Below, one piece after another: positions 1 through 64,000 of a stretch of 64,000 nucleotides of DNA. Below the pieces are notes generated by a model, which saw nothing but the letters and a program-made list of their open reading frames with translations, ran no database searches and had not been told where the DNA came from. Position 1 is the stretch's first letter; each line of letters starts with the position of its first letter. A program made the position numbers and the translations under genes. This stretch comes from Opitutales bacterium (GTDB lineage Bacteria > Verrucomicrobiota > Verrucomicrobiia > Opitutales > UBA2987): positions 1,021 to 65,020 of the forward strand of contig JAJFLV010000175.1 of NCBI GenBank assembly GCA_021772535.1, read 5' to 3'.

Positions 1-2399
1 TTGCGCTGAAGCATCGAAGTCGAGGCCCGTTTGGTGGTGCGCAACACATTGATGGCGTCAGGGAGCAGCTTGTCCTGATCCTCATCGACTAATTCTGCTT
101 CCTCCTCGTCGCCGCCTCCGGCTTCCACTGTTTGGTGAAATTTTTCATCAATATCCGGCGGTCCGTTCTGTTTGAGAAATTCAACGATATTTTTGATTTC
201 GTCGTCGGCGATGAAAGCGCCCTGAGAACGCACAAGATCGGCCGAACCGGGGGGTAAAAAGAGCATGTCGCCGTTTCCAATCAGGTGATCGGCCCCCATG
301 GAGTCGAGAATGGTGCGGCTGTCCACCTTGGAAGCCACCTTGAAGGCGATCCGGCTGGGCAGGTTTGCTTTGATGACCCCTGTGATGACGTTTACCGAGG
401 GTCTTTGGGTGGCAATGATCAAATGAATGCCAGCGGCGCGGGCCAATTGGGCGAGCCGGGCAATACAGGTTTCGATATCGGCCGGAGCGACCATCATGAG
501 ATCCGCCAACTCATCCACGATACAGATAACGTAAGGAAGTTTGTCCGGAATTTTGATATCGCTGTCGCGGTGCACCACAATCTGGCTGACGGCGGCCCGC
601 TCCTCCGGCGTCATATCGGTTTTACTGGCTTCCGCCTGGGCTTTTTTATCCTTGGCCCGTTTGGCATTGAAAGAGGCGATATTGCGAACCCCTTCCTTAG
701 CAAAGATCTGGTAGCGGTTCTCCATTTCGCCGAGGAGGTATTTCAAAGCGCCGGGCACCTTTTTTGGGTCAGTTACCACCGGGATGAGCATGTGCGGCAG
801 ATCGTTGAAAAACTGCATTTCGACGATTTTCGGATCCACCATGACGAACCTCAGGTCCTCCGGGCTGGAATGAAAGAGGAGTGAGGTGATGATCGCGTTA
901 ATACAGACGGTTTTACCTGAACCTGTGGCCCCGGCAATGAGCATGTGAGGCATCTTGGATAGGTCGGCGACAAGTGGTTTGCCGCTTACTTCACGGCCCA
1001 GAGCAATTGGTATCTCCGCCTTGCTTTCGGCCCAGCTGGTCGATTCGAGAATTTCCCGTATGGTTACGGTGGCCGCTTTTTTGTTGGGCACTTCGATTCC
1101 GACGCACCCTTTGCCTGGCACCGGGGCGAGGATGCGCACCGAGGCGGCTTTCAGCCCCAGTGCGATATTTTTATCGAGATTGATTATTTTTTCCACCCGC
1201 ACCCCGGCGGCCGGATGCACATCGTAACGAGTGATAACCGGGCCGGTATGGATTTCCCCCAAAGTTACCTTGACACCGAATTCGGCCAGGATTCGCTCCA
1301 AATCCAACGCCGTGGCCTGGTGGTTTTCCGTTTCCGAACCTTGTAAAGGCAATGCCTCCTTCATCAAGCTGAGCGGAGGGAAGAGGTAATCGCCCTTTTT
1401 TATGGGCAAAGGCACACTGGCTTTCTTTGTTTCCTCGCCCGCAATGATTTTAAGTCCGCCCGGTTTTTCTTTTATTTTGGGTTGTGAGGGGGGCTTTTCG
1501 GCGGATTTCTTTCCACCGCCCAGCGAAGCCAGAAAATCGTCTCCGCCAATATCGGGTTCAAATTCTTCCTCTTCCTGCTTGGATTCCGAACCGAGGCCCA
1601 CCTTGAATTTTGTGGGCGAGGCGGTTGGTTTATTGGTTACTTTAACTCCCGGTTTGGGGGCCGAGACTGGTTTTCGGGCAACTTCTTCTTTAGCTCCCGG
1701 ATCTTTTTCTTTGGCCGTTTGCGCTTCCTCGGCCTCTTTCTTTGCTTTTTTCGCTTCTAACTTTTTCTCGTTTTTTTCTTTTTTCCTGGTTTTCCAGACT
1801 TCGAGGAATTTTCGGGGAGAGATTACTTTTTTACCGAGGTTATCGCTTAATATTACACCAGTGCTGGTTACAAAAAGGAGAATCAATATAAGATAGCTGC
1901 CGAAATTTCCCAAATTGTTTTCCAGCAAACCGGTGAAGAGCAGATCGCCGAAATATCCTCCGGAACCCGTAGTGTAATAGTTGGGGTCAAGGTTTTGCAG
2001 ATCCAGAGCATCGAAGAATCCGGCGCCTGAAATCAACCCAAGGACAATGGAGCCAGCCCTTATATTATCAATTTTATGACGTTGGGAAAAAAAATACATG
2101 TAGCTGCCCCAAATCATGTAAAGGGGCAGAAGCCACGCTGCCACTCCCAGGAGCTGAAAAGAATAGACAGCAAAGTATACACCGAATTTTCCAACCAGAT
2201 TTTCCTCCGTGTCAGTGGAATGGAATTGCTCAGGGGCATAATCCAGCAAGGAAACCATCGCCAGCACCGCAACGACCAATAATATGAATCCAGCTATCGG
2301 CCGCGGCCGCGCATCCTTCGGCTGAAAGGTTGGTTTTTTTAAGGCTCGCTTTTTCGGGGTTCGCTTTTTCGGCGTCCGCTTTTTTGTAGCTCGCTTCAT
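1..2399 (-). CDS. ftsK: DNA translocase FtsK/SpoIIIE. The C-terminus is cut by the window edge, so the ORF track does not list it.
   Basis: My own minus-strand translation gives an N-terminal basic KKRTPKKRTPKKRA stretch, TM helices and a Lys/Glu-rich linker. The motor domain follows: Walker A 'IAGATGSGKTVCINAII', Walker B 'YVICIVDELADLM', 'HLIIATQRPSVNVITG' and 'RIAFKVASKVDSRTILD'. ATG at 2399-2397. Confidence 0.9.
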   Translation of the reverse strand, partial: MKRATKKRTPKKRTPKKRALKKPTFQPKDARPRPIAGFILLVVAVLAMVSLLDYAPEQFHSTDTEENLVGKFGVYFAVYSFQLLGVAAWLLPLYMIWGSYMYFFSQRHKIDNIRAGSIVLGLISGAGFFDALDLQNLDPNYYTTGSGGYFGDLLFTGLLENNLGNFGSYLILILLFVTSTGVILSDNLGKKVISPRKFLEVWKTRKKEKNEKKLEAKKAKKEAEEAQTAKEKDPGAKEEVARKPVSAPKPGVKVTNKPTASPTKFKVGLGSESKQEEEEFEPDIGGDDFLASLGGGKKSAEKPPSQPKIKEKPGGLKIIAGEETKKASVPLPIKKGDYLFPPLSLMKEALPLQGSETENHQATALDLERILAEFGVKVTLGEIHTGPVITRYDVHPAAGVRVEKIINLDKNIALGLKAASVRILAPVPGKGCVGIEVPNKKAATVTIREILESTSWAESKAEIPIALGREVSGKPLVADLSKMPHMLIAGATGSGKTVCINAIITSLLFHSSPEDLRFVMVDPKIVEMQFFNDLPHMLIPVVTDPKKVPGALKYLLGEMENRYQIFAKEGVRNIASFNAKRAKDKKAQAEASKTDMTPEERAAVSQIVVHRDSDIKIPDKLPYVICIVDELADLMMVAPADIETCIARLAQLARAAGIHLIIATQRPSVNVITGVIKANLPSRIAFKVASKVDSRTILDSMGADHLIGNGDMLFLPPGSADLVRSQGAFIADDEIKNIVEFLKQNGPPDIDEKFHQTVEAGGGDEEEAELVDEDQDKLLPDAINVLRTTKRASTSMLQR

Positions 2400-2495
2400 C
2401 GGATTTAGGAAATTCTTAAAATTAAACCTTTGACTGCGTATGACAAGTCAGATTGCTGGTTGACCCTAAAATGTAGGGGAAATAAATTTGATCAA

Positions 2496-3461
2496 ATGAA
2501 AGACATTACTCTTTTCCAACCAATTTATCAAGAAAGGGTTTGGGGAGGAAGAGGTTTGCAGACACACTTGGGGCGGAGCCTTCCGCCGGGTAAATTGATT
2601 GGTGAGTCCTGGGATATTTCTGATCGCCCGGAAGCACGTTCCATCATAGCGGGCGGAGATTTGAAGGGACTTACTTTGCAGCAGGCCTTGGAAAAACACT
2701 CAGATACTTTGATGGGGCCCGATTACCCGCCGGGTCAACCTTTCCCCCTATTGGTGAAATGGCTGGATTGCCGTCAGCGTCTCAGCCTGCAAGTTCATCC
2801 TCCGGCCAAGGCAACCGTATCTCTGGGAGGTGAGAGTAAAACAGAATACTGGTACATTTCTGTAGCAGAACCGGAAGCCAAAATTTTGGTTGGGCTGAAA
2901 AAAGGTGTCACCCGTCCTCAATTCGAGGCCGCATTGCAAAAAAATACTGTCGAATCACTGGTCCACCAAATTCCAACCTCTCCCGGCGATTCCATGTTTT
3001 TACAGAGCGGCCGTCTTCACGCTATCGACGCCGGGAATCTGATTCTCGAAATTCAGGAAAATTCGGATACAACCTACCGCGTTTATGATTGGGACCGGCC
3101 GGGACTCGATGGGAAACCGAGACAGCTCCATATCGAGGAGTCGCTGCAATGCATCGATTGGAGTGATTTCGAGCCCGAGGCGATTCATACTGAACCGGGA
3201 AATAAAGAGCAAATCCTGGCCTCTTGCCCAAGTTTCCGTATTCGCAAGTTCAACCTCAAGCCGGGACAGGGAATTTTGAAACTGTGCCGCCGGGAACAGG
3301 CCCGCCTGATCCATGTCGTAACGGGTTGCTTGAGAGAGGCGGAAACTGGCGGTCTTTTGAAAAAGGGTGACAATGCCTTGCTGCCTTATGAAAAAACTAT
3401 TTTTCTGGAAGCGGTTGAGGACACCGTGGCCTTGCTCACCGATAATTTTTACCTAGCCTGA
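2496..3461 (+). CDS. manA: Type I mannose-6-phosphate isomerase (cupin)
   Basis: 'QERVWGG', 'LSLQVHP', 'KTEYWYI' and 'HAIDAGNLILEIQENSDTTYRVYDW' are typical of the short class I PMI. The ORF track starts at a TTG (2430). The ATG at 2496 (MKDITLF) fits the family N-terminus better. Confidence 0.75.
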   Translation: MKDITLFQPIYQERVWGGRGLQTHLGRSLPPGKLIGESWDISDRPEARSIIAGGDLKGLTLQQALEKHSDTLMGPDYPPGQPFPLLVKWLDCRQRLSLQVHPPAKATVSLGGESKTEYWYISVAEPEAKILVGLKKGVTRPQFEAALQKNTVESLVHQIPTSPGDSMFLQSGRLHAIDAGNLILEIQENSDTTYRVYDWDRPGLDGKPRQLHIEESLQCIDWSDFEPEAIHTEPGNKEQILASCPSFRIRKFNLKPGQGILKLCRREQARLIHVVTGCLREAETGGLLKKGDNALLPYEKTIFLEAVEDTVALLTDNFYLA

Positions 3462-3467
3462 TTCAAA

Positions 3468-4277
3468 ATGATTTTCACTATTGTTCGAAAAACAGTTGGC
3501 TGTCTTTTCAGCCTCATGTTTCTTGTGGTTTTGTTGGCAGGTGGCTTGGTGGTGGGCGCATATTTTATGCTGCCTAAATACCTGGAGTCCGAGCTGGAAA
3601 AACAAACCGGGTTTCTGGCCGATTTCGGAGAGATAAACACCGAATGGACCGAGTGTGCGGTGGAAATTGAAAATGCCAGTATTAAAAATCCTGTTTCTTA
3701 CCCGGATTCCGATTTTATCGACATCAATCGATTAAAAGTGGATTTGCGGCCAATGACATTGTGGGGCGACCGCACTATTATCCAGGAACTGATCATTGAT
3801 ATAAGACAACTTGGTTTTATCACCGACTCGGAAAAGGAAAATAACATTGCCGCGTTTATCAAAGCCCTTGATGAGGCGGAGTTGGCTGCCGAAAGAGATT
3901 CAGTGGAAGAGGAGAGCGAAGAACCCGTCCAATTCCTTATCGAGCATCTTGTGTTCAAGGTGGACACGATCAAGGTCGCCAATTACTCGGGGCAATCACC
4001 CCGTGTGCGAAATTTCGATGACGGTATTCAGTTGGAGATGCGCGATGTTACTGACGTCAATGAGCTGGTTCGCCCCCTTCTGGCGGAACTCTCCAAACAA
4101 GGCCTGGTCTTCATCGCCAAGGACGTGGTTCAATCCTTGAGTGGGGCAGAAGGATACAAAGGTTTACTTCAGGGAACGGTTGAAGCTATTGAAGGAAGCG
4201 TTAAAGGTATCCTTAACGGTGCCGATGAAACGGGCCAGGCTATGAAAAAAATCATTGAAAAACTATTAAAAAAATAA
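3468..4277 (+). CDS. Hypothetical N-terminally membrane-anchored protein, possibly AsmA N-terminal-like
   Basis: 269-aa ORF with one N-terminal TM helix (LFSLMFLVVLLAGGLVVGAYF). The beta-rich stretch that follows has an 'I.N....P.....F..I..L.V.L' pattern reminiscent of AsmA N-termini. The C-terminus is helical. No catalytic motif seen. Confidence 0.55.
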   Translation: MIFTIVRKTVGCLFSLMFLVVLLAGGLVVGAYFMLPKYLESELEKQTGFLADFGEINTEWTECAVEIENASIKNPVSYPDSDFIDINRLKVDLRPMTLWGDRTIIQELIIDIRQLGFITDSEKENNIAAFIKALDEAELAAERDSVEEESEEPVQFLIEHLVFKVDTIKVANYSGQSPRVRNFDDGIQLEMRDVTDVNELVRPLLAELSKQGLVFIAKDVVQSLSGAEGYKGLLQGTVEAIEGSVKGILNGADETGQAMKKIIEKLLKK

Positions 4278-4306
4278 AAGCTTGCCGGTTCGCATTTTTC
4301 CCGATC

Positions 4307-4888
4307 ATGAGTGGAAAGAAAACAGATCCGAAAATGGAAACAGAAAAACCTCTAACCGAAGAAACCGTCGAGGAATCAATTGAAACGACGGAAGATCTTC
4401 ATAGTGAACTCCTTAAGAAACTGGATGAAGCTCAGGAAGAAGCCCGCCGAAATAAGGACCAGTTTCTCCGCGCAGTCGCTGAGCAGGAAAATTTTCGCAA
4501 GCGGGTGGTCCGTGATAAGGAGCACCTGCGCAAATATGGCGCTGCTCTGCTGCTTGAAGATCTTCTTCCAGTCCTGGACAACCTGGCCATGGGGCTGGAC
4601 TCGGCCAGCAAGCACCCGGAATCCAAACCTGTTAACGATGGATTCGTTATGGTAATGAACCAACTGCAATCGACTTTGAAAGAACATGGAGTCTCGGAAA
4701 TCAATCCCGACGGAGAGATGTTCGATCCTAATTTCCATGATGCGGTGGCCAATCATCCCAGTGGGGAGGTGGAAGAAGGCAAAGTAATGGCGGTGACCCG
4801 AAAGGGTTACAAGCTGCACGACCGGCTCTTGCGGCCAGCCACGGTGGTTGTATCCAGTGGAGCTTCCGAAGAGAATGAGTCTTCTTGA
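4307..4888 (+). CDS. grpE: Nucleotide exchange factor GrpE
   Basis: 193 aa. Acidic N-terminus, coiled-coil 'RAVAEQENFRKR', and a C-terminal 'FDPNFHDAV...V..KGYKLHDRLLRPA.V.V'. Confidence 0.9.
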   Translation: MSGKKTDPKMETEKPLTEETVEESIETTEDLHSELLKKLDEAQEEARRNKDQFLRAVAEQENFRKRVVRDKEHLRKYGAALLLEDLLPVLDNLAMGLDSASKHPESKPVNDGFVMVMNQLQSTLKEHGVSEINPDGEMFDPNFHDAVANHPSGEVEEGKVMAVTRKGYKLHDRLLRPATVVVSSGASEENESS

Positions 4889-4905
4889 GGTGAAGTAGCG
4901 ATATT

Positions 4906-6042
4906 ATGGCCAATGAAGATTACTACGACCTGCTAGGCATTTCCCGGGACGCCTCCACGGAGGAAATAAAAAAAGCCTACCGGAAAAAAGCGGTGCAGCA
5001 CCACCCCGACAAGAATCCGGACAACAAACAGGCTGAGGAAATGTTCAAAAAGATCTCGGAGGCCTACGAAGTCCTTAAAGATCCGGATAAGCGGGCCACC
5101 TACGATCGCTACGGCCACGCCGCCTTCCAGCATGGCGGAATGGGCCGTCGGGGCGGCGGCGGATTTCACGACCCCTTCGATATCTTTCGGGAAGTTTTCG
5201 GTGGATCCGGCAGCGGGAGCATTTTCGAGGAGTTTTTCGGAGGTGGTGAAAGTTCTCGTGGAGGGTCCCGTCGCGGTTCCGACCTGCGGTATGATCTGGA
5301 AATAGCATTGGAGGAGGCCGCCAAAGGCGCTGAAAAGAAAATTTCCTTTCGCCGGGCAGTTTCCTGCGACGTTTGCAACGGCTCCGGCGCCAGCCCCGGT
5401 TCTCAGGCGGTGACCTGCGCGACTTGCGGTGGTCACGGTCAGGTGATGTCACAGCGAGGATTTTTCAGTGTGCGTCAAACCTGCCCCACTTGCTCCGGTC
5501 AGGGAGTTGTGGTGGACAAACCCTGTAAAAACTGCCGGGGAGAGGGTAGGTTGACCAAAAATAGCAACATCAAGCTCCGCATTCCGAAGGGAGTCGATAC
5601 AGGTTCCAAGTTGCGTTCGGCGGGAAATGGAGAAGCCGGTATCATGGGCGGACCGTCGGGAGACCTCTACGTTGTTATCCATGTCAAGGAGCACGAAATA
5701 TTTGAAAGACACGGCGATGACTTGTTGTGTGAGATTCCCATCAAGTTCACTTTGGCCGCCATCGGCGGGGCTATCGATGTGCCCTCGCTGGAGGGCAAGG
5801 TTTCCTTGAAAATTCCGCCCGGCACACAAAGCGGAACCACCTTTCGCCTGCGCGGACATGGAGTCCCGAACCTTCGCAGCAGCCGCAAGGGCGACCAATT
5901 AGTGCGTGTGCACATCGAAGTGCCAACCAAGCTCAACAACGAACAGCGAACCAAACTGGAGGAATTCGCGGTTGCCTGCGGCGATGCCGAACACCCTGTG
6001 GGGGATTCTTTTTTCGAAAAGGCCAAGCGATTCTTTGACTAA
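4906..6042 (+). CDS. dnaJ: Molecular chaperone DnaJ
   Basis: J-domain '[31 protein letters not shown]', a G/F-rich region, and four CxxCxGxG zinc motifs ([32 protein letters not shown]). Confidence 0.95.
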
Positions 6043-6072
6043 TGGACGGGCTGTTGCCCTAACCTTGTTCCG

Positions 6073-6576
6073 GTGACAAATTTACCCAATGATAAATGGT
6101 GGTCCCTTCAGGAGGCTGTCAACCGGCGCCTCCAACTAAAAAAAGAAGGCCGAACCCTGGTCCTTACCAATGGGGTGTTCGACCTGCTTCATACCGGACA
6201 TCTTTTTTATTTGAGCAAAGCTTCCGATCTCGGGAATGAACTCTGGATTCTTCTCAATGGCGACGAAAGCGTCAGACAACTCAAGGGGCCAAACCGGCCG
6301 GTGCAAAATGAAGAGGAAAGAGCCTATGCTTTGGCTGCGCTGGAATTCGTTAACGGAATCGTCACTTTTCAATCCAAACGACTGACGGCTGAAATTGAGG
6401 CCTTAGGCCCCGAGGTGTATGCCAAGGCAGGCGATTATTCCCTCGACACCCTCGATCAGGGCGAGCGAAAGGCATTGGAAAAAGTCGGGGCAAAAATATA
6501 TTTTCTCCCCTTTCTGAAGGGCTATAGCACAACCCGGCTGCTGGAAAAAATCCATCGAGCTTCCGGGAAAAGCTAA
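6073..6576 (+). CDS. D-glycero-beta-D-manno-heptose 1-phosphate adenylyltransferase (stand-alone RfaE/HldE domain II)
   Basis: 'TNGVFDLLHTGH' nucleotidyltransferase motif, 'NGDESVRQLKGPNRP', 'KAGDY' and 'GYSTTRLLEKI' align with my memory of HldE domain II. GTG start. Confidence 0.75.
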   Translation: MTNLPNDKWWSLQEAVNRRLQLKKEGRTLVLTNGVFDLLHTGHLFYLSKASDLGNELWILLNGDESVRQLKGPNRPVQNEEERAYALAALEFVNGIVTFQSKRLTAEIEALGPEVYAKAGDYSLDTLDQGERKALEKVGAKIYFLPFLKGYSTTRLLEKIHRASGKS

Positions 6577-6591
6577 TTTGGATCTTATCTT

Positions 6592-7122
6592 TTATCCTCT
6601 CTCAACCTCTTCGGGCCCTGGATCCTCTTCAATAAGCTCTTCTTGCTCCGGGCTTTTTTCTACCGGAGGCGTGTGTTCCGTATGGAGGTAGGCCGGTTTG
6701 CTCTGGCCGATAAAGCCGGTCAATCGGACTTCGATGGATCCCAACTTTTCGATTCCCAGATTGTTGCGCAGGGAATTCTTGACGCGGTTTTGCAAACCGA
6801 GTGACACTTCGCTTAAATTGCTGCCGGTCACCATTTTTATACGCAGCTCAACATTCAGGCGACCTCCCCTCGTTTTAATGCGAGTGACGCATTTGGCCAC
6901 TTCGCTCATGGAGTCGGTCGCGCCTTGTGCCAGTTCGTTAATGGCGCTGCGGGAAACCTTGACCTGGCCGTCCGGGTTGTCGAAAGCGACAACCGTGGAA
7001 GGCTGGTGGCGGGCCCGCAGCCACATGGCCAATAGAAGCAGCATGGCGCCCACGCCAATCCACGGGTAAGGGCCGGTCCAAAGGTGGTCGAGCGCGTTCT
7101 GGAAGGTTTCCATCGTAATCAT
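6592..7122 (-). CDS. AmaP-like membrane anchor protein (Asp23 partner)
   Basis: 176 aa. N-terminal TM (WIGVGAMLLLLAMWL) followed by an Asp23-like fold signature 'VKVSRSAINELAQGA...V.TRIKTRGGRLNVELRI'. Lies directly downstream of an Asp23-family gene. Confidence 0.6.
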   Translation of the reverse strand: MITMETFQNALDHLWTGPYPWIGVGAMLLLLAMWLRARHQPSTVVAFDNPDGQVKVSRSAINELAQGATDSMSEVAKCVTRIKTRGGRLNVELRIKMVTGSNLSEVSLGLQNRVKNSLRNNLGIEKLGSIEVRLTGFIGQSKPAYLHTEHTPPVEKSPEQEELIEEDPGPEEVERG

Positions 7123-7152
7123 TGCCTAATAATTCTCCTCCACCGGCTGGAT

Positions 7153-7617
7153 TCAATCGGTGTTGTGAGACGTTAGATCGATATCCTCTTCCGACAATTC
7201 CTCTTTTGAATTATCGGGAGTCCTAACGGCTTCAATCATGATATCGACCTTGGCTACCTGTTTGTTCGTCATTTTGGATACCTGATCGCGCACCGCTTGC
7301 TGCACCTCATACGCAGTTTTAGCCAATTCATACCCAAAGGCGAGGATAAGGCGAACCGTAATGAAGTAACTGTCGTTCTCCTCCTCAACATGGATGCCGG
7401 CGCCGGAGTCTTTCTTGATGAAACTGGAAACATCGTCAACGATGCCCCCTCTGCCCACGGCGATGACCCCATCGATCTCTTTGGCGGCCATGCGGACAAT
7501 GCTTTTAATGACGGCCAGGTTAATTTGAATCGATCCGAGGCTGCTGGATTCTTCACTGATGGTGGGAATTTCCTGCATTTCGGATTGTTCGGGAGATTCT
7601 GCTTTTTTTCTTGGCAT
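7153..7617 (-). CDS. Asp23/Gls24 family envelope stress protein
   Basis: 'GSIQINLAVIKSIVRMAAKEIDGV' and 'V.VDIMIEAV' are typical of Asp23/DUF322. Its start lies 2 nt downstream of the accC stop. Confidence 0.8.
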   Translation of the reverse strand: MPRKKAESPEQSEMQEIPTISEESSSLGSIQINLAVIKSIVRMAAKEIDGVIAVGRGGIVDDVSSFIKKDSGAGIHVEEENDSYFITVRLILAFGYELAKTAYEVQQAVRDQVSKMTNKQVAKVDIMIEAVRTPDNSKEELSEEDIDLTSHNTD

Positions 7618-7619
7618 GG

Positions 7620-9008
7620 TTATTCCTGTCCTTCCTGATTGGATTTAGTGAATAGATTTTTTGGTGAACGGTTGATAAATTCCTCTACATAGCTGGTAGT
7701 GGCAGCTCCCTGGCGAAAGACGGGGTCCCGTATGACCGCCATGGAAAAGGGTATGGTGGTGTGGATGCCCCGGATAATGTATTCGCTGAGAGCGCGGTAC
7801 ATGCGGTCCAGGGCTAATTCGCGGGTTCTCCCGAAGCTGATCACTTTACTAATCATGCTATCATAATGCGGTGGTATGACATAGCCGCCGTAAACATGTG
7901 AATCCACCCGCACTCCATGTCCTCCAGGGGGATAATAAAGCGAAATCTCCCCGGGATTGGGGGCGAAATTGCGAGCCGGATCCTCTGCGCAGACACGACA
8001 TTCGACTGCATGGCGGGTGAATTTAATCTCTTTTTGCTCCATGTCGAGCTTCTCTCCTGCGGCAATGCGTATCTGCTCCTTGATCAGGTCGATGCCGGTA
8101 ACTTCTTCCGTCACTCCATGTTCGACCTGAATTCGAGTGTTCATCTCAATAAAATAGAAATTCCCGTTTTTGTCGACCAGGAACTCAACGGTGCCGGCAT
8201 TTTCGTATTTGCAGGCCTGAGCCGCGCGGATGGCCGCACGGCCCATGCGTTTACGCAGATCGTTGCTCAGGAAGGGCGACGGCGCCTCCTCAATGAGCTT
8301 TTGGTGGCGTCGCTGGACCGAACAATCGCGTTCTCCCAAGTGGACTATTTTGCCGAACCTATCCGCCAATATTTGAAACTCAATGTGGCGAGGGTGTTCG
8401 ATAAATTTTTCGATATAAACCGCGCCGTTACCGAAAGCCTTTTCGGCTTCGTTGCTGGCGCTGACAAACTCACGGGCGAAGGTGATCGAATTGTGGGCCA
8501 GACGCATCCCTCGACCTCCCCCGCCGGCCACTGCTTTGATAATGACAGGAAAACCGATTTTCTTGGCTATTTTGAGGGCTTCCTTTTCGTTTTCCACCGG
8601 CCCGTCGCTCCCCGGGATGATTGGCACGCGGACTTTTTTGACCGTCTCCCGCCCGATAGCCTTGTCTCCCATCATGCGGATGGACTCAGACTGGGGTCCA
8701 ATGAATTTTATATTGCAGCTCTCGCACTGTTCGGCGAATTCCGGATTTTCGGCCAGGAATCCATAACCCGGATGGATGGCATCCACATCCGCGATTTCTG
8801 CCGCACTGATAATGCGATCGGTTTTTAAATAGCTTTCCGCACTGGGGGCCGGCCCGATGCAGATGGCTCCGTCAGCCAGTTGAACATGCAGGGATTGTTC
8901 GTCGATCTCGGAATAGACAGCCACTGTCTTTATGCCTAACTCTTTGCAGGCGCGGATAATACGGAGCGCGATTTCGCCCCGGTTGGCGATTAGGATTTTC
9001 TGAAACAT
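7620..9008 (-). CDS. accC: Acetyl-CoA carboxylase biotin carboxylase subunit
   Basis: '[26 protein letters not shown]', '[11 protein letters not shown]', '[12 protein letters not shown]' and '[11 protein letters not shown]'. Confidence 0.95.
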
Positions 9009-9017
9009 GGAGGATTT

Positions 9018-9503
9018 TCAGGTTTTTTTAACCTTGAAGAGTGGCTGTCCGAATTCGACTGATTTGCCGTTTTCGACAAGAATCTCCACGATGGTGGCCG
9101 ACATTTCGGCCTGGATTTCGTTCATGACCTTCATCGCCTCGATGATGCAGACGGCCGTTTCCGCTTCCACAACGGAGCCTTCTTCAACGAAAGCAGCGCT
9201 TTCCGGAGAAGGGGTCCGGTAAAAGGTTCCCACCATTGGGGATTTGATGAAGTCGATATTTTCGTCTTTCTTTTCCTCCTTTTGTTCCACCGGTTCCGGG
9301 CTCGGGACCGGTTGGGCAGCCGCCGCAGCTTCAAGGACACCGGGAGGGAATGGACTTGCCGTTCCCATGGCTACAACCTTGGGCGAATCATTCTTGGTTC
9401 CGCGGCAAATGCGCAATTTAAAGCCCTCTTCCTCAATCTCGAATTCGGCCAGATCCGAGCGCTTCATGAGATCGACGATTTGTTTGATTTCTTTTAGGTC
9501 CAA
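9018..9503 (-). CDS. accB: Biotin carboxyl carrier protein
   Basis: Pro/Ala linker and the biotinylation motif 'EAMKVMNEI'. TTG start preceded by AAGGAG with a 9-nt spacer. Confidence 0.9.
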   Translation of the reverse strand: MDLKEIKQIVDLMKRSDLAEFEIEEEGFKLRICRGTKNDSPKVVAMGTASPFPPGVLEAAAAAQPVPSPEPVEQKEEKKDENIDFIKSPMVGTFYRTPSPESAAFVEEGSVVEAETAVCIIEAMKVMNEIQAEMSATIVEILVENGKSVEFGQPLFKVKKT

Positions 9504-9587
9504 GCCTTGAATCTCCTTCTTTTTTGCGATTTTTGTATTTTTAAAGGCGCTTCAAGTTAAATCATGACCGGAAAATAATCAAAGTGT

Positions 9588-10475
9588 TTATTCAATCACT
9601 TTCAAAAGACTATTGCCCCGCAATTTTTTCAATTTTCGCAAAGTTTCCAGGTCATTGATGTTATCTTTTCCCTTGGGTGTTTCCAGGCACAGGGGAATTT
9701 CGGCAAATGCATCATGGCCCATGATTACTTGAAAACATTCCCAGCCGATTTGTCCCTGGCCCAAAAGCGCGTGCCGGTCTTTGCGCCCTCCCAAGGGGCC
9801 TTTGCTGTCATTGAGGTGAACACAGACCACCTTTTCCCAAGGAAGTAATTGAGAAAATTCAGCGATATATTTTTCAATATCCGCCTTGGTTCGCAAATCG
9901 TATCCAGCCGCAAAAAGGTGGCACGTATCAAGGCAAATCCGTAGCCGTTTCCGGTGATGCGAGGCGTTCAACAGCATTGCCAGGTGTTCGATTTTGCCTC
10001 CCAGCAAAGTTCCCTGTCCGGCGGTTGCCTCCAGGGCAATGCGGGTGGTCCCCTCAAACCGATGAAATATCCAGTCGAGCGAATCCAGGATTCTCTCCAG
10101 ACCCTCTTCTTCGCCAGTCCACAAATGGGCTCCCGGATGCAACACAATAAAGGGAAGCTCCAGCAAGCGGCATCGCTCCAGTTCGTCGAGTAGGGAAATC
10201 CGGGATTTTTCCAGATTTTCAGGGTTGTTGGAGGCAAGGTTGATCAGGTAACCAGCGTGGGCAAAGATTGTTTTTATTCCCGTCTCGTCTCTGGCTGCGC
10301 GGAATTTCCTGACCGACTCATCGGTGAGCGCAGATCCCTTCCATTGCATGTTGTTCTTGGTAAAAATCTGAACAACCTCGCAGCCGAGGTCCCGGCCCAG
10401 ATAAAGAGCTTTATGGTGGCCTCCGGCAATCGAACAATGAACTCCGATCCTGTGAGATGTGGGCTGTAAACTCAT
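9588..10475 (-). CDS. nfo: Deoxyribonuclease IV (endonuclease IV)
   Basis: 'IGVHCSIAGG', 'FAHAGYLINL', 'VLHPGAH', 'LE.TAGQG' and 'CLDTCHLFAAGYD'. The ORF track gives a GTG at 10517. The ATG at 10475 (MSLQP) fits the family N-terminus. Confidence 0.85.
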   Translation of the reverse strand: MSLQPTSHRIGVHCSIAGGHHKALYLGRDLGCEVVQIFTKNNMQWKGSALTDESVRKFRAARDETGIKTIFAHAGYLINLASNNPENLEKSRISLLDELERCRLLELPFIVLHPGAHLWTGEEEGLERILDSLDWIFHRFEGTTRIALEATAGQGTLLGGKIEHLAMLLNASHHRKRLRICLDTCHLFAAGYDLRTKADIEKYIAEFSQLLPWEKVVCVHLNDSKGPLGGRKDRHALLGQGQIGWECFQVIMGHDAFAEIPLCLETPKGKDNINDLETLRKLKKLRGNSLLKVIE

Positions 10476-10663
10476 TTTATCTTTTGCATGGGGGATTAAC
10501 TCATTTTCTGAATGCACCCTTTTCAGAGGTTCAAAATCAATAGAATTGGTTATTTCGCAGCTTTGGTTTTACATTTTTCAGAGAAAACTATAAATCAATT
10601 ATCAGCCAGTTCCTTTATAAATTGTTTCGGTTGCGAAATTCCAACTGGGAGAAGGAGATACCT

Positions 10664-11611
10664 ATGAAGAAAATCGCTCGCCTGAAAATCACTGAGCGCC
10701 CCAAGCAAACTCTTCGCATCAACTTGACTCTCGTTTTGTTGGCTGGCTTGGCACACGGTTGTGTGTCACTGGAGAAAATTGCCGCCAACAAAATGGGCAA
10801 TGCCTTGGCTTCGGGCGGGACCGCTTTTACCTCGGACGACGACCCTGAACTGGTGGGAGCGGCCATGCCCTTCAGTCTTAAATTGATGGAATCGCTTCTC
10901 GATCAAGTTCCAGAGCACCAGGGGCTTCTCTATGCCACTGTCAGCGGGTTTACCCAATACAGCTATGCATTTGTGCAGCAGAAGGCTGATTTACTGGAAG
11001 ACACTGATTTGGAGGCGGCCTTCGCTCTTCGCAACCGGGCCCGGCGGCTATATCTCCGTGCTCGTGGTTATGGGTTACGAGGACTTGAGGCCAATATACC
11101 CGGTTTTGAGGCGAAATTGCGGGAGAGTCCTTTGGTTGCCGTTAAAATGACTAACGTGAAGGAGGTCCCACTTCTCTACTGGACGGCTTCGGCCTGGGTA
11201 TCCGCCATAGCCATATCCAAGGAGGCCGATTTGATCGGTGATCTTCCGATTGTGGATGCCCTTATTGATCGTGCCCTGGAATTGGATGAATCCTACGACT
11301 ACGGTGCAATTCACTCCTTTCTCATTACTTACGAAATGAACCGCAGCAAAGATGGCGAATCCCCTGAAACTCGTTCCCGGCGCCACTATAAACGAGCGGT
11401 CGAGCTCTCCAACGGGTCGCAAGCGGGGCCTTACGTTGCCCTGGCCGAAGCGGTTTCCATTCCAAACCAGAATCGTTCTGAGTTCCTGGCACTTCTCAAT
11501 AAGGCTCTCGCCATTGATGACGGAATACGTCCAGAATGGCGATTAGCCAATATCATCATGCAACGAAGGGCGCGATGGCTCCTGGACCGTGTAGATCGTT
11601 ATTTCCTTTGA
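10664..11611 (+). CDS. TRAP transporter TatT component (TPR-like periplasmic/lipoprotein accessory)
   Basis: Signal/lipobox-like 'LVLLAGLAHGC'. Helical-repeat body with 'DDPELVGAAMPFSLKLMESLL' and 'LLYWTASAW', matching my memory of the TatT family. GGAGAAGGAGA RBS before the ATG at 10664. Immediately upstream of DctP and DctQM genes. Confidence 0.7.
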   Translation: MKKIARLKITERPKQTLRINLTLVLLAGLAHGCVSLEKIAANKMGNALASGGTAFTSDDDPELVGAAMPFSLKLMESLLDQVPEHQGLLYATVSGFTQYSYAFVQQKADLLEDTDLEAAFALRNRARRLYLRARGYGLRGLEANIPGFEAKLRESPLVAVKMTNVKEVPLLYWTASAWVSAIAISKEADLIGDLPIVDALIDRALELDESYDYGAIHSFLITYEMNRSKDGESPETRSRRHYKRAVELSNGSQAGPYVALAEAVSIPNQNRSEFLALLNKALAIDDGIRPEWRLANIIMQRRARWLLDRVDRYFL

Positions 11612-11653
11612 TAATGTGGGACAAACCTTAAGCCTGCCACCAATTGCGAACGA

Positions 11654-12706
11654 ATGTATTTTCTGAAAAACGCCCCATCCTCAATGCGAATCGCCTTCCA
11701 AACGTTCCTCCTTTTGACAGTCGTCATGACCCAATTCCTTCCGGCTAAAATGGCTGCGGCGGAGAAACGACACATCATAAAGCTAACTACTATTGCGCCC
11801 AAAGGGGGGTCCTTTCATCGGTCCCTCCAGCGTATGGGGCAGGCTTGGCGGGAAGCCTCCGGAGGTTCCGTGGAATTGATCATCTACCCCGGAGGCATTC
11901 AGGGAGGAGAAGCCGCCATGGTGGACCGGATGCGGATCAAACAGGTTCAGGCCGGTCTGCTCACCACTACCGGATTGAGCGAGATCGAACCAGCGGTTTC
12001 CGGACTGCAGTTCATGCCCATGATGTTTCAAAATCTCTCGGAAGTCGATTATGTCAGTAAAAAGCTGCGCCCCAAGCTGGAAAAGCGACTGCGGGATAAA
12101 GGCTTCATCGCTTTGTTTTGGGCCGATGTGGGCTGGGTGCGTTTTTTTTCCAGGAATCGGGTGGTGACCCCGGATGATTTAAGAAAAACCAAGCTCTTTA
12201 CCTGGGCCGGAAGCACTGGCACGGCCGACACTTTTCGGAAAGCCGGATTCAAGGTGGTGCCACTCGAACCGGAGGATGTCCTGACCAGTATGCAGACCGG
12301 TCTCATCGATGCTGCCCCCATGCCTCCTTTGATTGCCCTGGGTTCACAAATCTATACCCCGGCTCCCCACATGCTGGAACTCAATTGGTCCCCGCTGGTT
12401 GGGGCTCTCGTCATCTCGAGGGAGGTTTGGGAGGAGATCCCTTTTCCCATACGGATGGAAATGGTTAAGTCCGCAGGTGTGGCAGGAAGTGAAATCAAAG
12501 AAACCGGGCGTCGGGAGAACGAAGAAGCCGTCCGCACAATGCAAGAAAAATGGGGGCTGCAAGTTCAGAAGGTCTCCCCGGAAATCGAAGCATTGTGGCG
12601 ACGGGAAGCGGAAGGAGTTTACGAATTCATTCGCACCAGGATAGTTCCTACCGAGATTTTCGACGAGGTGCGGCGGCAACTGGAGGAATACCGAAAAGGT
12701 AAATAA
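11654..12706 (+). CDS. TRAP transporter substrate-binding protein (DctP family)
   Basis: Signal peptide followed by a DctP-like body ('LKLTTIAPKGGS', 'VELIIYPGG'). Operon position between the TatT and permease genes. Confidence 0.8.
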   Translation: MYFLKNAPSSMRIAFQTFLLLTVVMTQFLPAKMAAAEKRHIIKLTTIAPKGGSFHRSLQRMGQAWREASGGSVELIIYPGGIQGGEAAMVDRMRIKQVQAGLLTTTGLSEIEPAVSGLQFMPMMFQNLSEVDYVSKKLRPKLEKRLRDKGFIALFWADVGWVRFFSRNRVVTPDDLRKTKLFTWAGSTGTADTFRKAGFKVVPLEPEDVLTSMQTGLIDAAPMPPLIALGSQIYTPAPHMLELNWSPLVGALVISREVWEEIPFPIRMEMVKSAGVAGSEIKETGRRENEEAVRTMQEKWGLQVQKVSPEIEALWRREAEGVYEFIRTRIVPTEIFDEVRRQLEEYRKGK

Positions 12707-12717
12707 ACCGGCATACG

Positions 12718-14589
12718 ATGAAATCTCAGGACGCTGCTGAAAGCCCGCCTAAAAATAGCGGCAAATCATTGTTGCGAACTGGTTTTCGCCACTTGGAGAA
12801 CCTGCTGGTGACACTTTCTCTGGGCGGCATGGTAATACTGCCGCTGGCAGAAGTCGTTTTGCGCAAACTGTTCCAGCAAAGCATTTCCGGAGTTACTGCC
12901 ATGGTACAGCACCTGGTGCTGGTCTCTTCCGTGCTGGGGGCGGCAGTTGCCGCCCGGGAAGACCGCCTTCTAGCCATGTCCACGGTAACCACCTTTCTCC
13001 ATGGACGTTGGAAAATCGCAGCCTCCGTTTTCAGCGGAGCATTTGCAATCGCCATCAGCGTTGGGCTGGCGACGGCCGGAACTCAGTATGTCCTCATTTC
13101 CAGAGAGGCAGGAAAAATCTTGGCCTATGGGGTGCCGGTATGGGTTGTTCAAGCGATAATGCCGCTCGGGTTTGCGGTCATTGGTTGGCGGATCCTTCGC
13201 AACACGGCCAAATCCTGGAAGAGCGGTATTCTCATCCTGGCCTTAAGCGGACTTCTCGTTGGCATCGGAATTTATCCACCCTTTGATCCTGAAAACCTGG
13301 TCCTCCCAGCGCTCCTTCTCCTTGTTGCTGCCATCGTCTTGGGCGCTCCCATTTTTTCCGCTTTGGGCGGAGCCGCCCTCATTCTTATCTGGGGAGCGCA
13401 CAATCCCATCGCATCCATCGCTGTTGATCATTATCGGATGGTTTTGAACCCGTCACTGGGGGCCATACCCCTGTTTACCCTGGCCGGTTATTTCCTGGCC
13501 GAAGGCGGCGCTTCCAAACGCCTCATCAACGTTTTTCAAACGCTTGTGGGTAGGATAAAAGGTGGCCCGGTCATCGTCACGGCGCTGGTTTGCGCGTTTT
13601 TTACCTCTTTTACAGGAGCCTCCGGGGTGACCATTCTAGCCCTCGGTGGGCTTCTTATGCCGGTCCTTGTATCCGCCCGATACAGTGAAAAGGATGCCAT
13701 TGGGCTGCTTACTTCGGCCGGTTCACTGGGGCTATTGTTTCCGCCCTGCCTCCCGCTCATCCTGTTTGCCGTTGTGGCTACTTCAAATGGCGCCACCGTC
13801 ACTATTAAAGAAATTTTCCTGGGAGGAGTCGGCCCGGGGATTCTGATTGTCGCCCTGACGGCCTGGTGGGGTGTACGCCGGGCTTCTCCCACCGCCTCAA
13901 AGGAGGATCTGCCGAAATTCGATTGGCAGGCGGCAAGACGGGCAATTTGGGCGGCAAAATGGGAATTACTTTTGCCGGTCGTTGCCCTCACGGCGCTTTT
14001 CGGAGGATTCGCCACCCCCGTGGAAGCCGCTGCTGTTACCGCTCTCTATGCCTTTATTGTGGAAACTTTCATCTACCGCGATCTGAAATTCTTTCGTGAC
14101 ACCACGAGGGTGATGACGGAATGCGGCCTGTTGGTGGGGGGCGTGCTCTTAATCCTCGGGGTGGCGATGGGCTTCAATAATTACCTGATCGATGCACGAT
14201 TGCCTGACCGGATCGTGGATTGGGTTAGTCAGACGATCGAATCCCGCTGGTTGTTCCTGCTTTCCCTGAACTTTTTCCTCCTGCTGGTAGGCTGTGTGAT
14301 GGATATCTTCTCCGCCATTGTAGTGGTGGTGCCTTTGATTATTCCCATGAGTTTGGCTTTCGGAATCGATCCGATTCACCTGGGGATCATCTTTTTGGCC
14401 AACCTGGAACTCGGTTATCTGACCCCTCCGGTGGGCATGAATCTCTTCCTCTCCGCCATGCGATTCAAAAAATCGCTCCCCTACGTTTACCGGTCCGTTC
14501 TGCCGTTGCTGCTGGTGCGAATACCAGGAGTTTTATTAATAACCTATTTTCCGCCTCTGACACTGATATTGCCAGGGTTCCTTGAGTAA
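12718..14589 (+). CDS. TRAP transporter fused small/large permease (DctQ-DctM)
   Basis: 623-aa polytopic membrane protein. N-terminal ~170 aa are DctQ-like (4 TM) and the remainder is DctM-like ('FTSFTGASGVTILALGG', 'GYLTPPVGMNLF'). Confidence 0.85.
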   Translation: MKSQDAAESPPKNSGKSLLRTGFRHLENLLVTLSLGGMVILPLAEVVLRKLFQQSISGVTAMVQHLVLVSSVLGAAVAAREDRLLAMSTVTTFLHGRWKIAASVFSGAFAIAISVGLATAGTQYVLISREAGKILAYGVPVWVVQAIMPLGFAVIGWRILRNTAKSWKSGILILALSGLLVGIGIYPPFDPENLVLPALLLLVAAIVLGAPIFSALGGAALILIWGAHNPIASIAVDHYRMVLNPSLGAIPLFTLAGYFLAEGGASKRLINVFQTLVGRIKGGPVIVTALVCAFFTSFTGASGVTILALGGLLMPVLVSARYSEKDAIGLLTSAGSLGLLFPPCLPLILFAVVATSNGATVTIKEIFLGGVGPGILIVALTAWWGVRRASPTASKEDLPKFDWQAARRAIWAAKWELLLPVVALTALFGGFATPVEAAAVTALYAFIVETFIYRDLKFFRDTTRVMTECGLLVGGVLLILGVAMGFNNYLIDARLPDRIVDWVSQTIESRWLFLLSLNFFLLLVGCVMDIFSAIVVVVPLIIPMSLAFGIDPIHLGIIFLANLELGYLTPPVGMNLFLSAMRFKKSLPYVYRSVLPLLLVRIPGVLLITYFPPLTLILPGFLE

Positions 14590-14602
14590 AATCCTTCCAC
14601 CT

Positions 14603-17434
14603 TCACAGGCCCTTGTCTTCAATCGGCGGTCCAAGAGGAGGCAGGAGCATTTCCCTGTCCTTGTTTTTATCCGTTCGGGACCGTTGGGGGTCAGGATTGC
14701 TGAAAACATTGCGGGGATCTATTTGGAATCGCCATCTGGGGTTATCAAGAGTGCCTCGCAGATGCAGTTCTAGAGCGGATTCGAGGGGGTTTAACAATGG
14801 ACCAAGAACGGATAAGAGGGATTTCTCTTCGCTTTCAAAAAAATTGACGCGAACCTTGAAATCGAGGTTGTGGTCCGGCATGACGATGTTGCCGTTAGCG
14901 CTGATCAGAGATCCGGGTCCGGAAAAATTGACTTCGGGAAATTGTATCAGGTTTTCATTGAGAAAAAATTGGCAATCGGCGGAATCGAGTTTGAGAGTGG
15001 TAAAATCAACCCAGGTTCCATAAAGGGCGCGGGAGAGACCTCCAAAGAAATGCACCGTACCTAATTCTGCTTGAGTTATCTTTAAACTGCCCAAGCCTGT
15101 GAAACTTAAAATATCTCCATGGACCCCAACAGCGCTGAAATCGACGTCCAGAAGCCCGCTTTTCCCGATTCCCTTTCCCACAATTGGGGAACCATCTATA
15201 GGTTCATCCCTATTCCCAACGTCACCTTTATTAGTTGTATTAAGCCCGAACAAGTCGAACGCTTTTAGGTGGTCGGCTCCTCTCAGGCTCAGTTTCATGT
15301 CCAATTGAAGGTCGGTTTCCAAAGCCCCCCAAGTGAGATGGCCTGTTCCATCTCCACCGGCAAATCCGAAGCGAATCTGATCCATATCAAAAAGGTCATC
15401 TTCAAAGTGGGCTTCGAATTGCAGGTAGTCGAGTGGGTACTGGCGATATTTGAAAGGTTCCTCGGAAACCGCTTGCAAACGAAGCTTTCGATGGATTTGC
15501 CAGGGTGAGGTGGGAAAATAAAGATTTCCCTTGAGGTGAAGGCGCGCTGGAGTGGAAAGGTGGAAGTCGCCAACCACCGCCGCGACCTCGGGACCCAAGA
15601 GGGCAGACAACGGTCCAAGGTGGATGCTTGTTTCAAGGTCAAGAATTCGCGCGACCGCTTTTCTCTCGAGAAAAACCCAATTTACGGACCCCTCTACCTT
15701 CCCTTCTGGACGGGTGGCATGGAGATCGAAGATTTCGATGAAACCGGGGCGGCTCCAGCATTTTAGATCGTAAGTTTCAAAAATTGTGGAATGGAAAGTG
15801 ACATTTTCACCGTTAAATCCGCCGTAGAAAAAGTTGAGTCTGTTAGTCTTCCAATTTCCTTTTGCTTCCAGGTCCGATCGCAGCAAATATTCAGAAAATT
15901 CAATATTCTTCCAGACATTGTCCCACCAATCCGGCATGATTGGGTTGAGTGGAACCGGATCTCCCTCGCCGGCCAGAAGAAGTTGATAATCGCCTTGTTT
16001 GAGGTCAACTACCAACGATCCATCAACCCGTTCACTCCGCTTTTCGAGGACGTAATGGGTCAGCTGGACCTCATCTGGTACAACCTGGCCCCGGGCCGCG
16101 AATCTGAGAAAATTGGCACCTCCAAAGTCTAATGGACCTGCCTTCAGATTAAACTCGGCTTTCTTAAATATAAACCCCGGCTCGAAGTGGCTGTTCAAAC
16201 GTAAACGGGGAGGAGAAAAAAGGATCAGTCTTTCCAGAGCCGCCGCCTTGCCCAGGCGACTGCTGATGGCGGCCCTCAGCTCCTCGGTAAGCGCCGCTCT
16301 GGAATCGAGGCTCAATTGGCCGCTTAATTGATCGAGATTGAAATCACCGCTCAGACGGACCAGACGGTTTTGCAACAATCCCTGAACTGAGCCGTTAACG
16401 AGAGGAAAGGATGGCGCTGAAATTTCACCGCCAGGGGCCATCAAAACCAAGCCTCCAGCGTCCAGACGGCCTGCCGTAAACCGGGCTCGCTCCACCTGGG
16501 CGGAGAGCAGGTTTTTAGGCTTGTCGGCAAAAAGAAGAATTTCACAATCCGATGCCTTCACGCGGTTTTCCCAATTGAGATTATCAACCCGAAGATAAAT
16601 CGGTTCAGGTAATTCCAACCGGGGCATATCGATTCGGGGGATCTCCAACCGAAAAAGTCCGCAGTTCAAACCGGCAGGGCCCTGCAGGGAGTTTCCGCTT
16701 AATTGGAATCGTGCCTTGGGCCGTTCGCCTTTGGTGTAAGAGAGGGCGATCCCAGCCACCGGATTTTCCAATGCCTGCAATTTCGAGGACAATTCGAGGA
16801 CCTGGCGGCAAAGGAAAAGATATCGCTCCAGAGGCCGTGGCCGAAAGGCGGGCTCCGCTAGTGGTCCCCGGGGAAGCGTAAATCCTGCCTGTGGCCAGCT
16901 TCCCTTGGCGTGAGCCCGCAAATTTTGAAATTTGAAGTCAAACCTCTCAATTTCCCAACCATTATTTTGCCGCCTGAATTGGCCATGGATTTTTTCAGCC
17001 AACGTTTGGGGGACTCCGCTATTGGAGTAAAAAGCCGGGCAAATCAGGCTCCCGTTTTGAAAAATGAAGGAATCCACACTTACCCTTTGCATAAGAAGCA
17101 GCGGCAAATCGAGTGTCAGTTTCAAGGAATCGAATTGCCCCAGCAATTCTCCGCCACCCGCCTTGAGAATTTTCAACCGTCGGGCGGTTACGCGGCCCAG
17201 AAGGTCGAAATGAAGATCATCCGCCTTGGCATAGAGACCGTAATCGGCCAGGTTTTCTTCCAGGTTTTTGAGGACAAAGCCCGGCACTGGGATCACTTTA
17301 TTGGTAATTAAAAACCCGGCCAGAATTCCCTGGGCCAAAACCAGCAGCAACAAAAAGGTGTTCAGACTATAGAGACAGATGAAGTAAAAAATCAGACTTC
17401 TTTTCGAAATCTTCCTCTTTAAATTAAGGATCAT
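14603..17434 (-). CDS. Large N-terminally anchored envelope protein, AsmA/TamB-like (function unknown)
   Basis: 943 aa. Single N-terminal TM (LIFYFICLYSLNTFLLLLVLAQGILAGFLI), a long beta-rich body, and a C-terminal 'LHLRGTLDNPRWRF' resembling the G-[ST]-h-x-x-P terminal motif of AsmA-family proteins. Starts 27 nt downstream of the DUF4340 gene. Confidence 0.7.
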   Translation of the reverse strand: MILNLKRKISKRSLIFYFICLYSLNTFLLLLVLAQGILAGFLITNKVIPVPGFVLKNLEENLADYGLYAKADDLHFDLLGRVTARRLKILKAGGGELLGQFDSLKLTLDLPLLLMQRVSVDSFIFQNGSLICPAFYSNSGVPQTLAEKIHGQFRRQNNGWEIERFDFKFQNLRAHAKGSWPQAGFTLPRGPLAEPAFRPRPLERYLFLCRQVLELSSKLQALENPVAGIALSYTKGERPKARFQLSGNSLQGPAGLNCGLFRLEIPRIDMPRLELPEPIYLRVDNLNWENRVKASDCEILLFADKPKNLLSAQVERARFTAGRLDAGGLVLMAPGGEISAPSFPLVNGSVQGLLQNRLVRLSGDFNLDQLSGQLSLDSRAALTEELRAAISSRLGKAAALERLILFSPPRLRLNSHFEPGFIFKKAEFNLKAGPLDFGGANFLRFAARGQVVPDEVQLTHYVLEKRSERVDGSLVVDLKQGDYQLLLAGEGDPVPLNPIMPDWWDNVWKNIEFSEYLLRSDLEAKGNWKTNRLNFFYGGFNGENVTFHSTIFETYDLKCWSRPGFIEIFDLHATRPEGKVEGSVNWVFLERKAVARILDLETSIHLGPLSALLGPEVAAVVGDFHLSTPARLHLKGNLYFPTSPWQIHRKLRLQAVSEEPFKYRQYPLDYLQFEAHFEDDLFDMDQIRFGFAGGDGTGHLTWGALETDLQLDMKLSLRGADHLKAFDLFGLNTTNKGDVGNRDEPIDGSPIVGKGIGKSGLLDVDFSAVGVHGDILSFTGLGSLKITQAELGTVHFFGGLSRALYGTWVDFTTLKLDSADCQFFLNENLIQFPEVNFSGPGSLISANGNIVMPDHNLDFKVRVNFFESEEKSLLSVLGPLLNPLESALELHLRGTLDNPRWRFQIDPRNVFSNPDPQRSRTDKNKDREMLLPPLGPPIEDKGL

Positions 17435-17461
17435 GCTTTGCTGGTAAACCCGGAATTTGAG

Positions 17462-19447
17462 CTATTGCCCTGCTTCGGCATCGGACTCCACAGAGCTTTC
17501 GATTGGAAGATCCGAATCGGGCGCTGCCGGTTTCTCCATGGGCAAAGTTTCGGGGAGCGACGGGGCAACATCCTCCAGACCACGGGTCTCGCGTCGAAAG
17601 GCGAGAGTGAACAGGGAATCGATGAGTTCCTGGTTTAACTCGAAAACAATATTATAATCGGGGGAGCCGCCAATTTGGGTCGTACCGCCGAGCCGTTCGG
17701 TAAAATAAAAATTGTAGGTGCGCAACTGGTCCTCGGTTCCGCCAGGAAGGCTGATTTTTGCCTTCAGAAGGTATTTCCAGGGCAATATCTTTTCCCCCAA
17801 ATTGAATTTGTCGGAAAATTCGTTCCGCAAGTAGGATTTCACTTTGAATTGGCTCGAATACCGCAATAAGGTTTCAGCCTCTTCACGCTCATTTTCCGGC
17901 AACAAAGCCAGCGCCTCCAAAAATCCAGGCAATTCTCCATCCTTCGGGTGAACTTCATCGTTGCCGGGGTAGCCCTGCCGATCCAAAGCAAATAGATTTT
18001 CCCCGCTTTGCAAATCGCTCAAGGTGACAGCTTCAATAACGGCTGACTTGGGTTGGCGGTGAAAAACCCGGGATCGAAAATGGAGGGCGCGTGCTTGCAA
18101 ATGCTTCAAAATTTCAACAGGCACTTGATAAACGAAAGGTTCCGACTCCATTTTGGCGTAAATCAGGTCGCCGGTTGAATCCAGGTCGCCGAGCAAAAGA
18201 ACATGGTCCAGAGCAGCACGAAGGGTGATCCGCCTTTGTGGGTCGGTAAACCCGAATTGAGCTAGATCGGCTTCCGCCGGGGCATTGGTGGGAAAGCTGA
18301 CCGCTTCCAGTTCGAGCAGGGAGACAATGAGATCGTTAACCAAAGAGGGCTCTGCCGGCCAAGTCTGTAAAGCGCCTGATAAATCCTTGGTGGGCAACTG
18401 CCAACCACCGGTTTCGAATTTCTGTAGGGTCACTCGCCTGTCACCCGCTGCTACCTCAATTTCGTTTAAAGTGGTCGCCTTGAACCGCACGAATTTTTTC
18501 TCGCGCAACGTTTCCTGCGCTTTCAGCAGATTGTCAAAAGGCTCCGCCGGAACGGTGAAAACTGTGGCGTTGTCGGATATTTTGGCATACTTTCGCAGAT
18601 TTCCCGAGTCGCTCGGGGCATCACTGCCAAGCAAAAGCGTTTGCCTCCGGTTGTTGCCCTCAATAGTTACTCTAGCTGCGATCGAGGCGTCGTCCAATCC
18701 TTGTCCCGGAAGATCGGCAGATAGAAAGTCGGTTGCGCGAATCGCAGTCAGCCGGTTAATGGCGGTTTCCACTAAAGCTGCGTCGGCCTTGGTTTGGATA
18801 GGGGTAAGAAAATTCCATTGGTTCTCATTCCGTTCAATCCGAACGATAGTATTGCCCGGACTGACGACGATCCGCAAAGCCTTTACTTCAAAAAGTGGAA
18901 TGTTGAATACTTTCGACTCCCGAAGGTCAGCCAGTTCTACGGAAATGCTTTCAAACAATTCACGGGTGACGACAAAGACTTCGTTCTGATCGGGGGACAG
19001 GATGTAGAGGCGGTCACCAAATCCCGTCGGTTCACCAATTCTGAGGATCGACTTATTTCTGCCCTGGCCCAGTGTGAGTATGGCTTGGGGCTGAACCAGG
19101 CCGTAATCTTCGAGAGAACGGCCTGCCTTATCGATTTCGCTAACAGAAAAAGAAGACTCTTTTTCCAGAAATTGGAGCTGGTTGAGAATTCGGCTGACAG
19201 CAAAAAAATTCGCCGGCCAATTGATCGGGTTGGTTATGCTCCACTGTTCTCTGGTCTTATTTAAAATCCAATGGGCATTGGGGTCCTGCACCTTAATTTC
19301 CAGGTAATCGGCATTTTCGACGAGACCTGCCGGCAATACCGGACCGACTCCGGGAAGATCGGTTTCCGGGCGTTTTTCGATTATGAAAATAATTCCGAAG
19401 AGCGCCAGATTGAGGACGATGAGCAAAATTGTGAATTTGAGTCGCAT
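17462..19447 (-). CDS. DUF4340 domain-containing protein (ABC/GldG-associated)
   Basis: N-terminal TM (MRLKFTILLIVLNLALFGIIFII). Repeated modules of the type 'W.l..P....AD...V..L...L..l.a..F' and 'YGL..P...I.L'. I chose the ATG at 19447. The ORF-track start (19627) would overlap the upstream gene by 166 nt. Confidence 0.75.
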   Translation of the reverse strand: MRLKFTILLIVLNLALFGIIFIIEKRPETDLPGVGPVLPAGLVENADYLEIKVQDPNAHWILNKTREQWSITNPINWPANFFAVSRILNQLQFLEKESSFSVSEIDKAGRSLEDYGLVQPQAILTLGQGRNKSILRIGEPTGFGDRLYILSPDQNEVFVVTRELFESISVELADLRESKVFNIPLFEVKALRIVVSPGNTIVRIERNENQWNFLTPIQTKADAALVETAINRLTAIRATDFLSADLPGQGLDDASIAARVTIEGNNRRQTLLLGSDAPSDSGNLRKYAKISDNATVFTVPAEPFDNLLKAQETLREKKFVRFKATTLNEIEVAAGDRRVTLQKFETGGWQLPTKDLSGALQTWPAEPSLVNDLIVSLLELEAVSFPTNAPAEADLAQFGFTDPQRRITLRAALDHVLLLGDLDSTGDLIYAKMESEPFVYQVPVEILKHLQARALHFRSRVFHRQPKSAVIEAVTLSDLQSGENLFALDRQGYPGNDEVHPKDGELPGFLEALALLPENEREEAETLLRYSSQFKVKSYLRNEFSDKFNLGEKILPWKYLLKAKISLPGGTEDQLRTYNFYFTERLGGTTQIGGSPDYNIVFELNQELIDSLFTLAFRRETRGLEDVAPSLPETLPMEKPAAPDSDLPIESSVESDAEAGQ

Positions 19448-19461
19448 GTTTATCGAGGCGA

Positions 19462-20946
19462 TTAATGCCGGCGGATCCACCCGACGGCGATTCCCATTAT
19501 GGCGAGCAACCCGGGGATCGTCAGGAGAATCAACCCAAGTCTGTTCAATTCCGGCTTGCTGAGGGGTAATTGGAATTTTTCGATGGGCCGCGGGGGAATG
19601 GCCAGCATGCGGTCGCGGCCCAGACACCAGTTTATGGTGTTTAAAAAAAGCATGAAATTGCCGATGGAGCCAATCCTCTGGTTGGCAATGAGGTCTGAGT
19701 TGCCAAATGTGACCAGCCTCCCGCCGGAAAGGTTGATGCCCAGATTCGAGGACACCTTGCGTTCCGATACAGCCGCAATGCTGATTGGTCCTTTCAGGTC
19801 GGTTGCCAAATCGAATTTAAGGTCATCCAGATCGCGGACCTGCCGGTAGGAACGCTCGGCCCAACTGTTTTCCGAGGAGGCCAATAATTGAACGGTGCTT
19901 AAGCGTTCGTCCAGGGGCGAGCCAAGATCGAAACGGACGGGCCGGGTAACTCCCATCATAACGGGAATATGGTTTTTCAAAAGAATGTCGGTGATGGGGT
20001 GTTGGGCAAACCTCCGTATAAGCAAATCACCGTTTGTCTCTTGATAATCCGGGCCCGTATCGACGATCAGCATATCATCGGTGAGGATGCCCCATTCGTA
20101 AAAAAGGTCTTCCAATCCGTGTTTGCGCCAGGGATCGATGAGCACAATCAGACGCCCGGCCTTGTCCCCCAGAAATTTGCGCAACTTTTCCACTTCCTGT
20201 TCCATCAGAGGGCCTTGGGGAGAGGCGATCACGACCAGGTTGGCCTCTTCCGGCACTTCGGGGGCCAAGGCCAGGTCGAGATTCTCCATCTCAATATTTC
20301 TCTCCTCCAATTGTTGCGCCAACTCCGAAAGCCCTCTCTTCGGGTCCACATCGTCCAGACGCATTTCTCCATGACCGGCCAGAAAATAGACCTTTTGCTT
20401 TCGATCCCCGGTAACTTCCATGAGGGCTGAAGTAAAAGCCTTTTCTCCTTTGAAGGCCGAGGGCAAGCCGTCCGTGAGATCGACAATATCGGTCGGAAGC
20501 AGTTGCCGCCGTTTGTCCCCGCTAACTACCAGGATGAGGTTGGGTTGGTTTATTCCGTAGGTTCGATAGATGATATCGGCCTTTCTGATTTCTTTGTATA
20601 CATCGACAAATTCGACCTCGATTTTCCGCTTGCCCCCTTTCTGACCGGCATATTCGTATTCTCTGAGCAGCCTCTGCACGTATTTGTAGATATGGCGCAG
20701 TTCCTCCTGGGGGGATTCTTCGGGGATGGTGACAATGATTTTAGCGATAGCTTCCATCTTGTCGATTTCGGCCACCGTTTCCGGGGAAAGCGAGTATATA
20801 TGGTTGTGGGAAAGATCGAACCTCTTGAAGTGCCGCGTGGCCAAAGAGTTTAAACCAACGATCAAGACTATGCTAAGGAGGATCTGCGCACCCCGGTTGA
20901 TGCGTTTATACCAATTGACGATTCTAAAATCTTCCGGGAAATGCAT
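19462..20946 (-). CDS. GldG-family ABC transporter auxiliary protein
   Basis: 494 aa with N- and C-terminal TM helices flanking a large periplasmic domain ('VYFLAGHGE', 'VVIASPQ', 'LIVLIDP'). Follows the ABC-2 permease gene after a 5-nt spacer. Confidence 0.8.
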   Translation of the reverse strand: MHFPEDFRIVNWYKRINRGAQILLSIVLIVGLNSLATRHFKRFDLSHNHIYSLSPETVAEIDKMEAIAKIIVTIPEESPQEELRHIYKYVQRLLREYEYAGQKGGKRKIEVEFVDVYKEIRKADIIYRTYGINQPNLILVVSGDKRRQLLPTDIVDLTDGLPSAFKGEKAFTSALMEVTGDRKQKVYFLAGHGEMRLDDVDPKRGLSELAQQLEERNIEMENLDLALAPEVPEEANLVVIASPQGPLMEQEVEKLRKFLGDKAGRLIVLIDPWRKHGLEDLFYEWGILTDDMLIVDTGPDYQETNGDLLIRRFAQHPITDILLKNHIPVMMGVTRPVRFDLGSPLDERLSTVQLLASSENSWAERSYRQVRDLDDLKFDLATDLKGPISIAAVSERKVSSNLGINLSGGRLVTFGNSDLIANQRIGSIGNFMLFLNTINWCLGRDRMLAIPPRPIEKFQLPLSKPELNRLGLILLTIPGLLAIMGIAVGWIRRH

Positions 20947-20951
20947 TTTAT

Positions 20952-21731
20952 TTACGTTTTCGCCTCCACAATCAATACGGCCAGACCCAACACCATGGCG
21001 CTATTGCAAATGTAAAAAAAGAAGGGCCGGGTATCGATTACTCCAAGGCTGAAATCTTCCAGATGTTTGAAAACCTGCACAATGTTGAGTATTTCCCCCA
21101 GCCAGGGAAACCAGGCCAGGGATTCTTCCTGCAACTCACGCATTCCGATGATAATGATAAAGAGTATGCAAAAACTGAGCATGGCGGCAACAAACTGGCT
21201 GCGGGTCAGACTGCTCGAAAAAATTCCCACGGCGATAAACAGAAGTCCACTCACAGCGACAAATGAATAACCTCCCAGAAGGGCTCCCCGATCCATCAAA
21301 TGGCTTCCCGTGGCTGGAGAATCCAGACTCAAACTGACTAGCCAGGGAAATCCCAAGGTGAGCAGCCAGAGGAAACAGTAAAACAGGTAGGCCGCGAAAA
21401 ATTTGCTGGCGATGACTTCCAGCGCGGTGACCGGTGTCGTCATGAGTGTTTCCAGCGTGCCTGTGCGACGCTCTTCGGCCACACTTTTCATGGTCAGCAA
21501 AGGTACCACGAAAAAAACCGGCAGCCAGAAGAGTTGAAAAAACATGCTGGCGGGCAAACCTTCCTGCGGTTCAAGGCTGTATTGCAGTAAAATTTTCCAG
21601 TAAATCCACCCCATCAGGACTAAGAACAAGACCCCTGCGGCATAGGTTGAAGGAGCGATGAGAAGGGCTCTCAGTTCGTGGTGCAATAAACTGAAAAAAT
21701 GTTTCATGACGCTAGGCCGCATCCCTCCCAA
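20952..21731 (-). CDS. ABC-2 type permease (GldF-like)
   Basis: 259 aa, about six TM helices, with 'EERRTGTLETLMTTPV' typical of ABC-2/GldF permeases. Its start abuts the ATPase stop. Confidence 0.8.
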   Translation of the reverse strand: MGGMRPSVMKHFFSLLHHELRALLIAPSTYAAGVLFLVLMGWIYWKILLQYSLEPQEGLPASMFFQLFWLPVFFVVPLLTMKSVAEERRTGTLETLMTTPVTALEVIASKFFAAYLFYCFLWLLTLGFPWLVSLSLDSPATGSHLMDRGALLGGYSFVAVSGLLFIAVGIFSSSLTRSQFVAAMLSFCILFIIIIGMRELQEESLAWFPWLGEILNIVQVFKHLEDFSLGVIDTRPFFFYICNSAMVLGLAVLIVEAKT

Positions 21732-22769
21732 TCAGGAGGATTCCTGGTTTGTATTGTTGTCCCTGGATTTTGTGGAAGGCAAGACCTCCTTCCAACTGCG
21801 GCGGGTGGCCGATAGAAATATATCCTCCAGGCTGGATTCGACCCGGTTGAAGGAGCGCAGGCTCATGTCGGGCTGGCGCTGAAACCATGCCATTATCTGT
21901 TCACTGAGATCTTCTCTCTGTGGTGTAGACAGGGTGATGTTTATAAATCCGTTTTTGTCGGGTTTTCCCATGGGGGACCAAGTCATGTTCGGATCGATAT
22001 CCCGGAGCAATTGTCCCAGATTTTCCAATCCGCCTTTCAGAGTAGCCTTGTAGGTATATTTATTAATGAACTCCTTACGCAGTGATTCAGCCGTGCCGGA
22101 GGCAACAATGCGGCCTTGATTGATTATTATAACCCGATCGCAGGACAACTCGACTTCGGCCAGCATGTGGCTGGAAATGATAACCGCCATCTTTCCGCGA
22201 AAAGATTCGATCAAATCCCTGATGGCAATAATCTGGTGAGGATCCAGCCCGATGGTCGGTTCATCCATAATAATGACTTTGGGCTCGGCCAGGATAGCAT
22301 CGGCAATACCGATACGCTGGCGATAACCCTTGGAAAGGGTGCCGATTACCTTGTTTCGAATTTTTTGGTTCAGATCGCAAAGATCGAGAACTTCCTCCAG
22401 CCTGGTTTTCAATCTTTTGGTAGGGATTTCCTTCAGCCGGGCCCGGTATCTCAGATATTCCAGCACCCTCATATCCTCCGGCAAGGGATTGTTCTCAGGC
22501 ATATAGCCGATTAGTCGCTTGACCTCCTCAATGCGGGTCGCCACCGATAAGCCGCCGATCCGGGCTATTCCCGAGGTGGCTGGAATCAACCCGCATAGAA
22601 TCCGAATGGTGGTGCTTTTACCGGCCCCGTTGGGTCCCAAAAATCCAACCACTTCTCCATGGGCAACCTTGAAGGAAACATCGTCAACTGCGGTAACGTG
22701 ATGATATCTCTTGGTGAGGTTCCGAACCTCTATGCTGGACCCGTCCATAGTCAAAATTTTTCCTGACAA
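21732..22769 (-). CDS. ABC transporter ATP-binding protein (GldA/CcmA-like)
   Basis: Walker A 'GPNGAGKST', Q-loop, signature 'LSKGYRQR', Walker B 'IIMDEPTIGLD', H-loop 'SSHML'. Has an extra ~100-aa C-terminal domain. Confidence 0.9.
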   Translation of the reverse strand: MSGKILTMDGSSIEVRNLTKRYHHVTAVDDVSFKVAHGEVVGFLGPNGAGKSTTIRILCGLIPATSGIARIGGLSVATRIEEVKRLIGYMPENNPLPEDMRVLEYLRYRARLKEIPTKRLKTRLEEVLDLCDLNQKIRNKVIGTLSKGYRQRIGIADAILAEPKVIIMDEPTIGLDPHQIIAIRDLIESFRGKMAVIISSHMLAEVELSCDRVIIINQGRIVASGTAESLRKEFINKYTYKATLKGGLENLGQLLRDIDPNMTWSPMGKPDKNGFINITLSTPQREDLSEQIMAWFQRQPDMSLRSFNRVESSLEDIFLSATRRSWKEVLPSTKSRDNNTNQESS

Positions 22770-22897
22770 CTGCTATGGGCTACATCCTGCCCGAGAAATT
22801 CCGATTTCTACTTTTTGGCATTTCTGCGTTTTTCTCAGTAAGCACATTTTATCTTTAGACACCGCAAAGGGCAAGAAGGGTTCGAAAAATTATTGAA

Positions 22898-23668
22898 TTA
22901 CTGGCGGGCATAGGCTTCCGCCAACCCGATCAAAGTAATATGAGGATTAAACTCAATATCCGATAACCAGGTTTGCGGCAATATTCCCGCACTTCCGCCG
23001 GTAGCCACTACTTTGGCCTCGTCTTCACCTCGTTCCCGAAGCTCGCGCTGAACTCGTTCCAGAAGGGCCCGGATCATCCCTTCAAAACCCACTGCGCAGC
23101 CAAGCTTCATCGCCTCGACCGTTGTTTTGCCGATTCCTGCCGAAACCATAAGGTCGTTGGGGTCCAGTTTCGGCAGCAAGGCGGTGCGCTCATGCAGATA
23201 TCGTGTAATTACATCCAGACCCGGAGCAATGATCCCCCCTTCGTAACCTTTGCTCGATACAATGTCGAAGGTGACGGCAGTGCCCATATCGATAACTATC
23301 ACCGGCGGGCCGTAAAGTATCTGGCCGGCCACGGCATTGGCCAAAATATCCTGACCGATTTCGCGTATATCGGGAAAATTGAATTTCAAGGGGCAGTTTT
23401 CGCAGGTAATCTGATAAACGGGCCGTGACCACCCGACATTTTCTAAAAGATCGCGGAATTGCGTCGTTACGTCGGGTACCACGGAACCGAAGGCCATTCC
23501 TTCAACCCCGGAACCCTCAGGGCCATATTTTTGCAATACGGGCAATATCCCGAATTGAGGATCCTCAAGCAGCTTCGTCCCGAAAGCTCCCTCCTGCGTT
23601 ACGCGCCTTTTATTGACCAACCCGTGCTGGGTATTGGTATTATTAATATTGATACAGAGAACACTCAT
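22898..23668 (-). CDS. coaX: Type III pantothenate kinase
   Basis: 'LCININNTNT' (DxGNT-like), 'VIVIDMGTAVTFD' and 'GGIIAPG'. ATGA overlap with the birA stop. Confidence 0.9.
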   Translation of the reverse strand: MSVLCININNTNTQHGLVNKRRVTQEGAFGTKLLEDPQFGILPVLQKYGPEGSGVEGMAFGSVVPDVTTQFRDLLENVGWSRPVYQITCENCPLKFNFPDIREIGQDILANAVAGQILYGPPVIVIDMGTAVTFDIVSSKGYEGGIIAPGLDVITRYLHERTALLPKLDPNDLMVSAGIGKTTVEAMKLGCAVGFEGMIRALLERVQRELRERGEDEAKVVATGGSAGILPQTWLSDIEFNPHITLIGLAEAYARQ

Positions 23669-24675
23669 ACCGTTTTGGGCGCGAGGGTTTCGGTAGTTCC
23701 CAGGCTGACATCCCCTGCTCTTAACCTTACAATGTCCCCGTCTTCTGCGCGAAGCCGTAGGGCGCCATTCTCCTCAATTCCCTCGGCTATTCCCTGAATG
23801 TCCCCTTCATCGCCGTGGGCCTTTACCATTTTCCCTTTCAGATAGTCGTAACGCTCCCAGAGCGCTGGAAATTCGTCCACGCCAACTCCCCGGCAAAACT
23901 CATCGCAGGCGCGCACACCGCATACCACCAGTCGGGCGGTCAGAGGGTTGATGGGGATCGGTTCTCCTTTGGCTCCGGCCAGGGAGATGGCTCCATTGGC
24001 AATGGTTTCCGGCCATTCTTCACAACGGCCGTTCACATTGAGCCCGAACCCGAAAACAAGGTCGCGTGTAGAATCGGCGTCAATGCGAGCCTCGGTCAGC
24101 ATCCCGCCGGCTTTTTTCATGTGCAGAACTAGATCATTGGGCCATTTCAGCATGAGGGGCAGCCGACATAGGTTCTGCAGTTCTTGGCAAAAGTGAACGC
24201 CCATCCAAAGCGTGAAAAGCTGCATATTTCGAGGGGACATTTGAGGGCGAAAGGCCAGGCTGAGGTAGCAGTTGCCTTCCTCCGGGCTGTGCCACTTGCG
24301 TCCCAGGCGGCCTCGGCCTTGGCGCTGGCGGGAAGTGAGAACGGCAAAGGGTGCTTCCCTCCCATCGGCCAATTGCCGCTCAGCCTCGCTGTTTGTGCTG
24401 TCTAATTCCGGGTAACATAACAGGTTTGCGGTGCATCCGTACAGTGTGAGGTAAGCCCTTAAGAGAGGTCCATAAAGTTCGGATGGCTCCTCCACCAGCC
24501 GGTAGCCGGTGTGTCTTATCGCTTCAAAGACAAATCCCGCCTCCCTCAATTTTTCCAGTCTTGCCCAAACCGCCACCCGTGAAATTCCCAGTTCTTCCGC
24601 TATGGCATTGCCGGAAACAAAGCCAGGCGCTTTTTTCAGCAAGCTTTGGATTATGATGGCGTCCGTTTCAGACAT
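23665..24675 (-). CDS. birA: Bifunctional biotin-[acetyl-CoA-carboxylase] ligase / transcriptional repressor BirA
   Basis: N-terminal winged HTH ('FVSGNAIAEELGISRVAVWARLEKLREAG') plus the ligase core 'SRQRQGRGRLGRKWHSP' (GRGRxGR motif). I chose the ATG at 24675 (MSETD). Confidence 0.85.
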   Translation of the reverse strand: MSETDAIIIQSLLKKAPGFVSGNAIAEELGISRVAVWARLEKLREAGFVFEAIRHTGYRLVEEPSELYGPLLRAYLTLYGCTANLLCYPELDSTNSEAERQLADGREAPFAVLTSRQRQGRGRLGRKWHSPEEGNCYLSLAFRPQMSPRNMQLFTLWMGVHFCQELQNLCRLPLMLKWPNDLVLHMKKAGGMLTEARIDADSTRDLVFGFGLNVNGRCEEWPETIANGAISLAGAKGEPIPINPLTARLVVCGVRACDEFCRGVGVDEFPALWERYDYLKGKMVKAHGDEGDIQGIAEGIEENGALRLRAEDGDIVRLRAGDVSLGTTETLAPKTV

Positions 24676-24764
24676 AAAAAGGGAATACTTAAACAAGAAA
24701 CGGTTGGAAGCATGAACTCGGATGTCAAATCCGCAATAGCAAATCAAATGCCTGAAATCGGGTT

Positions 24765-25709
24765 TTAACTTTGCCAGTCAAAACCCATATCGACCCAATT
24801 ACTCTGATGGACAAGCGCTCCACAGGATATAAAGTCCAGTCCGATCCCGGCCAGACTGGGCAGCCGGTCCAATGTGATTCCACCGCTGGCTTCGGTACAG
24901 GCCCGGTTGCCGATTAGGGCCTGTCCCTCTACCAGGTCCGCATCGGAAAAATTATCCAGTAATATTACATCAGGCTCTACTTTCAGGATGGGGGGAATTT
25001 GATCGAGAGAGTCGACTTCGATTTCTATGAGAAGCTCCGGTCTCCGGCTGCGAGCATTTTTAACGGCTTGGGCGAGGCGATTGATCCCCTTTTCTCCTGC
25101 CTGGGCCAGGTGATTGTCTTTGAACATGATCCGGTCGAACAAACCGATCCGGTGGTTCCATCCGCCTCCGCAAGCCACCGCGTATTTTTCCAAAACACGG
25201 AAGCCGGGGGTGGTTTTTCGAGTGTCCAGGAGTTTGGTTTTGCACCAACCGAGGGCTTCTACATATTGGGCGGTCTGGGTCGCCACACCGCTCAAGTGCT
25301 GGAGAAAGTTGAGGATTACTCTTTCAGCCTGCAAAAGAACCGCGGCCGGTCCAGAAATAATTCCCAGACAAGCTTCCGCTTCCACCTGCCGGCCATCCTT
25401 GCCCAAAGGATTCCATGTGCAGCCGTGGCCGTAAATTTCCAGTATCATCGGAATCAACTGGAGTCCGCTAGGGGCCAGCGCAACCCGAGCCATGAGGGCC
25501 GCCTGACCGTTTTCCCCCGGAGCGAGGGCTTGGGTTGTGACGTCTCCCGGGATGGATGGCAAAGCAGCCAGTCCGGCCCCTTCCAGATCCTCCTTCTTGG
25601 CCAGGAGGATGAGTTGGCGCAAATAACCTGCATCCAGATCCTCCCAACCAATCCGTCGACAAAAGGATTTGGCTTCATATCTTGACCCCATCCGTGCTCC
25701 CGTCTGCAT
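24765..25709 (-). CDS. nadC: Nicotinate-nucleotide diphosphorylase (quinolinate phosphoribosyltransferase)
   Basis: 'ERVILNFLQHLSGVAT', 'LLDTRKTTPGFR..EKYAV..GGG.NHR', 'MFKDNH', 'IEVD', 'ILLDNF' and 'EASGGI'. Confidence 0.9.
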   Translation of the reverse strand: MQTGARMGSRYEAKSFCRRIGWEDLDAGYLRQLILLAKKEDLEGAGLAALPSIPGDVTTQALAPGENGQAALMARVALAPSGLQLIPMILEIYGHGCTWNPLGKDGRQVEAEACLGIISGPAAVLLQAERVILNFLQHLSGVATQTAQYVEALGWCKTKLLDTRKTTPGFRVLEKYAVACGGGWNHRIGLFDRIMFKDNHLAQAGEKGINRLAQAVKNARSRRPELLIEIEVDSLDQIPPILKVEPDVILLDNFSDADLVEGQALIGNRACTEASGGITLDRLPSLAGIGLDFISCGALVHQSNWVDMGFDWQS

Positions 25710-26088
25710 ACCTCTAGCTGTAGCTGTATTTCAAATTCCAGGAAAATACCCGTTCAAAAAATTTTTGCCAAGCCGGGATTTCCTGCCTCTGCAAAGTTAT
25801 CAACCGAATACGACACTTGCTCTGAGTTTACGCTCCTCCCAATGTCCTTGGTTGGGGCGTTGGCGAAACCTGGATTAATTCCATTGCGTTGAACGCCGAC
25901 CAAGTAAGACATTTGCAAAAAGATGGCATGAGTTCACAATCAAGCCTTACCATCATTGATGAAAAAATACAATCGAGGAGCGGCGCACCTTTAGTACTGC
26001 CTTGCTGGAGACACAAAATCTCTTCTGTCTATATGCACTTATTAACGGGACACGGCACTAGAAAACCATTGGCAATAGGAAACGAACG

Positions 26089-27333
26089 ATGAATCAATTT
26101 AAAAACAGGTTCAACCTGCCAGCCACGCGTCGGGAATTTTTAACCGCCGGCGGCCGCGGCATCGGCTTGCTGGCCTGTTGCCATTATGCGCCTTCTTTTT
26201 TGACCGGCGCAGCGCTGTCCGACGCTCCGGCTTCGGAAAAAGACCGGACTATCTTTGTTCTGATCCAAATGGCCGGCGGTAATGATGGCCTCAACACCTT
26301 GATCCCCTTTGAGGACGACCGTTATTATCGGCTAAGGCCACGGTTGGCCTTGAAGAAGACCGAGGTGGTCCGGGTTGCGGATAATCTGGGTTTTCATCCG
26401 GCTTGCCGGCAAATGGCAGGGCTTTTTAACGATGGCAGACTTGGAATCATTCAGAATGTCGGCTACCCCAACCCCAACCGGAGCCACTTTCGTTCCTCCG
26501 AAATCTGGGAGACTGCCGCAGACAGTGATGAATACCTCTCAAGTGGCTGGTTGGGCCGTTATCTGGACAACAATTGCCCAACGGCTAAAGAAGATTCCGA
26601 CCCTTTGGGCGTTCATACCGGAGGCGAAACACCGCAGTCCTTTTTTTCGGAAAAGCCGCACAATCTTTTTGGACTTCGCCATTTGAACCGGAGGCGAGAA
26701 AGCGGGGGCAGCCAGGAACTGCTGGATAATCTGGCCCAAGCCTCACCTCAAAATGAAAACGCGGAATTTATAAGCCACACCTTGATGAACAACTTAGTAT
26801 CAGAAAGGCGGGTGCAGAAAATTGTCCGCAATTATCGATCCCAATCCGAATACCCCTCTACCCGTTTGGCTAATTCGCTGCGCGGCGTCGCCGCCATGAT
26901 TGCTACGGGTCTGGAAACCCGGGCTTATTTTGTCTCCCAGACAGGCTACGATACCCATGCCAATCAGTTGCCAGTGCAGAACCGATTGCTTGGTGATTTA
27001 TCCGGGGCGTTGAGCGCTTTCCAGACTGACCTCACTGCTCACGGCCTGGAGAATCAGGTGCTGACCATGACTTTTTCCGAATTTGGCCGCCGCCCGGCGG
27101 AAAACAACCGTGGCGGAACCGACCACGGCACATCGGCGCCGCTATTTGTGATGGGTTCGAAATTGAAAAACAATCTTCTGGGCACACCGCCTGACCTCGA
27201 TGTTGGCAAGGGTAAAGATCTCACCTATTCGACGGATTTTCGGCAAGTTTATGCCACTATCCTCGAAAACTGGCTGGGTTGCTCCCGGGAGCCGATCATT
27301 GGAAGAAGATTCCAGCCTCTTACTTTTGTTTGA
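26089..27333 (+). CDS. DUF1501 domain-containing protein (sulfatase-like, Tat signal)
   Basis: Twin-arginine signal 'TRREFLTAGGRG'. 'GGNDGLNTLIP', 'GYPNPNRSHF.S..IWE', 'GYDTHANQ', 'FSEFGRR..EN..GGTDHG' and 'DFRQVYATILE.WLG' are hallmark DUF1501 blocks. Confidence 0.85.
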   Translation: MNQFKNRFNLPATRREFLTAGGRGIGLLACCHYAPSFLTGAALSDAPASEKDRTIFVLIQMAGGNDGLNTLIPFEDDRYYRLRPRLALKKTEVVRVADNLGFHPACRQMAGLFNDGRLGIIQNVGYPNPNRSHFRSSEIWETAADSDEYLSSGWLGRYLDNNCPTAKEDSDPLGVHTGGETPQSFFSEKPHNLFGLRHLNRRRESGGSQELLDNLAQASPQNENAEFISHTLMNNLVSERRVQKIVRNYRSQSEYPSTRLANSLRGVAAMIATGLETRAYFVSQTGYDTHANQLPVQNRLLGDLSGALSAFQTDLTAHGLENQVLTMTFSEFGRRPAENNRGGTDHGTSAPLFVMGSKLKNNLLGTPPDLDVGKGKDLTYSTDFRQVYATILENWLGCSREPIIGRRFQPLTFV

Positions 27334-27345
27334 TTGCGGTAATTT

Positions 27346-27921
27346 TCACGCCGGTTTAATATAATACCGCATAATGGGCCGGGTAGGGGAGCGACGGGCG
27401 CATTCAGTGAATCCGGCCTGGAGAAAGGCTGAGGCAAGTCCGGTGTAGGCAAAGACGGGTGGCATGGGGTCCTTTTTTGGTTCTACGGGATAGCCTTCCA
27501 AAATTGAACCGCCCTGCTTTTTGACATATTCAATGGCGGCTGTGAGTAATTTAACCGTCAGACCCTTTCTGCGCTGCTTTTTGTGAACAAAAAAACAGGG
27601 CACTGACCAAACGGGAGATTCATCCACTTTTTTGAGAATGCGAGATCGTCCTAGGCGGCTGAAAGTCTCCCTGGGGGCCAGTGCGCACCATCCTACCGGC
27701 TGCTCATCGACATAGCCGAGGATACCCGGAACCTGGCCTGATTGCACGATCGTTTTCATGGCTTCGCGGTTCTGGGTGCCTTTAAAGCGTTCGAATTCCG
27801 ATTGGGTCTGCCGCCAATACAGGCACCAGCAACCGGCACAGGCGCCGCGTTCTCCAAACAGCGCCTCGAAATCTTCCCAGTGCTCTGGGGTTAAGGGATA
27901 AAAGCTTGTCTGCTTTACCAC
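27346..27921 (-). CDS. GNAT family N-acetyltransferase
   Basis: Motif A 'VHKKQRRKGLTVKLLTAAIEYVKKQG' and an unusual 'GACAGCWCLYWR' block. The ORF-track start (28086) would overlap the gltA 3' end by 113 nt. I propose the GTG at 27921 (GAAAGG 9 nt upstream), but the start is uncertain. Confidence 0.6.
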   Translation of the reverse strand: MVKQTSFYPLTPEHWEDFEALFGERGACAGCWCLYWRQTQSEFERFKGTQNREAMKTIVQSGQVPGILGYVDEQPVGWCALAPRETFSRLGRSRILKKVDESPVWSVPCFFVHKKQRRKGLTVKLLTAAIEYVKKQGGSILEGYPVEPKKDPMPPVFAYTGLASAFLQAGFTECARRSPTRPIMRYYIKPA

Positions 27922-27973
27922 CCAAATCGCCTTTCTGGAGTAAGGAGAGGGGTTGCTGGTCAACGGAGTGGTT

Positions 27974-29266
27974 TTAGCTTCTTTGCTTGATGGGCAGGTA
28001 ATTCCGTTCTTTCGAGCCGGTATAAATCTGTCGTGGGCGGTGGATGCGTCCTTTTGGATTTTCGGCCAGCTCCTTCCAATGGGCAATCCAGCCGGGCATA
28101 CGTCCGATGGCGAACATCACAGTGAACATATCCAGAGGGATGCCGATGGCTTTGAGGATAATACCACTGTAAAAGTCCACATTGGGATAAAGCTTACGCT
28201 CGATAAAGTAATCCTGGTGTAATGCTGCATCCGCCAGATGCCGGGCGATATCGAGCAATGGATCTTGGGAACCAAGTTTATTAAACAATAGCTCCTCAGC
28301 CTGAGCTAGAATCTTGGCCCTAGGGTCGAAGTTTTTGTAAACACGGTGACCGAATCCCATCAGCCGCTTTTTCTGGTCTTTGACGTCTTCGAGAAATTTA
28401 CTGCCGTCGTCACCGGTTTTTCGAATTTCCTCCAACATTTTGATCACGGCCACATTGGCTCCCCCGTGCAAGGGACCCCATAAAGCGCATACCCCCGAGG
28501 CGGCGGAGGCAAACAGGTTGGCTCCACCAGAAGCTACCATCCGAACGGTCGAAGTGCTGCAATTTTGCTCATGATCGGCGTGCAGGAGAAGGAACAGGTT
28601 GAGCGCACGATCGACTTCCGGAATGGCTTCATGCTGTTCGTAGGGTTGGGAGAACATCATGTGGAGAAAGTTGGCGCAATATCCCAGATCATGGTTGGGA
28701 TAATTGAAAGGTAAACCAACCTTTGTCCGGTAGGACATGGCAGCGATTGTGCGAACCCTGGAAATGAGGACTGCTGCCGCATTGTCGAATTGATCCAGAT
28801 CCTGCTGGCGGTCATTACTGGCCATTTCGGGATAATAACACCCCAGTGAATTGAGCATGGCTGAAAGCACTGCCATAGGGTGCGAACTCCAGGGAAAGCC
28901 CTCGAAATGGCGCTCCATGCCTACATGAAGGTTGGCATTGCGCAGGATTTTTCCCCTGAAACTGTTCAATTGATTCTCTTGCGGCAATTCGCCGTAAATG
29001 ACAAGATAGGCAACTTCCAAAAAGTTGGATTTTTCAGCCAACTGCTCAATGGGATACCCGCAATAGCGCAGAATCCCTTTTTCCCCGTCAACAAATGTAA
29101 TTTTACTTAAACAGGATCCGGTATTGCCGTACCCCTCGTCGAAGGTGATATACCCGCTTCGCGCACGAAGGGTTCGTGTATCAACAGCCTTTTCACCTTC
29201 TGTACCTTCGATAAAAGGGACATCAAATTCATCGCCGTTGATATGTATAGATGTGGAATTTTCCAT
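27974..29266 (-). CDS. gltA: Citrate synthase (type II)
   Basis: '[17 protein letters not shown]', 'GPLHGGAN', '[13 protein letters not shown]' and 'PNVDFYSG'. Confidence 0.95.
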
Positions 29267-29347
29267 GATAATAAAGAAATTTATGTAGATTGATTGATTA
29301 AGGAGGGGGAATTAAAAATATAATTCAATTTTAGGAAAAAGACAAGT

Positions 29348-29986
29348 TCAGCCAGCTTGTATGGTCATTTGGGAAAAATTGCGGTAAATTTGCAATCCTT
29401 TTGCCTGGCTTTTTTCCGGATGAAACTGGGTGGCATAGCATTTCCCACGGACAATTCCGCTTGTAAACTGGCCACCGTAGTCGGTTTGAGACCATACAAT
29501 GTTCGGGTCTTCAGGGACAACGTAATAGCTGTGGACGAAATAAAATTGGTCCGTGATAGGATGAATTTCACGGTTCAAGTCTTCTTCCCGCAAAAAGGAA
29601 ACGGCGTTCCAGCCGATGTGGGGAATTTTGTATTCCGGCCCCAACCGAAACCGCACTACCTTTCCCGGAAATACACCCAACCCGCTGACACCGGCCTCCT
29701 CTGAATGTTCGAAAAGAGCCTGCAACCCCAGGCATACGCCTAAAAATGGCCTGTCCTCGGCAATCCAGGACCGCACAATCTCGGCCAGGCCGGTGCGCTC
29801 GAGCGCTTCCACGCAGTCGCGTAAGGCGCCCACTCCCGGCAGGACCAACCCCGCAGGCTCTCCCAGGTCCTGTGGAGAATGGACGATTCTAGTTTTGGCT
29901 CCAACCGTTTTCAGGGCATTTTGCACGCTCCGCAGGTTGCCCATGCCGTAATCGATCACGGCGATGGTAGATTGATTGGCATCCAT
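29348..29986 (-). CDS. hisH: Imidazole glycerol phosphate synthase, glutamine amidotransferase subunit
   Basis: 'IAVIDYGMGNLRSV', 'LPGVGA', catalytic 'GVCLGLQ', 'PHIGWN' and 'YFVHSY'. ATG at 29986 (MDANQ). Confidence 0.9.
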   Translation of the reverse strand: MDANQSTIAVIDYGMGNLRSVQNALKTVGAKTRIVHSPQDLGEPAGLVLPGVGALRDCVEALERTGLAEIVRSWIAEDRPFLGVCLGLQALFEHSEEAGVSGLGVFPGKVVRFRLGPEYKIPHIGWNAVSFLREEDLNREIHPITDQFYFVHSYYVVPEDPNIVWSQTDYGGQFTSGIVRGKCYATQFHPEKSQAKGLQIYRNFSQMTIQAG

Positions 29987-30002
29987 CGGTGGTTCCCTCT
30001 CC

Positions 30003-30602
30003 TTAATCAAGGGTTCCTTTGGTCGATGGAAGCTGACCGGACTGCCTGGCATCTATGGCAGATGCCAGGTCGAGGGCGCGGGCGAATCCTTTGAATATAG
30101 CTTCGGCAATGTGGTGCGGCTCTTCCCCGTAAATCAGCTCGATGTGGACGTTGGCCTTGGCAGTATTGGCAAATGCCTGAAAAAACTCCCGCACCAAACT
30201 GATATTGAAGTCCCGCACCAGCCGCTCCCGGCTTTCAACCCGATAAACCAGCGCCGGCCGGCCCCCGAGGTCTATGACGACCCGGACCAGGGTTTCATCC
30301 ATGGGCATGAAAAAGAATCCGTAACGGCGAATCCCCAGCTTTTCACCGAGGGATTTCAGGACGGCCCCTCCTAAAACGATGCCGATATCTTCAACCGTGT
30401 GGTGGTAATCGACCTCCACATCTCCAGCGGCCTGTAATTCGATGTCGAAGAGGCCATGCCGGGCAAAAAGACTGAACATGTGGTCCATGAACGGAATTCC
30501 GGTGCGGGCCTGGCATTGGCCTGCGCCGTCAAGCGTTAAGAGCAAAGAGATATCGGTCTCTTCGGTTTTTCGATTTATTTTTGCTGTGCGTGGCGCCTCC
30601 AT
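30003..30602 (-). CDS. hisB: Imidazoleglycerol-phosphate dehydratase
   Basis: 'RKTEETDI', 'TGIPFMDHM', '[11 protein letters not shown]', 'VH..L.YGEEPHH..EA.FK.FARAL'. Confidence 0.9.
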
Positions 30603-31678
30603 GAGTCGATTGCTGTGAGGAGCAAGTTCATTTGCTCATCAGTTCCTACACTGATTCGGAGAAAACCGGCTGTCAACGAGCTACCGCTAAAATAACGTAC
30701 GAGTATTTTACGGTCTCGCAGAAATTGAAACAATTCCTCGGCCACGGCGGGGCCGGTCTTGCCGTCCGGTTTAGAAGGCTCGGTAAAAAGATAATTGGCC
30801 TGGGAGGGATAGGTGAACCAATCGCGAACCTTCAGTTCATGGAAAAAATTCTGCCGGGTAGTTTTGATCCTGTTAACGACATTCTGATAATATCCGGCAT
30901 CCCGCAGTGCCGCCAGCGCTCCTGCCTGGCACAGGCTGTTGACATTGTAGCTGTCCCGGACACGGTCCAGCATCTGGATGACTTTGGGAGCGGCCAGCGC
31001 ATAGCCCACCCTGAGCCCGGCCAAAGCGTGCGATTTGGAGAATGTCCTGGTAATGGCCAGATTCGGGAACTTTTCAAGTAGGGGTACAGCATCCTCTTCA
31101 GCAAAAGATGCATAAGCTTCATCCACCACCAGAAGTCCGTTATAGTCCTCCAGTACTGCTGCGATTTGATCCAGTGAATAACCAACACCGGTAGGGGCGT
31201 TGGGAGATGTTAAGAAAAAAATTGCGGCTCCGCTGGCGGAGATCGCATCGGGGTCGAGATCTATTTCCTTGTTACCGGCAATTCTCACCAAGGAAGTATT
31301 TTGGATTCCGGCCAATACGGGGTAGAGAGAGTAGCCGGGTTCGAGCATGCCGGCAGGCACCCTATCGCTGCAAAAAGAACGGAACAAGAGATTGAGAATA
31401 TCGTCCGAACCGTTGCCGACTAGAACCTGGGTGGATTCCAGTCCGTGAAATTCGGCCAAAGCATCCCGGAGGGCTGCGCTGGTCGGGTTTGGATAGAGAG
31501 GCAGGCGTTGCAACCCTGTCTGAATTTCTTTCCCGACTTCTGGACTGGGCGGATATGGATTCTCATTCGTATTGAGTTTGATCCATCCATCGCCTTCGGG
31601 TTGGTGCCCCGGGCTATAGGGGACCAGGGCCTCAATATGAGGCAATGCGCTGGGAGATGATTGGGCAGGCCGATTCAT
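30575..31678 (-). CDS. hisC: Histidinol-phosphate aminotransferase
   Basis: '[12 protein letters not shown]', 'YPNP', 'VVDEAY' and '[16 protein letters not shown]' (PLP lysine). Confidence 0.9.
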
Positions 31679-32970
31679 TTTTCGAATCGAATTTGCAAGG
31701 ATCGGCCATGTGCGTCGAGCCGTTCAAGTTGACTGAATGCCTCCACCACGGGGCGGGCCAAGGCCAGGCTTCGAGGGTTGTATTGAATCAGACTGTTGCG
31801 CCGGAAAAAATCGGTGACGGAAAGACCGCTGAAAAAACGGCCGGTTCTGCCGGTAGGAAGGGTATGGCTGGGACCAGCGGTGAAATCCCCCAGCACCACG
31901 GGCGAATGGCTGCCCAAAAAGATGGCGCCGGCATGGCGGACTTTTTTGGCAAATCCATTGAGGAGGCGTTTTTCGATGTGCAGTTCAAGATGCTCCGGAG
32001 CGATCGTGTCCACCAGGTCTACGGCCTGATCGAGGTTGTCCACCAAAACGGCCAGAAATCCGTTTTTCAAAACGGGCCGAATCGACGAAGCCCGGCTCAG
32101 GTCCGTTAATTGCCGCTTTATTTCTTGTTCGGTTTCTCGAATCGTTTCTTCTTTCGTCGTGGCGAGAAATAACCTGCCGCCGGCACCATGTTCAGCCTGG
32201 GCTAGTATATCAGCCCCCAGCAGGGCGGGATCAGCGCTCTGGTCGGCAACGATCATGACTTCACTGGGGCCAGGCAGGAGATCCACTCCGGTGATGCCGA
32301 AAACCTGTCGCTTGGCCTCGGTAACAAAGGCATTTCCGGGTCCAAAAATTTTATTAACCGGCGGCACTGTAGCGGTTCCAAAAGCCATTGCGCCGATTGC
32401 CTGAATGCCGCCGATACGGTAAACTTCAGTGATGTGGCAATAGTGCAGAGCAGCCAACAGGCCTGGACTAATCGAGCCGTCCCGTCCGGGAGGAGTGAAG
32501 ACGGCGATTTCAGGCACTTTGGCCAGACGGGCCAAAGCAGCGGTCATGACCACGGTGGAAACAAGGGGCACATTCCCCCCCGGCACATAAATTCCGATCC
32601 TCTGGAGAGGATGGTATTGTTCTCCCACCGTTGCCCCGTGCGGATTTTTTCCTTTCCAGGAGACCGGCAAACTTCGCCGGTGAAAGTCTTCTACACAGTG
32701 AATGGCGATTTTGATAGCTCGGCTTTGTGCTTTTGTCAGGCTCTTGCCGGCGTTTCTGATTTCCTCCGGATCGACTCTGAACCGCCCGGGTTCTAGCCGA
32801 ACATGGTCGAATTTAGCGGTAAATTGGACCACGGCATCATCGCCACGTTGTTCGACTGCCTGTAAAATCCGGGCTACTTCCTCCCGAAACTCAGGAGTTC
32901 CCAAACTATTTTTACAATAAGAATCCAGCCTTCGGGAAAATCCCGGAGCATTGTAACGGAGCACACGCAT
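31675..32970 (-). CDS. hisD: Histidinol dehydrogenase
   Basis: 'GIYVPGG....STVVM', 'GGIQAIGAMAFGT', 'GPGN.FV..AK', 'AQAEHG' and 'PEHLEL'. Confidence 0.95.
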   Translation of the reverse strand: MRVLRYNAPGFSRRLDSYCKNSLGTPEFREEVARILQAVEQRGDDAVVQFTAKFDHVRLEPGRFRVDPEEIRNAGKSLTKAQSRAIKIAIHCVEDFHRRSLPVSWKGKNPHGATVGEQYHPLQRIGIYVPGGNVPLVSTVVMTAALARLAKVPEIAVFTPPGRDGSISPGLLAALHYCHITEVYRIGGIQAIGAMAFGTATVPPVNKIFGPGNAFVTEAKRQVFGITGVDLLPGPSEVMIVADQSADPALLGADILAQAEHGAGGRLFLATTKEETIRETEQEIKRQLTDLSRASSIRPVLKNGFLAVLVDNLDQAVDLVDTIAPEHLELHIEKRLLNGFAKKVRHAGAIFLGSHSPVVLGDFTAGPSHTLPTGRTGRFFSGLSVTDFFRRNSLIQYNPRSLALARPVVEAFSQLERLDAHGRSLQIRFEK

Positions 32971-33100
32971 GAAGTTTTCTCAGTAGATTATTGGATAAAT
33001 AGCCACCCAAGACCGGAATCAGCCGGTTATTATGCTCGGGCACAAATTTAATAATTCCGGTTCAACGATGGCCAAGGTGCGCCGGCAAGTAAATCCCAAA

Positions 33101-33862
33101 TCAAGGCTGCTCTTCCACTATTGGTTTGTTTGGGTGCGGCGCGAAGTCCGGCAGGTCAAAATATGAGCTATCCAAGTCCTCATTGAGGATAATTTCGGTA
33201 AATTCCACGGTATTCACAATTTCCCCATCAATCAGGGAAACGACCTTTTGCGGAAAACGGACTCCATCCACAACCATTTGCCCCACTTCCTTGATTTCGA
33301 GACCCTGGTCGTTAACGGTAGAAATCAGCTCACCGGTTTGAACGTCGAAGTAACGTTTGTAAAATATTTTGTCATCGTATTGAAAAACCAGCACATGTGC
33401 ATCACGTCCGTCTTTTTTTTGCACCGCCTTTTCCAAAACTTTGCCTCGCACCTTATCCAGGCCGGTGAAAAAGTTCAGGTTATCGTGCGTATTGGCCCGC
33501 ATGCGCCGGACATCGGCGGCATCCAGAATTTCCAAATCCCAGGAACCTGGATTGTTGATTGAAATCCGGCGATTCCATCCCTCATAGCCGTTTAAGCCGG
33601 TTGTTAAAATTGAATCTCCTTCCGAAACGTCCAGGCGTTGCTGAAAGGGTTTCTGAAAAAGGATTTCTATCTGCCCTTCCGTTCCCCGGTTGGTGGCCAT
33701 GAATTTACCTTTGAAATGGATCGAATTGACCGAGTTAAGGACCTCCTCGCCCCCAAGGCGTTGCCGCGCCATGGCTATTACCTCTTCGACCGAAGCAACG
33801 GCCGGCAAGAATGAAATCTGCAGGGCGGCCAAGATCGAATAAACAGTCAATAATCGGTTCAT
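33101..33862 (-). CDS. Secreted LolA-like / outer-membrane lipoprotein-sorting-like protein (hypothetical)
   Basis: Signal peptide 'MNRLLTVYSILAALQISFLPAVASV'. Beta-rich body resembling LolA-like DUF proteins ('IEILFQKPFQQRLDV'). Weak assignment. Confidence 0.5.
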   Translation of the reverse strand: MNRLLTVYSILAALQISFLPAVASVEEVIAMARQRLGGEEVLNSVNSIHFKGKFMATNRGTEGQIEILFQKPFQQRLDVSEGDSILTTGLNGYEGWNRRISINNPGSWDLEILDAADVRRMRANTHDNLNFFTGLDKVRGKVLEKAVQKKDGRDAHVLVFQYDDKIFYKRYFDVQTGELISTVNDQGLEIKEVGQMVVDGVRFPQKVVSLIDGEIVNTVEFTEIILNEDLDSSYFDLPDFAPHPNKPIVEEQP

Positions 33863-34044
33863 AGCTGACTTAATGGTTATTATCGTTTTAGGTGAGGAAT
33901 CCTCAAAATTCATTGGTTTCGAGAAATTAATTTGTTTGCATCAATTACCAGACCACAAAACCGGCCCAGTGTTCAAATGCAAATTTCCGCAGTCCTCAGT
34001 AACAAATTTCTTATGGCGGCGGAAATTATCAGCCAACGCCTACA

Positions 34045-34359
34045 TTAGAATTTCAACCGGGAATTGAGAAAACCGCAATCAGGACAACTTCCCGTCCCTG
34101 CCAGTTTTTTCTTGGCATATAATTTTCCGCATTTGACGCAGTGAAAAACTCCGCGTGACCGCTCGGATTCGTAAAGGTGCTTATCCCGGCGGTCATAGTA
34201 GTACCAGAGGCCCATGATAACGAAGAGCCCAATCGAAAGACAAAGGAGCAAAAAGATTTCAAAATTCAGAACGATCAAAGCAAAAAGTCTTTCCGCAATT
34301 CTTATGGTATGCAGCTGATTTATGTTCGCCTCGCCTCTCGGCCAATGCGCCAGATGCAA
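34045..34359 (-). CDS. Small membrane protein with a C-terminal zinc ribbon (hypothetical)
   Basis: Hydrophobic helix 'LFALIVLNFEIFLLLCLSIGLFVIMGLWYYY' followed by 'CVKCG-x14-CPDCG'. Last gene, co-directional, 96 nt after rplQ. Start codon uncertain (TTG at 34359, or an internal TTG). Confidence 0.5.
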   Translation of the reverse strand: MHLAHWPRGEANINQLHTIRIAERLFALIVLNFEIFLLLCLSIGLFVIMGLWYYYDRRDKHLYESERSRGVFHCVKCGKLYAKKKLAGTGSCPDCGFLNSRLKF

Positions 34360-34455
34360 GACTCAGGAATTATTGCCTCCTTTTCAGCTAGAAAATGAAG
34401 GGGAACAGTTATTTGTTAAACGGAAACCTCGGCGCCGCCAACCTATTTTACGCGC

Positions 34456-35133
34456 TCACTCTTTCTTTTCGGCCTCACCTTCAGAGGAAGCATCCACTTC
34501 GTCTGGCTCGGCTTCTTCTGCTTCGCCCTGGGTCTCCGATCCAGATTCCTGCGGAGACTCAGGTTCCTTGGCCTCGGCGACAGAGTCTGCTACCGGTTCG
34601 GCTGATTCCTTTGATTCTACTTCTTCGGCTGCCGGTTCGGCTGAATCCTCTGAGTCCGCTTCTTCGACGGCAGTTTCACTCACCGGCTGAGCTGGAGCAG
34701 TTTTGGCTTTCGATTTCCGGGCTTTTTTCTTGTGGGAGGACTTGTAGCCTTCGTCTGAGGCATCGATCAACTCGATGAGAGCCATTTCGGCGGCATCTCC
34801 AATTCTGGCGCCAAGTTTGTAAATCCTGGTGTAGCCGCCGGTCCGGTCCAGAAATTCCTCCACCCGGGTTTCGAAAAGATTATGAACCACAGATTTATCC
34901 CGCACCCGGGCGATGGCGAGGCGGCGCAAATGAAGAGCGCGCTCCGGAGTGGCAGCCTTTGCCTTTTTCGCCAGGGTGATGATTTTTTCAACAAAGGGGC
35001 GAAGAGCTTTGGCCTTGGGCAGCGTAGTCTGGATCCGGCCGTGCTTGAGCAAGGCTGTTGCCAGGTTGGCCATGAGGGCTACGCGATGTTCCTTTTTTAC
35101 CCCTAACTGGTGGCTGTGTTTTCGATGGCGCAT
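34456..35133 (-). CDS. rplQ: 50S ribosomal protein L17 with a ~100-aa acidic C-terminal extension
   Basis: Canonical 'MRHRKHSHQLGVKKEHR.ALM.NL...L..H.RI.TT..KAK..RP..EK.IT.AK' core through about residue 122. An Ala/Glu/Ser/Pro-rich tail follows. Confidence 0.9.
   Translation of the reverse strand: MRHRKHSHQLGVKKEHRVALMANLATALLKHGRIQTTLPKAKALRPFVEKIITLAKKAKAATPERALHLRRLAIARVRDKSVVHNLFETRVEEFLDRTGGYTRIYKLGARIGDAAEMALIELIDASDEGYKSSHKKKARKSKAKTAPAQPVSETAVEEADSEDSAEPAAEEVESKESAEPVADSVAEAKEPESPQESGSETQGEAEEAEPDEVDASSEGEAEKKE
34591..34668. repeat. Tandem imperfect 39-nt duplication inside the rplQ tail
   Basis: 34591-34629 (taccggttcggctgattcctttgattctacttcttcggc) versus 34630-34668 (tgccggttcggctgaatcctctgagtccgcttcttcgac). 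About 32/39 identical, in frame, encoding SAEP(A/V)A(E/D)..(V/E)E. Confidence 0.6.
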
Positions 35134-35175
35134 GAGGTGCCGGTAATTGGTTAAAGTTGAGTAGTTTGGATCAAA

Positions 35176-36177
35176 TTAGATATCGGAGCGCGTCTCAAGG
35201 AGACGTTCGTCGATTTTCATGCCTAACGACAGACCCAATTGTTCAAGTTTCGCTTTTATCTCATTAAGGGATTTTTTCCCGAAATTGCGATATTTGAGCA
35301 TCTCCTGTTCACTTTTCATGGCCAGTTCGCCCACTGTGGTGATATTGGCGTTATTAAGGCAATTGGCCGCACGGACCGATAGCTCGATTTCGTTAACACT
35401 CATGTTGAGCAATTTGCGCAGTTTGTTCTGCTCCTCACTGACTTCCGTCTGTTCGCTCTCGAACTCTACCGGAACCTCGCTCATTTGATCGAATACATCG
35501 AGGTGGTGCTTGAGTATGGCAGCGGCCAAACGCAATGATTCCTCCGCCGTAATGCGCCCATCCGTCCAGATTTCCAGAATCAGCCGGTCGTAGTCGGTCA
35601 TCTGGCCTACGCGTGTGTTCTCGATGGAGTATTTGACCAGCCTGACAGGGCTGAAAAGGGAATCGATGGCGATGACCCCGATGGGCTGATCGGGAGTTTT
35701 GTTTTCCTCACCCTGACAATAACCTCGCCCGACTTTGATCTCAAGCTCGGCCAGGAAACGCATTTTCTTATCGAGTGTGCAAATCACCTGGTCTGGATTG
35801 ATGATCTCGATATTGGCATCGGGCTGGATATCCGCGGCGGTGACGCTTCCCTCCTTTTCCACATCAATGAGAAGCTTGATCGTTTCCCTTTTGTGCGACT
35901 TGACGAGAACTTTTTTCAGGTTCAGAACGATGTCGGTGACATCCTCCATGATCCCGTCAATGCTTTGGAATTCGTGGTCCACCCCGTCGATTTTAATCGA
36001 AGAGATAGCGGCTCCCTCAATGGAACTGAGTAGGACCCGTCGTAACGAATTACCGATTGTGTGGCCATACCCTGTTTCGAAAGGTTCGGCAACGAACTTG
36101 GCATAATTTTGCGAGGCATCCTCTTCCTCAATAGTGAGGCGTCGAGGCAGTTCAAATTTTCCTAATCGTATTTGCAT
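35176..36177 (-). CDS. rpoA: DNA-directed RNA polymerase subunit alpha
   Basis: 'FVAEPFETGYGHTIGNSLRRVLLSS..GAA' in the N-terminal domain. C-terminal domain 'ELSVRAANCLNNANI.TVGEL' and 'NFGKKSLNEIK.KL'. Confidence 0.95.
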   Translation of the reverse strand: MQIRLGKFELPRRLTIEEEDASQNYAKFVAEPFETGYGHTIGNSLRRVLLSSIEGAAISSIKIDGVDHEFQSIDGIMEDVTDIVLNLKKVLVKSHKRETIKLLIDVEKEGSVTAADIQPDANIEIINPDQVICTLDKKMRFLAELEIKVGRGYCQGEENKTPDQPIGVIAIDSLFSPVRLVKYSIENTRVGQMTDYDRLILEIWTDGRITAEESLRLAAAILKHHLDVFDQMSEVPVEFESEQTEVSEEQNKLRKLLNMSVNEIELSVRAANCLNNANITTVGELAMKSEQEMLKYRNFGKKSLNEIKAKLEQLGLSLGMKIDERLLETRSDI

Positions 36178-36292
36178 CTTCAGTTAATAACTTAGCTTAG
36201 CATTCGAATAATTTCCCGCAGGCGATCCGGCAGGGGGAAAGCGCTGCAAGGAAGCGAAATTTGTTAAATATTTGTTCTCTCCGATGGTCCGG

Positions 36293-36901
36293 TTACCGGC
36301 TGTAAAACTCAACAATGAGCTGCACATTGACGCCTGGTTCAATTTCGTCCTTCTCCGGCAAACGGTTGACTTTGGCCCGCAGTGCGTCGTCGTTACGGGT
36401 CAGCCAGGCCGGAGTGGTTCGCAGCCGGGTATCCTCCAGGCAGCGGGTGGCTTGTTGGCGGGAAGAGGTACCGGCTTTGACCTCTATCTCCTCCCCGGCG
36501 GTAACTTGGTAACTGGAAATATCCACTTTGTGTCCGTCAACCTTGATATGGCCGTGATTGACGAACTGCCGGGCTTGAGGCCGTGTTTTGGCGAACCCGA
36601 GAAGGTATATGACATTGTCTAGCCGGGTCTCCAGGATTTGCAGAAAAATTTCGCCGGTGACTCCCCTTCGCTTTTTGGCCTTAATAAAATTCAACCGGAA
36701 TTGCTTCTCGGTTAATCCGTACATGAAGCGGAGTTTCTGTTTTTCGAGGAGGCCTATGGCATAGTCACTTACTTTGCGGCGGTGCCGTTGGCCGTGCTGC
36801 CCCGGCAAGTATGGCCGGCGCTCGAAAGCCTTGTTGGGTGCGAATACGGCCATTCCGAATTTCCGGTTCATGCGAGTGGTCGGTCCCGTGTAACGTGACA
36901 T
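36293..36901 (-). CDS. rpsD: 30S ribosomal protein S4
   Basis: 'MSRYTGPTTRMNRKFG', 'YGL.EKQFR', 'RLDNV.Y..GFA.TR.QARQFVNHGHI.V.G..V.I.SY'. ATG at 36901. The longer ORF-track start is unsupported. Confidence 0.9.
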   Translation of the reverse strand: MSRYTGPTTRMNRKFGMAVFAPNKAFERRPYLPGQHGQRHRRKVSDYAIGLLEKQKLRFMYGLTEKQFRLNFIKAKKRRGVTGEIFLQILETRLDNVIYLLGFAKTRPQARQFVNHGHIKVDGHKVDISSYQVTAGEEIEVKAGTSSRQQATRCLEDTRLRTTPAWLTRNDDALRAKVNRLPEKDEIEPGVNVQLIVEFYSR

Positions 36902-36976
36902 AATTAAATAAAATTCCGTGGAAAAGGTTGAATTGAGCGGATGATTAAAAGGTAAATCCAGATTGCCGGCATCCAA

Positions 36977-37825
36977 TTACACACGTCTGCGTTTGGGCGG
37001 TCGGCAGCCATTATGAGGTACCGGCGTCACATCGGTGAGAGAGGAAACGATCAGGCCCAGGGATTGTAGAGCCCGAACGGCTGAATCGCGGCCCATTCCA
37101 GGCCCTTTAACGCGTACTTCGATCTCCCTCAGCCCATGCCCCATGGCGGTGCGTCCGGCATCTTGGGTGACCACCTGAGCAGCGAAGGCGGTGGATTTTC
37201 GGGAGCCCCGAAATCCACACTTGCCGGCGCTGGACCAGGAAAGCACATTACCGTTTTTGTCGCTGAAAGTTACCTTGGTATTGTTGAAAGTGGCCAGGAT
37301 ATGGACAATTCCGGAAGAAATATTTTTGCTGCCTTTGGCCCGGCGAATTTTGAGATCTCCAATATCTGTCTTAAGCAGATCTTTGGCCGAAGGCGCCTTG
37401 GGTTTCTCCTCCGCCTTTTCTGTTTCTCCCTCTTCCTGTTTGGAGGCTTTTTCCTTTTCAGAGCTTTCCGGTTCCTGCGATGGAGTTTTTTCCTCGGCTT
37501 TCGGTTTTTGCGGTGGGGTTTCTTCCTCGGCTTTCAGTTCCTGGGGCGGAGTTTTTTCCTCCGCTTTCGGTTCTTGCGGCGGAGTTTTTTCCTTGGCTTT
37601 CGGTTTTTGCGGCGGGGTTTCTTCCTCGGCTTTCGGTTCTTGCGGCGGAGTTTTTTCCTCCGCTTTCAGTTCCTGGGGCGGAGTTTTTTTCGCGGCTTTC
37701 TTTTTCGCCTTTGGCTTCGGTTTGGGCGTCGCTTGCTCGCTTATTTCACCGCTCTTTTCAGGGGCGGAGGCAGTTTCTTCTGCCGCGGCAGGGACCTCTT
37801 TCGAATTCTTTTCTTCTTCGCTCAT
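36977..37825 (-). CDS. rpsK: 30S ribosomal protein S11 with a ~155-aa Lys/Glu/Pro-rich repeat N-terminal extension
   Basis: The C-terminal 125 aa are canonical S11 ('[35 protein letters not shown]', 'V.V.GPG.GRDSA.RAL...GL.V....[15 protein letters not shown]'). There is no Met near the canonical start. The ATG at 37825 lies 30 nt after the rpsM stop. Confidence 0.85.
37480..37710. repeat. About 7 contiguous 30-nt in-frame tandem repeats (coding decapeptide [13 protein letters not shown])
   Basis: Plus-strand units of the form ggcggagttttttcctc(c/g)gctttc(g/a)gtt(c/t)(t/c)tg(c/g) recur head-to-tail. No spacers, and the repeats lie inside rpsK. Confidence 0.85.
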
Positions 37826-37855
37826 GTTATTGTTGGCAGTCGGCTTTTGCTCTTA

Positions 37856-38227
37856 TTACTTGCGCTTGATTCCCACAGTCTTTCTCTTCCCTTTGCGCGT
37901 GCGCGCATTGCACTGAGTGCGCTGGCCCCGCACCGGCAAACCCCGGCGGTGGCGCAGGCCACGGTAGCAATTGATCGCTTGCAGCCGTTTCATGTCGGAG
38001 GCGATTTCGCGGCGCAGATCGCCTTCGATGCGATACTGCTTCTCGTTAATGACCGCCATTAATTTATTAATATCCGATTCCGACAAATCTTTTGCCCGCA
38101 TGTCCGGGTCGAGCCCCGCATACGCTACGATGCTGTCCGCCCGTGTGGGTCCGATACCGTACATATAGCGCAGGGCATAAGTGAGTTTCTTATTGCCGGG
38201 GATATCGACTCCGAGGATGCGTGGCAT
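37856..38227 (-). CDS. rpsM: 30S ribosomal protein S13
   Basis: '[14 protein letters not shown]...AL..IYGIG', '[22 protein letters not shown]'. Confidence 0.95.
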
Positions 38228-38306
38228 GGGTGGTAATTTCCTTGTGCAGCGGGTTTACTTAAAAGTGAAAAAGGCAGAAAGTATCAGATAAAATCATTTT
38301 GAAAAG

Positions 38307-39074
38307 CTATTTTTTCACAATGGTTAAAATTTCCGGACCATTCGGGGTGATGAGCACCGTATGTTCGAAATGAGCGGAGGGTTTGCCGTCTCGAGTGAGG
38401 GCCGTCCAGCCATCCGGGGCCATCTCTACTTCGGCGCTCCCGAGGTTGACCATGGGTTCGATGGCCAGGGTCATTCCGGGTTTGAGTTTTTTGCCTGTTC
38501 TCGGTTCACCGAAATTGGGAATTTGCGGTTCTTCATGCATGGAACGGCCGATTCCGTGTCCCACAAAGTCCTTCACAATGGCAAAGGGGTAGCTTTCGAT
38601 AAATTTCTGAACGGCGTGGGAGATGTCGCCAACCCGTTTTCCAGGCTTGGCTTGATCGATGCCGTGGTAAAGGGCGCTCTCGGTGGAGCGAACCAGCTCT
38701 TCCACCCGCTCATCGGCTTGACCGATGATATAGGTGCGGGCGTTGTCCCCGATAAATTCATTGTAAGTCACGGTAACATCCAGCGTAACATTATCTCCCG
38801 GTCGCAGGACACGTTTGATGGAACCGATGCCGTGGACAATTTCCTCGTTGATAGAAATACAGGTGAAGGCGGGAAAAGAACGGTTGCCCATGCGGTAATT
38901 GTAAACGGTGCTGGAGGCTCCGTAACTCTCAATCAATTGTTTGCCGGTTTGGTCCAGATCATAGGTGTTGACGCCTGGAGCGAGGTAGGTGGAAAGTTTC
39001 TCCAGAACCAGGGCCGCAATTTGGCAGGCTTCCCGCATTTTCTGGATTTCCTCCTCCGTCTTTATCGGAATCAT
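38307..39074 (-). CDS. map: Type I methionine aminopeptidase
   Basis: 'VHGI', 'GD.V..D', 'GD.A.T', 'VGHGIG...HE.P.I.N', 'LAIEPM' and 'A.FEHTVLIT..G.EILT'. Confidence 0.95.
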   Translation of the reverse strand: MIPIKTEEEIQKMREACQIAALVLEKLSTYLAPGVNTYDLDQTGKQLIESYGASSTVYNYRMGNRSFPAFTCISINEEIVHGIGSIKRVLRPGDNVTLDVTVTYNEFIGDNARTYIIGQADERVEELVRSTESALYHGIDQAKPGKRVGDISHAVQKFIESYPFAIVKDFVGHGIGRSMHEEPQIPNFGEPRTGKKLKPGMTLAIEPMVNLGSAEVEMAPDGWTALTRDGKPSAHFEHTVLITPNGPEILTIVKK

Positions 39075-39189
39075 TAGATTGAATCGAAGTTAGTAATGGC
39101 CCCGCGGCGATAAATAGCATTGATGGAAACAGCTTGCATGAATATACTGAAGACTGGCAGCTATAAGAATCTCGCACACAGGGGTTGGT

Positions 39190-40686
39190 TTAAACAAAAT
39201 CGAGCAAAATCCAGGAGATAATCCCAACCGAGACGCCGAGGCCGAGCCATCTCCAGAAGACGACCTGGCCGCGAATTTCTCCCACATCGACCAGTTGACG
39301 GGTTCTTCCGGCGCTCCGCCCGCGGATGCGTCCTTTGCGTAAAAACCCGTCGTAATGCCTTTGGAGCAAATAGGTCTCGATCTGGCGAAGGGTATCCAGC
39401 AGCACGCCTACCGTGATGAGCATGCCGGTGCCCCCGAAAAATTGCGCCACCTGGTAGGGGACGTTGAAGTAAAAAAGCAGGCCGTCTGGAAAAACGGCGA
39501 TAATAGTCAGGGCGATAGCCCCGAACAGGGTCAGCCGGGTCATAACGAAATCGAGGAATTTGGCGGTCGGTTCGCCGGGACGGACTCCTGGAATATAGCC
39601 GCCGTATTTCTTCAGGTCATCCGCAATTTGCAATGGTTTGAACATGACGGACACCCAAAAATAGCTGAACCCGAGGATCAAAGTCCCGAAAACAAAATAA
39701 TAGAACGGGCTTCCCTGTTGGATGAAGGCGGCGAAGTCGGACATGAAAGCCATCTGGCTGATGGCCCCAAGCTGCTGGGAGATCATCTGGAAAAAGAGCA
39801 GGATGGCGCTGGCAAAAATCACCGGCATGACACCGGAGTAGTTAACCTTCAGGGGCAAAAAGGAGCTTTGGCCGCCGTAAACCTTGCGGCCCACCACCCG
39901 TTTGGCATACTGCACGGGGATTTTTCGTTGGGCCTGGGTCAAGGAAACAATCCCGGCTATACACAAAAAAAGCAGTAAAACCATCAGCACACCCTCGGGG
40001 GCGCCGAGCCCCTGAACGCCGATCGGGGCGCTGAACATGCGATAGGTGGTTGCCGCCGCGCTGGGCAGGTCCGACACAATGCCCGCAGTGATCAAAAGGG
40101 AGATTCCGTTGCCTATACCTCTCTGGGTTATCTGCTCGCCCAACCACATCAGCAGTATGGTGCCGGTGGTCAGAAAAATAATCGAAGTGATTAAAAAGAC
40201 CCAGTTATCGAGCAGAACAATGGGACCATAGTCGAGAATACTGAATCCTCGAAACAATCTACCGGGGTTTTGCAGGGCCAATATGAGCAGGTTGGCCTGA
40301 ATCAAACAGATCACAACGGTGGCATATCGGGTGTATTGTGTCACCTTCTGGCGACCAACATCGCCCTCCCGCTGTAATCTGGCCAGGGCTGGCACCACCG
40401 GTGTCATAATCTGGAAAATAATCGAGGCGCTGATATAGGGCATGATTCCCAAGGCGCAAACGGCCCCTTTAAGCAGGGCGCCGCCGGTGAACATGTTATA
40501 GAGGCCCACCAACGATCCTCCGCCGGAGGCGCTCTGGTCGGCGAAAAAATTTTGCAAGGGCGCCGGGTCCAGGCCGGGCAGCGGAATGTTGGCCCCAATT
40601 CGCGCTATGAAGAGCAACAGCAACGTCCGCCCAATGCGCTCATTGAGTTCGGGAATTTTTAGACAGTTGACGAAGGCGGAAATCAT
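39190..40686 (-). CDS. secY: Preprotein translocase subunit SecY with an extra C-terminal hydrophobic segment
   Basis: 'L..R...TLLLL...R.G..IP.PG', 'GGAL......ALGIMPYISASII.Q', 'GIGNGISL.I..GI' and 'LLQRHYDGFL'. About 41 extra aa follow the usual end. Confidence 0.9.
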   Translation of the reverse strand: MISAFVNCLKIPELNERIGRTLLLLFIARIGANIPLPGLDPAPLQNFFADQSASGGGSLVGLYNMFTGGALLKGAVCALGIMPYISASIIFQIMTPVVPALARLQREGDVGRQKVTQYTRYATVVICLIQANLLILALQNPGRLFRGFSILDYGPIVLLDNWVFLITSIIFLTTGTILLMWLGEQITQRGIGNGISLLITAGIVSDLPSAAATTYRMFSAPIGVQGLGAPEGVLMVLLLFLCIAGIVSLTQAQRKIPVQYAKRVVGRKVYGGQSSFLPLKVNYSGVMPVIFASAILLFFQMISQQLGAISQMAFMSDFAAFIQQGSPFYYFVFGTLILGFSYFWVSVMFKPLQIADDLKKYGGYIPGVRPGEPTAKFLDFVMTRLTLFGAIALTIIAVFPDGLLFYFNVPYQVAQFFGGTGMLITVGVLLDTLRQIETYLLQRHYDGFLRKGRIRGRSAGRTRQLVDVGEIRGQVVFWRWLGLGVSVGIISWILLDFV

Positions 40687-40723
40687 TTTTCAAGTAAGGA
40701 TTGCCCGTAGGAAGCCTCGATTT

Positions 40724-41200
40724 TCAGCTTTCTTTTGCAATGGGCTCTGCCGCTGGTGCATTTTCAAGGATTTCACCTCCAGCAGCCTTGATTTTTTCCG
40801 CCGCGGTGGTGGAAAATTTGTCGGCGCGGATTTTGACAGGGCTTTCCAGCTCTCCCCATCCGAGAATTTTGATCAATTTGGCGTTTTTGCGTACCAATCC
40901 CGCCTTAACCAAGGCTTCCTTGTCGATGACCTCGGTCTCTTCCACCCGCGAAAGGTCCCCTACATTGACCACCGCATATTGGGTGTGGAAGTTAAAATTG
41001 TTGAAACCGCGCCGGGGCAATCGCCGGTAGAGGGGCACATGCCCGCTCTCGAATCCGGGTCGCTGCGAGCTGCCGGCGCGAGACTTCTGGCCCTTATGGC
41101 CACGGCCGGAAGTTTTGCCATGACCGGAACCCCGGCCCCGGCCAAGCCGTTTTCTGTTTTTACCGGTGTCTTTATTTGCGGGTATGTTGTTTAATCGCAT
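40724..41200 (-). CDS. rplO: 50S ribosomal protein L15
   Basis: 'MRLNNIP...G....RKRLGRG.GSG.GKTSGRGHKGQKSR.G......FE.G..PLYRRLP.RGF'. ATG at 41200. The 307-aa ORF in the track runs upstream into rpsE out of frame. Confidence 0.9.
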   Translation of the reverse strand: MRLNNIPANKDTGKNRKRLGRGRGSGHGKTSGRGHKGQKSRAGSSQRPGFESGHVPLYRRLPRRGFNNFNFHTQYAVVNVGDLSRVEETEVIDKEALVKAGLVRKNAKLIKILGWGELESPVKIRADKFSTTAAEKIKAAGGEILENAPAAEPIAKES

Positions 41201-41288
41201 TTTAGTTAAAATTTCCTTTTTATGGCCTGAGGGGTGGGATATTTTTCCACCTGTTTGGGGGCAGTCGTGTGATATTAAACGATCGGGA

Positions 41289-41804
41289 TCAGCCTCTCCG
41301 CAGGCGATGGATGGTATCGGCAGAGCGCAATTGTTGCAAAGCGTTGAGGGTGGCGAAGGCGACGGCCCCATGGTTACTGGAACCCAAAGATTTGGAGAGC
41401 ACATCCTTGATGCCGGCGGCTTCCAACACCGGACGGACGGAACCTCCGGCGATAACTCCCGTTCCAGGGCTTGCCGGTTTGAGCAGAACTTTGCCGCCAT
41501 CCTGCACTCCGCGTACCTCGTGGGGAATGGTATTGCCGAACATCTCGATGGTGACCATTTGTTTGTGCGCCCGTTCGGTGCCTTTACGGATGGCCTCGGG
41601 CACTTCCTTGGCTTTTCCATAACCGACGCCCACCCGGCCTTTGCCATCGCCCACCACGACGAGAGCCGAAAAACTGAAACGGCGTCCGCCTTTAACTACC
41701 TTGGCGCAGCGATTGATAAAAGCCACCTTTTCAATAAATTCAGGCGGTTCCTCTACAGCAGGCGGGCCGAAGCTACGTCCTCTCCTCGATTGTTTTGATC
41801 TCAT
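41289..41804 (-). CDS. rpsE: 30S ribosomal protein S5
   Basis: '[38 protein letters not shown]', '[25 protein letters not shown]'. Confidence 0.95.
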
Positions 41805-41812
41805 AACTATAA

Positions 41813-42175
41813 TTAAAATTCCAATCCGTTTTCGCGGGCCGCTTCGGCAAAGGCCTTCACCGTGCCGTGGTAAAGACGGCCATTGCGATCGAATACAACC
41901 TTGGTGATGCCCTTTTTCTGAGCTTTGGCCGCAAATAGCTTGCCTAGTTTGGAGGCGTCCTCCCGATTGGCTTTCAAACCTTCGGCCCGCAATTTCTTAT
42001 CCAGTGAACTGAGACAGGCCAGTGTGGTTCCCTGATCGTCGTCAATCGCCTGCGCGTAAATGTGCTTGTTGCTGAAGTGGACGCAGAGCCGGGGGCGCGA
42101 GGCAGTGCCCCGCACCTTCTTGCGTGTGCGCCAGATGCGTTTTTGACGAAGTTTCTTCTTCTTTTCCAAAAGCAT
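41813..42175 (-). CDS. rplR: 50S ribosomal protein L18
   Basis: 'R.R...K..G...[19 protein letters not shown]', 'V.FDR.G..YHG.VKAFA.AARE.GL.F'. Confidence 0.95.
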
Positions 42176-42202
42176 GATTGCAAATTTCCTGGTGGATCGA
42201 GA

Positions 42203-42739
42203 TTAGCCGGTTTTCTTGCCCTCTTTCCGGCGAACGAACTGTCCGATAATGCGAACGCCTTTTCCCTTGTAAGGCTCCACCGGATAGAACCGCTTGATGC
42301 GTGCGGCTACTTCACCTACAAGCTGCTTGTCGGCGCCAGAAACCTTGATCTTGGTATTCTCATTTACGGTAATCGAGATCCCCTCTGGGATCTGAAAATT
42401 GATTGGGTGGGAGAATCCAAGATTCATATCCAGAATATTCCCGGTCAGGACAGCCCGAAAACCTACTCCGGACAGTTCGAGATCCTTGGAGAATCCCTCC
42501 GATACTCCCTTGACCATACCTGCCAAAATGGAGCGGGCGGTTCCGTGCATGGCTAGGGCAAATCGGCTGTCGTCGATCGGTTTGACAGTAACAGAACCGT
42601 TATCTACGACGATCGCGATGGGGCCCTGGAATTCTTTCTCCAGTTTGCCCTTGGGGCCGTCGACAAAAACCTTGAGGTTCTCTGTCTGGACGGAGACCTT
42701 TTCCGGTATGGGAATGGGTAATTTTCCAACTCTACTCAT
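42203..42739 (-). CDS. rplF: 50S ribosomal protein L6
   Basis: 'MSRVGK.PI.IP..V.V', 'HGT.RS....M..GV..GF.K.LE..GVG.RA' and 'YKGKG.R'. Confidence 0.95.
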   Translation of the reverse strand: MSRVGKLPIPIPEKVSVQTENLKVFVDGPKGKLEKEFQGPIAIVVDNGSVTVKPIDDSRFALAMHGTARSILAGMVKGVSEGFSKDLELSGVGFRAVLTGNILDMNLGFSHPINFQIPEGISITVNENTKIKVSGADKQLVGEVAARIKRFYPVEPYKGKGVRIIGQFVRRKEGKKTG

Positions 42740-42764
42740 GGGATTTTCCTGGTAATCGTGGTCT

Positions 42765-43157
42765 TTACCATACGGTGCAGATCATCTCTCCCCCCAAATT
42801 CCGGCGCCGGGCATCGCGGTCGGCCAAAATCCCTTGGGAAGTGGTTAAAATTCCGACTCCAAGGCCCCCGAGTACTTTGGGAATCTCATTGCATTTGTAG
42901 TAAAGCCTGCGCCCGGGCTTGCTCCAGCGGCGGATTCCAGTCAAGGCCGGAGTCTCGTCCACATATTTAAGATTCAGCGCTATCGTGGGGTGTCCCTTGA
43001 TGTCGGTGGTCTTGGAAAATTCACGCACATAGCCTTCTTTCTGTAATACTTCACAAATGTTCATGTTCAGCTTGGAATGCCGCCCAACACAGGAAGGCTT
43101 GCGGGAACGGGAGGCATTCCGGATAATTGTTATGAAATCACTGATCGAGTCGGACAT
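42765..43157 (-). CDS. rpsH: 30S ribosomal protein S8
   Basis: 'D.I.D..T.IRNA', 'L..EGY...F', 'SKPG.R.Y', 'GG.G..I..TS.G...D..AR....GGE..C.VW'. Confidence 0.95.
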   Translation of the reverse strand: MSDSISDFITIIRNASRSRKPSCVGRHSKLNMNICEVLQKEGYVREFSKTTDIKGHPTIALNLKYVDETPALTGIRRWSKPGRRLYYKCNEIPKVLGGLGVGILTTSQGILADRDARRRNLGGEMICTVW

Positions 43158-43181
43158 GGTTTTAAAATAAAGTTTTTATGA

Positions 43182-43487
43182 TCACCAGGATGATTTTGTT
43201 ATCCCTGGAATGCGGCCCTTTGAGGCTAATTCGCGAAAAGTGATTCGGGAGAGCCCGAACTTGCGGAGGAAAGCGCGTGGCCTTCCGGTCACGCTGCAGC
43301 GATTGCGAATGCGAATGCGGGAGGAATTGCGGGGCAGCTTGGTCAGCTTGCGCTGAGCTGCATAGAAATCCTCCTCGGACGTTTCCGTGTCCGCCATGAT
43401 ACGTTTCAATTCAGCCCGTATGGGGGCGTAATGCGCCACCATGCGGGTCCGCTTGATATCGCGTTGAACCATTGCTTTTTTGGCCAT
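43182..43487 (-). CDS. rpsN: 30S ribosomal protein S14 (long, non-zinc form)
   Basis: 101 aa, 'MAKKAM..R..KR', 'LPRNSS..R.RNRC..TGRPR...RKFGLSR...RE.A..G.IPG..K.SW'. No CxxC pairs. Confidence 0.95.
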
Positions 43488-43509
43488 GAGAAAGAAGGAT
43501 CGAGTGAGG

Positions 43510-44052
43510 TTAGTTGCGGCGGAAGGGCATGCCCATCAATTTGAGCAGTTCCAGTCCTTCGTCATCGCTTCGGGTTGTTGTGGCAAAGGTAATGTCCATA
43601 CCGAAGGTGTGTCTGCTGCCATCGATATTGACTTCGGGAAAAATGGTATGGTCGGTGATGCCCAAGGTATAATTACCATTACCGTCCAGGCGGGTCGAAA
43701 TTCCCCGGAAATCCCGGATTCCGGGCAGAGCCACACTGGTCAGGCGATACATGAACTCATACATGGCATTTCCCCGCAGAGTCACTTTAACTCCGATCGG
43801 GGATCCCTCCCGCAACTTGAAATTGGAGACGCTCGTGCGAGCCTTGGTGATGATCGGCTTCTGCCCTGCGATAAGGCCGATTTGGCGGGCTGTATCCTCC
43901 AGCACACCTTTTTCCAACTGGCTGCTCAAGCCCGAGTTGATGACAATTTTTTCGATAACCGGAACCTGGTGTCTATTTTTATAGGCACGGGATTTCATCA
44001 GTTCGGGATGAACCTTTTCTTGGTAAAATGTTTTTAAAACTGGTTTGCTCAT
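43510..44052 (-). CDS. rplE: 50S ribosomal protein L5
   Basis: 'P.I.KIV.N.G', 'L..I.GQKP..TKA..S...FKLR.G.PIG.KVTLRG..MYEF..RL..VALP..RDFRG', 'GNY.LG'. Confidence 0.95.
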
Positions 44053-44118
44053 TGCGTTGATTCAGACGGTCCGGCCAAAAGCTGCCGCCTCCCGTCAATT
44101 TTCCCAAGCGATGTATTA

Positions 44119-44134
44119 CCGGCACAGTTGCCGG
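44119..44134 (-). promoter_or_regulatory. Stable hairpin (CCGGCA-ACTG-TGCCGG on the mRNA strand) in the 154-nt rplX-rplE spacer. Candidate translational operator element.
   Basis: Perfect 6-bp GC-rich stem with a 4-nt loop, read directly from the sequence. It lies 66 nt upstream of the rplE ATG. Function is inferred only by analogy with S8 autoregulation at rplE in E. coli. Confidence 0.25.
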
Positions 44135-44206
44135 GCGGGCGGTGCAGGGAAAAGGGCAGAAATAAAAGGTCCTGTTGCTTATTTTTCAAGCTAAATTTAA
44201 TCTTTT

Positions 44207-44491
44207 TCACTCCTCTTCGGATGCTTCCACGATGGGTTCCTTCTGAGGGGCGCGGCGGGCATCGTAGCGCTCCGCCAGCATGACATTGGATATATGGATG
44301 GGCGCCTCACGATCGATTATACCGCCGGGAATCTCCTCCGACTTTCTTTTTTCGTGTCGCTTGATCTTGTTTACTCCTTCGATAATGACTCGCTGGGTTT
44401 TGAGGTCGGTTTGCAGCACCTTGCCTCGGTCCCCACGGCTGGCGCCGGAAATCACCACCACCTCGTCTCCCGTTTTGATTCGTCTTTTCAT
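44207..44491 (-). CDS. rplX: 50S ribosomal protein L24
   Basis: 'MKRRIKTGDEV.VISG..RG..G.V', KOW motif, 'INK.KRH.K' and 'E.PIH.SNV'. Acidic tail '...IVEASEEE'. Confidence 0.9.
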   Translation of the reverse strand: MKRRIKTGDEVVVISGASRGDRGKVLQTDLKTQRVIIEGVNKIKRHEKRKSEEIPGGIIDREAPIHISNVMLAERYDARRAPQKEPIVEASEEE

Positions 44492-44533
44492 TTCGCGGCC
44501 CAATAAATTATTATTAATAAATACTTTTTCTTC

Positions 44534-44899
44534 TTAGAGAACTTCCGGGGCAAGGCTTATGATTTTCATAAAATTCTTTTGCCGAAGCTCACGTGCCACG
44601 GGCCCGAAAATACGCGTACCCCGGGGATTGTTTTTTTCGTCCAGGATAACGATTGCATTGCTGTCGAAGCGCAGGTAGCTACCATCGCTGCGGCGGATGG
44701 GCGCTTTGGTCCGCACCACCACGGCCCGCACCACGGTGCCCTTTTTAACGGCCGCATCGGGGGAGCTTTCCTTAACGTTGACCACTATAATGTCGCCCAC
44801 CGAGGCGGTCTTTTTATTCTGCCCCAAACGCCGAATCATGCGGGCCGATTTGGCGCCCGTATTATCGGCTATCTCGAGTTTGCTGAGTAACTGCAACAT
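44534..44899 (-). CDS. rplN: 50S ribosomal protein L14
   Basis: 'ML...S.L..ADNTGAK....I..LG', 'VV.VK...P......G.VV.AVVVRT', '[16 protein letters not shown]'. Confidence 0.95.
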
Positions 44900-44933
44900 T
44901 ACTTTTCTTCCTTGGGATGTTTTTGGAAAAACC

Positions 44934-45209
44934 TCAACTATTCACCTTCGGGGTTTTATTGATGACGCGGGTGATCCGCCAACGCTTGAGTTTGCTTAAA
45001 GGACGGGTTTCCATGATTTCCACCTGGTCGCCGGGGGAGCATTCGTTTTTTTCGTCGTGCGCATGCACAACCGTTTTGCGGTTGATTTGCTTAACGTATT
45101 GGGGATGCGGGATTTTATAGGCGTACGTCACCTTCACGCTCTTGTCGCCGGACCGGCTGGTGACCGTTCCGGTGATGGTTTTGCGTTTGTTTCTTGTTAG
45201 GCTTGGCAT
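44934..45209 (-). CDS. rpsQ: 30S ribosomal protein S17
   Basis: 'G.VTS..GDKSV.V.......HP.Y.K......K..AHDE.N....GD.V.I.ETRPLSK.KRW'. Confidence 0.95.
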
Positions 45210-45229
45210 GGTAAGTTTTGATAAATTGT

Positions 45230-45436
45230 TCAGCTTTGTGCCGGGGCGGTTCTCTTTTCATGCAAAAACGTTTCCAAGCGGGCGACATCGCGGCGCATGA
45301 CCTTCAGTAAATGAGGTCTGTCCACCTGACCGGTTTCCTTGCGAAGGCGTAATTGCAACAGCTCATCGCGGGTCTGACGCAGCTTGGTATCCAATTCCTG
45401 AATGGAGAGTTCTTTCAATTCTTTGGTCTTCATCAC
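45230..45436 (-). CDS. rpmC: 50S ribosomal protein L29
   Basis: 68 aa, 'EL..LS..EL...L......EL..LR......Q......L...RRD.AR..T'. Confidence 0.9.
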   Translation of the reverse strand: MMKTKELKELSIQELDTKLRQTRDELLQLRLRKETGQVDRPHLLKVMRRDVARLETFLHEKRTAPAQS

Positions 45437-45462
45437 TTGCTGGGAAGCTCTGGTGCGGCTTC

Positions 45463-45879
45463 CTAAAACTCCTCCCTTTGCAAAAAGCGGCAGCGCACAG
45501 GCAGTTTGCCATCAGCCAGACTGAGGGAATCGCGGGCGGCAGATAAGCTTGCTCCGGAAACTTCAAAAAGGACGGTGCCGGGTTTTACTACGGCCACCCA
45601 ATGATCGGTTGCGCCTTTTCCTTTTCCCATGCGGGTTTCCGCCGGTTTTTTGGAAATCGGTTTGTGCGGAAAAATGCGGATCCAGACTTTGCCCTTTCGT
45701 TTGAGATGGCGGTTGATGGCCACACGGCAGGCCTCGATCTGCTCAGCCGTAATCCAGGCGCGATCCAGGCTTTGAATGCCGTAATCGCCAAAAGCGAGAG
45801 TGCTCCCGCGTTTGGCCATCCCGCGGACGCGACCTCGCTGGGACTTTCGGTATTTGGTTCTGGATGGTGTGAGCGCCAT
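45463..45879 (-). CDS. rplP: 50S ribosomal protein L16
   Basis: 'P.RTKYRK.QRGR..G.A..G....FG.YG.Q', 'R...R..KR.GK.WIRIFP.KP...[11 protein letters not shown]....W.A.VKPG...FE..G'. Confidence 0.95.
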
Positions 45880-45954
45880 GGCTGTTAAATATCAGTGAAG
45901 TGTTTTCGTTTTTATTGAATATTTTCTGTAAATTTTCGCCGCGAAGGTTGGTTG

Positions 45955-46593
45955 CTAACTCAGGGGAGTCTCATCGATTGGAGTGCAAATCCAGCATTTG
46001 ACGCCGATTGTGCCGGCAACGGTACGGGCTTCTACGAACCCGTAATTGATGTTTTCACGAATGGTGTGCAATGGCACACGTCCGGCGCGCTGCATTTCAG
46101 TGCGGGCAATGTCGGTTCCACCCAGTCGGCCAGAGACCTGCACGCGAATCCCCTCAGCCCCCATGCTGATGGAGGTTTGCACGGCTTTTTTCATGGCCCG
46201 GCGAAAGGCGATGCGCCGTTCCAGTTGGAGAGCTACGTTTTCCGCTACCAATTGGGCCACGAGGTCAGGTTTTTTCACCTCCTGAATATCAAGGAGAATA
46301 TCTTTTTTGACGATTTTGGAGAGGGAATCCTTTATTTTTTCCAGTTCCTGGCCTTTGCGACCGATGACGATGCCGGGCCGGGCGGTATAAATTTTTACAC
46401 GAACGCGATTTCCCGCCCTTTCGATGAAAATCTTCGGCACTGCTGCATAACGGAGCTTTTTGGTGATCAGCTCGCGAATTTTATAATCTTCCAGCAGAAA
46501 GGCGCCGAATTCCTCCTTTTCGGCATACCAGCGCGATTCCCAGTCACGACGGACCTGGAGGCGAAAGCTTGTCGGATGTACTTTTTGTCCCAT
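45955..46593 (-). CDS. rpsC: 30S ribosomal protein S3
   Basis: 'MGQKVHP...RL......W.S.W', KH domain 'I.IER......V.I.TARPG..IG.KG', 'G..G.RV..SGRLGG..IAR.E....GRVPLHT.R..I.YG'. Confidence 0.95.
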   Translation of the reverse strand: MGQKVHPTSFRLQVRRDWESRWYAEKEEFGAFLLEDYKIRELITKKLRYAAVPKIFIERAGNRVRVKIYTARPGIVIGRKGQELEKIKDSLSKIVKKDILLDIQEVKKPDLVAQLVAENVALQLERRIAFRRAMKKAVQTSISMGAEGIRVQVSGRLGGTDIARTEMQRAGRVPLHTIRENINYGFVEARTVAGTIGVKCWICTPIDETPLS

Positions 46594-46634
46594 AAGGCTT
46601 ATTCAAAAATCCTGTAAATGAATTTAATGCTCCT

Positions 46635-46991
46635 TTATTTGGATTCTTCTTCCTCTTTTTCTTTTTCAGAAAGAATTATTCGTATGTGGCTGTTTCGCTT
46701 TTTTATCGGTTTGGCCATTCCTCGGGCGCCGGCCCGCCACCGCTTGATGGTGGGGGCTACTTCCACTACGGCGGTCTTTATAATAAGGCGGTCGGAAGAA
46801 AGGTTGTTGTTGTTTTCAGCATTGGCCACCGCTGAAACGAGAGTTCTATGAATCAGGCGGGCCGATTTGCGCGGAATGAAGGTGAGCAGTTCGAGGGCCT
46901 CGTTGGCCTCGCGACCCTGAATTTCCCGGGCCACCTCGCGAACCTTCTTGGGCGACATTCTGACAAACTTGGTTAAGGCCTGAATTTCCAT
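46635..46991 (-). CDS. rplV: 50S ribosomal protein L22
   Basis: '.R.SP.K.R.VA..I.G....EAL..L.F.P.K.A......L.SA.ANAE.N', 'V.E.P..KR...RA.G.A..I.KR.SHI.I.L'. Confidence 0.95.
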   Translation of the reverse strand: MEIQALTKFVRMSPKKVREVAREIQGREANEALELLTFIPRKSARLIHRTLVSAVANAENNNNLSSDRLIIKTAVVEVAPTIKRWRAGARGMAKPIKKRNSHIRIILSEKEKEEEESK

Positions 46992-47024
46992 GACAATTGT
47001 GATACTTGGAAATTAACGGTTAAG

Positions 47025-47297
47025 TTAATGTTTCTGGGTATGTGGGTTATGGGTTTTAAACGACCGGGTGGGGGCGAATTCCCCCAGCTTATGACCTACC
47101 ATATTTTCTGTTATGTAGATGGGCATGAAGTTTTTCCCGTTGTGGATTTCGAGGTTTAGGCCAACAAAGTCCGGTGTAATGGTGGAGCGACGTGACCAAG
47201 TGCGTATGGGTCGGCGGGAATCTGCCATCTGTGCCTTATTGATCTTGTCCATAAGGGGGGGGTCGACGAAATATCCTTTTTTAACGGAACGGGACAT
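47025..47297 (-). CDS. rpsS: 30S ribosomal protein S19
   Basis: 'MSRS.KKG.FVD..L..K', '[13 protein letters not shown]....[24 protein letters not shown]'. Confidence 0.95.
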
Positions 47298-47342
47298 GGC
47301 TTGCTTCTTTTTTTGGAAAGGTTGGTAAAATTAAGTGTATGG

Positions 47343-48185
47343 TTAACGTTTGACCCTGCGTCCGTCACGCCGGATGAGGATCATTTTATTGGAAGGTTTT
47401 CTCTTGGCCCGGGTGGGAAAGCCTTTGGACAGCTGCCCCCAAGGTGAGACCGGGTGGCCCCCGCCGGAGGTGCGGCCCTCGCCCCCGCCCATGGGGTGGT
47501 CCACAGGGTTCATGGCCACACCGCGGACACGCGGCCGGCGGCCCTTCCAGCGGTTGCGGCCTGCCTTGCCGATATTGGAGTGGCGGTGGCTGGCATTGCC
47601 AACCTCGCCTATAGTGGCACGGCCATTGGCGTTGACCAGACGGATTTCCCCGCTGGGCATCTTGATGGTGGCACGGTCGCCATCGATGTTGACAAGTTGG
47701 GCGCCCGTACCGGCCGAACGGGCCATTTGGGCGCCTTTGCCGGGTTGCAGTTCAATACAATGCACCTTGGTCGCCAGTGGAATAAAGCGTAAAGGCATGC
47801 TGTTGCCGATTTTAAACTCCCCGCCTTCTTTATAGTTTACCAAAGTATCGCCTTCCCGGATGCCCTGAGGGGCCAGGATGTAGCGCTTGTCCCCGTCGAG
47901 ATAGGCCAGCAAGGCAATATTGGCGGTTCGGTTTGGATCGTACTCGATGGTTTTGACCCGTGCCGGAACCTCAAACTTTAGCCGTTTAAAATCAATTTTG
48001 CGATAGAGCTTTTTGTGCCCGCCGCCGCGGCGGCGGGAGGTGATGCGCCCATAGCAATTGCGTCCACCGGTTCTTTTTTTGGACTCGGTGAGCCGTTTTT
48101 CCGGACGCTTTTTTGATACCACCCGCTTGTTCTTTAGGTGAAAGCGCTGTCCCGGGGTTAGAGGTCTCTGTTCAACTATTGGCAT
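47343..48185 (-). CDS. rplB: 50S ribosomal protein L2
   Basis: '[21 protein letters not shown]', 'IEYDPNR.A.IALL.Y.DG.KRYILAP', 'GN..PL..IP.G..VH.IEL.PGKGAQ.ARSAG', 'HPMGGGEGR'. Confidence 0.95.
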
Positions 48186-48245
48186 CGCAAATTTTTTCCT
48201 GTTTTCCTGGTTGTCGAAAGGAAGGGGTGAAGAGGGATTTCAAAT

Positions 48246-48536
48246 TCAAATGACTTCGATTTGATTTCCTTCCTTAAGGGAAACGATAGCTTTTTTGACA
48301 CCGGCTTTGTGGCCCAAACGGCCACGGCGGGCGCGGTCCCTTTTGGCTTTGGGTTTGATGTTGATGACGTTGACTTTGGTCACGGCAACCCCAAAGGTTT
48401 TTTCCACCGCCTGTTTGATGCTGACCGTATTGGCTGACGGATGCACCTTGAAAGTGTACTTATTCTCATTGGAAGAAAGCTCGGTTGCTTTTTCCGTGAC
48501 GATGAATTCCTGCAATATGCGGTCGGCCTGTATCAT
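48246..48536 (-). CDS. rplW: 50S ribosomal protein L23
   Basis: 96 aa, '.TEK......N.YTF.V...ANK..IKQAVE..F.V.V..VN'. ATGA overlap with the rplD stop. Confidence 0.9.
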   Translation of the reverse strand: MIQADRILQEFIVTEKATELSSNENKYTFKVHPSANTVSIKQAVEKTFGVAVTKVNVINIKPKAKRDRARRGRLGHKAGVKKAIVSLKEGNQIEVI

Positions 48537-49177
48537 GACGAGGAGGAGGAAGAAGGCCCGCCAACGCGGGAGATTACGGTTTCAATGCCCGATTCGGTAA
48601 AAAGAAATTTATCGAACAGGCACAAATCATATGGGTTGAGGGAAGCGGCATCGGTCATCAGGATTCGGCTGATGTTTCGAGCCGCCATAATGGTGTCGTC
48701 GCTGAAATTATCGTCCACCAGGAGCACGTTGCCCTCGGGCAGCATTTTTTGAAGAAGGTTATTGAAATGGCGGGTTTTGGCCTCGGGCAGCTCAAATTGC
48801 TGGATAACCTCGATGTCGCCTTCGCTGGCCCTCTCGAAAAGGGCGCGGCCAAATGCCAGGGATTTCATTTTTTTATTAATCTTATGCCCGAAATCCCGTG
48901 GTCGCGGGCCGTGAACCACTCCGCCGCCACGCCAGATGGGGGAACGGCGGCTGCCCGCACGTGCCGAGCCGGTGCCTTTCTGGCGGTGCGGTTTTTTTCC
49001 GCTCCCGCTAACCTCGCTCCTCAGTTTTGTGCTGGCATTGCCTTGGCGCTGGTTGGCTTGAAAGGCGATAACTACCTGCCGTAGCGCTTGCACGCCCTTG
49101 TCTCCCTCGAATACAGGAATTTTGTAATCCTTTTCCCCGCTCGAGGCGCCGTCCGGTGTATAGTATCGCAATTTCAT
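48533..49177 (-). CDS. rplD: 50S ribosomal protein L4
   Basis: '.Q..R.GNASTK.RSEVSGSGKKP.RQKGTG.AR.GS.RSPIWRGGG.VHGPRPRD'. Ends in a poly-Ser run, GPSSSSSS. Confidence 0.95.
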   Translation of the reverse strand: MKLRYYTPDGASSGEKDYKIPVFEGDKGVQALRQVVIAFQANQRQGNASTKLRSEVSGSGKKPHRQKGTGSARAGSRRSPIWRGGGVVHGPRPRDFGHKINKKMKSLAFGRALFERASEGDIEVIQQFELPEAKTRHFNNLLQKMLPEGNVLLVDDNFSDDTIMAARNISRILMTDAASLNPYDLCLFDKFLFTESGIETVISRVGGPSSSSSS

Positions 49178-49203
49178 GGTTCGTAACTGGAGAAAAGGCG
49201 GTT

Positions 49204-49845
49204 TCAGGCAGATTTGCGGATCTTCTTGGCCGCGCGCAGAAGGATAGTTGCGCCGTTGGCGCCGGGTATACTACCTTTGACCAGGATGAGATTTTTTTCC
49301 TCTATAATCTTGATAATTTTAAGGTTTTGCACGGTGCGGCTCTTGGCGCCCATGTGGCCCGGCATTTTTCGGCCCTTGTAAACTTCTCCCGGCCATTGGC
49401 ACTGGCCATAGGAACCGCCCCGCCGGTGCATCATGGAACCATGGGAGTCGGGACCGCCAGAGAAACCCCAGCGCTTGACCACTCCCTGGAAACCGCGCCC
49501 CTTGGTTATGGCGATAACGTCCACTTTGGGCACATCGTTGAAACCGGCCACAGTTAGTATTTTCCCGTCTTTCAACGCCGGGTTTCCCGTGCAGCGAACT
49601 TCGGCCAGGCGGGCTGTGGGAGCGGATCCTGATTTTTTAAAATGACCCGTCATGGCCTTGTTGGTGCGAAAGGGCTTTTTGCTGCCAAAACCGAATTGAA
49701 TCGCATTATAACCGTCGCTCCGAGTAGTCTTCACTTGGGTGACGGGGCAGGGGCCAGCCTCGATCACAGTCACGGGGACGAGTTTGTTTTCCTCGTTATA
49801 GATCTGCGTCATACCGACTTTTTTGCCTAAGAGTGTGAAATTCAT
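49204..49845 (-). CDS. rplC: 50S ribosomal protein L3
   Basis: 'LGKKVGMTQI......VPVTV.EAGPC.V.Q.KT...DGY.A.Q.GF', 'V...TKGRGFQGV.KRW.F.GGP..HGS..HR..GS.G....PG.V.KG.KM.GHMG'. Confidence 0.95.
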   Translation of the reverse strand: MNFTLLGKKVGMTQIYNEENKLVPVTVIEAGPCPVTQVKTTRSDGYNAIQFGFGSKKPFRTNKAMTGHFKKSGSAPTARLAEVRCTGNPALKDGKILTVAGFNDVPKVDVIAITKGRGFQGVVKRWGFSGGPDSHGSMMHRRGGSYGQCQWPGEVYKGRKMPGHMGAKSRTVQNLKIIKIIEEKNLILVKGSIPGANGATILLRAAKKIRKSA

Positions 49846-49874
49846 GGGTTCAATTGGGCGTTAATGAAAAATTT

Positions 49875-50183
49875 TCAAACATTGATGGTGATGTCCACCC
49901 CTGCCGGAAGGTTGAGTTTTTTCAGCTCATCAACGGTTTGGGCAGTAGGTTCGATGATGTCAATGAGGCGCTTGTGAGTGCGCATTTCAAACTGCTCCAT
50001 GGACTTCTTGTCAACATGGGGAGAGCGATTGACAGTGATCTTTTCGATCCGGGTAGGTAGGGGGACTGGGCCGGAAACCTGCGCTCCGGAGCGCTTGGCC
50101 GTATCCACGATATCGGTCGCGGACTGGTCGATCACGCGGTAATCGTAGGCTTTCAGTTTGATGCGTATTCTCTGTTTGGGCAT
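49875..50183 (-). CDS. rpsJ: 30S ribosomal protein S10
   Basis: '.IRIKLKAYD...ID.S...[40 protein letters not shown]'. Starts 14 nt after the fusA stop. Confidence 0.95.
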
Positions 50184-50197
50184 AAGTTTTGAAATTT

Positions 50198-52360
50198 TTA
50201 GGCTCGGGCCGGTTCGCGGGAAAAGGTTTCAACGATTTTCTGCTCCATGCGGGCCGGTACTTTTTCAAAATGAGCGGGCTCCATCGTGTAGGAGGCGCGT
50301 CCTTTGGAAAGGGAACGCACATCGGTGGCGTAACCAAACATGGTTTCCAGGGGCACGAAGGCGGTGATATTGGTCAGATTGCCTTTGGTTTCCATCCCTT
50401 GTATCTGCCCTCTGCGGCGGGTCAGGTCGCCCATGATGTCGCCCTGAGATTCCTCGGGAGTAGATACTTCCACCTTCATGATCGGCTCCAGAATAGCCGG
50501 ATTGGCCTTTTTCATGGCCTCCTTGAATGCGAATATCCCGGCCATTTTAAAGGCCAGTTCGGAAGAATCGACTTCGTGGAAGCTACCGAAAACGAGCCTA
50601 ACCCGAAAATCTATTACCGGATAACCGGCTACAATACCATTGAGGGCGCCTTCCTTGATGCCCATTTCGGTCGGCTTGATATATTCCCTGGGTATGACAC
50701 CGCCCACGATTTTATTTTCGAACTCGTAGCCTTCATTGCGTTGTAGCGGTTCGAGAACGATTTCAACGTGGCCATACTGTCCGCGGCCGCCGCTTTGCCG
50801 TATGAATTTTCCCGTCCCTTTGGCTGAGCGGAAAATGGTCTCCCGGTAGGCGATCTGGGGTTTGCCGGCATCAGCCTGTACCTTAAATTCACGGAAAAGC
50901 CGGTCGCGCAGGATTTCCAGGTGCAGCTCCCCCATTCCGGCGATGATGGTCTGGCCGGTTTCCTCGTCAGATTTAACCACAAAAGTTGGATCTTCCTCGG
51001 CCAGGCGCTGTAGAGCGAGGGAAAGTTTTTCCTGGTCCGCCTTGGTTGCCGGTTCGATCGACATGGAGATGACCGGATCCGGAAAAGTGGGCGGCTCGAG
51101 GCGCACGTTGAGGTTCCGGGTGCATAAAGTATCGCCGGTTACGATGTCCTTGGCCCCGATTATGGCGCAAATGTCCCCGGAATAGGCCACTTCGATGTCT
51201 TTGCGGGCGTCGGCCTTCATTACCATAAGGCGGCTGATGCGCTCTTTTCGGCGGGTGCGAGGATTGTAAAGGGTGCTGCCCTTTTTCAACTCCCCCTGGT
51301 AAACCCGGAAAAAGACCAGCTTGCCGACATAGGGGTCGGTCGCGAGCTTGAAGGCCAGACCAGCCAGATCGGCTGAATCGTCGGGTTTAATTTCGATTTG
51401 ACTCTCGCCATCATCCAGGTGTCCGACCATGGGGGGAAGGTCAAGGGGATTGGGCATGTAGTCCACAATGCAGTCCATGAGCATCTGCACGCCCTTGTTT
51501 TTAAAGGCGGTTCCGGGGATGACCCCTAGAAAATCGAGGGAAAGGGTGGCTTTGCGGACGGCGGCATTGATTTCATCTTCCTCAATTTCCGCCCCTTCGA
51601 GGAATTTTTCGGCCAGGGAGTCATCGAAATCGGCCAGGGCTTCGATCAAGGCTTCCCGGTATTTTTTGGAAAGTTCGAGCAGGTCGGAGGGAATTTCCGT
51701 CGTCTCGTAGTCCTTTCCCATGGGATCGTCCTCCTTGTGGTAGAGGAAGGCCTTCATCCGGATCAGGTCGATCAATCCGGCGAAACGATCCTCGGCCCCA
51801 ATGGGCAGAAAGAGCGGGTGGGCATTGCCACCCAGCTTGCTGCGGATATCCTCTACTGCTGCAAAAAAATCAGCCCCGGTTCGATCCATTTTATTGATGA
51901 ATGCAATCCGAGGCACATTGTATTTGTCCATTTGGCGCCAGACGGTTTCCGATTGCGGCTGCACACCGGCCACCGCACAAAATACGCCTACAGCGCCATC
52001 GAGAACCCGCAGGGAACGTTCCACCTCAGCGGTAAAGTCCACATGGCCGGGGGTGTCGATGATATTGATTTTATGTCTGATGCCGGCAAATGGGCCGTGT
52101 TCGTTCGTCCATTCACAGGAAATGGCGGCAGAGGTGATGGTTATGCCGCGTTCGCGTTCCTGTTCCATCCAGTCGGTAGTGGCGTTGCCGTCATGCACCT
52201 CGCCAATCTTGTGCACCACCCCGGTGTAATAGAGCATTCGCTCGGTGGTGGTGGTTTTCCCCGCGTCGATATGCGCCACAATACCGATATTGCGGGTATA
52301 TTCCAACGGGGTTCCGCGATCTTTGGAGTTCGCAGGGGAAATTGTCAGGGCATTGTTCAT
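50198..52360 (-). CDS. fusA: Elongation factor G
   Basis: '[24 protein letters not shown]', '[17 protein letters not shown]', '[26 protein letters not shown]' and downstream domains. ATG at 52360 (MNNAL). The ORF-track start would overlap rpsG. Confidence 0.95.
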
Positions 52361-52370
52361 CAAAAAATCT

Positions 52371-52841
52371 TTACCAACGTAAGTGGGCAAAAGCACGGTT
52401 GGACTGTGCCATGCGGTGGGTGTCATCCTTTTTCTTTACGATTTGCCCGGTGTTGTTGTAAGCATCGATGATTTCCTGGGCGAGCGCCTCCTTCATCGAC
52501 CCATTGCGCCCGCGGGCCGCATTGCGCAGCCACCGGAAGGCGAGACTCTGCTGGCGCTCGAATGAAATTTCCAGGGGAACCTGGTAGGTGGTGCCGCCGA
52601 CACGGCGGCTTTTTACCTCCAGTTTCGGGCGGATGTTTTCCAGGGCTCCCATGAGCAAGTCCACCGGGTCGCCCTTGCCGAGTTTTTCACTGACGCGCTC
52701 GAAGGCGCCATAAACGATGCTCTGGGCGGTCGTTTTCTTGCCGTCCAGCATGACAACGTTGATCAGGTGGCTGACCAGGGAACTGTTGTAGCGTGGTTCG
52801 GGAATTTTCTCCCTTTTGACTGCTCGACGTCTTCGCGACAT
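52371..52841 (-). CDS. rpsG: 30S ribosomal protein S7
   Basis: 'MSRRR.A.KR...P.P.Y.S.LV...IN..M..GKK..A..IVY.AF', 'LEV.SRRVGG.TYQVP.E......Q.LA.RWL..AAR', 'A.AH.RW'. Confidence 0.95.
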
Positions 52842-52926
52842 GATAAATACAATACTGTCTGTTGCTGATCCCCTCCTTCGCCTTTTTGGTTAATGGCGAA
52901 GAATCGGAGAAACAAAAATTCACTTC

Positions 52927-53310
52927 CTATTTCTTGGCGTCCTTCGGCCTTTTAACACCGTATTTTGAGCGGCTGCGCCGGCGTTTATCCACTCCTAAGC
53001 AATCGAGTGTGCCACGCACGATATGGTAGCGTACGCCGGGCAGGTCCTTGACCCTCCCTCCACGCACCAGAACCACACTGTGTTCCTGTAGGCTGTGTCC
53101 TTCGTCAGGAATGTAGGCGATGACTTCGATGCCGTTGGTGAGGCGCACTTTAGCTACCTTGCGAATGGCCGAATTAGGTTTTTTAGGAGTGCGGGTCATC
53201 ACCTGTACGCAAACGCCGCGTCGAAACGCGTTGCCCTTGAGAGCGGGCGACTTCGATTTGCTCTTGATGATTTTCCGCGGTTTGCGGACAAGCTGATTAA
53301 TAGTAGGCAT
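52927..53310 (-). CDS. rpsL: 30S ribosomal protein S12
   Basis: 'MPTINQL.RK.R', 'SPAL...[60 protein letters not shown]'. Confidence 0.95.
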
Positions 53311-53408
53311 GGGCCATAGGTGCTTTTCCGTGAAAAGCGAAAAAGGTAAATGTTCTTAACTGCAGTGCAAGAAGAATTTTTGAAAAAAGTTCAATAAAAA
53401 CCATTTCA

Positions 53409-53424
53409 CCCCGCACTTTCGGGG
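53409..53424 (-). terminator. Weak hairpin (CCCCG-AAAGTG-CGGGG on the mRNA strand) between rpoC and rpsL. Possible partial terminator or processing site.
   Basis: 5-bp GC stem read directly from the sequence. A U-run (GGUUUUUAUU) follows only after an 8-nt gap, so it is not a canonical intrinsic terminator. Confidence 0.25.
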
Positions 53425-53492
53425 CGAACCTCGAAAGCCTGGGCGATATAGTCTAAATTTAATGGTAGTCCGAGAGGGCTAGCGGGGGCTTT

Positions 53493-56400
53493 TCAACCCG
53501 CCTCCTGCGAACCTGTGAGCGCCTCGGCCATTTCCGGACCGAGAGTATTGATACGCAACCGCCGGTAGCGGGGCAGCCCGGTACCGGCCGGTATGAGATG
53601 CCCCATGATGACGTTTTCCTTGAATCCCTTGAGACGATCCTTTTTCCCCAAGGTGGCGGCATCGGTGAGGACTCGCGTGGTTTCCTGGAAGGAGGCGGCG
53701 GATATGAAGCTCTCCGTCTCAATGGAGGCCTTGGTTATGCCCAAAAGAATGGGTTCGCCTTCCGCCGGCATGCCGCCGGCATCGATAATCCGTTCGGTTT
53801 CATCCATGAAGTCCTGCTTGTCCACTTGTTCTCCCCAGAAAAATTCGGAATCTCCCGGCTCGGTAATGCGCACCTTGCGCAGCATCTGCGAAATGATAAC
53901 TTCAATATGTTTGTCGTTGATGACCACCCCCTGAAGCCGGTAAACCTTCTGAATCTCACCCAGCAGGTATTCTTGCAGGTGGTTGGGGCCCAGGATTTCG
54001 AGAATTTCATGGGGATCGCCGGAACCTTCCGTAAGATGTTGCCCCTTGTTCACGCGGTCGTCGATCTGAACGATAATGTGCTTGCCGTGAGGGATCAGGT
54101 GTCCTTCTTCCTGGCCGGATTCTTCATCGGTGACGATGAGCTTCTTTTTCCCGCGCACCATGCTTCCAAAAGATACGATCCCGTCAATTTTGGCCATTTC
54201 GGACGCTTCCTTGGGGCGGCGGGCTTCAAACAACTCTGCCACCCGGGGCAAACCGCCGGTAATGTCCTGGGTTTTGGAGGCTTGGCGGGGTGTTTTGGCC
54301 AAAAGAGCGCCCGGTTGAATGATATCGCCCTGGTTGACCACAATCTGAGCCCCGGTGGGAATCGAGTAGGTGGCAACCAGTTTTCCTTTGGTTGGGTTGG
54401 CTTTGGACCCGGCGGCTTCGTGGATCTGGATTATCGGGTTGAGGTCTTCCTTGTGCTCGATCACCACGGTGGCGATCTGGCCGGTTGCCTCGTCCAGCTC
54501 TTTCTTTACCGTCACGCCGGGGATCATATCATGGAAGACGATGATGCCGGCTTTTTCAGAAAGGATTGGCACATGGTGCGGGTCCCACATGGCCAGGACC
54601 GCGCCTATTTCAATCTGCTGACCATCGGGTACCGTTAATACGGAACCGGCAACAATGTTGTAGGTTTCCAGCTCTTTTTCGTCCTCATCGATGATTTGAA
54701 TGATTCCGGTTTTGTTGAGAACGATGCTGGCCCCATCATCAGTGGAGACCATGCGAAGCCCCCGATAGCGGACCGTGCCACCGTTCCGAACACGAATTTC
54801 CGGGATCTTGAATATCTGGCTGGCTATACCGCCGATATGAAACGTGCGCATGGTCAGCTGGGTTCCCGGTTCGCCGATGGATTGTGCGGCGATGATGCCG
54901 ACGGCTGCTCCAACCTCCACCAGTTTGTTCGTGCCAGGATTGATTCCGTAGGCCATGGAAGGCAGGTTGGAGCGGTGCATGTGGGTCAAGGGTGACATGA
55001 TTTTTACTCGATCAATACCACACTCTTCGATCCGGGCGGCAATTTCCTCTGTCACCAGCTTGCCGTTTCCGATGATTAACTGATCAGGATCGAGGGGATT
55101 GTAAATATCGTTGCTGACGCAGCGGCCCACGATTCGGTCGTAAAGGTTGATGATCTCGTCATCACCTTCGTTAATGGTTTGTTTCCAGATTCCGTCGCGA
55201 TTGCCGTCATCCTGGTCGGTGATAATAACATCCATGGCCACATCGCACAGTTTGCGTGTGAGATAACCGGCATCGGCCGTTTTCAGGGCGGTGTCGGCGA
55301 GGCCCTTGCGGGCCCCGTGGGTGGAAATAAAATACTCGAGCACGGAGAGTCCCTCGCGGAAAGAGGAGAGGATGGGTCTTTCAATAATTTCTCCCGAAGG
55401 CTTGGCCATGAGGCCGCGAGTGCCGCAAAGCTGGCGGACCTGCTGGCGGTTGCCCCGCGCTCCGGAGTCCATCATAAGGAAAACAGGATTGATTTCATCT
55501 TTGCCCTTGTTTTCCTCCAACCCGTTGTAAACCGATTTGGCAATTTCGTCGGTGGCGCTTGTCCAGGCATCGATAATCTTGTTGTAACGTTCCCCTGAAG
55601 TGATGATTCCCTTGCGGTATTGGCCCTCGATTTCTTCGATTTTTCCCCGTGCGGCTTGAATTATGACCGGTTTGTCCTGCGGGATGATCATATCGCCAAT
55701 GCCGATGGAAATGCCGGCCCCGGTGGCACTGTTGAAACCAAGCTCTTTAAGCGCGTCGAGAACCTCAACGGTGCCCTTTTTGCCCCCGGCAAGGTAGGTT
55801 TGTAAAATCAGGTCTCCCAGCTTCCCCTTGGGCACGGGGGCATTGATGAAGCCGACTTCCTCGGGCCAAATATCGTTGAATATAACGCGCCCGACGGTTG
55901 TGCGCAGGATTTTACGCGACTGGTTGCCGAAAAAGGTGTCCCTGCCGTAGTCGGGGTTGACGAACTCTATCCAGTCATGCTTTTTGAGAAGGCCGTCACC
56001 TTCTGCCAGAAGAACCTCCTGAGTATTGGTAAAGAGGGGCAGTCTTTGGTCTTTGGGCAAAGGCTTGCGCGGATCGAGGGTCAGATAATAGGACCCCAAA
56101 ACAATATCCTGGGAAGGTGTCAGGATGGGTTTGCCGCTGGAGGGCGAGAAGATGTTGTGGGTGGACATCATGAGGAGCTTGCACTCCATGACAGCCTCGA
56201 GAGACAAGGGAACGTGAACAGCCATTTGGTCCCCGTCGAAATCGGCATTGTAAGCGGTGCAAACCAGCGGGTGGATGCGGATGGCGTCTCCCTCGATGAG
56301 GACCGGTTCAAAGGCCTGGATAGAAAGCCGATGCAGGGTAGGGGCACGGTTGAGCAAGACAGGGTGTCCCTTGGTCACCTCTTCCAGAATATCCCACACC

Positions 56401-57626
56401 TCGGGCGATTTCTTTTCGATCATTTTGCGGGCGCCGCGGACGGTATGGACGAAACCAAGCTCCTTCAGGCGGCGGATGATGAAGGGCTCGAAAAGCACCA
56501 GAGCCATCTTTTTGGGCAGGCCGCACTGGTGAAGCTTTAATTCCGGACCGATCACGATAACGGAACGGCCGCTGTAATCGACGCGCTTGCCCAGTAAATT
56601 TTGTCGAAACCGGCCCTGTTTGCCTTTGAGCATGTCGCTGAGCGACTTGAGGGGGCGATTGCCCGCGCCGGTAACGGCTCGGCCATGCCGGCCATTATCG
56701 AAAAGAGCATCAACGGCTTCCTGCAGCATACGCTTCTCATTGTGGATGATAACGTCCGGTGTTTTTAGTTGAAGCAGGTTTTTGAGCCGATTATTACGGT
56801 TGATGACACGCCGATAAAGGTCGTTTAGGTCGCTTGTGGCAAAACGTCCGCCCTCTAAGGGAACGAGGGGCCGAAGGTCCGGCGGGATCACCGGAAGCAC
56901 TTCCAGTACCATCCAGTGGGGCGAGGTGTTCGATCCGATGAAACCGCCAATAACTTTGAGCCTTTTAGAGAGCTTTTTCTTGATTTGCTTGGATCGGGTG
57001 TTTTGCATTTGCTCATGCAATTCTTCCACCAGGGATGGCAAATCCATGCGGGACAGGACTTCCTGTAGGCCGATGGCGCCCATTTTAGCTTCAAAGGAGT
57101 CGTCCCCGTATTCCTCGATGGCCTGTAGGTATTCTTGCTCGGTCAGAAGCTGTTTTTCCTCTAGAGGCGTTTTCCCTGGATTGGTCACCAGGTAATTTTC
57201 ATAATAGATGACGCGCTCCAGATTGCGGGCGGTCAAGTCGAGGAGCAAACCCAGCCGGCTGGGCATGCTTTTGAGAAACCAGATATGGGAGACCGGCACG
57301 GCCAGCTCGATATGGCCCATGCGTTCCCGTCGCACACGGGAGACGGTTACCTCAACCCCGCAGCGGTCGCATACCACGCCCTTGTATTTAATGCGTTTGA
57401 ATTTTCCGCAGGCGCACTCGTAGTCGCGCACCGGACCGAAAATACGCTGGCAGAAAAGTCCGCCCGGTTCCGGTTTGAAGGTGCGGTAGTTGATGGTCTC
57501 AGGGTTTTTCACTTCCCCGCGGGACCAGGACCGGATCGTATCGGGCGAGGCTACCGTTATGGAAACGACATCAAACGACGGGTCCTTTTCGAGGCCGAGA
57601 ACTTCTCTAACTTCTTGTGTGCTCAT
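53493..57626 (-). CDS. rpoC: DNA-directed RNA polymerase subunit beta'
   Basis: Zinc motif '[23 protein letters not shown]', catalytic '[17 protein letters not shown]', and trigger-loop and clamp blocks. 1377 aa. Confidence 0.97.
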
Positions 57627-57695
57627 GAATTTTATCGATGGATAATATGATTTTTAAAATTATTATAACACTATGGATGAAGGCGGTTTTCTTCT

Positions 57696-60600
57696 TCAGG
57701 CCGGAAAGCTGCCCAGTCCGTCTTCCGATTCGAGCCGTATATCGAGGCAGAGGCTTTGCATCTCTTTCATCAAAACATTGAATGATTGCGGAGTTCCGGC
57801 CTGTAGGCTATTGTCCCCCTTGACCAGAGATTCGTAAATCTTGGTCCGCCCCTGCACATCGTCGGACTTAACCGTCAACAATTCCTGCAGGGTATAGGCG
57901 GCCCCGTAGGCTTCCAGTGCCCACACTTCCATCTCACCAAATCGCTGGCCCCCGTACTGGGCCTTGCCTCCCAGAGGCTGCTGAGTAATCAGGCTGTAGG
58001 GTCCCACTGCGCGGGCGTGAATTTTGTCCGCCACCAGATGGTTGAGCTTCATCATGTAAATATAGCCCACGACCACTTCCTGGTCGAAGGGTACTCCGCT
58101 GCGGCCATCGACGAGAACACTCTTGCCGCTTTCGGGCAGACCCGCTTCCATCAGGTAACCGCGGACACGCTGCTCGGAAATCCCATCGAACACCGGAGTG
58201 GCCACCTTGATGCCGAGCTTATGGCAGGCCCAGCCCAAATGGGTTTCGAGGACCTGGCCGACATTCATCCGGCTGGGCACACCCAAGGGGTTGAGGCAAA
58301 TCTCGATCGGGGTGCCATCGGGCAGGAAGGGCATATCCTCTTCAGGAACGATTTTGGCAATAACGCCCTTGTTGCCGTGGCGCCCGGCCATTTTATCACC
58401 CACCTGAACCTTGCGTTTGGTCGCGACATAGACCTTTACGTTCTTGATTACGCCCGATTCGACATCGTCTCCCGCTTCAATCGATTCAATCTTTCGCTCC
58501 CGCTCTTGCTCCAGTTCTTCGAACTTGGTTTTGAAGGAGTTGATTATCTCCATTATCTTGATGCGTACCGGGGAGGGATCGATTTCGACAGTCTTGTAAA
58601 CCGCAGCCAGCCGGCGCAATAGGGTCTTGGTAATTTTGCGATTGGCCGGAATGATGATTTCATTGCTTTCGGTGTTGATTACATCGAGAGGAATCTTTTC
58701 GCCCAAGAGGATGTTGGAGAGGGCCTCAGTCAGGTTTTCCCTCAACTTTTCCATCTGGGAACGATATTCCTCATTGATTTTCTTAACCTGGCGACGGCGG
58801 TCAGAAGGGCTCATTTTTTCCCTTTCGGCTTCGATCCGGCTGCTTATCTTGACATCCATGACGATGCCGAAAACCCCGGACGGGACGAGTAGCGAGGTGT
58901 CCTTCACGTCGGCTGCTTTTTCGCCGAAGATAGCCCGGAGAAGTTTTTCCTCCGGCGCCAGTTCGGTTTCGCTTTTTGGGGTTATTTTACCCACCAGAAT
59001 ATCCCCCGGCTTAACCTCGGCGCCAACCCGTACCACCCCATCGTGGTTAAGGTTTTTTAGGGCCTCTTCCCCGACATTGGGAATGTCCCGGGTGATTTCC
59101 TCCGGTCCCAGTTTGGTGTCGCGCGCGGTCACCTCGAATTCTTCGATATGAATGGAGGTGAAGGTATCGTCCTTGATCAGTTTTTCACTTATGAGGATGG
59201 CGTCTTCGAAGTTGTAACCGTTCCAGGGCATGAAGGCGACCAGCACATTGCGCCCCAGAGCCAGTTCTCCCTTGTCGGTAGCCGCGCCATCAGCGATGAC
59301 CTGCCCCTTCTCCACCTTTTGCCCTTTGGCGACGATGGGTTTCTGGGTGAAACAGGTGCCCGCATTGGAGCGCATGAACTTGCGCAGTTCATAAAAATAT
59401 ATGCCGTTTTTAGCGTCTGTTTTCGGGTTTCGGTCGAAACGGTGCGGAAGCTCCCCGTCGCTGGAGATGACAATGCGCTGGGAGTCGACCCGGGCCACAA
59501 TGCCGGACTCCAGAGCGGTCGAAACGGTGCGGGAATCGGCTGCCACACGGTTTTCGATGCCAGTGCCAACATAGGGCGACTCGGTTTGGAGCAGGGGCAC
59601 ACCTTGGCGCATCATGTTGGAACCCATGAGGGCCCGGTTGGCATCGTCGTGTTCCAGGAAGGGGATCAAGCCGGCAGCCACGGAAATCAGTTGCTTGGGC
59701 GAAACATCCATATTGTCCACCTTGCTGGGATCAACTTCGAGAAAGTTGTCTCCCTTCCGAACCGTTACAGGCCCTATGAGGGAACCATCCTTGGCGATCT
59801 CGGAATTGGCCTGGGCGATGACCAGTCCTTCTTCCTGATCGGCTGTCAGGTAGGACACTTCGTCAGTCGCTTTGCCTTTTTTTATGGCCCGGTAGGGGGT
59901 TTCAATAAACCCGAACTCATTGATGTGCGAATAAATAGCCAAGGAGTTGATCAGTCCGATATTGGGACCTTCCGGTGTTTCAATCGGGCAAATGCGCCCG
60001 TAATGGGAGGGATGCACGTCGCGCACTTCGAACCCGGCCCGCTCGCGGTTGAGTCCGCCTGGCCCGAGGGCCGAAAGACGGCGCTTGTGGGTCAGTTCGG
60101 CCAAAGGATTGATCTGGTCCATGAACTGGCTGAGCTGGCTGCGGGCGAAAAAGTCCCGGATGACCGTGCTGAGGGCCTTGGGATTGATGAGCTTTTGAGG
60201 GGTAATACTATCCACGCTCTGGTCGTAAAGGGTCATGCGCTCTTTAACCAGACGTTCGGTGCGGGCCAGACCGATCCGGCACTGGTTCATGAGCAGCTCG
60301 CCCACGGTGCGCACACGGCGGCTGCCCAGGTGGTCGATGTCGTCAACGATGCCTTCGCCGCGCTTCAGACGCACCAGGTATTTTGTTGCAGCCACCACGT
60401 CCTCGGTTTTCAGGGTGCGGTGTTCGAGTTCGATATCGAGGTCGAGTTTTTGGTTGATTTTGTAGCGGCCGACACGGCCCAGGTCGTAGCGTTTGGCATC
60501 CTGGAACAGGCGCTTGAGCAAAGCGCGGGCATTGGCCGTGGTAGGAGGTTCCCCCGGACGAAGGCGCTTGTAGATTTCTTTGAGAGCTTCTTCCTCATTG

Positions 60601-61475
60601 CGGGTGGGATCTTTTTTCAGGCACCGGATGATGGCCCCGTCGTCCACCATCGTGTCGATAACCCGCACTTTGGTTATTCCGGCCTGGTCAATGGCTCTCA
60701 CAATTGTCTTGGTCAACGGCTCGAAGGAGCGGGCCAGAACGACCCCTCGCTCGGCATCCACGAGATCCTCCACCAGGACCACCCGGCTGACGTTGCCTAA
60801 CTCCAGGACCGACTTAACGTCCACTTCTTCGATATTGTAGAAAAGGCTGAGGATATCGAAGTCGGAACCATAGCCCATCGACCGGAGCAAGGTGGTAATG
60901 AGGAATTTACGGCGCCGGCGCCGGCGGTCGAGATAGACATAGAGGAGATCGTTCTGATCGAATTGAACCTCCAGCCAGGTGCCCCGGTCCGGGATGATGC
61001 GGAAGGAGAAAAGCATTTTCCCGCTGGTGTGGGGAGTCTCCTCGAAACAGATGCCCGGTGAGCGGTGCAACTGGCTGACGACAACCCTCTCCGCCCCATT
61101 GATAATAAAGGAGCCGCGCTCGGTGATCATGGGCATCTCGCCCATGTAGATCTCCTCGTCTTTGATGGCATCCTCCTCTTTCAAACGCAATTTGACGTAA
61201 AGGGAAATGGAATAGGAGACACCTTCGCGCAGGCACTCTATCTCTGTCAGTTTCGGTCCCGAAAGGGTATAGCTGAGGTAATCCAGGGAAGCCCGCCCGT
61301 CATAACTTTCGATGGGAAACACCTCGCTGAAGACCGCCTGTAGACCAACCTGCCGCCGCTGTGCGGGGGTCGCGCCGGGCTGCAGAAATTCCTTGAAAGA
61401 ATCGATCTGGTTTTGAATCAGGTTAGGCGGGGAGATTACCTCTTCCAGTTTTCCAAAGTTTTTGCGTAAGGACAT
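57696..61475 (-). CDS. rpoB: DNA-directed RNA polymerase subunit beta
   Basis: '[53 protein letters not shown]', 'NMMRQ', '[20 protein letters not shown]' and '[19 protein letters not shown]'. 1259 aa. Confidence 0.97.
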
Positions 61476-61724
61476 TTTCTTCTCAGTATGTTGGATTGAG
61501 ATTTGTGTAGTTTTTCTATCTATCTATGTAAGTGTCTAATTAACAAATTCCGGGCGATATTACCCGGTTGCCGCTGCCGGGTTCAGGTATGGGCGGGACA
61601 TTAAAAGACTGGTCTGCTTGTACAAAGGATTACCGCAGGCGCACGCCAATATGGCGCGTCCCTCCGGCTGAGGCTTGGAATTGCAATTGATGGCAAAAGA
61701 GTAAAGCGACAATAATTGATTAAA

Positions 61725-62111
61725 TTACTTAATCTCAACTTCAGCCCCGACGGCTTCGAGTTTCCCTTTAATTTCCTCGGATTCCTCCTTAGTGACAGCT
61801 TCTTTAACAGCTTTGGGGGCGCTTTCCACCAATTCTTTGGCTTCTCGCAAACCGAGGCCGGTAATGGCGCGCACCTCTTTAATGGCGGCGATTTTATTGC
61901 CTCCAAAGCTTTTCAGGATGACATCGAATTCTGTTTGTTCCTCTTCCGCGGGAGCTTGATCACCCCCACCGGCCGGGGCCGCCATGGCTGCTACGGGAGC
62001 CGCGGCGCTGACGCCCCATTTCTCCTCCAGGTCTTTGACCAGGGCCGCCGCCTCAAGGACGGTCTGGCTGCTAAGCCATTCGATGACTTGTTCTTTTGTG
62101 ATTTCGGACAT
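61725..62111 (-). CDS. rplL: 50S ribosomal protein L7/L12
   Basis: 'LE...[14 protein letters not shown]', Ala/Gly hinge, 'F.V.L...G..KI..IK.VR..TGLGL.EAK.LVE..P...KE.V.KEE.E.IK.KLE..GA.VE.K'. Confidence 0.95.
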
Positions 62112-62249
62112 TTCTACCTCCTTGATCGGTTAGCGCTCCTCACTTCTTGATTCGGGCATTTAAGGGAACTACTCCCCTAACCGGTCTTAATTGGTTGATT
62201 GTTGGTTCGGTTTGTTGATCTTCGATTGATGGTTTGATAAAATTTTTAA

Positions 62250-62771
62250 TCAGGCGATTCCGGCCAATTGATCGGAGCGAGCTTTGAGGACATTGAGGAG
62301 TCCCTGCGGAGCGGCTTGAATAACTGTGGCAATCTGCCGGGCCGGAGTGTTGAGCAGGCCGAGAAGCTGGGCCTGGATGACGGCCAATGGGGGAAGCTTG
62401 GCCAGTTGGCTGACATCTTCCGCCTGGAGCAGATGTTTGTCCAGCAAACCGCATTTGATTTCTATCTTTTGCTTTTCCTTGAAAAAATTGCCCAGAGCCT
62501 TGGCTACGCCAGCTGCGTTGTTGCCGCCCACGATAATTGCCGTGGGTCCAGTCAGCCCGTCATCCATGCTGGGATAATCCCGCTCCTTGGCGATTACCCG
62601 GAACATGTTGTTTTTAACGACGTGAAACTCCGCATCGTGCTCAGACAGGGCGGCGCGCAATTCTGCCGTCTCGGCCACCGTGATGCGATTATAGTCGGCC
62701 AGAAACACATAGTCGGACTTGTCCAGGTGTTCTCCGATCTCGTCAACAAGGTATTTTTTTTCGGCTCTCAT
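62250..62771 (-). CDS. rplJ: 50S ribosomal protein L10
   Basis: 173 aa, 'K...V.E........S......Y......T..EL.R..LR......VVKN' and position between rplA and rplL. Confidence 0.9.
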   Translation of the reverse strand: MRAEKKYLVDEIGEHLDKSDYVFLADYNRITVAETAELRAALSEHDAEFHVVKNNMFRVIAKERDYPSMDDGLTGPTAIIVGGNNAAGVAKALGNFFKEKQKIEIKCGLLDKHLLQAEDVSQLAKLPPLAVIQAQLLGLLNTPARQIATVIQAAPQGLLNVLKARSDQLAGIA

Positions 62772-62812
62772 GGCAGATGCTCTAAGTGGAATTGAGTAGA
62801 AAAAAGCTTAAA

Positions 62813-63508
62813 TTAATAATTGGAGTAAAGGGAGTTATCCAGCTTGATGCCGGGACTCATGGTAGAGGATATGGTTGCGCTCAGGATGTAGCGGCCCTTC
62901 ATTGTTTCCGGGCGGGCCTGCCCAATGCTTTCGATGACCGCCTTGATGTTTGCAGCGAGTTGCTCGGTGGTAAAGGACCGCTTTCCCACCAGCGTCCCGA
63001 TATTGGCAGTGCGGTCCATCTTGTAGGAGACTCGCCCGCCGAGTTTTATCTCCTTGATGGCAGATTCGACATCATCGGTCAGAGTGCCGGTCTTCGGATT
63101 GGGCATGAGCCCGCGAGGCCCGAGAATCCGCGCCACCGCACGCACCTCTTTCATGGCTGCCGGTGTTGCCACGGCCACATCGAAACCCACCCAGCCGTCC
63201 TTGACTTTCTTTATCAATTCTTCCAGGCCGGCTTCGTCCGCCCCTGCAGCGAGGGCTTCCTCCGGTTTATCCGTAAAAACCACAACGGAAACTTTTTTGC
63301 CGCTTCCGCTAGGCAAATTGACGATTCCGCGCACCATCTGATTGCTCTGCCGCGAATCCACCCCCAGGCGGACGGACAGCTCCACGGTCTCATCAAACTT
63401 GGCCAGGGCCATTTGAGAAAGGAGGCCGAGCGCTTCCTCCAGTGGGTAAGACTGGTTCAAATCGGTTACCTCAGAGGAAGAATGGTATCGTTTGGACTGC
63501 TTGATCAT
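62813..63508 (-). CDS. rplA: 50S ribosomal protein L1
   Basis: 'KFDETVEL...LG.D.R.S.Q.VRG.V.LP.G.GK...V.VF', 'FD...ATP..M..V.....ILGPRGLMPNPK.GT.T.DV..A.KE.K.G....'. Confidence 0.95.
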   Translation of the reverse strand: MIKQSKRYHSSSEVTDLNQSYPLEEALGLLSQMALAKFDETVELSVRLGVDSRQSNQMVRGIVNLPSGSGKKVSVVVFTDKPEEALAAGADEAGLEELIKKVKDGWVGFDVAVATPAAMKEVRAVARILGPRGLMPNPKTGTLTDDVESAIKEIKLGGRVSYKMDRTANIGTLVGKRSFTTEQLAANIKAVIESIGQARPETMKGRYILSATISSTMSPGIKLDNSLYSNY

Positions 63509-63623
63509 TGAAAAAAGATTTCCGCGGTTGTTTCAGGTATTAATTTTGAAAAAAAAGTGGTATGAGTTGATTTGAGGTGTTGGAGGCTTGAAAATAAGAG
63601 GGTGAGAGCAAGGAAAAATCGAA

Positions 63624-64000
63624 TTAATCGATTACATTGATTCCCATACTCCGGGCGGTGCCTGCAATAATGCGTATGGCCGCCTCTTCGCTATTGCTGT
63701 TAAGATCTTTTTTCTTGATCTGGGCAATCTCCGCGCACTGTTTTTTGGTGACATCGCCTACTTTTTCCCGGTTGGGCACGCCCGAACCCTTGGCAATGCC
63801 GACCGCTTTTTTGAGCAGGATGGCAGCGGGCGGCGATTTCAGAATAAAAGAGAAAGTGCGATCATGGAAAACCGATATGACAACGGGCAGGATCATCCCT
63901 GCCTGATCCTTCGTCCTGGCGTTGAATTCTTTGCAGAACCCCATGATGTTGACGCCGTGGGCTCCCAGGGCTGGTCCCACCGGAGGCGCCGGGTTGGCCG
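63624..64000 (-). CDS. rplK: 50S ribosomal protein L11 (N-terminus beyond the window edge)
   Basis: '[21 protein letters not shown].....G..IPV.I.V..DR.F.F..K.PPA..LLKKA' and a C-terminal '..A...[10 protein letters not shown]'. The frame stays open to position 64000. Confidence 0.9.

Follow-up and report, generated by a model that had tools for sequence, protein, structure and literature searches.

Five tandem genes on the minus strand

Five co-directional genes occupy the minus strand at positions 14603-22769 of the window (the whole 64,000-nt stretch of Opitutales DNA analysed here). In order of transcription, their products are an ABC ATPase, an ABC-2 permease, GldG-like and DUF4340 proteins, and a 943-aa protein whose gene we call gene 5. 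All five open reading frames lie where the first-pass annotation had placed them, and four are assigned by Pfam and NCBIfam:

22770..22897, minus strand: 128-nt spacer separating coaX from the ABC ATPase gene; no other sizeable gap lies ahead of the five genes
21732..22769, minus strand: ABC ATPase of the GldA/DrrA type (PF00005 ABC_tran, E 2e-28)
20952..21731, minus strand: ABC-2 permease, GldF-like (PF12730/PF12679/PF12698)
19462..20946, minus strand: GldG-like auxiliary protein (PF09822 ABC_transp_aux, E 2.7e-21; PF23357 DUF7088, E 3.9e-8)
17462..19447, minus strand: DUF4340 protein, 661 aa (PF14238, E 3.9e-52, three matched stretches)
14603..17434, minus strand: 943-aa protein, divergent AsmA-like (YhdP/AsmA branch) by remote homology and predicted model

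The spacings described earlier are confirmed: 5 nt separate the permease and GldG-like genes, 14 nt the GldG-like and DUF4340 genes when the latter starts at ATG 19447, and 27 nt the DUF4340 gene and gene 5. ATG 19447 yields a conserved N-terminus (MRLKFT...), so the longer DUF4340 frame from GTG 19627 is an ORF-finder artefact. The reported abutment of ATPase and permease (21732/21731) is present in the longest ORFs and depends on a TTG start of the permease, but permease orthologues begin at a conserved MKHF..., corresponding to ATG 21707, and the gap is therefore about 24 nt. The permease thus probably starts at ATG 21707 (MKHFFSLL...) and comprises 251 aa; for the ATPase, ATG 22748 is the probable start. 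In agreement with the expectation that nothing divides the transcripts at 17435-17461, the DUF4340/gene 5 junction, we found no terminator-like hairpin there or in any other intergenic gap of the cluster, and 17435-17461 likewise lacks a strong promoter match; the counts of terminator-like and promoter-like sites in the region do not exceed the shuffled expectation. The 128-nt coaX-ATPase spacer is a candidate for the operon promoter, and contains a weak sigma-70-like match (TTGCCC-17-TAAAAT, 22874-22846, 9/12) that is not above chance expectation.

The ATPase, which is extended at its C-terminus by about 100 aa, shows intact Walker A (GPNGAGKST), signature (LSKGYRQR) and Walker B (IIMDEP) motifs in its translated sequence, as had been noted. 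The hydrophobic segments of the GldG-like protein lie at its N- and C-termini, and its large middle domain is therefore predicted to be periplasmic. In the AF2 model of the DUF4340 protein (pLDDT 87.6, pTM 0.72), an N-terminal membrane helix leads into about eight small modules in a row, each of four strands plus a helix, which include three units of Pfam DUF4340 and, at the C-terminus, a beta domain; a Foldseek search of this model against the PDB returned no match at E<1e-3, and thus no solved structural relative.

The Pfam and NCBIfam domain architecture agrees with the GldA/GldF/GldG-type and DUF4340 content proposed for the locus. Shared with GldA/GldF/GldG of Flavobacterium johnsoniae are an ATPase of the DrrA/GldA type, an ABC-2 permease and an ABC_transp_aux protein of the GldG type that has terminal membrane anchors. 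Unlike the F. johnsoniae proteins, however, all three window proteins fall far below the NCBIfam equivalog cutoffs (ATPase against GldA TIGR03522, 268.2 bits, cutoff 402.6; permease against GldF TIGR03518, 105 bits, cutoff 288.5; GldG-like protein against GldG TIGR03521, 47.4 bits, cutoff 389.85), and the operon additionally contains the DUF4340 and AsmA-like genes. We rejected an equivalog GldAFG gliding transporter on these scores, on the host, which belongs to Verrucomicrobiota and not Bacteroidota, and on the neighbours of the cluster, among which no gld gene was found in the scan.

The 943-aa protein encoded by gene 5

The 943-aa protein is predicted, from the positive-inside rule, to have a single N-terminal inner-membrane anchor and to be otherwise periplasmic. 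Its regions are, by residue:

1-12: positively charged N-terminus (KRKISKR)
~13-43: membrane helix (hydrophobic stretch; AF2 helix 11-44)
~56-121: GspN/DUF748-like N-terminal segment
~630-905: AsmA/YhdP-like C-terminal region
906-943: disordered tail

In the AF2 model (pLDDT 75, pTM 0.52), about 51% of the body is beta-strand, arranged in roughly seven blocks with short helices between them, and the strands are strongly amphipathic compared with shuffled sequences (z=6.5). The predicted anchor and the long, beta-rich, predicted periplasmic body with amphipathic strands are features of the proteobacterial proteins YhdP, AsmA, YdbH and TamB, and the C-terminal region is homologous to those of YhdP and AsmA. 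YdbH, at 879 aa, is also near in size. A Foldseek search of the model against the PDB gave only generic beta-sheet matches (LptD, ApoB100; TM 0.10-0.23).

The search proposed in the first-pass annotation, of the protein itself against the Pfam AsmA and TamB models, gave a negative answer: no Pfam family is matched at E≤1, and no similarity to TamB/DUF490 was found. The sole NCBIfam match is to GspN (TIGR04411, E 3.7e-5, 23.3 bits, cutoff 50), and the protein exceeds none of the curated AsmA-clan cutoffs (Pfam PF05170, PF05359, PF13116 and PF04357; GspN). It nevertheless belongs to a large family (2655 cluster representatives). Among 53 members, 38 match GspN at the N-terminus, 28 match Pfam YhdP at the C-terminus, six match AsmA and four DUF748. 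The Lentimonas orthologue reaches PF13116 with E 2.6e-10 (39.3 bits, cutoff 46), and one member carries the NCBI name 'AsmA-like C-terminal region-containing protein'. In a database of 5.8 billion sequences, the family profile reaches proteins annotated by Pfam as AsmA, DUF748, YhdP or TamB at E 9e-60 to 9e-6, and hhalign aligns it with Pfam-annotated AsmA/DUF748 proteins at probabilities of 96% and 93% and with E. coli YhdP at 73%. This profile-detectable homology to recognised AsmA-like members is co-linear at both ends, pairing residues 30-130 with DUF748 positions 17-119 and residues ~790-880 with YhdP positions 1092-1222 of 1224, whereas the middle ~500 residues of the 943-aa protein have no detectable sequence similarity to known AsmA-like members. 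Membership of the family in the AsmA-like superfamily is thus supported by remote homology, together with the predicted anchor and amphipathic all-beta body, and the original description of the protein as AsmA-like holds at this level although not by any curated cutoff.

Conservation of the five-gene linkage

Synteny with the ABC module in related genomes had been set beforehand as a test, and the module is indeed conserved. Of 75 testable metagenomic loci, 74 have DUF4340 directly upstream of gene 5; the complete four-gene ABC module precedes gene 5 in each of the 40 metagenomic loci with enough flank, and the median gap in metagenomic loci is about 50 nt; DUF4340 is likewise directly upstream and on the same strand in all ten distinct genome/Logan loci with upstream context. 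About 85 independent loci share this gene order, with the DUF4340 and gene 5 reading frames often overlapping or nearly abutting, and protein identity of gene 5 across linked loci falls to 20-30%. Among genomes, Opitutales MAGs and Lentimonas (Verrucomicrobiota) are closest. This arrangement is far beyond chance, and the linkage of gene 5 to the module is lineage-wide and near-obligate in Opitutales-type Verrucomicrobiota. The cluster also has housekeeping neighbours, nadC-birA-coaX.

Adjacency without functional meaning, in which an unrelated envelope gene landed beside the module in an ancestor and was passively inherited, is highly improbable. The named members (Opitutales, Opitutaceae, Lentimonas, Cephaloticoccus and 'Verrucomicrobiota') all come from one phylum, and shared ancestry therefore contributes to the conservation. 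Both flanks, however, have been repeatedly reshuffled (sulfatase, TRAP transporter, sensor kinase) around five genes that stay contiguous, tight and in the same order, and neutral adjacency does not outlast divergence down to about 20% protein identity. The linkage is also specific to the family of gene 5, since the classical AsmA/YhdP gene at the locus examined has no ABC/GldG/DUF4340 neighbours. In another lineage, the four-gene module is present without gene 5, and therefore has a function of its own. Together, the near-absolute synteny, the divergence, the differing flanks and the family specificity strongly support a functional link between gene 5 and the ABC module.

Such a link need not be mechanical. 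The shared operon may serve stoichiometric or co-ordinated expression of two separate systems held in balance, a passive YhdP-type bridge and an independent ABC/GldG/DUF4340 transporter acting, for instance, in retrograde or quality-control transport. A precedent is the mlaEFD-tolC-tamB operon, conserved in all Negativicutes, in which loss of tamB suppresses mla phenotypes and the genetic evidence points to opposition between the two systems and not to coupling (PMC10665443). This operon of Veillonella parvula and its relatives resembles the window cluster as a lineage-wide union of an ABC lipid transporter with an AsmA-like protein (PMC10665443), and the opposition within it is a warning against inferring coupling from linkage. 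It differs in its MlaE/MlaF-type transporter with an MCE protein, as opposed to ABC-2/GldG/DUF4340, in having TamB as the AsmA-like protein, and in the antagonistic functions that its genetics indicate. Also in keeping with separate systems are the solitary four-gene modules, the nadC-birA-coaX neighbours, which suggest general envelope housekeeping, and the classical AsmA-like proteins, which need no adjacent ABC transporter. The E. coli yhdP, tamB and asmA loci are examples of the latter, unlike gene 5, which is encoded behind such a module. Against them stand the position of gene 5 immediately after DUF4340 in 74/75 loci despite 20-30% identity, a spacing tighter than co-regulation alone usually keeps, and the loci examined, none of which places a member of the gene 5 family away from the module. 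On balance we consider two mechanically separate systems rather unlikely.

A possible conduit and its cargo

We tentatively prefer the reading that the cluster is a single conserved module for envelope transport, in which the ABC unit may load or control a putative AsmA-like groove. The ATPase and permease would constitute a homodimeric ABC-2 exporter in the inner membrane, with the GldG-like and DUF4340 proteins as membrane-anchored companions bearing large predicted periplasmic parts, and the amphipathic beta body of the inner-membrane-anchored, AsmA/YhdP-like fifth protein would offer a shielded route through the periplasm. By hydrolysing ATP, the ABC unit would extract or load an amphiphilic envelope component, and it would feed this cargo into the groove, or control flow along it, toward the outer membrane. 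Phospholipid or glycolipid would be the most likely cargo, and the acyl part of a lipoprotein a possible one. The more specific proposal, that the ABC-2/GldG/DUF4340 complex loads lipids or lipid-anchored cargo into the gene 5 groove and sets the direction to the outer membrane, is doubtful.

In concept, the module resembles LptB2FG-LptC-LptA-LptDE, the ABC-powered bridge that exists for LPS, in combining an inner-membrane ABC extractor with anchored or periplasmic proteins and a possible hydrophobic groove to the outer membrane (PMC10345924). The analogy to LptB2FG-C-A-D in the first-pass annotation is valid formally but does not extend to the defining domains: an ABC-2 permease replaces the LptF/G type, no OstA/LptC/LptA beta-jellyroll domain is present, one AsmA-like polypeptide would form the bridge in place of a jellyroll oligomer, and the cluster encodes no outer-membrane component. 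We rejected membership in the Lpt-type bridges because none of the five proteins has an Lpt-family domain and the ATPase is under the NCBIfam LptB cutoff (144.8 bits, cutoff 240). A Mla/MCE transporter was likewise rejected, as the Pfam matches of the five proteins include no MlaE or MCE domain.

The interpretation in the first-pass annotation is partly supported, by three checks that it passed, on the AsmA-like nature of the fifth protein, the conserved synteny and the uninterrupted junction; the mechanism of an 'ATP-energised lipid conduit', with physical association of the proteins, lipid cargo, transport direction and ATP coupling, is what we infer. In E. coli, the bulk flow of phospholipids reportedly draws on proton motive force and needs no ATP, which speaks against ATP-driven flow (PMC10345924). 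We also count against a five-gene machine the existence of the four-gene module without gene 5, the lack of an outer-membrane partner in the cluster, the position of the 943-aa protein under every curated AsmA-clan cutoff and its generic Foldseek matches. For AsmA-like proteins, inner-membrane lipid extraction and energy need have been stated as open questions (PMC10900882; PMC13507460), and we found no paper describing an ABC/GldG/DUF4340 arrangement with an AsmA-like protein. The linkage points to a candidate ATP-driven partner for this class, which has no known energy source or extractor. If the loading proposal is true, this would be the first case in which an AsmA-like bridge is firmly tied to an ATP-driven inner-membrane extractor of its own, making it an energised equivalent of YhdP/TamB, and the widespread GldG/DUF4340 ABC modules would gain their first function.

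The five proteins could also form one machine whose cargo is not bulk membrane lipid but a lipid-linked glycan, surface polysaccharide, lipoprotein or other amphiphile, with the AsmA-like protein as a GspN-like chaperone groove for the hydrophobic moiety of the cargo or as an outer-membrane assembly factor. Lipid-linked polymers are the typical cargo of ABC-2 exporters (Wzm/Wzt, TarGH), and in Bacteroidetes the GldAFG homologues act on surface motility and have no known role in lipid transport; we count both for this alternative. The T2SS, the machine served by GspN, is ATP-driven. GspN is an inner-membrane-anchored, AsmA-like beta-taco protein that is encoded in the T2SS operon, works with the T2SS on lipoproteins and is required for their display at the surface, not for moving phospholipids (PMC12802150). 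The strongest direct match of the window protein is to GspN, its N-terminal ~65 residues matching the Leptospira-type model, as do 38/53 family members. GspN nevertheless is much shorter (280 positions in the NCBIfam model), has the T2SS and not an ABC transporter as its partner, and carries lipoproteins as its cargo. We judge such a cargo distinctly unlikely: genes for glycosyltransferases, polysaccharide export or a T2SS are absent from the cluster and its immediate surroundings, and at its C-terminus the AsmA-like protein is homologous to the YhdP/AsmA branch, a branch implicated in phospholipid transport.

The five-gene operon and its products

The five co-directional minus-strand ORFs that the first-pass annotation placed at 14603-22769 are borne out by the ORF map, and the Walker A, signature and Walker B motifs ascribed to the ATPase are all readable in its translation. 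The products are as follows.

Operon, 14603-22769, minus strand
ABC ATPase: PF00005, E 2e-28; best NCBIfam model GldA, 268 bits
ABC-2 permease: best NCBIfam model GldF, 105 bits
GldG-like auxiliary protein: DUF7088 and ABC_transp_aux
DUF4340 protein: Pfam E 4e-52, in three matched stretches
14603-17434, minus strand, gene 5: 943-aa protein

The junctions are tight, and the spacings of 5, 14 and 27 nt stand as described earlier; one detail is corrected, in that the abutment of ATPase and permease stems from a TTG longest-ORF start, the gap measured from the conserved start being ~24 nt. Conserved orthologue N-termini favour starts at ATG 19447, ATG 21707 and ATG 22748. The permease start is placed at ATG 21707 because its orthologues begin with a conserved MKHF..., and ATG 22748 is probably the true start of the ATPase. 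The longest-ORF starts of three of the five genes (GTG 19627, TTG 21731 and TTG 22769) are probably ORF-finder artefacts, affecting the stretches 19448-19627, 21708-21731 and 22749-22769 on the minus strand. The 27 nt between the DUF4340 gene and the 943-aa gene contain no hairpin and, in a pattern scan, no terminator-like or strong promoter-like site, and counts of terminator- and promoter-like sites in the operon region do not exceed the shuffled expectation. A scan of both strands of the whole 64-kb window yields no Rfam match at gathering score.

The operon does not encode an orthologue of GldAFG, since all three corresponding subunits fall well short of their equivalog cutoffs and the host belongs to another phylum, and it is neither Lpt nor Mla, whose defining domains are absent from it; the proposed likeness to Lpt is a conceptual analogy only. 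Both termini of the GldG-like protein carry hydrophobic segments. The DUF4340 protein is modelled with high confidence (pLDDT 87.6, pTM 0.72): a membrane helix at the N-terminus leads into a string of ~8 small modules, each of four strands plus a helix. Foldseek of this model against the PDB returns no significant relative and gives no support for a LolA- or Lpt(LptA)-like lipid-binding fold. A resemblance to sliding-clamp/PCNA modules was rejected as noise (TM ~0.1). DUF4340 is mentioned in only four papers in full-text searches, and one of these, a Tn-seq study of Verrucomicrobium spinosum, reports a DUF4340 domain as essential (PMC12283558).

Searched directly by sequence, the 943-aa protein alone has no match in Pfam or in the PDB; its sole model match, to Leptospira-type GspN (residues 56-121, E 3.7e-5), is sub-threshold, and the protein falls below every curated threshold and is unassignable to any curated family. 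Only 8 homologues appear in a word-indexed search, but the rare-family reading drawn from them is overturned by a profile search run exhaustively over 1.84 billion representatives: 2655 of them match at E<=1e-3, of which 718 reach E<=1e-30. Gene 5 belongs to a large, unnamed family whose members are nearly all 900-960 aa and matched full length. Among 53 diverse members scanned, co-linear Pfam matches to YhdP occur in 28, to AsmA in 6 and to DUF748 in 4, and GspN is matched in 38 (best E 3e-10). The family N-terminus aligns to the DUF748 N-terminus and its C-terminus (~790-880) to YhdP positions ~1092-1222 of 1224.

Run against 5.8 billion sequences, the family profile hits, with E-values from 9e-60 to 9e-6, proteins for which AsmA, DUF748, YhdP or TamB domains are precomputed, and hhalign aligns it to two such proteins over the last ~250 residues (probability 96%, E 6e-9; probability 93%, E 3e-7). 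The same comparison matches E. coli YhdP residues 1010-1253 (probability 73%, E 3e-5) and, more weakly, E. coli AsmA over a co-linear 374 columns, and finds nothing in E. coli TamB. One family member carries the NCBI name 'AsmA-like C-terminal region-containing protein', and the Lentimonas orthologue, 24% identical over 888 residues, has a PF13116 match (2.6e-10). These alignments point to the 943-aa protein belonging, very probably, to the AsmA-like superfamily as a divergent protein closer to YhdP/AsmA than to TamB. Its AF2 model (pLDDT 75, pTM 0.52) comprises a membrane helix (11-44), then ~51% beta-strand in ~7 blocks parted by short helices, and a disordered tail, and hydrophobic/polar alternation in the strands lies far above shuffled controls (z=6.5). 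Foldseek of the model against the PDB gives only low-TM generic beta-sheet matches (LptD barrels, the ApoB100 belt), which carry no weight either way on the fold.

Linkage of the fifth gene to the ABC module

For every family member with usable upstream sequence, a DUF4340 gene lies directly upstream on the same strand. This adjacency is seen in a cultured Lentimonas genome and in 10 distinct MAG/Logan loci, including three 25%-identity homologues; at one of the 10 the two reading frames overlap. A metagenome scan with a subfamily alignment yielded 80 further loci, 30-99% identical to its query, with DUF4340 directly upstream in 74 of the 75 that are testable; upstream sequence at the lone exception measures just 447 nt. 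All four genes of the module (ATPase, permease, GldG and DUF4340) are present in 40 of 40 loci with at least 6.2 kb upstream, at a median spacing of ~50 nt. Narrower alignments were used for these locus scans, broader and more divergent ones being unsuitable. The synteny of gene 5 with the ABC module is thus conserved, and a meaningless adjacency is highly improbable given these counts, set beside flanks that vary by lineage (a sulfatase, TRAP transporter or sensor kinase downstream, and varied genes upstream).

The apparent lack of DUF4340 at twelve loci arose from the long ORFs that stop-to-stop calling gives in high-GC DNA, and disappears with domain coordinates. DUF4340 and gene 5 show no preference for a common reading frame, which would have hinted at readthrough fusion: they share a frame in ~35%, the chance level.

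The loci that bear on the extent of the linkage and on what follows gene 5 are these.

L102, cultured Lentimonas sp. (GCA_902728255.1), 4721-14695: same five-gene cluster
L018/L019, compared loci, 5573-10716: distant (~24% identity) ATPase/permease/GldG/DUF4340 module, then ruvA, with no AsmA-like fifth gene
L005, 12887-15334, L051, 10697-14857, and 52-53 of 69 metagenomic loci (L022-L101): hybrid sensor kinase, counted by ORF similarity clustering, which may include non-orthologous kinases

Neither a classical AsmA/DUF748/YhdP protein, a distant relative of the family, nor the E. coli AsmA-like paralogues have ABC or DUF4340 neighbours. Because these proteins lack such neighbours and the DUF4340 module also occurs without gene 5, the linkage is specific to the gene-5 family. 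The L018/L019 module indicates that the four-gene unit can stand alone, and the controls together imply that gene 5 is a lineage-specific addition, strictly held in place since.

In L102 the cluster is followed by a same-strand 657-aa protein with no convincing Pfam match and only a weak ELYS match; a few kb upstream of the cluster is a TniB/TniQ transposition module. In most other lineages gene 5 precedes, on the same strand, a hybrid sensor histidine kinase of ~1300 aa (multi-TM N-terminus, CHASE, two PAS, HisKA, HATPase_c and receiver domains), which could be a regulator of the module; no such kinase follows gene 5 in the window.

A candidate envelope pathway and its rivals

For AsmA-like proteins, phospholipid extraction from the inner membrane, direction and energy need are stated open questions, and a possible ABC extractor has been discussed (PMC10900882, PMC13507460). 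The proteobacterial models are genetically uninformative on this, since their AsmA-like genes are solitary. Throughout a whole lineage of bacteria, evolution has here kept an AsmA-like gene tied to an ABC transporter, and this lasting linkage names candidate partners (the ATPase, the permease and two periplasmic accessories), making the energy question testable in a culturable organism. Full-text literature searches for DUF4340, GldG-like, PF09822, PF14238 or AsmA-like together with ABC returned no description of this operon; its parts are known, and their obligate combination is undescribed in the literature searched. The cluster also gives an initial clue to the function of two families that had none, DUF4340 and the non-Bacteroidetes GldG-like modules.

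Gene content, homology and linkage are shown, and they are best read as five proteins working in a single pathway, probably as one complex. The ABC-2 exporter and the two large periplasmic accessories would work with a putative AsmA-like groove, anchored in the inner membrane, to carry an amphiphilic component of the envelope through the periplasm; physical contact, cargo, transport direction and ATP coupling of the five-protein system are inferred. The T2SS is ATP-driven. Precedents come from the AsmA-like GspN, which operates within the T2SS, on lipoproteins (PMC12802150), and from Lpt and Mla, which are ABC-powered (PMC10345924). Counting against ATP coupling, bulk phospholipid exchange in E. 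coli is reported to be ATP-independent (PMC10345924), and we propose a single energised machine only tentatively; one machine with a non-phospholipid cargo would be improbable.

The main caution comes from the mlaEFD-tolC-tamB operon of Negativicutes, whose ABC lipid transporter and AsmA-like protein, though conserved side by side, behave genetically as antagonists (PMC10665443). By this precedent the window's operon could encode co-regulated but separate or opposing systems, which we consider rather unlikely; if its two parts do oppose each other as Mla and TamB do, the cluster would still mark a unit of lipid homeostasis in the PVC envelope, which has been little studied.

Genomic surroundings

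The nearest genomic matches of the window are Opitutales MAGs (Verrucomicrobiota), and the names on DUF4340 homologues are Opitutae, Opitutaceae, Lentimonas and Rariglobus.

3468-4277, plus strand: small AsmA-family ORF, 269 aa; Pfam AsmA 36.4 bits against a threshold of 29.8
10622-14589, plus strand: TRAP transporter with TAtT-type T-component (TAtT, DctP, fused DctQM)
22898-25709, minus strand: nadC (QRPTase), birA and coaX, directly upstream of the ABC operon

The nadC-birA-coaX neighbourhood is kept in Opitutales loci, with BirA upstream in 36 of 41 metagenomic loci; BirA and CoaX both feed fatty-acid and CoA metabolism. The TRAP transporter is convergent on the 943-aa gene, their stop codons 13 nt apart. 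The 269-aa AsmA ORF also has DUF748 and YhdP matches, at its N-terminus, and hhalign detects no profile similarity between it and the 943-aa family. Its syntenic counterpart in an Opitutales MAG locus (L001) is a 'DUF748' gene next to GrpE and DnaJ, and by this synteny the ORFs that follow the 269-aa ORF at 4307-4888 and 4906-6042 are probably grpE and dnaJ.
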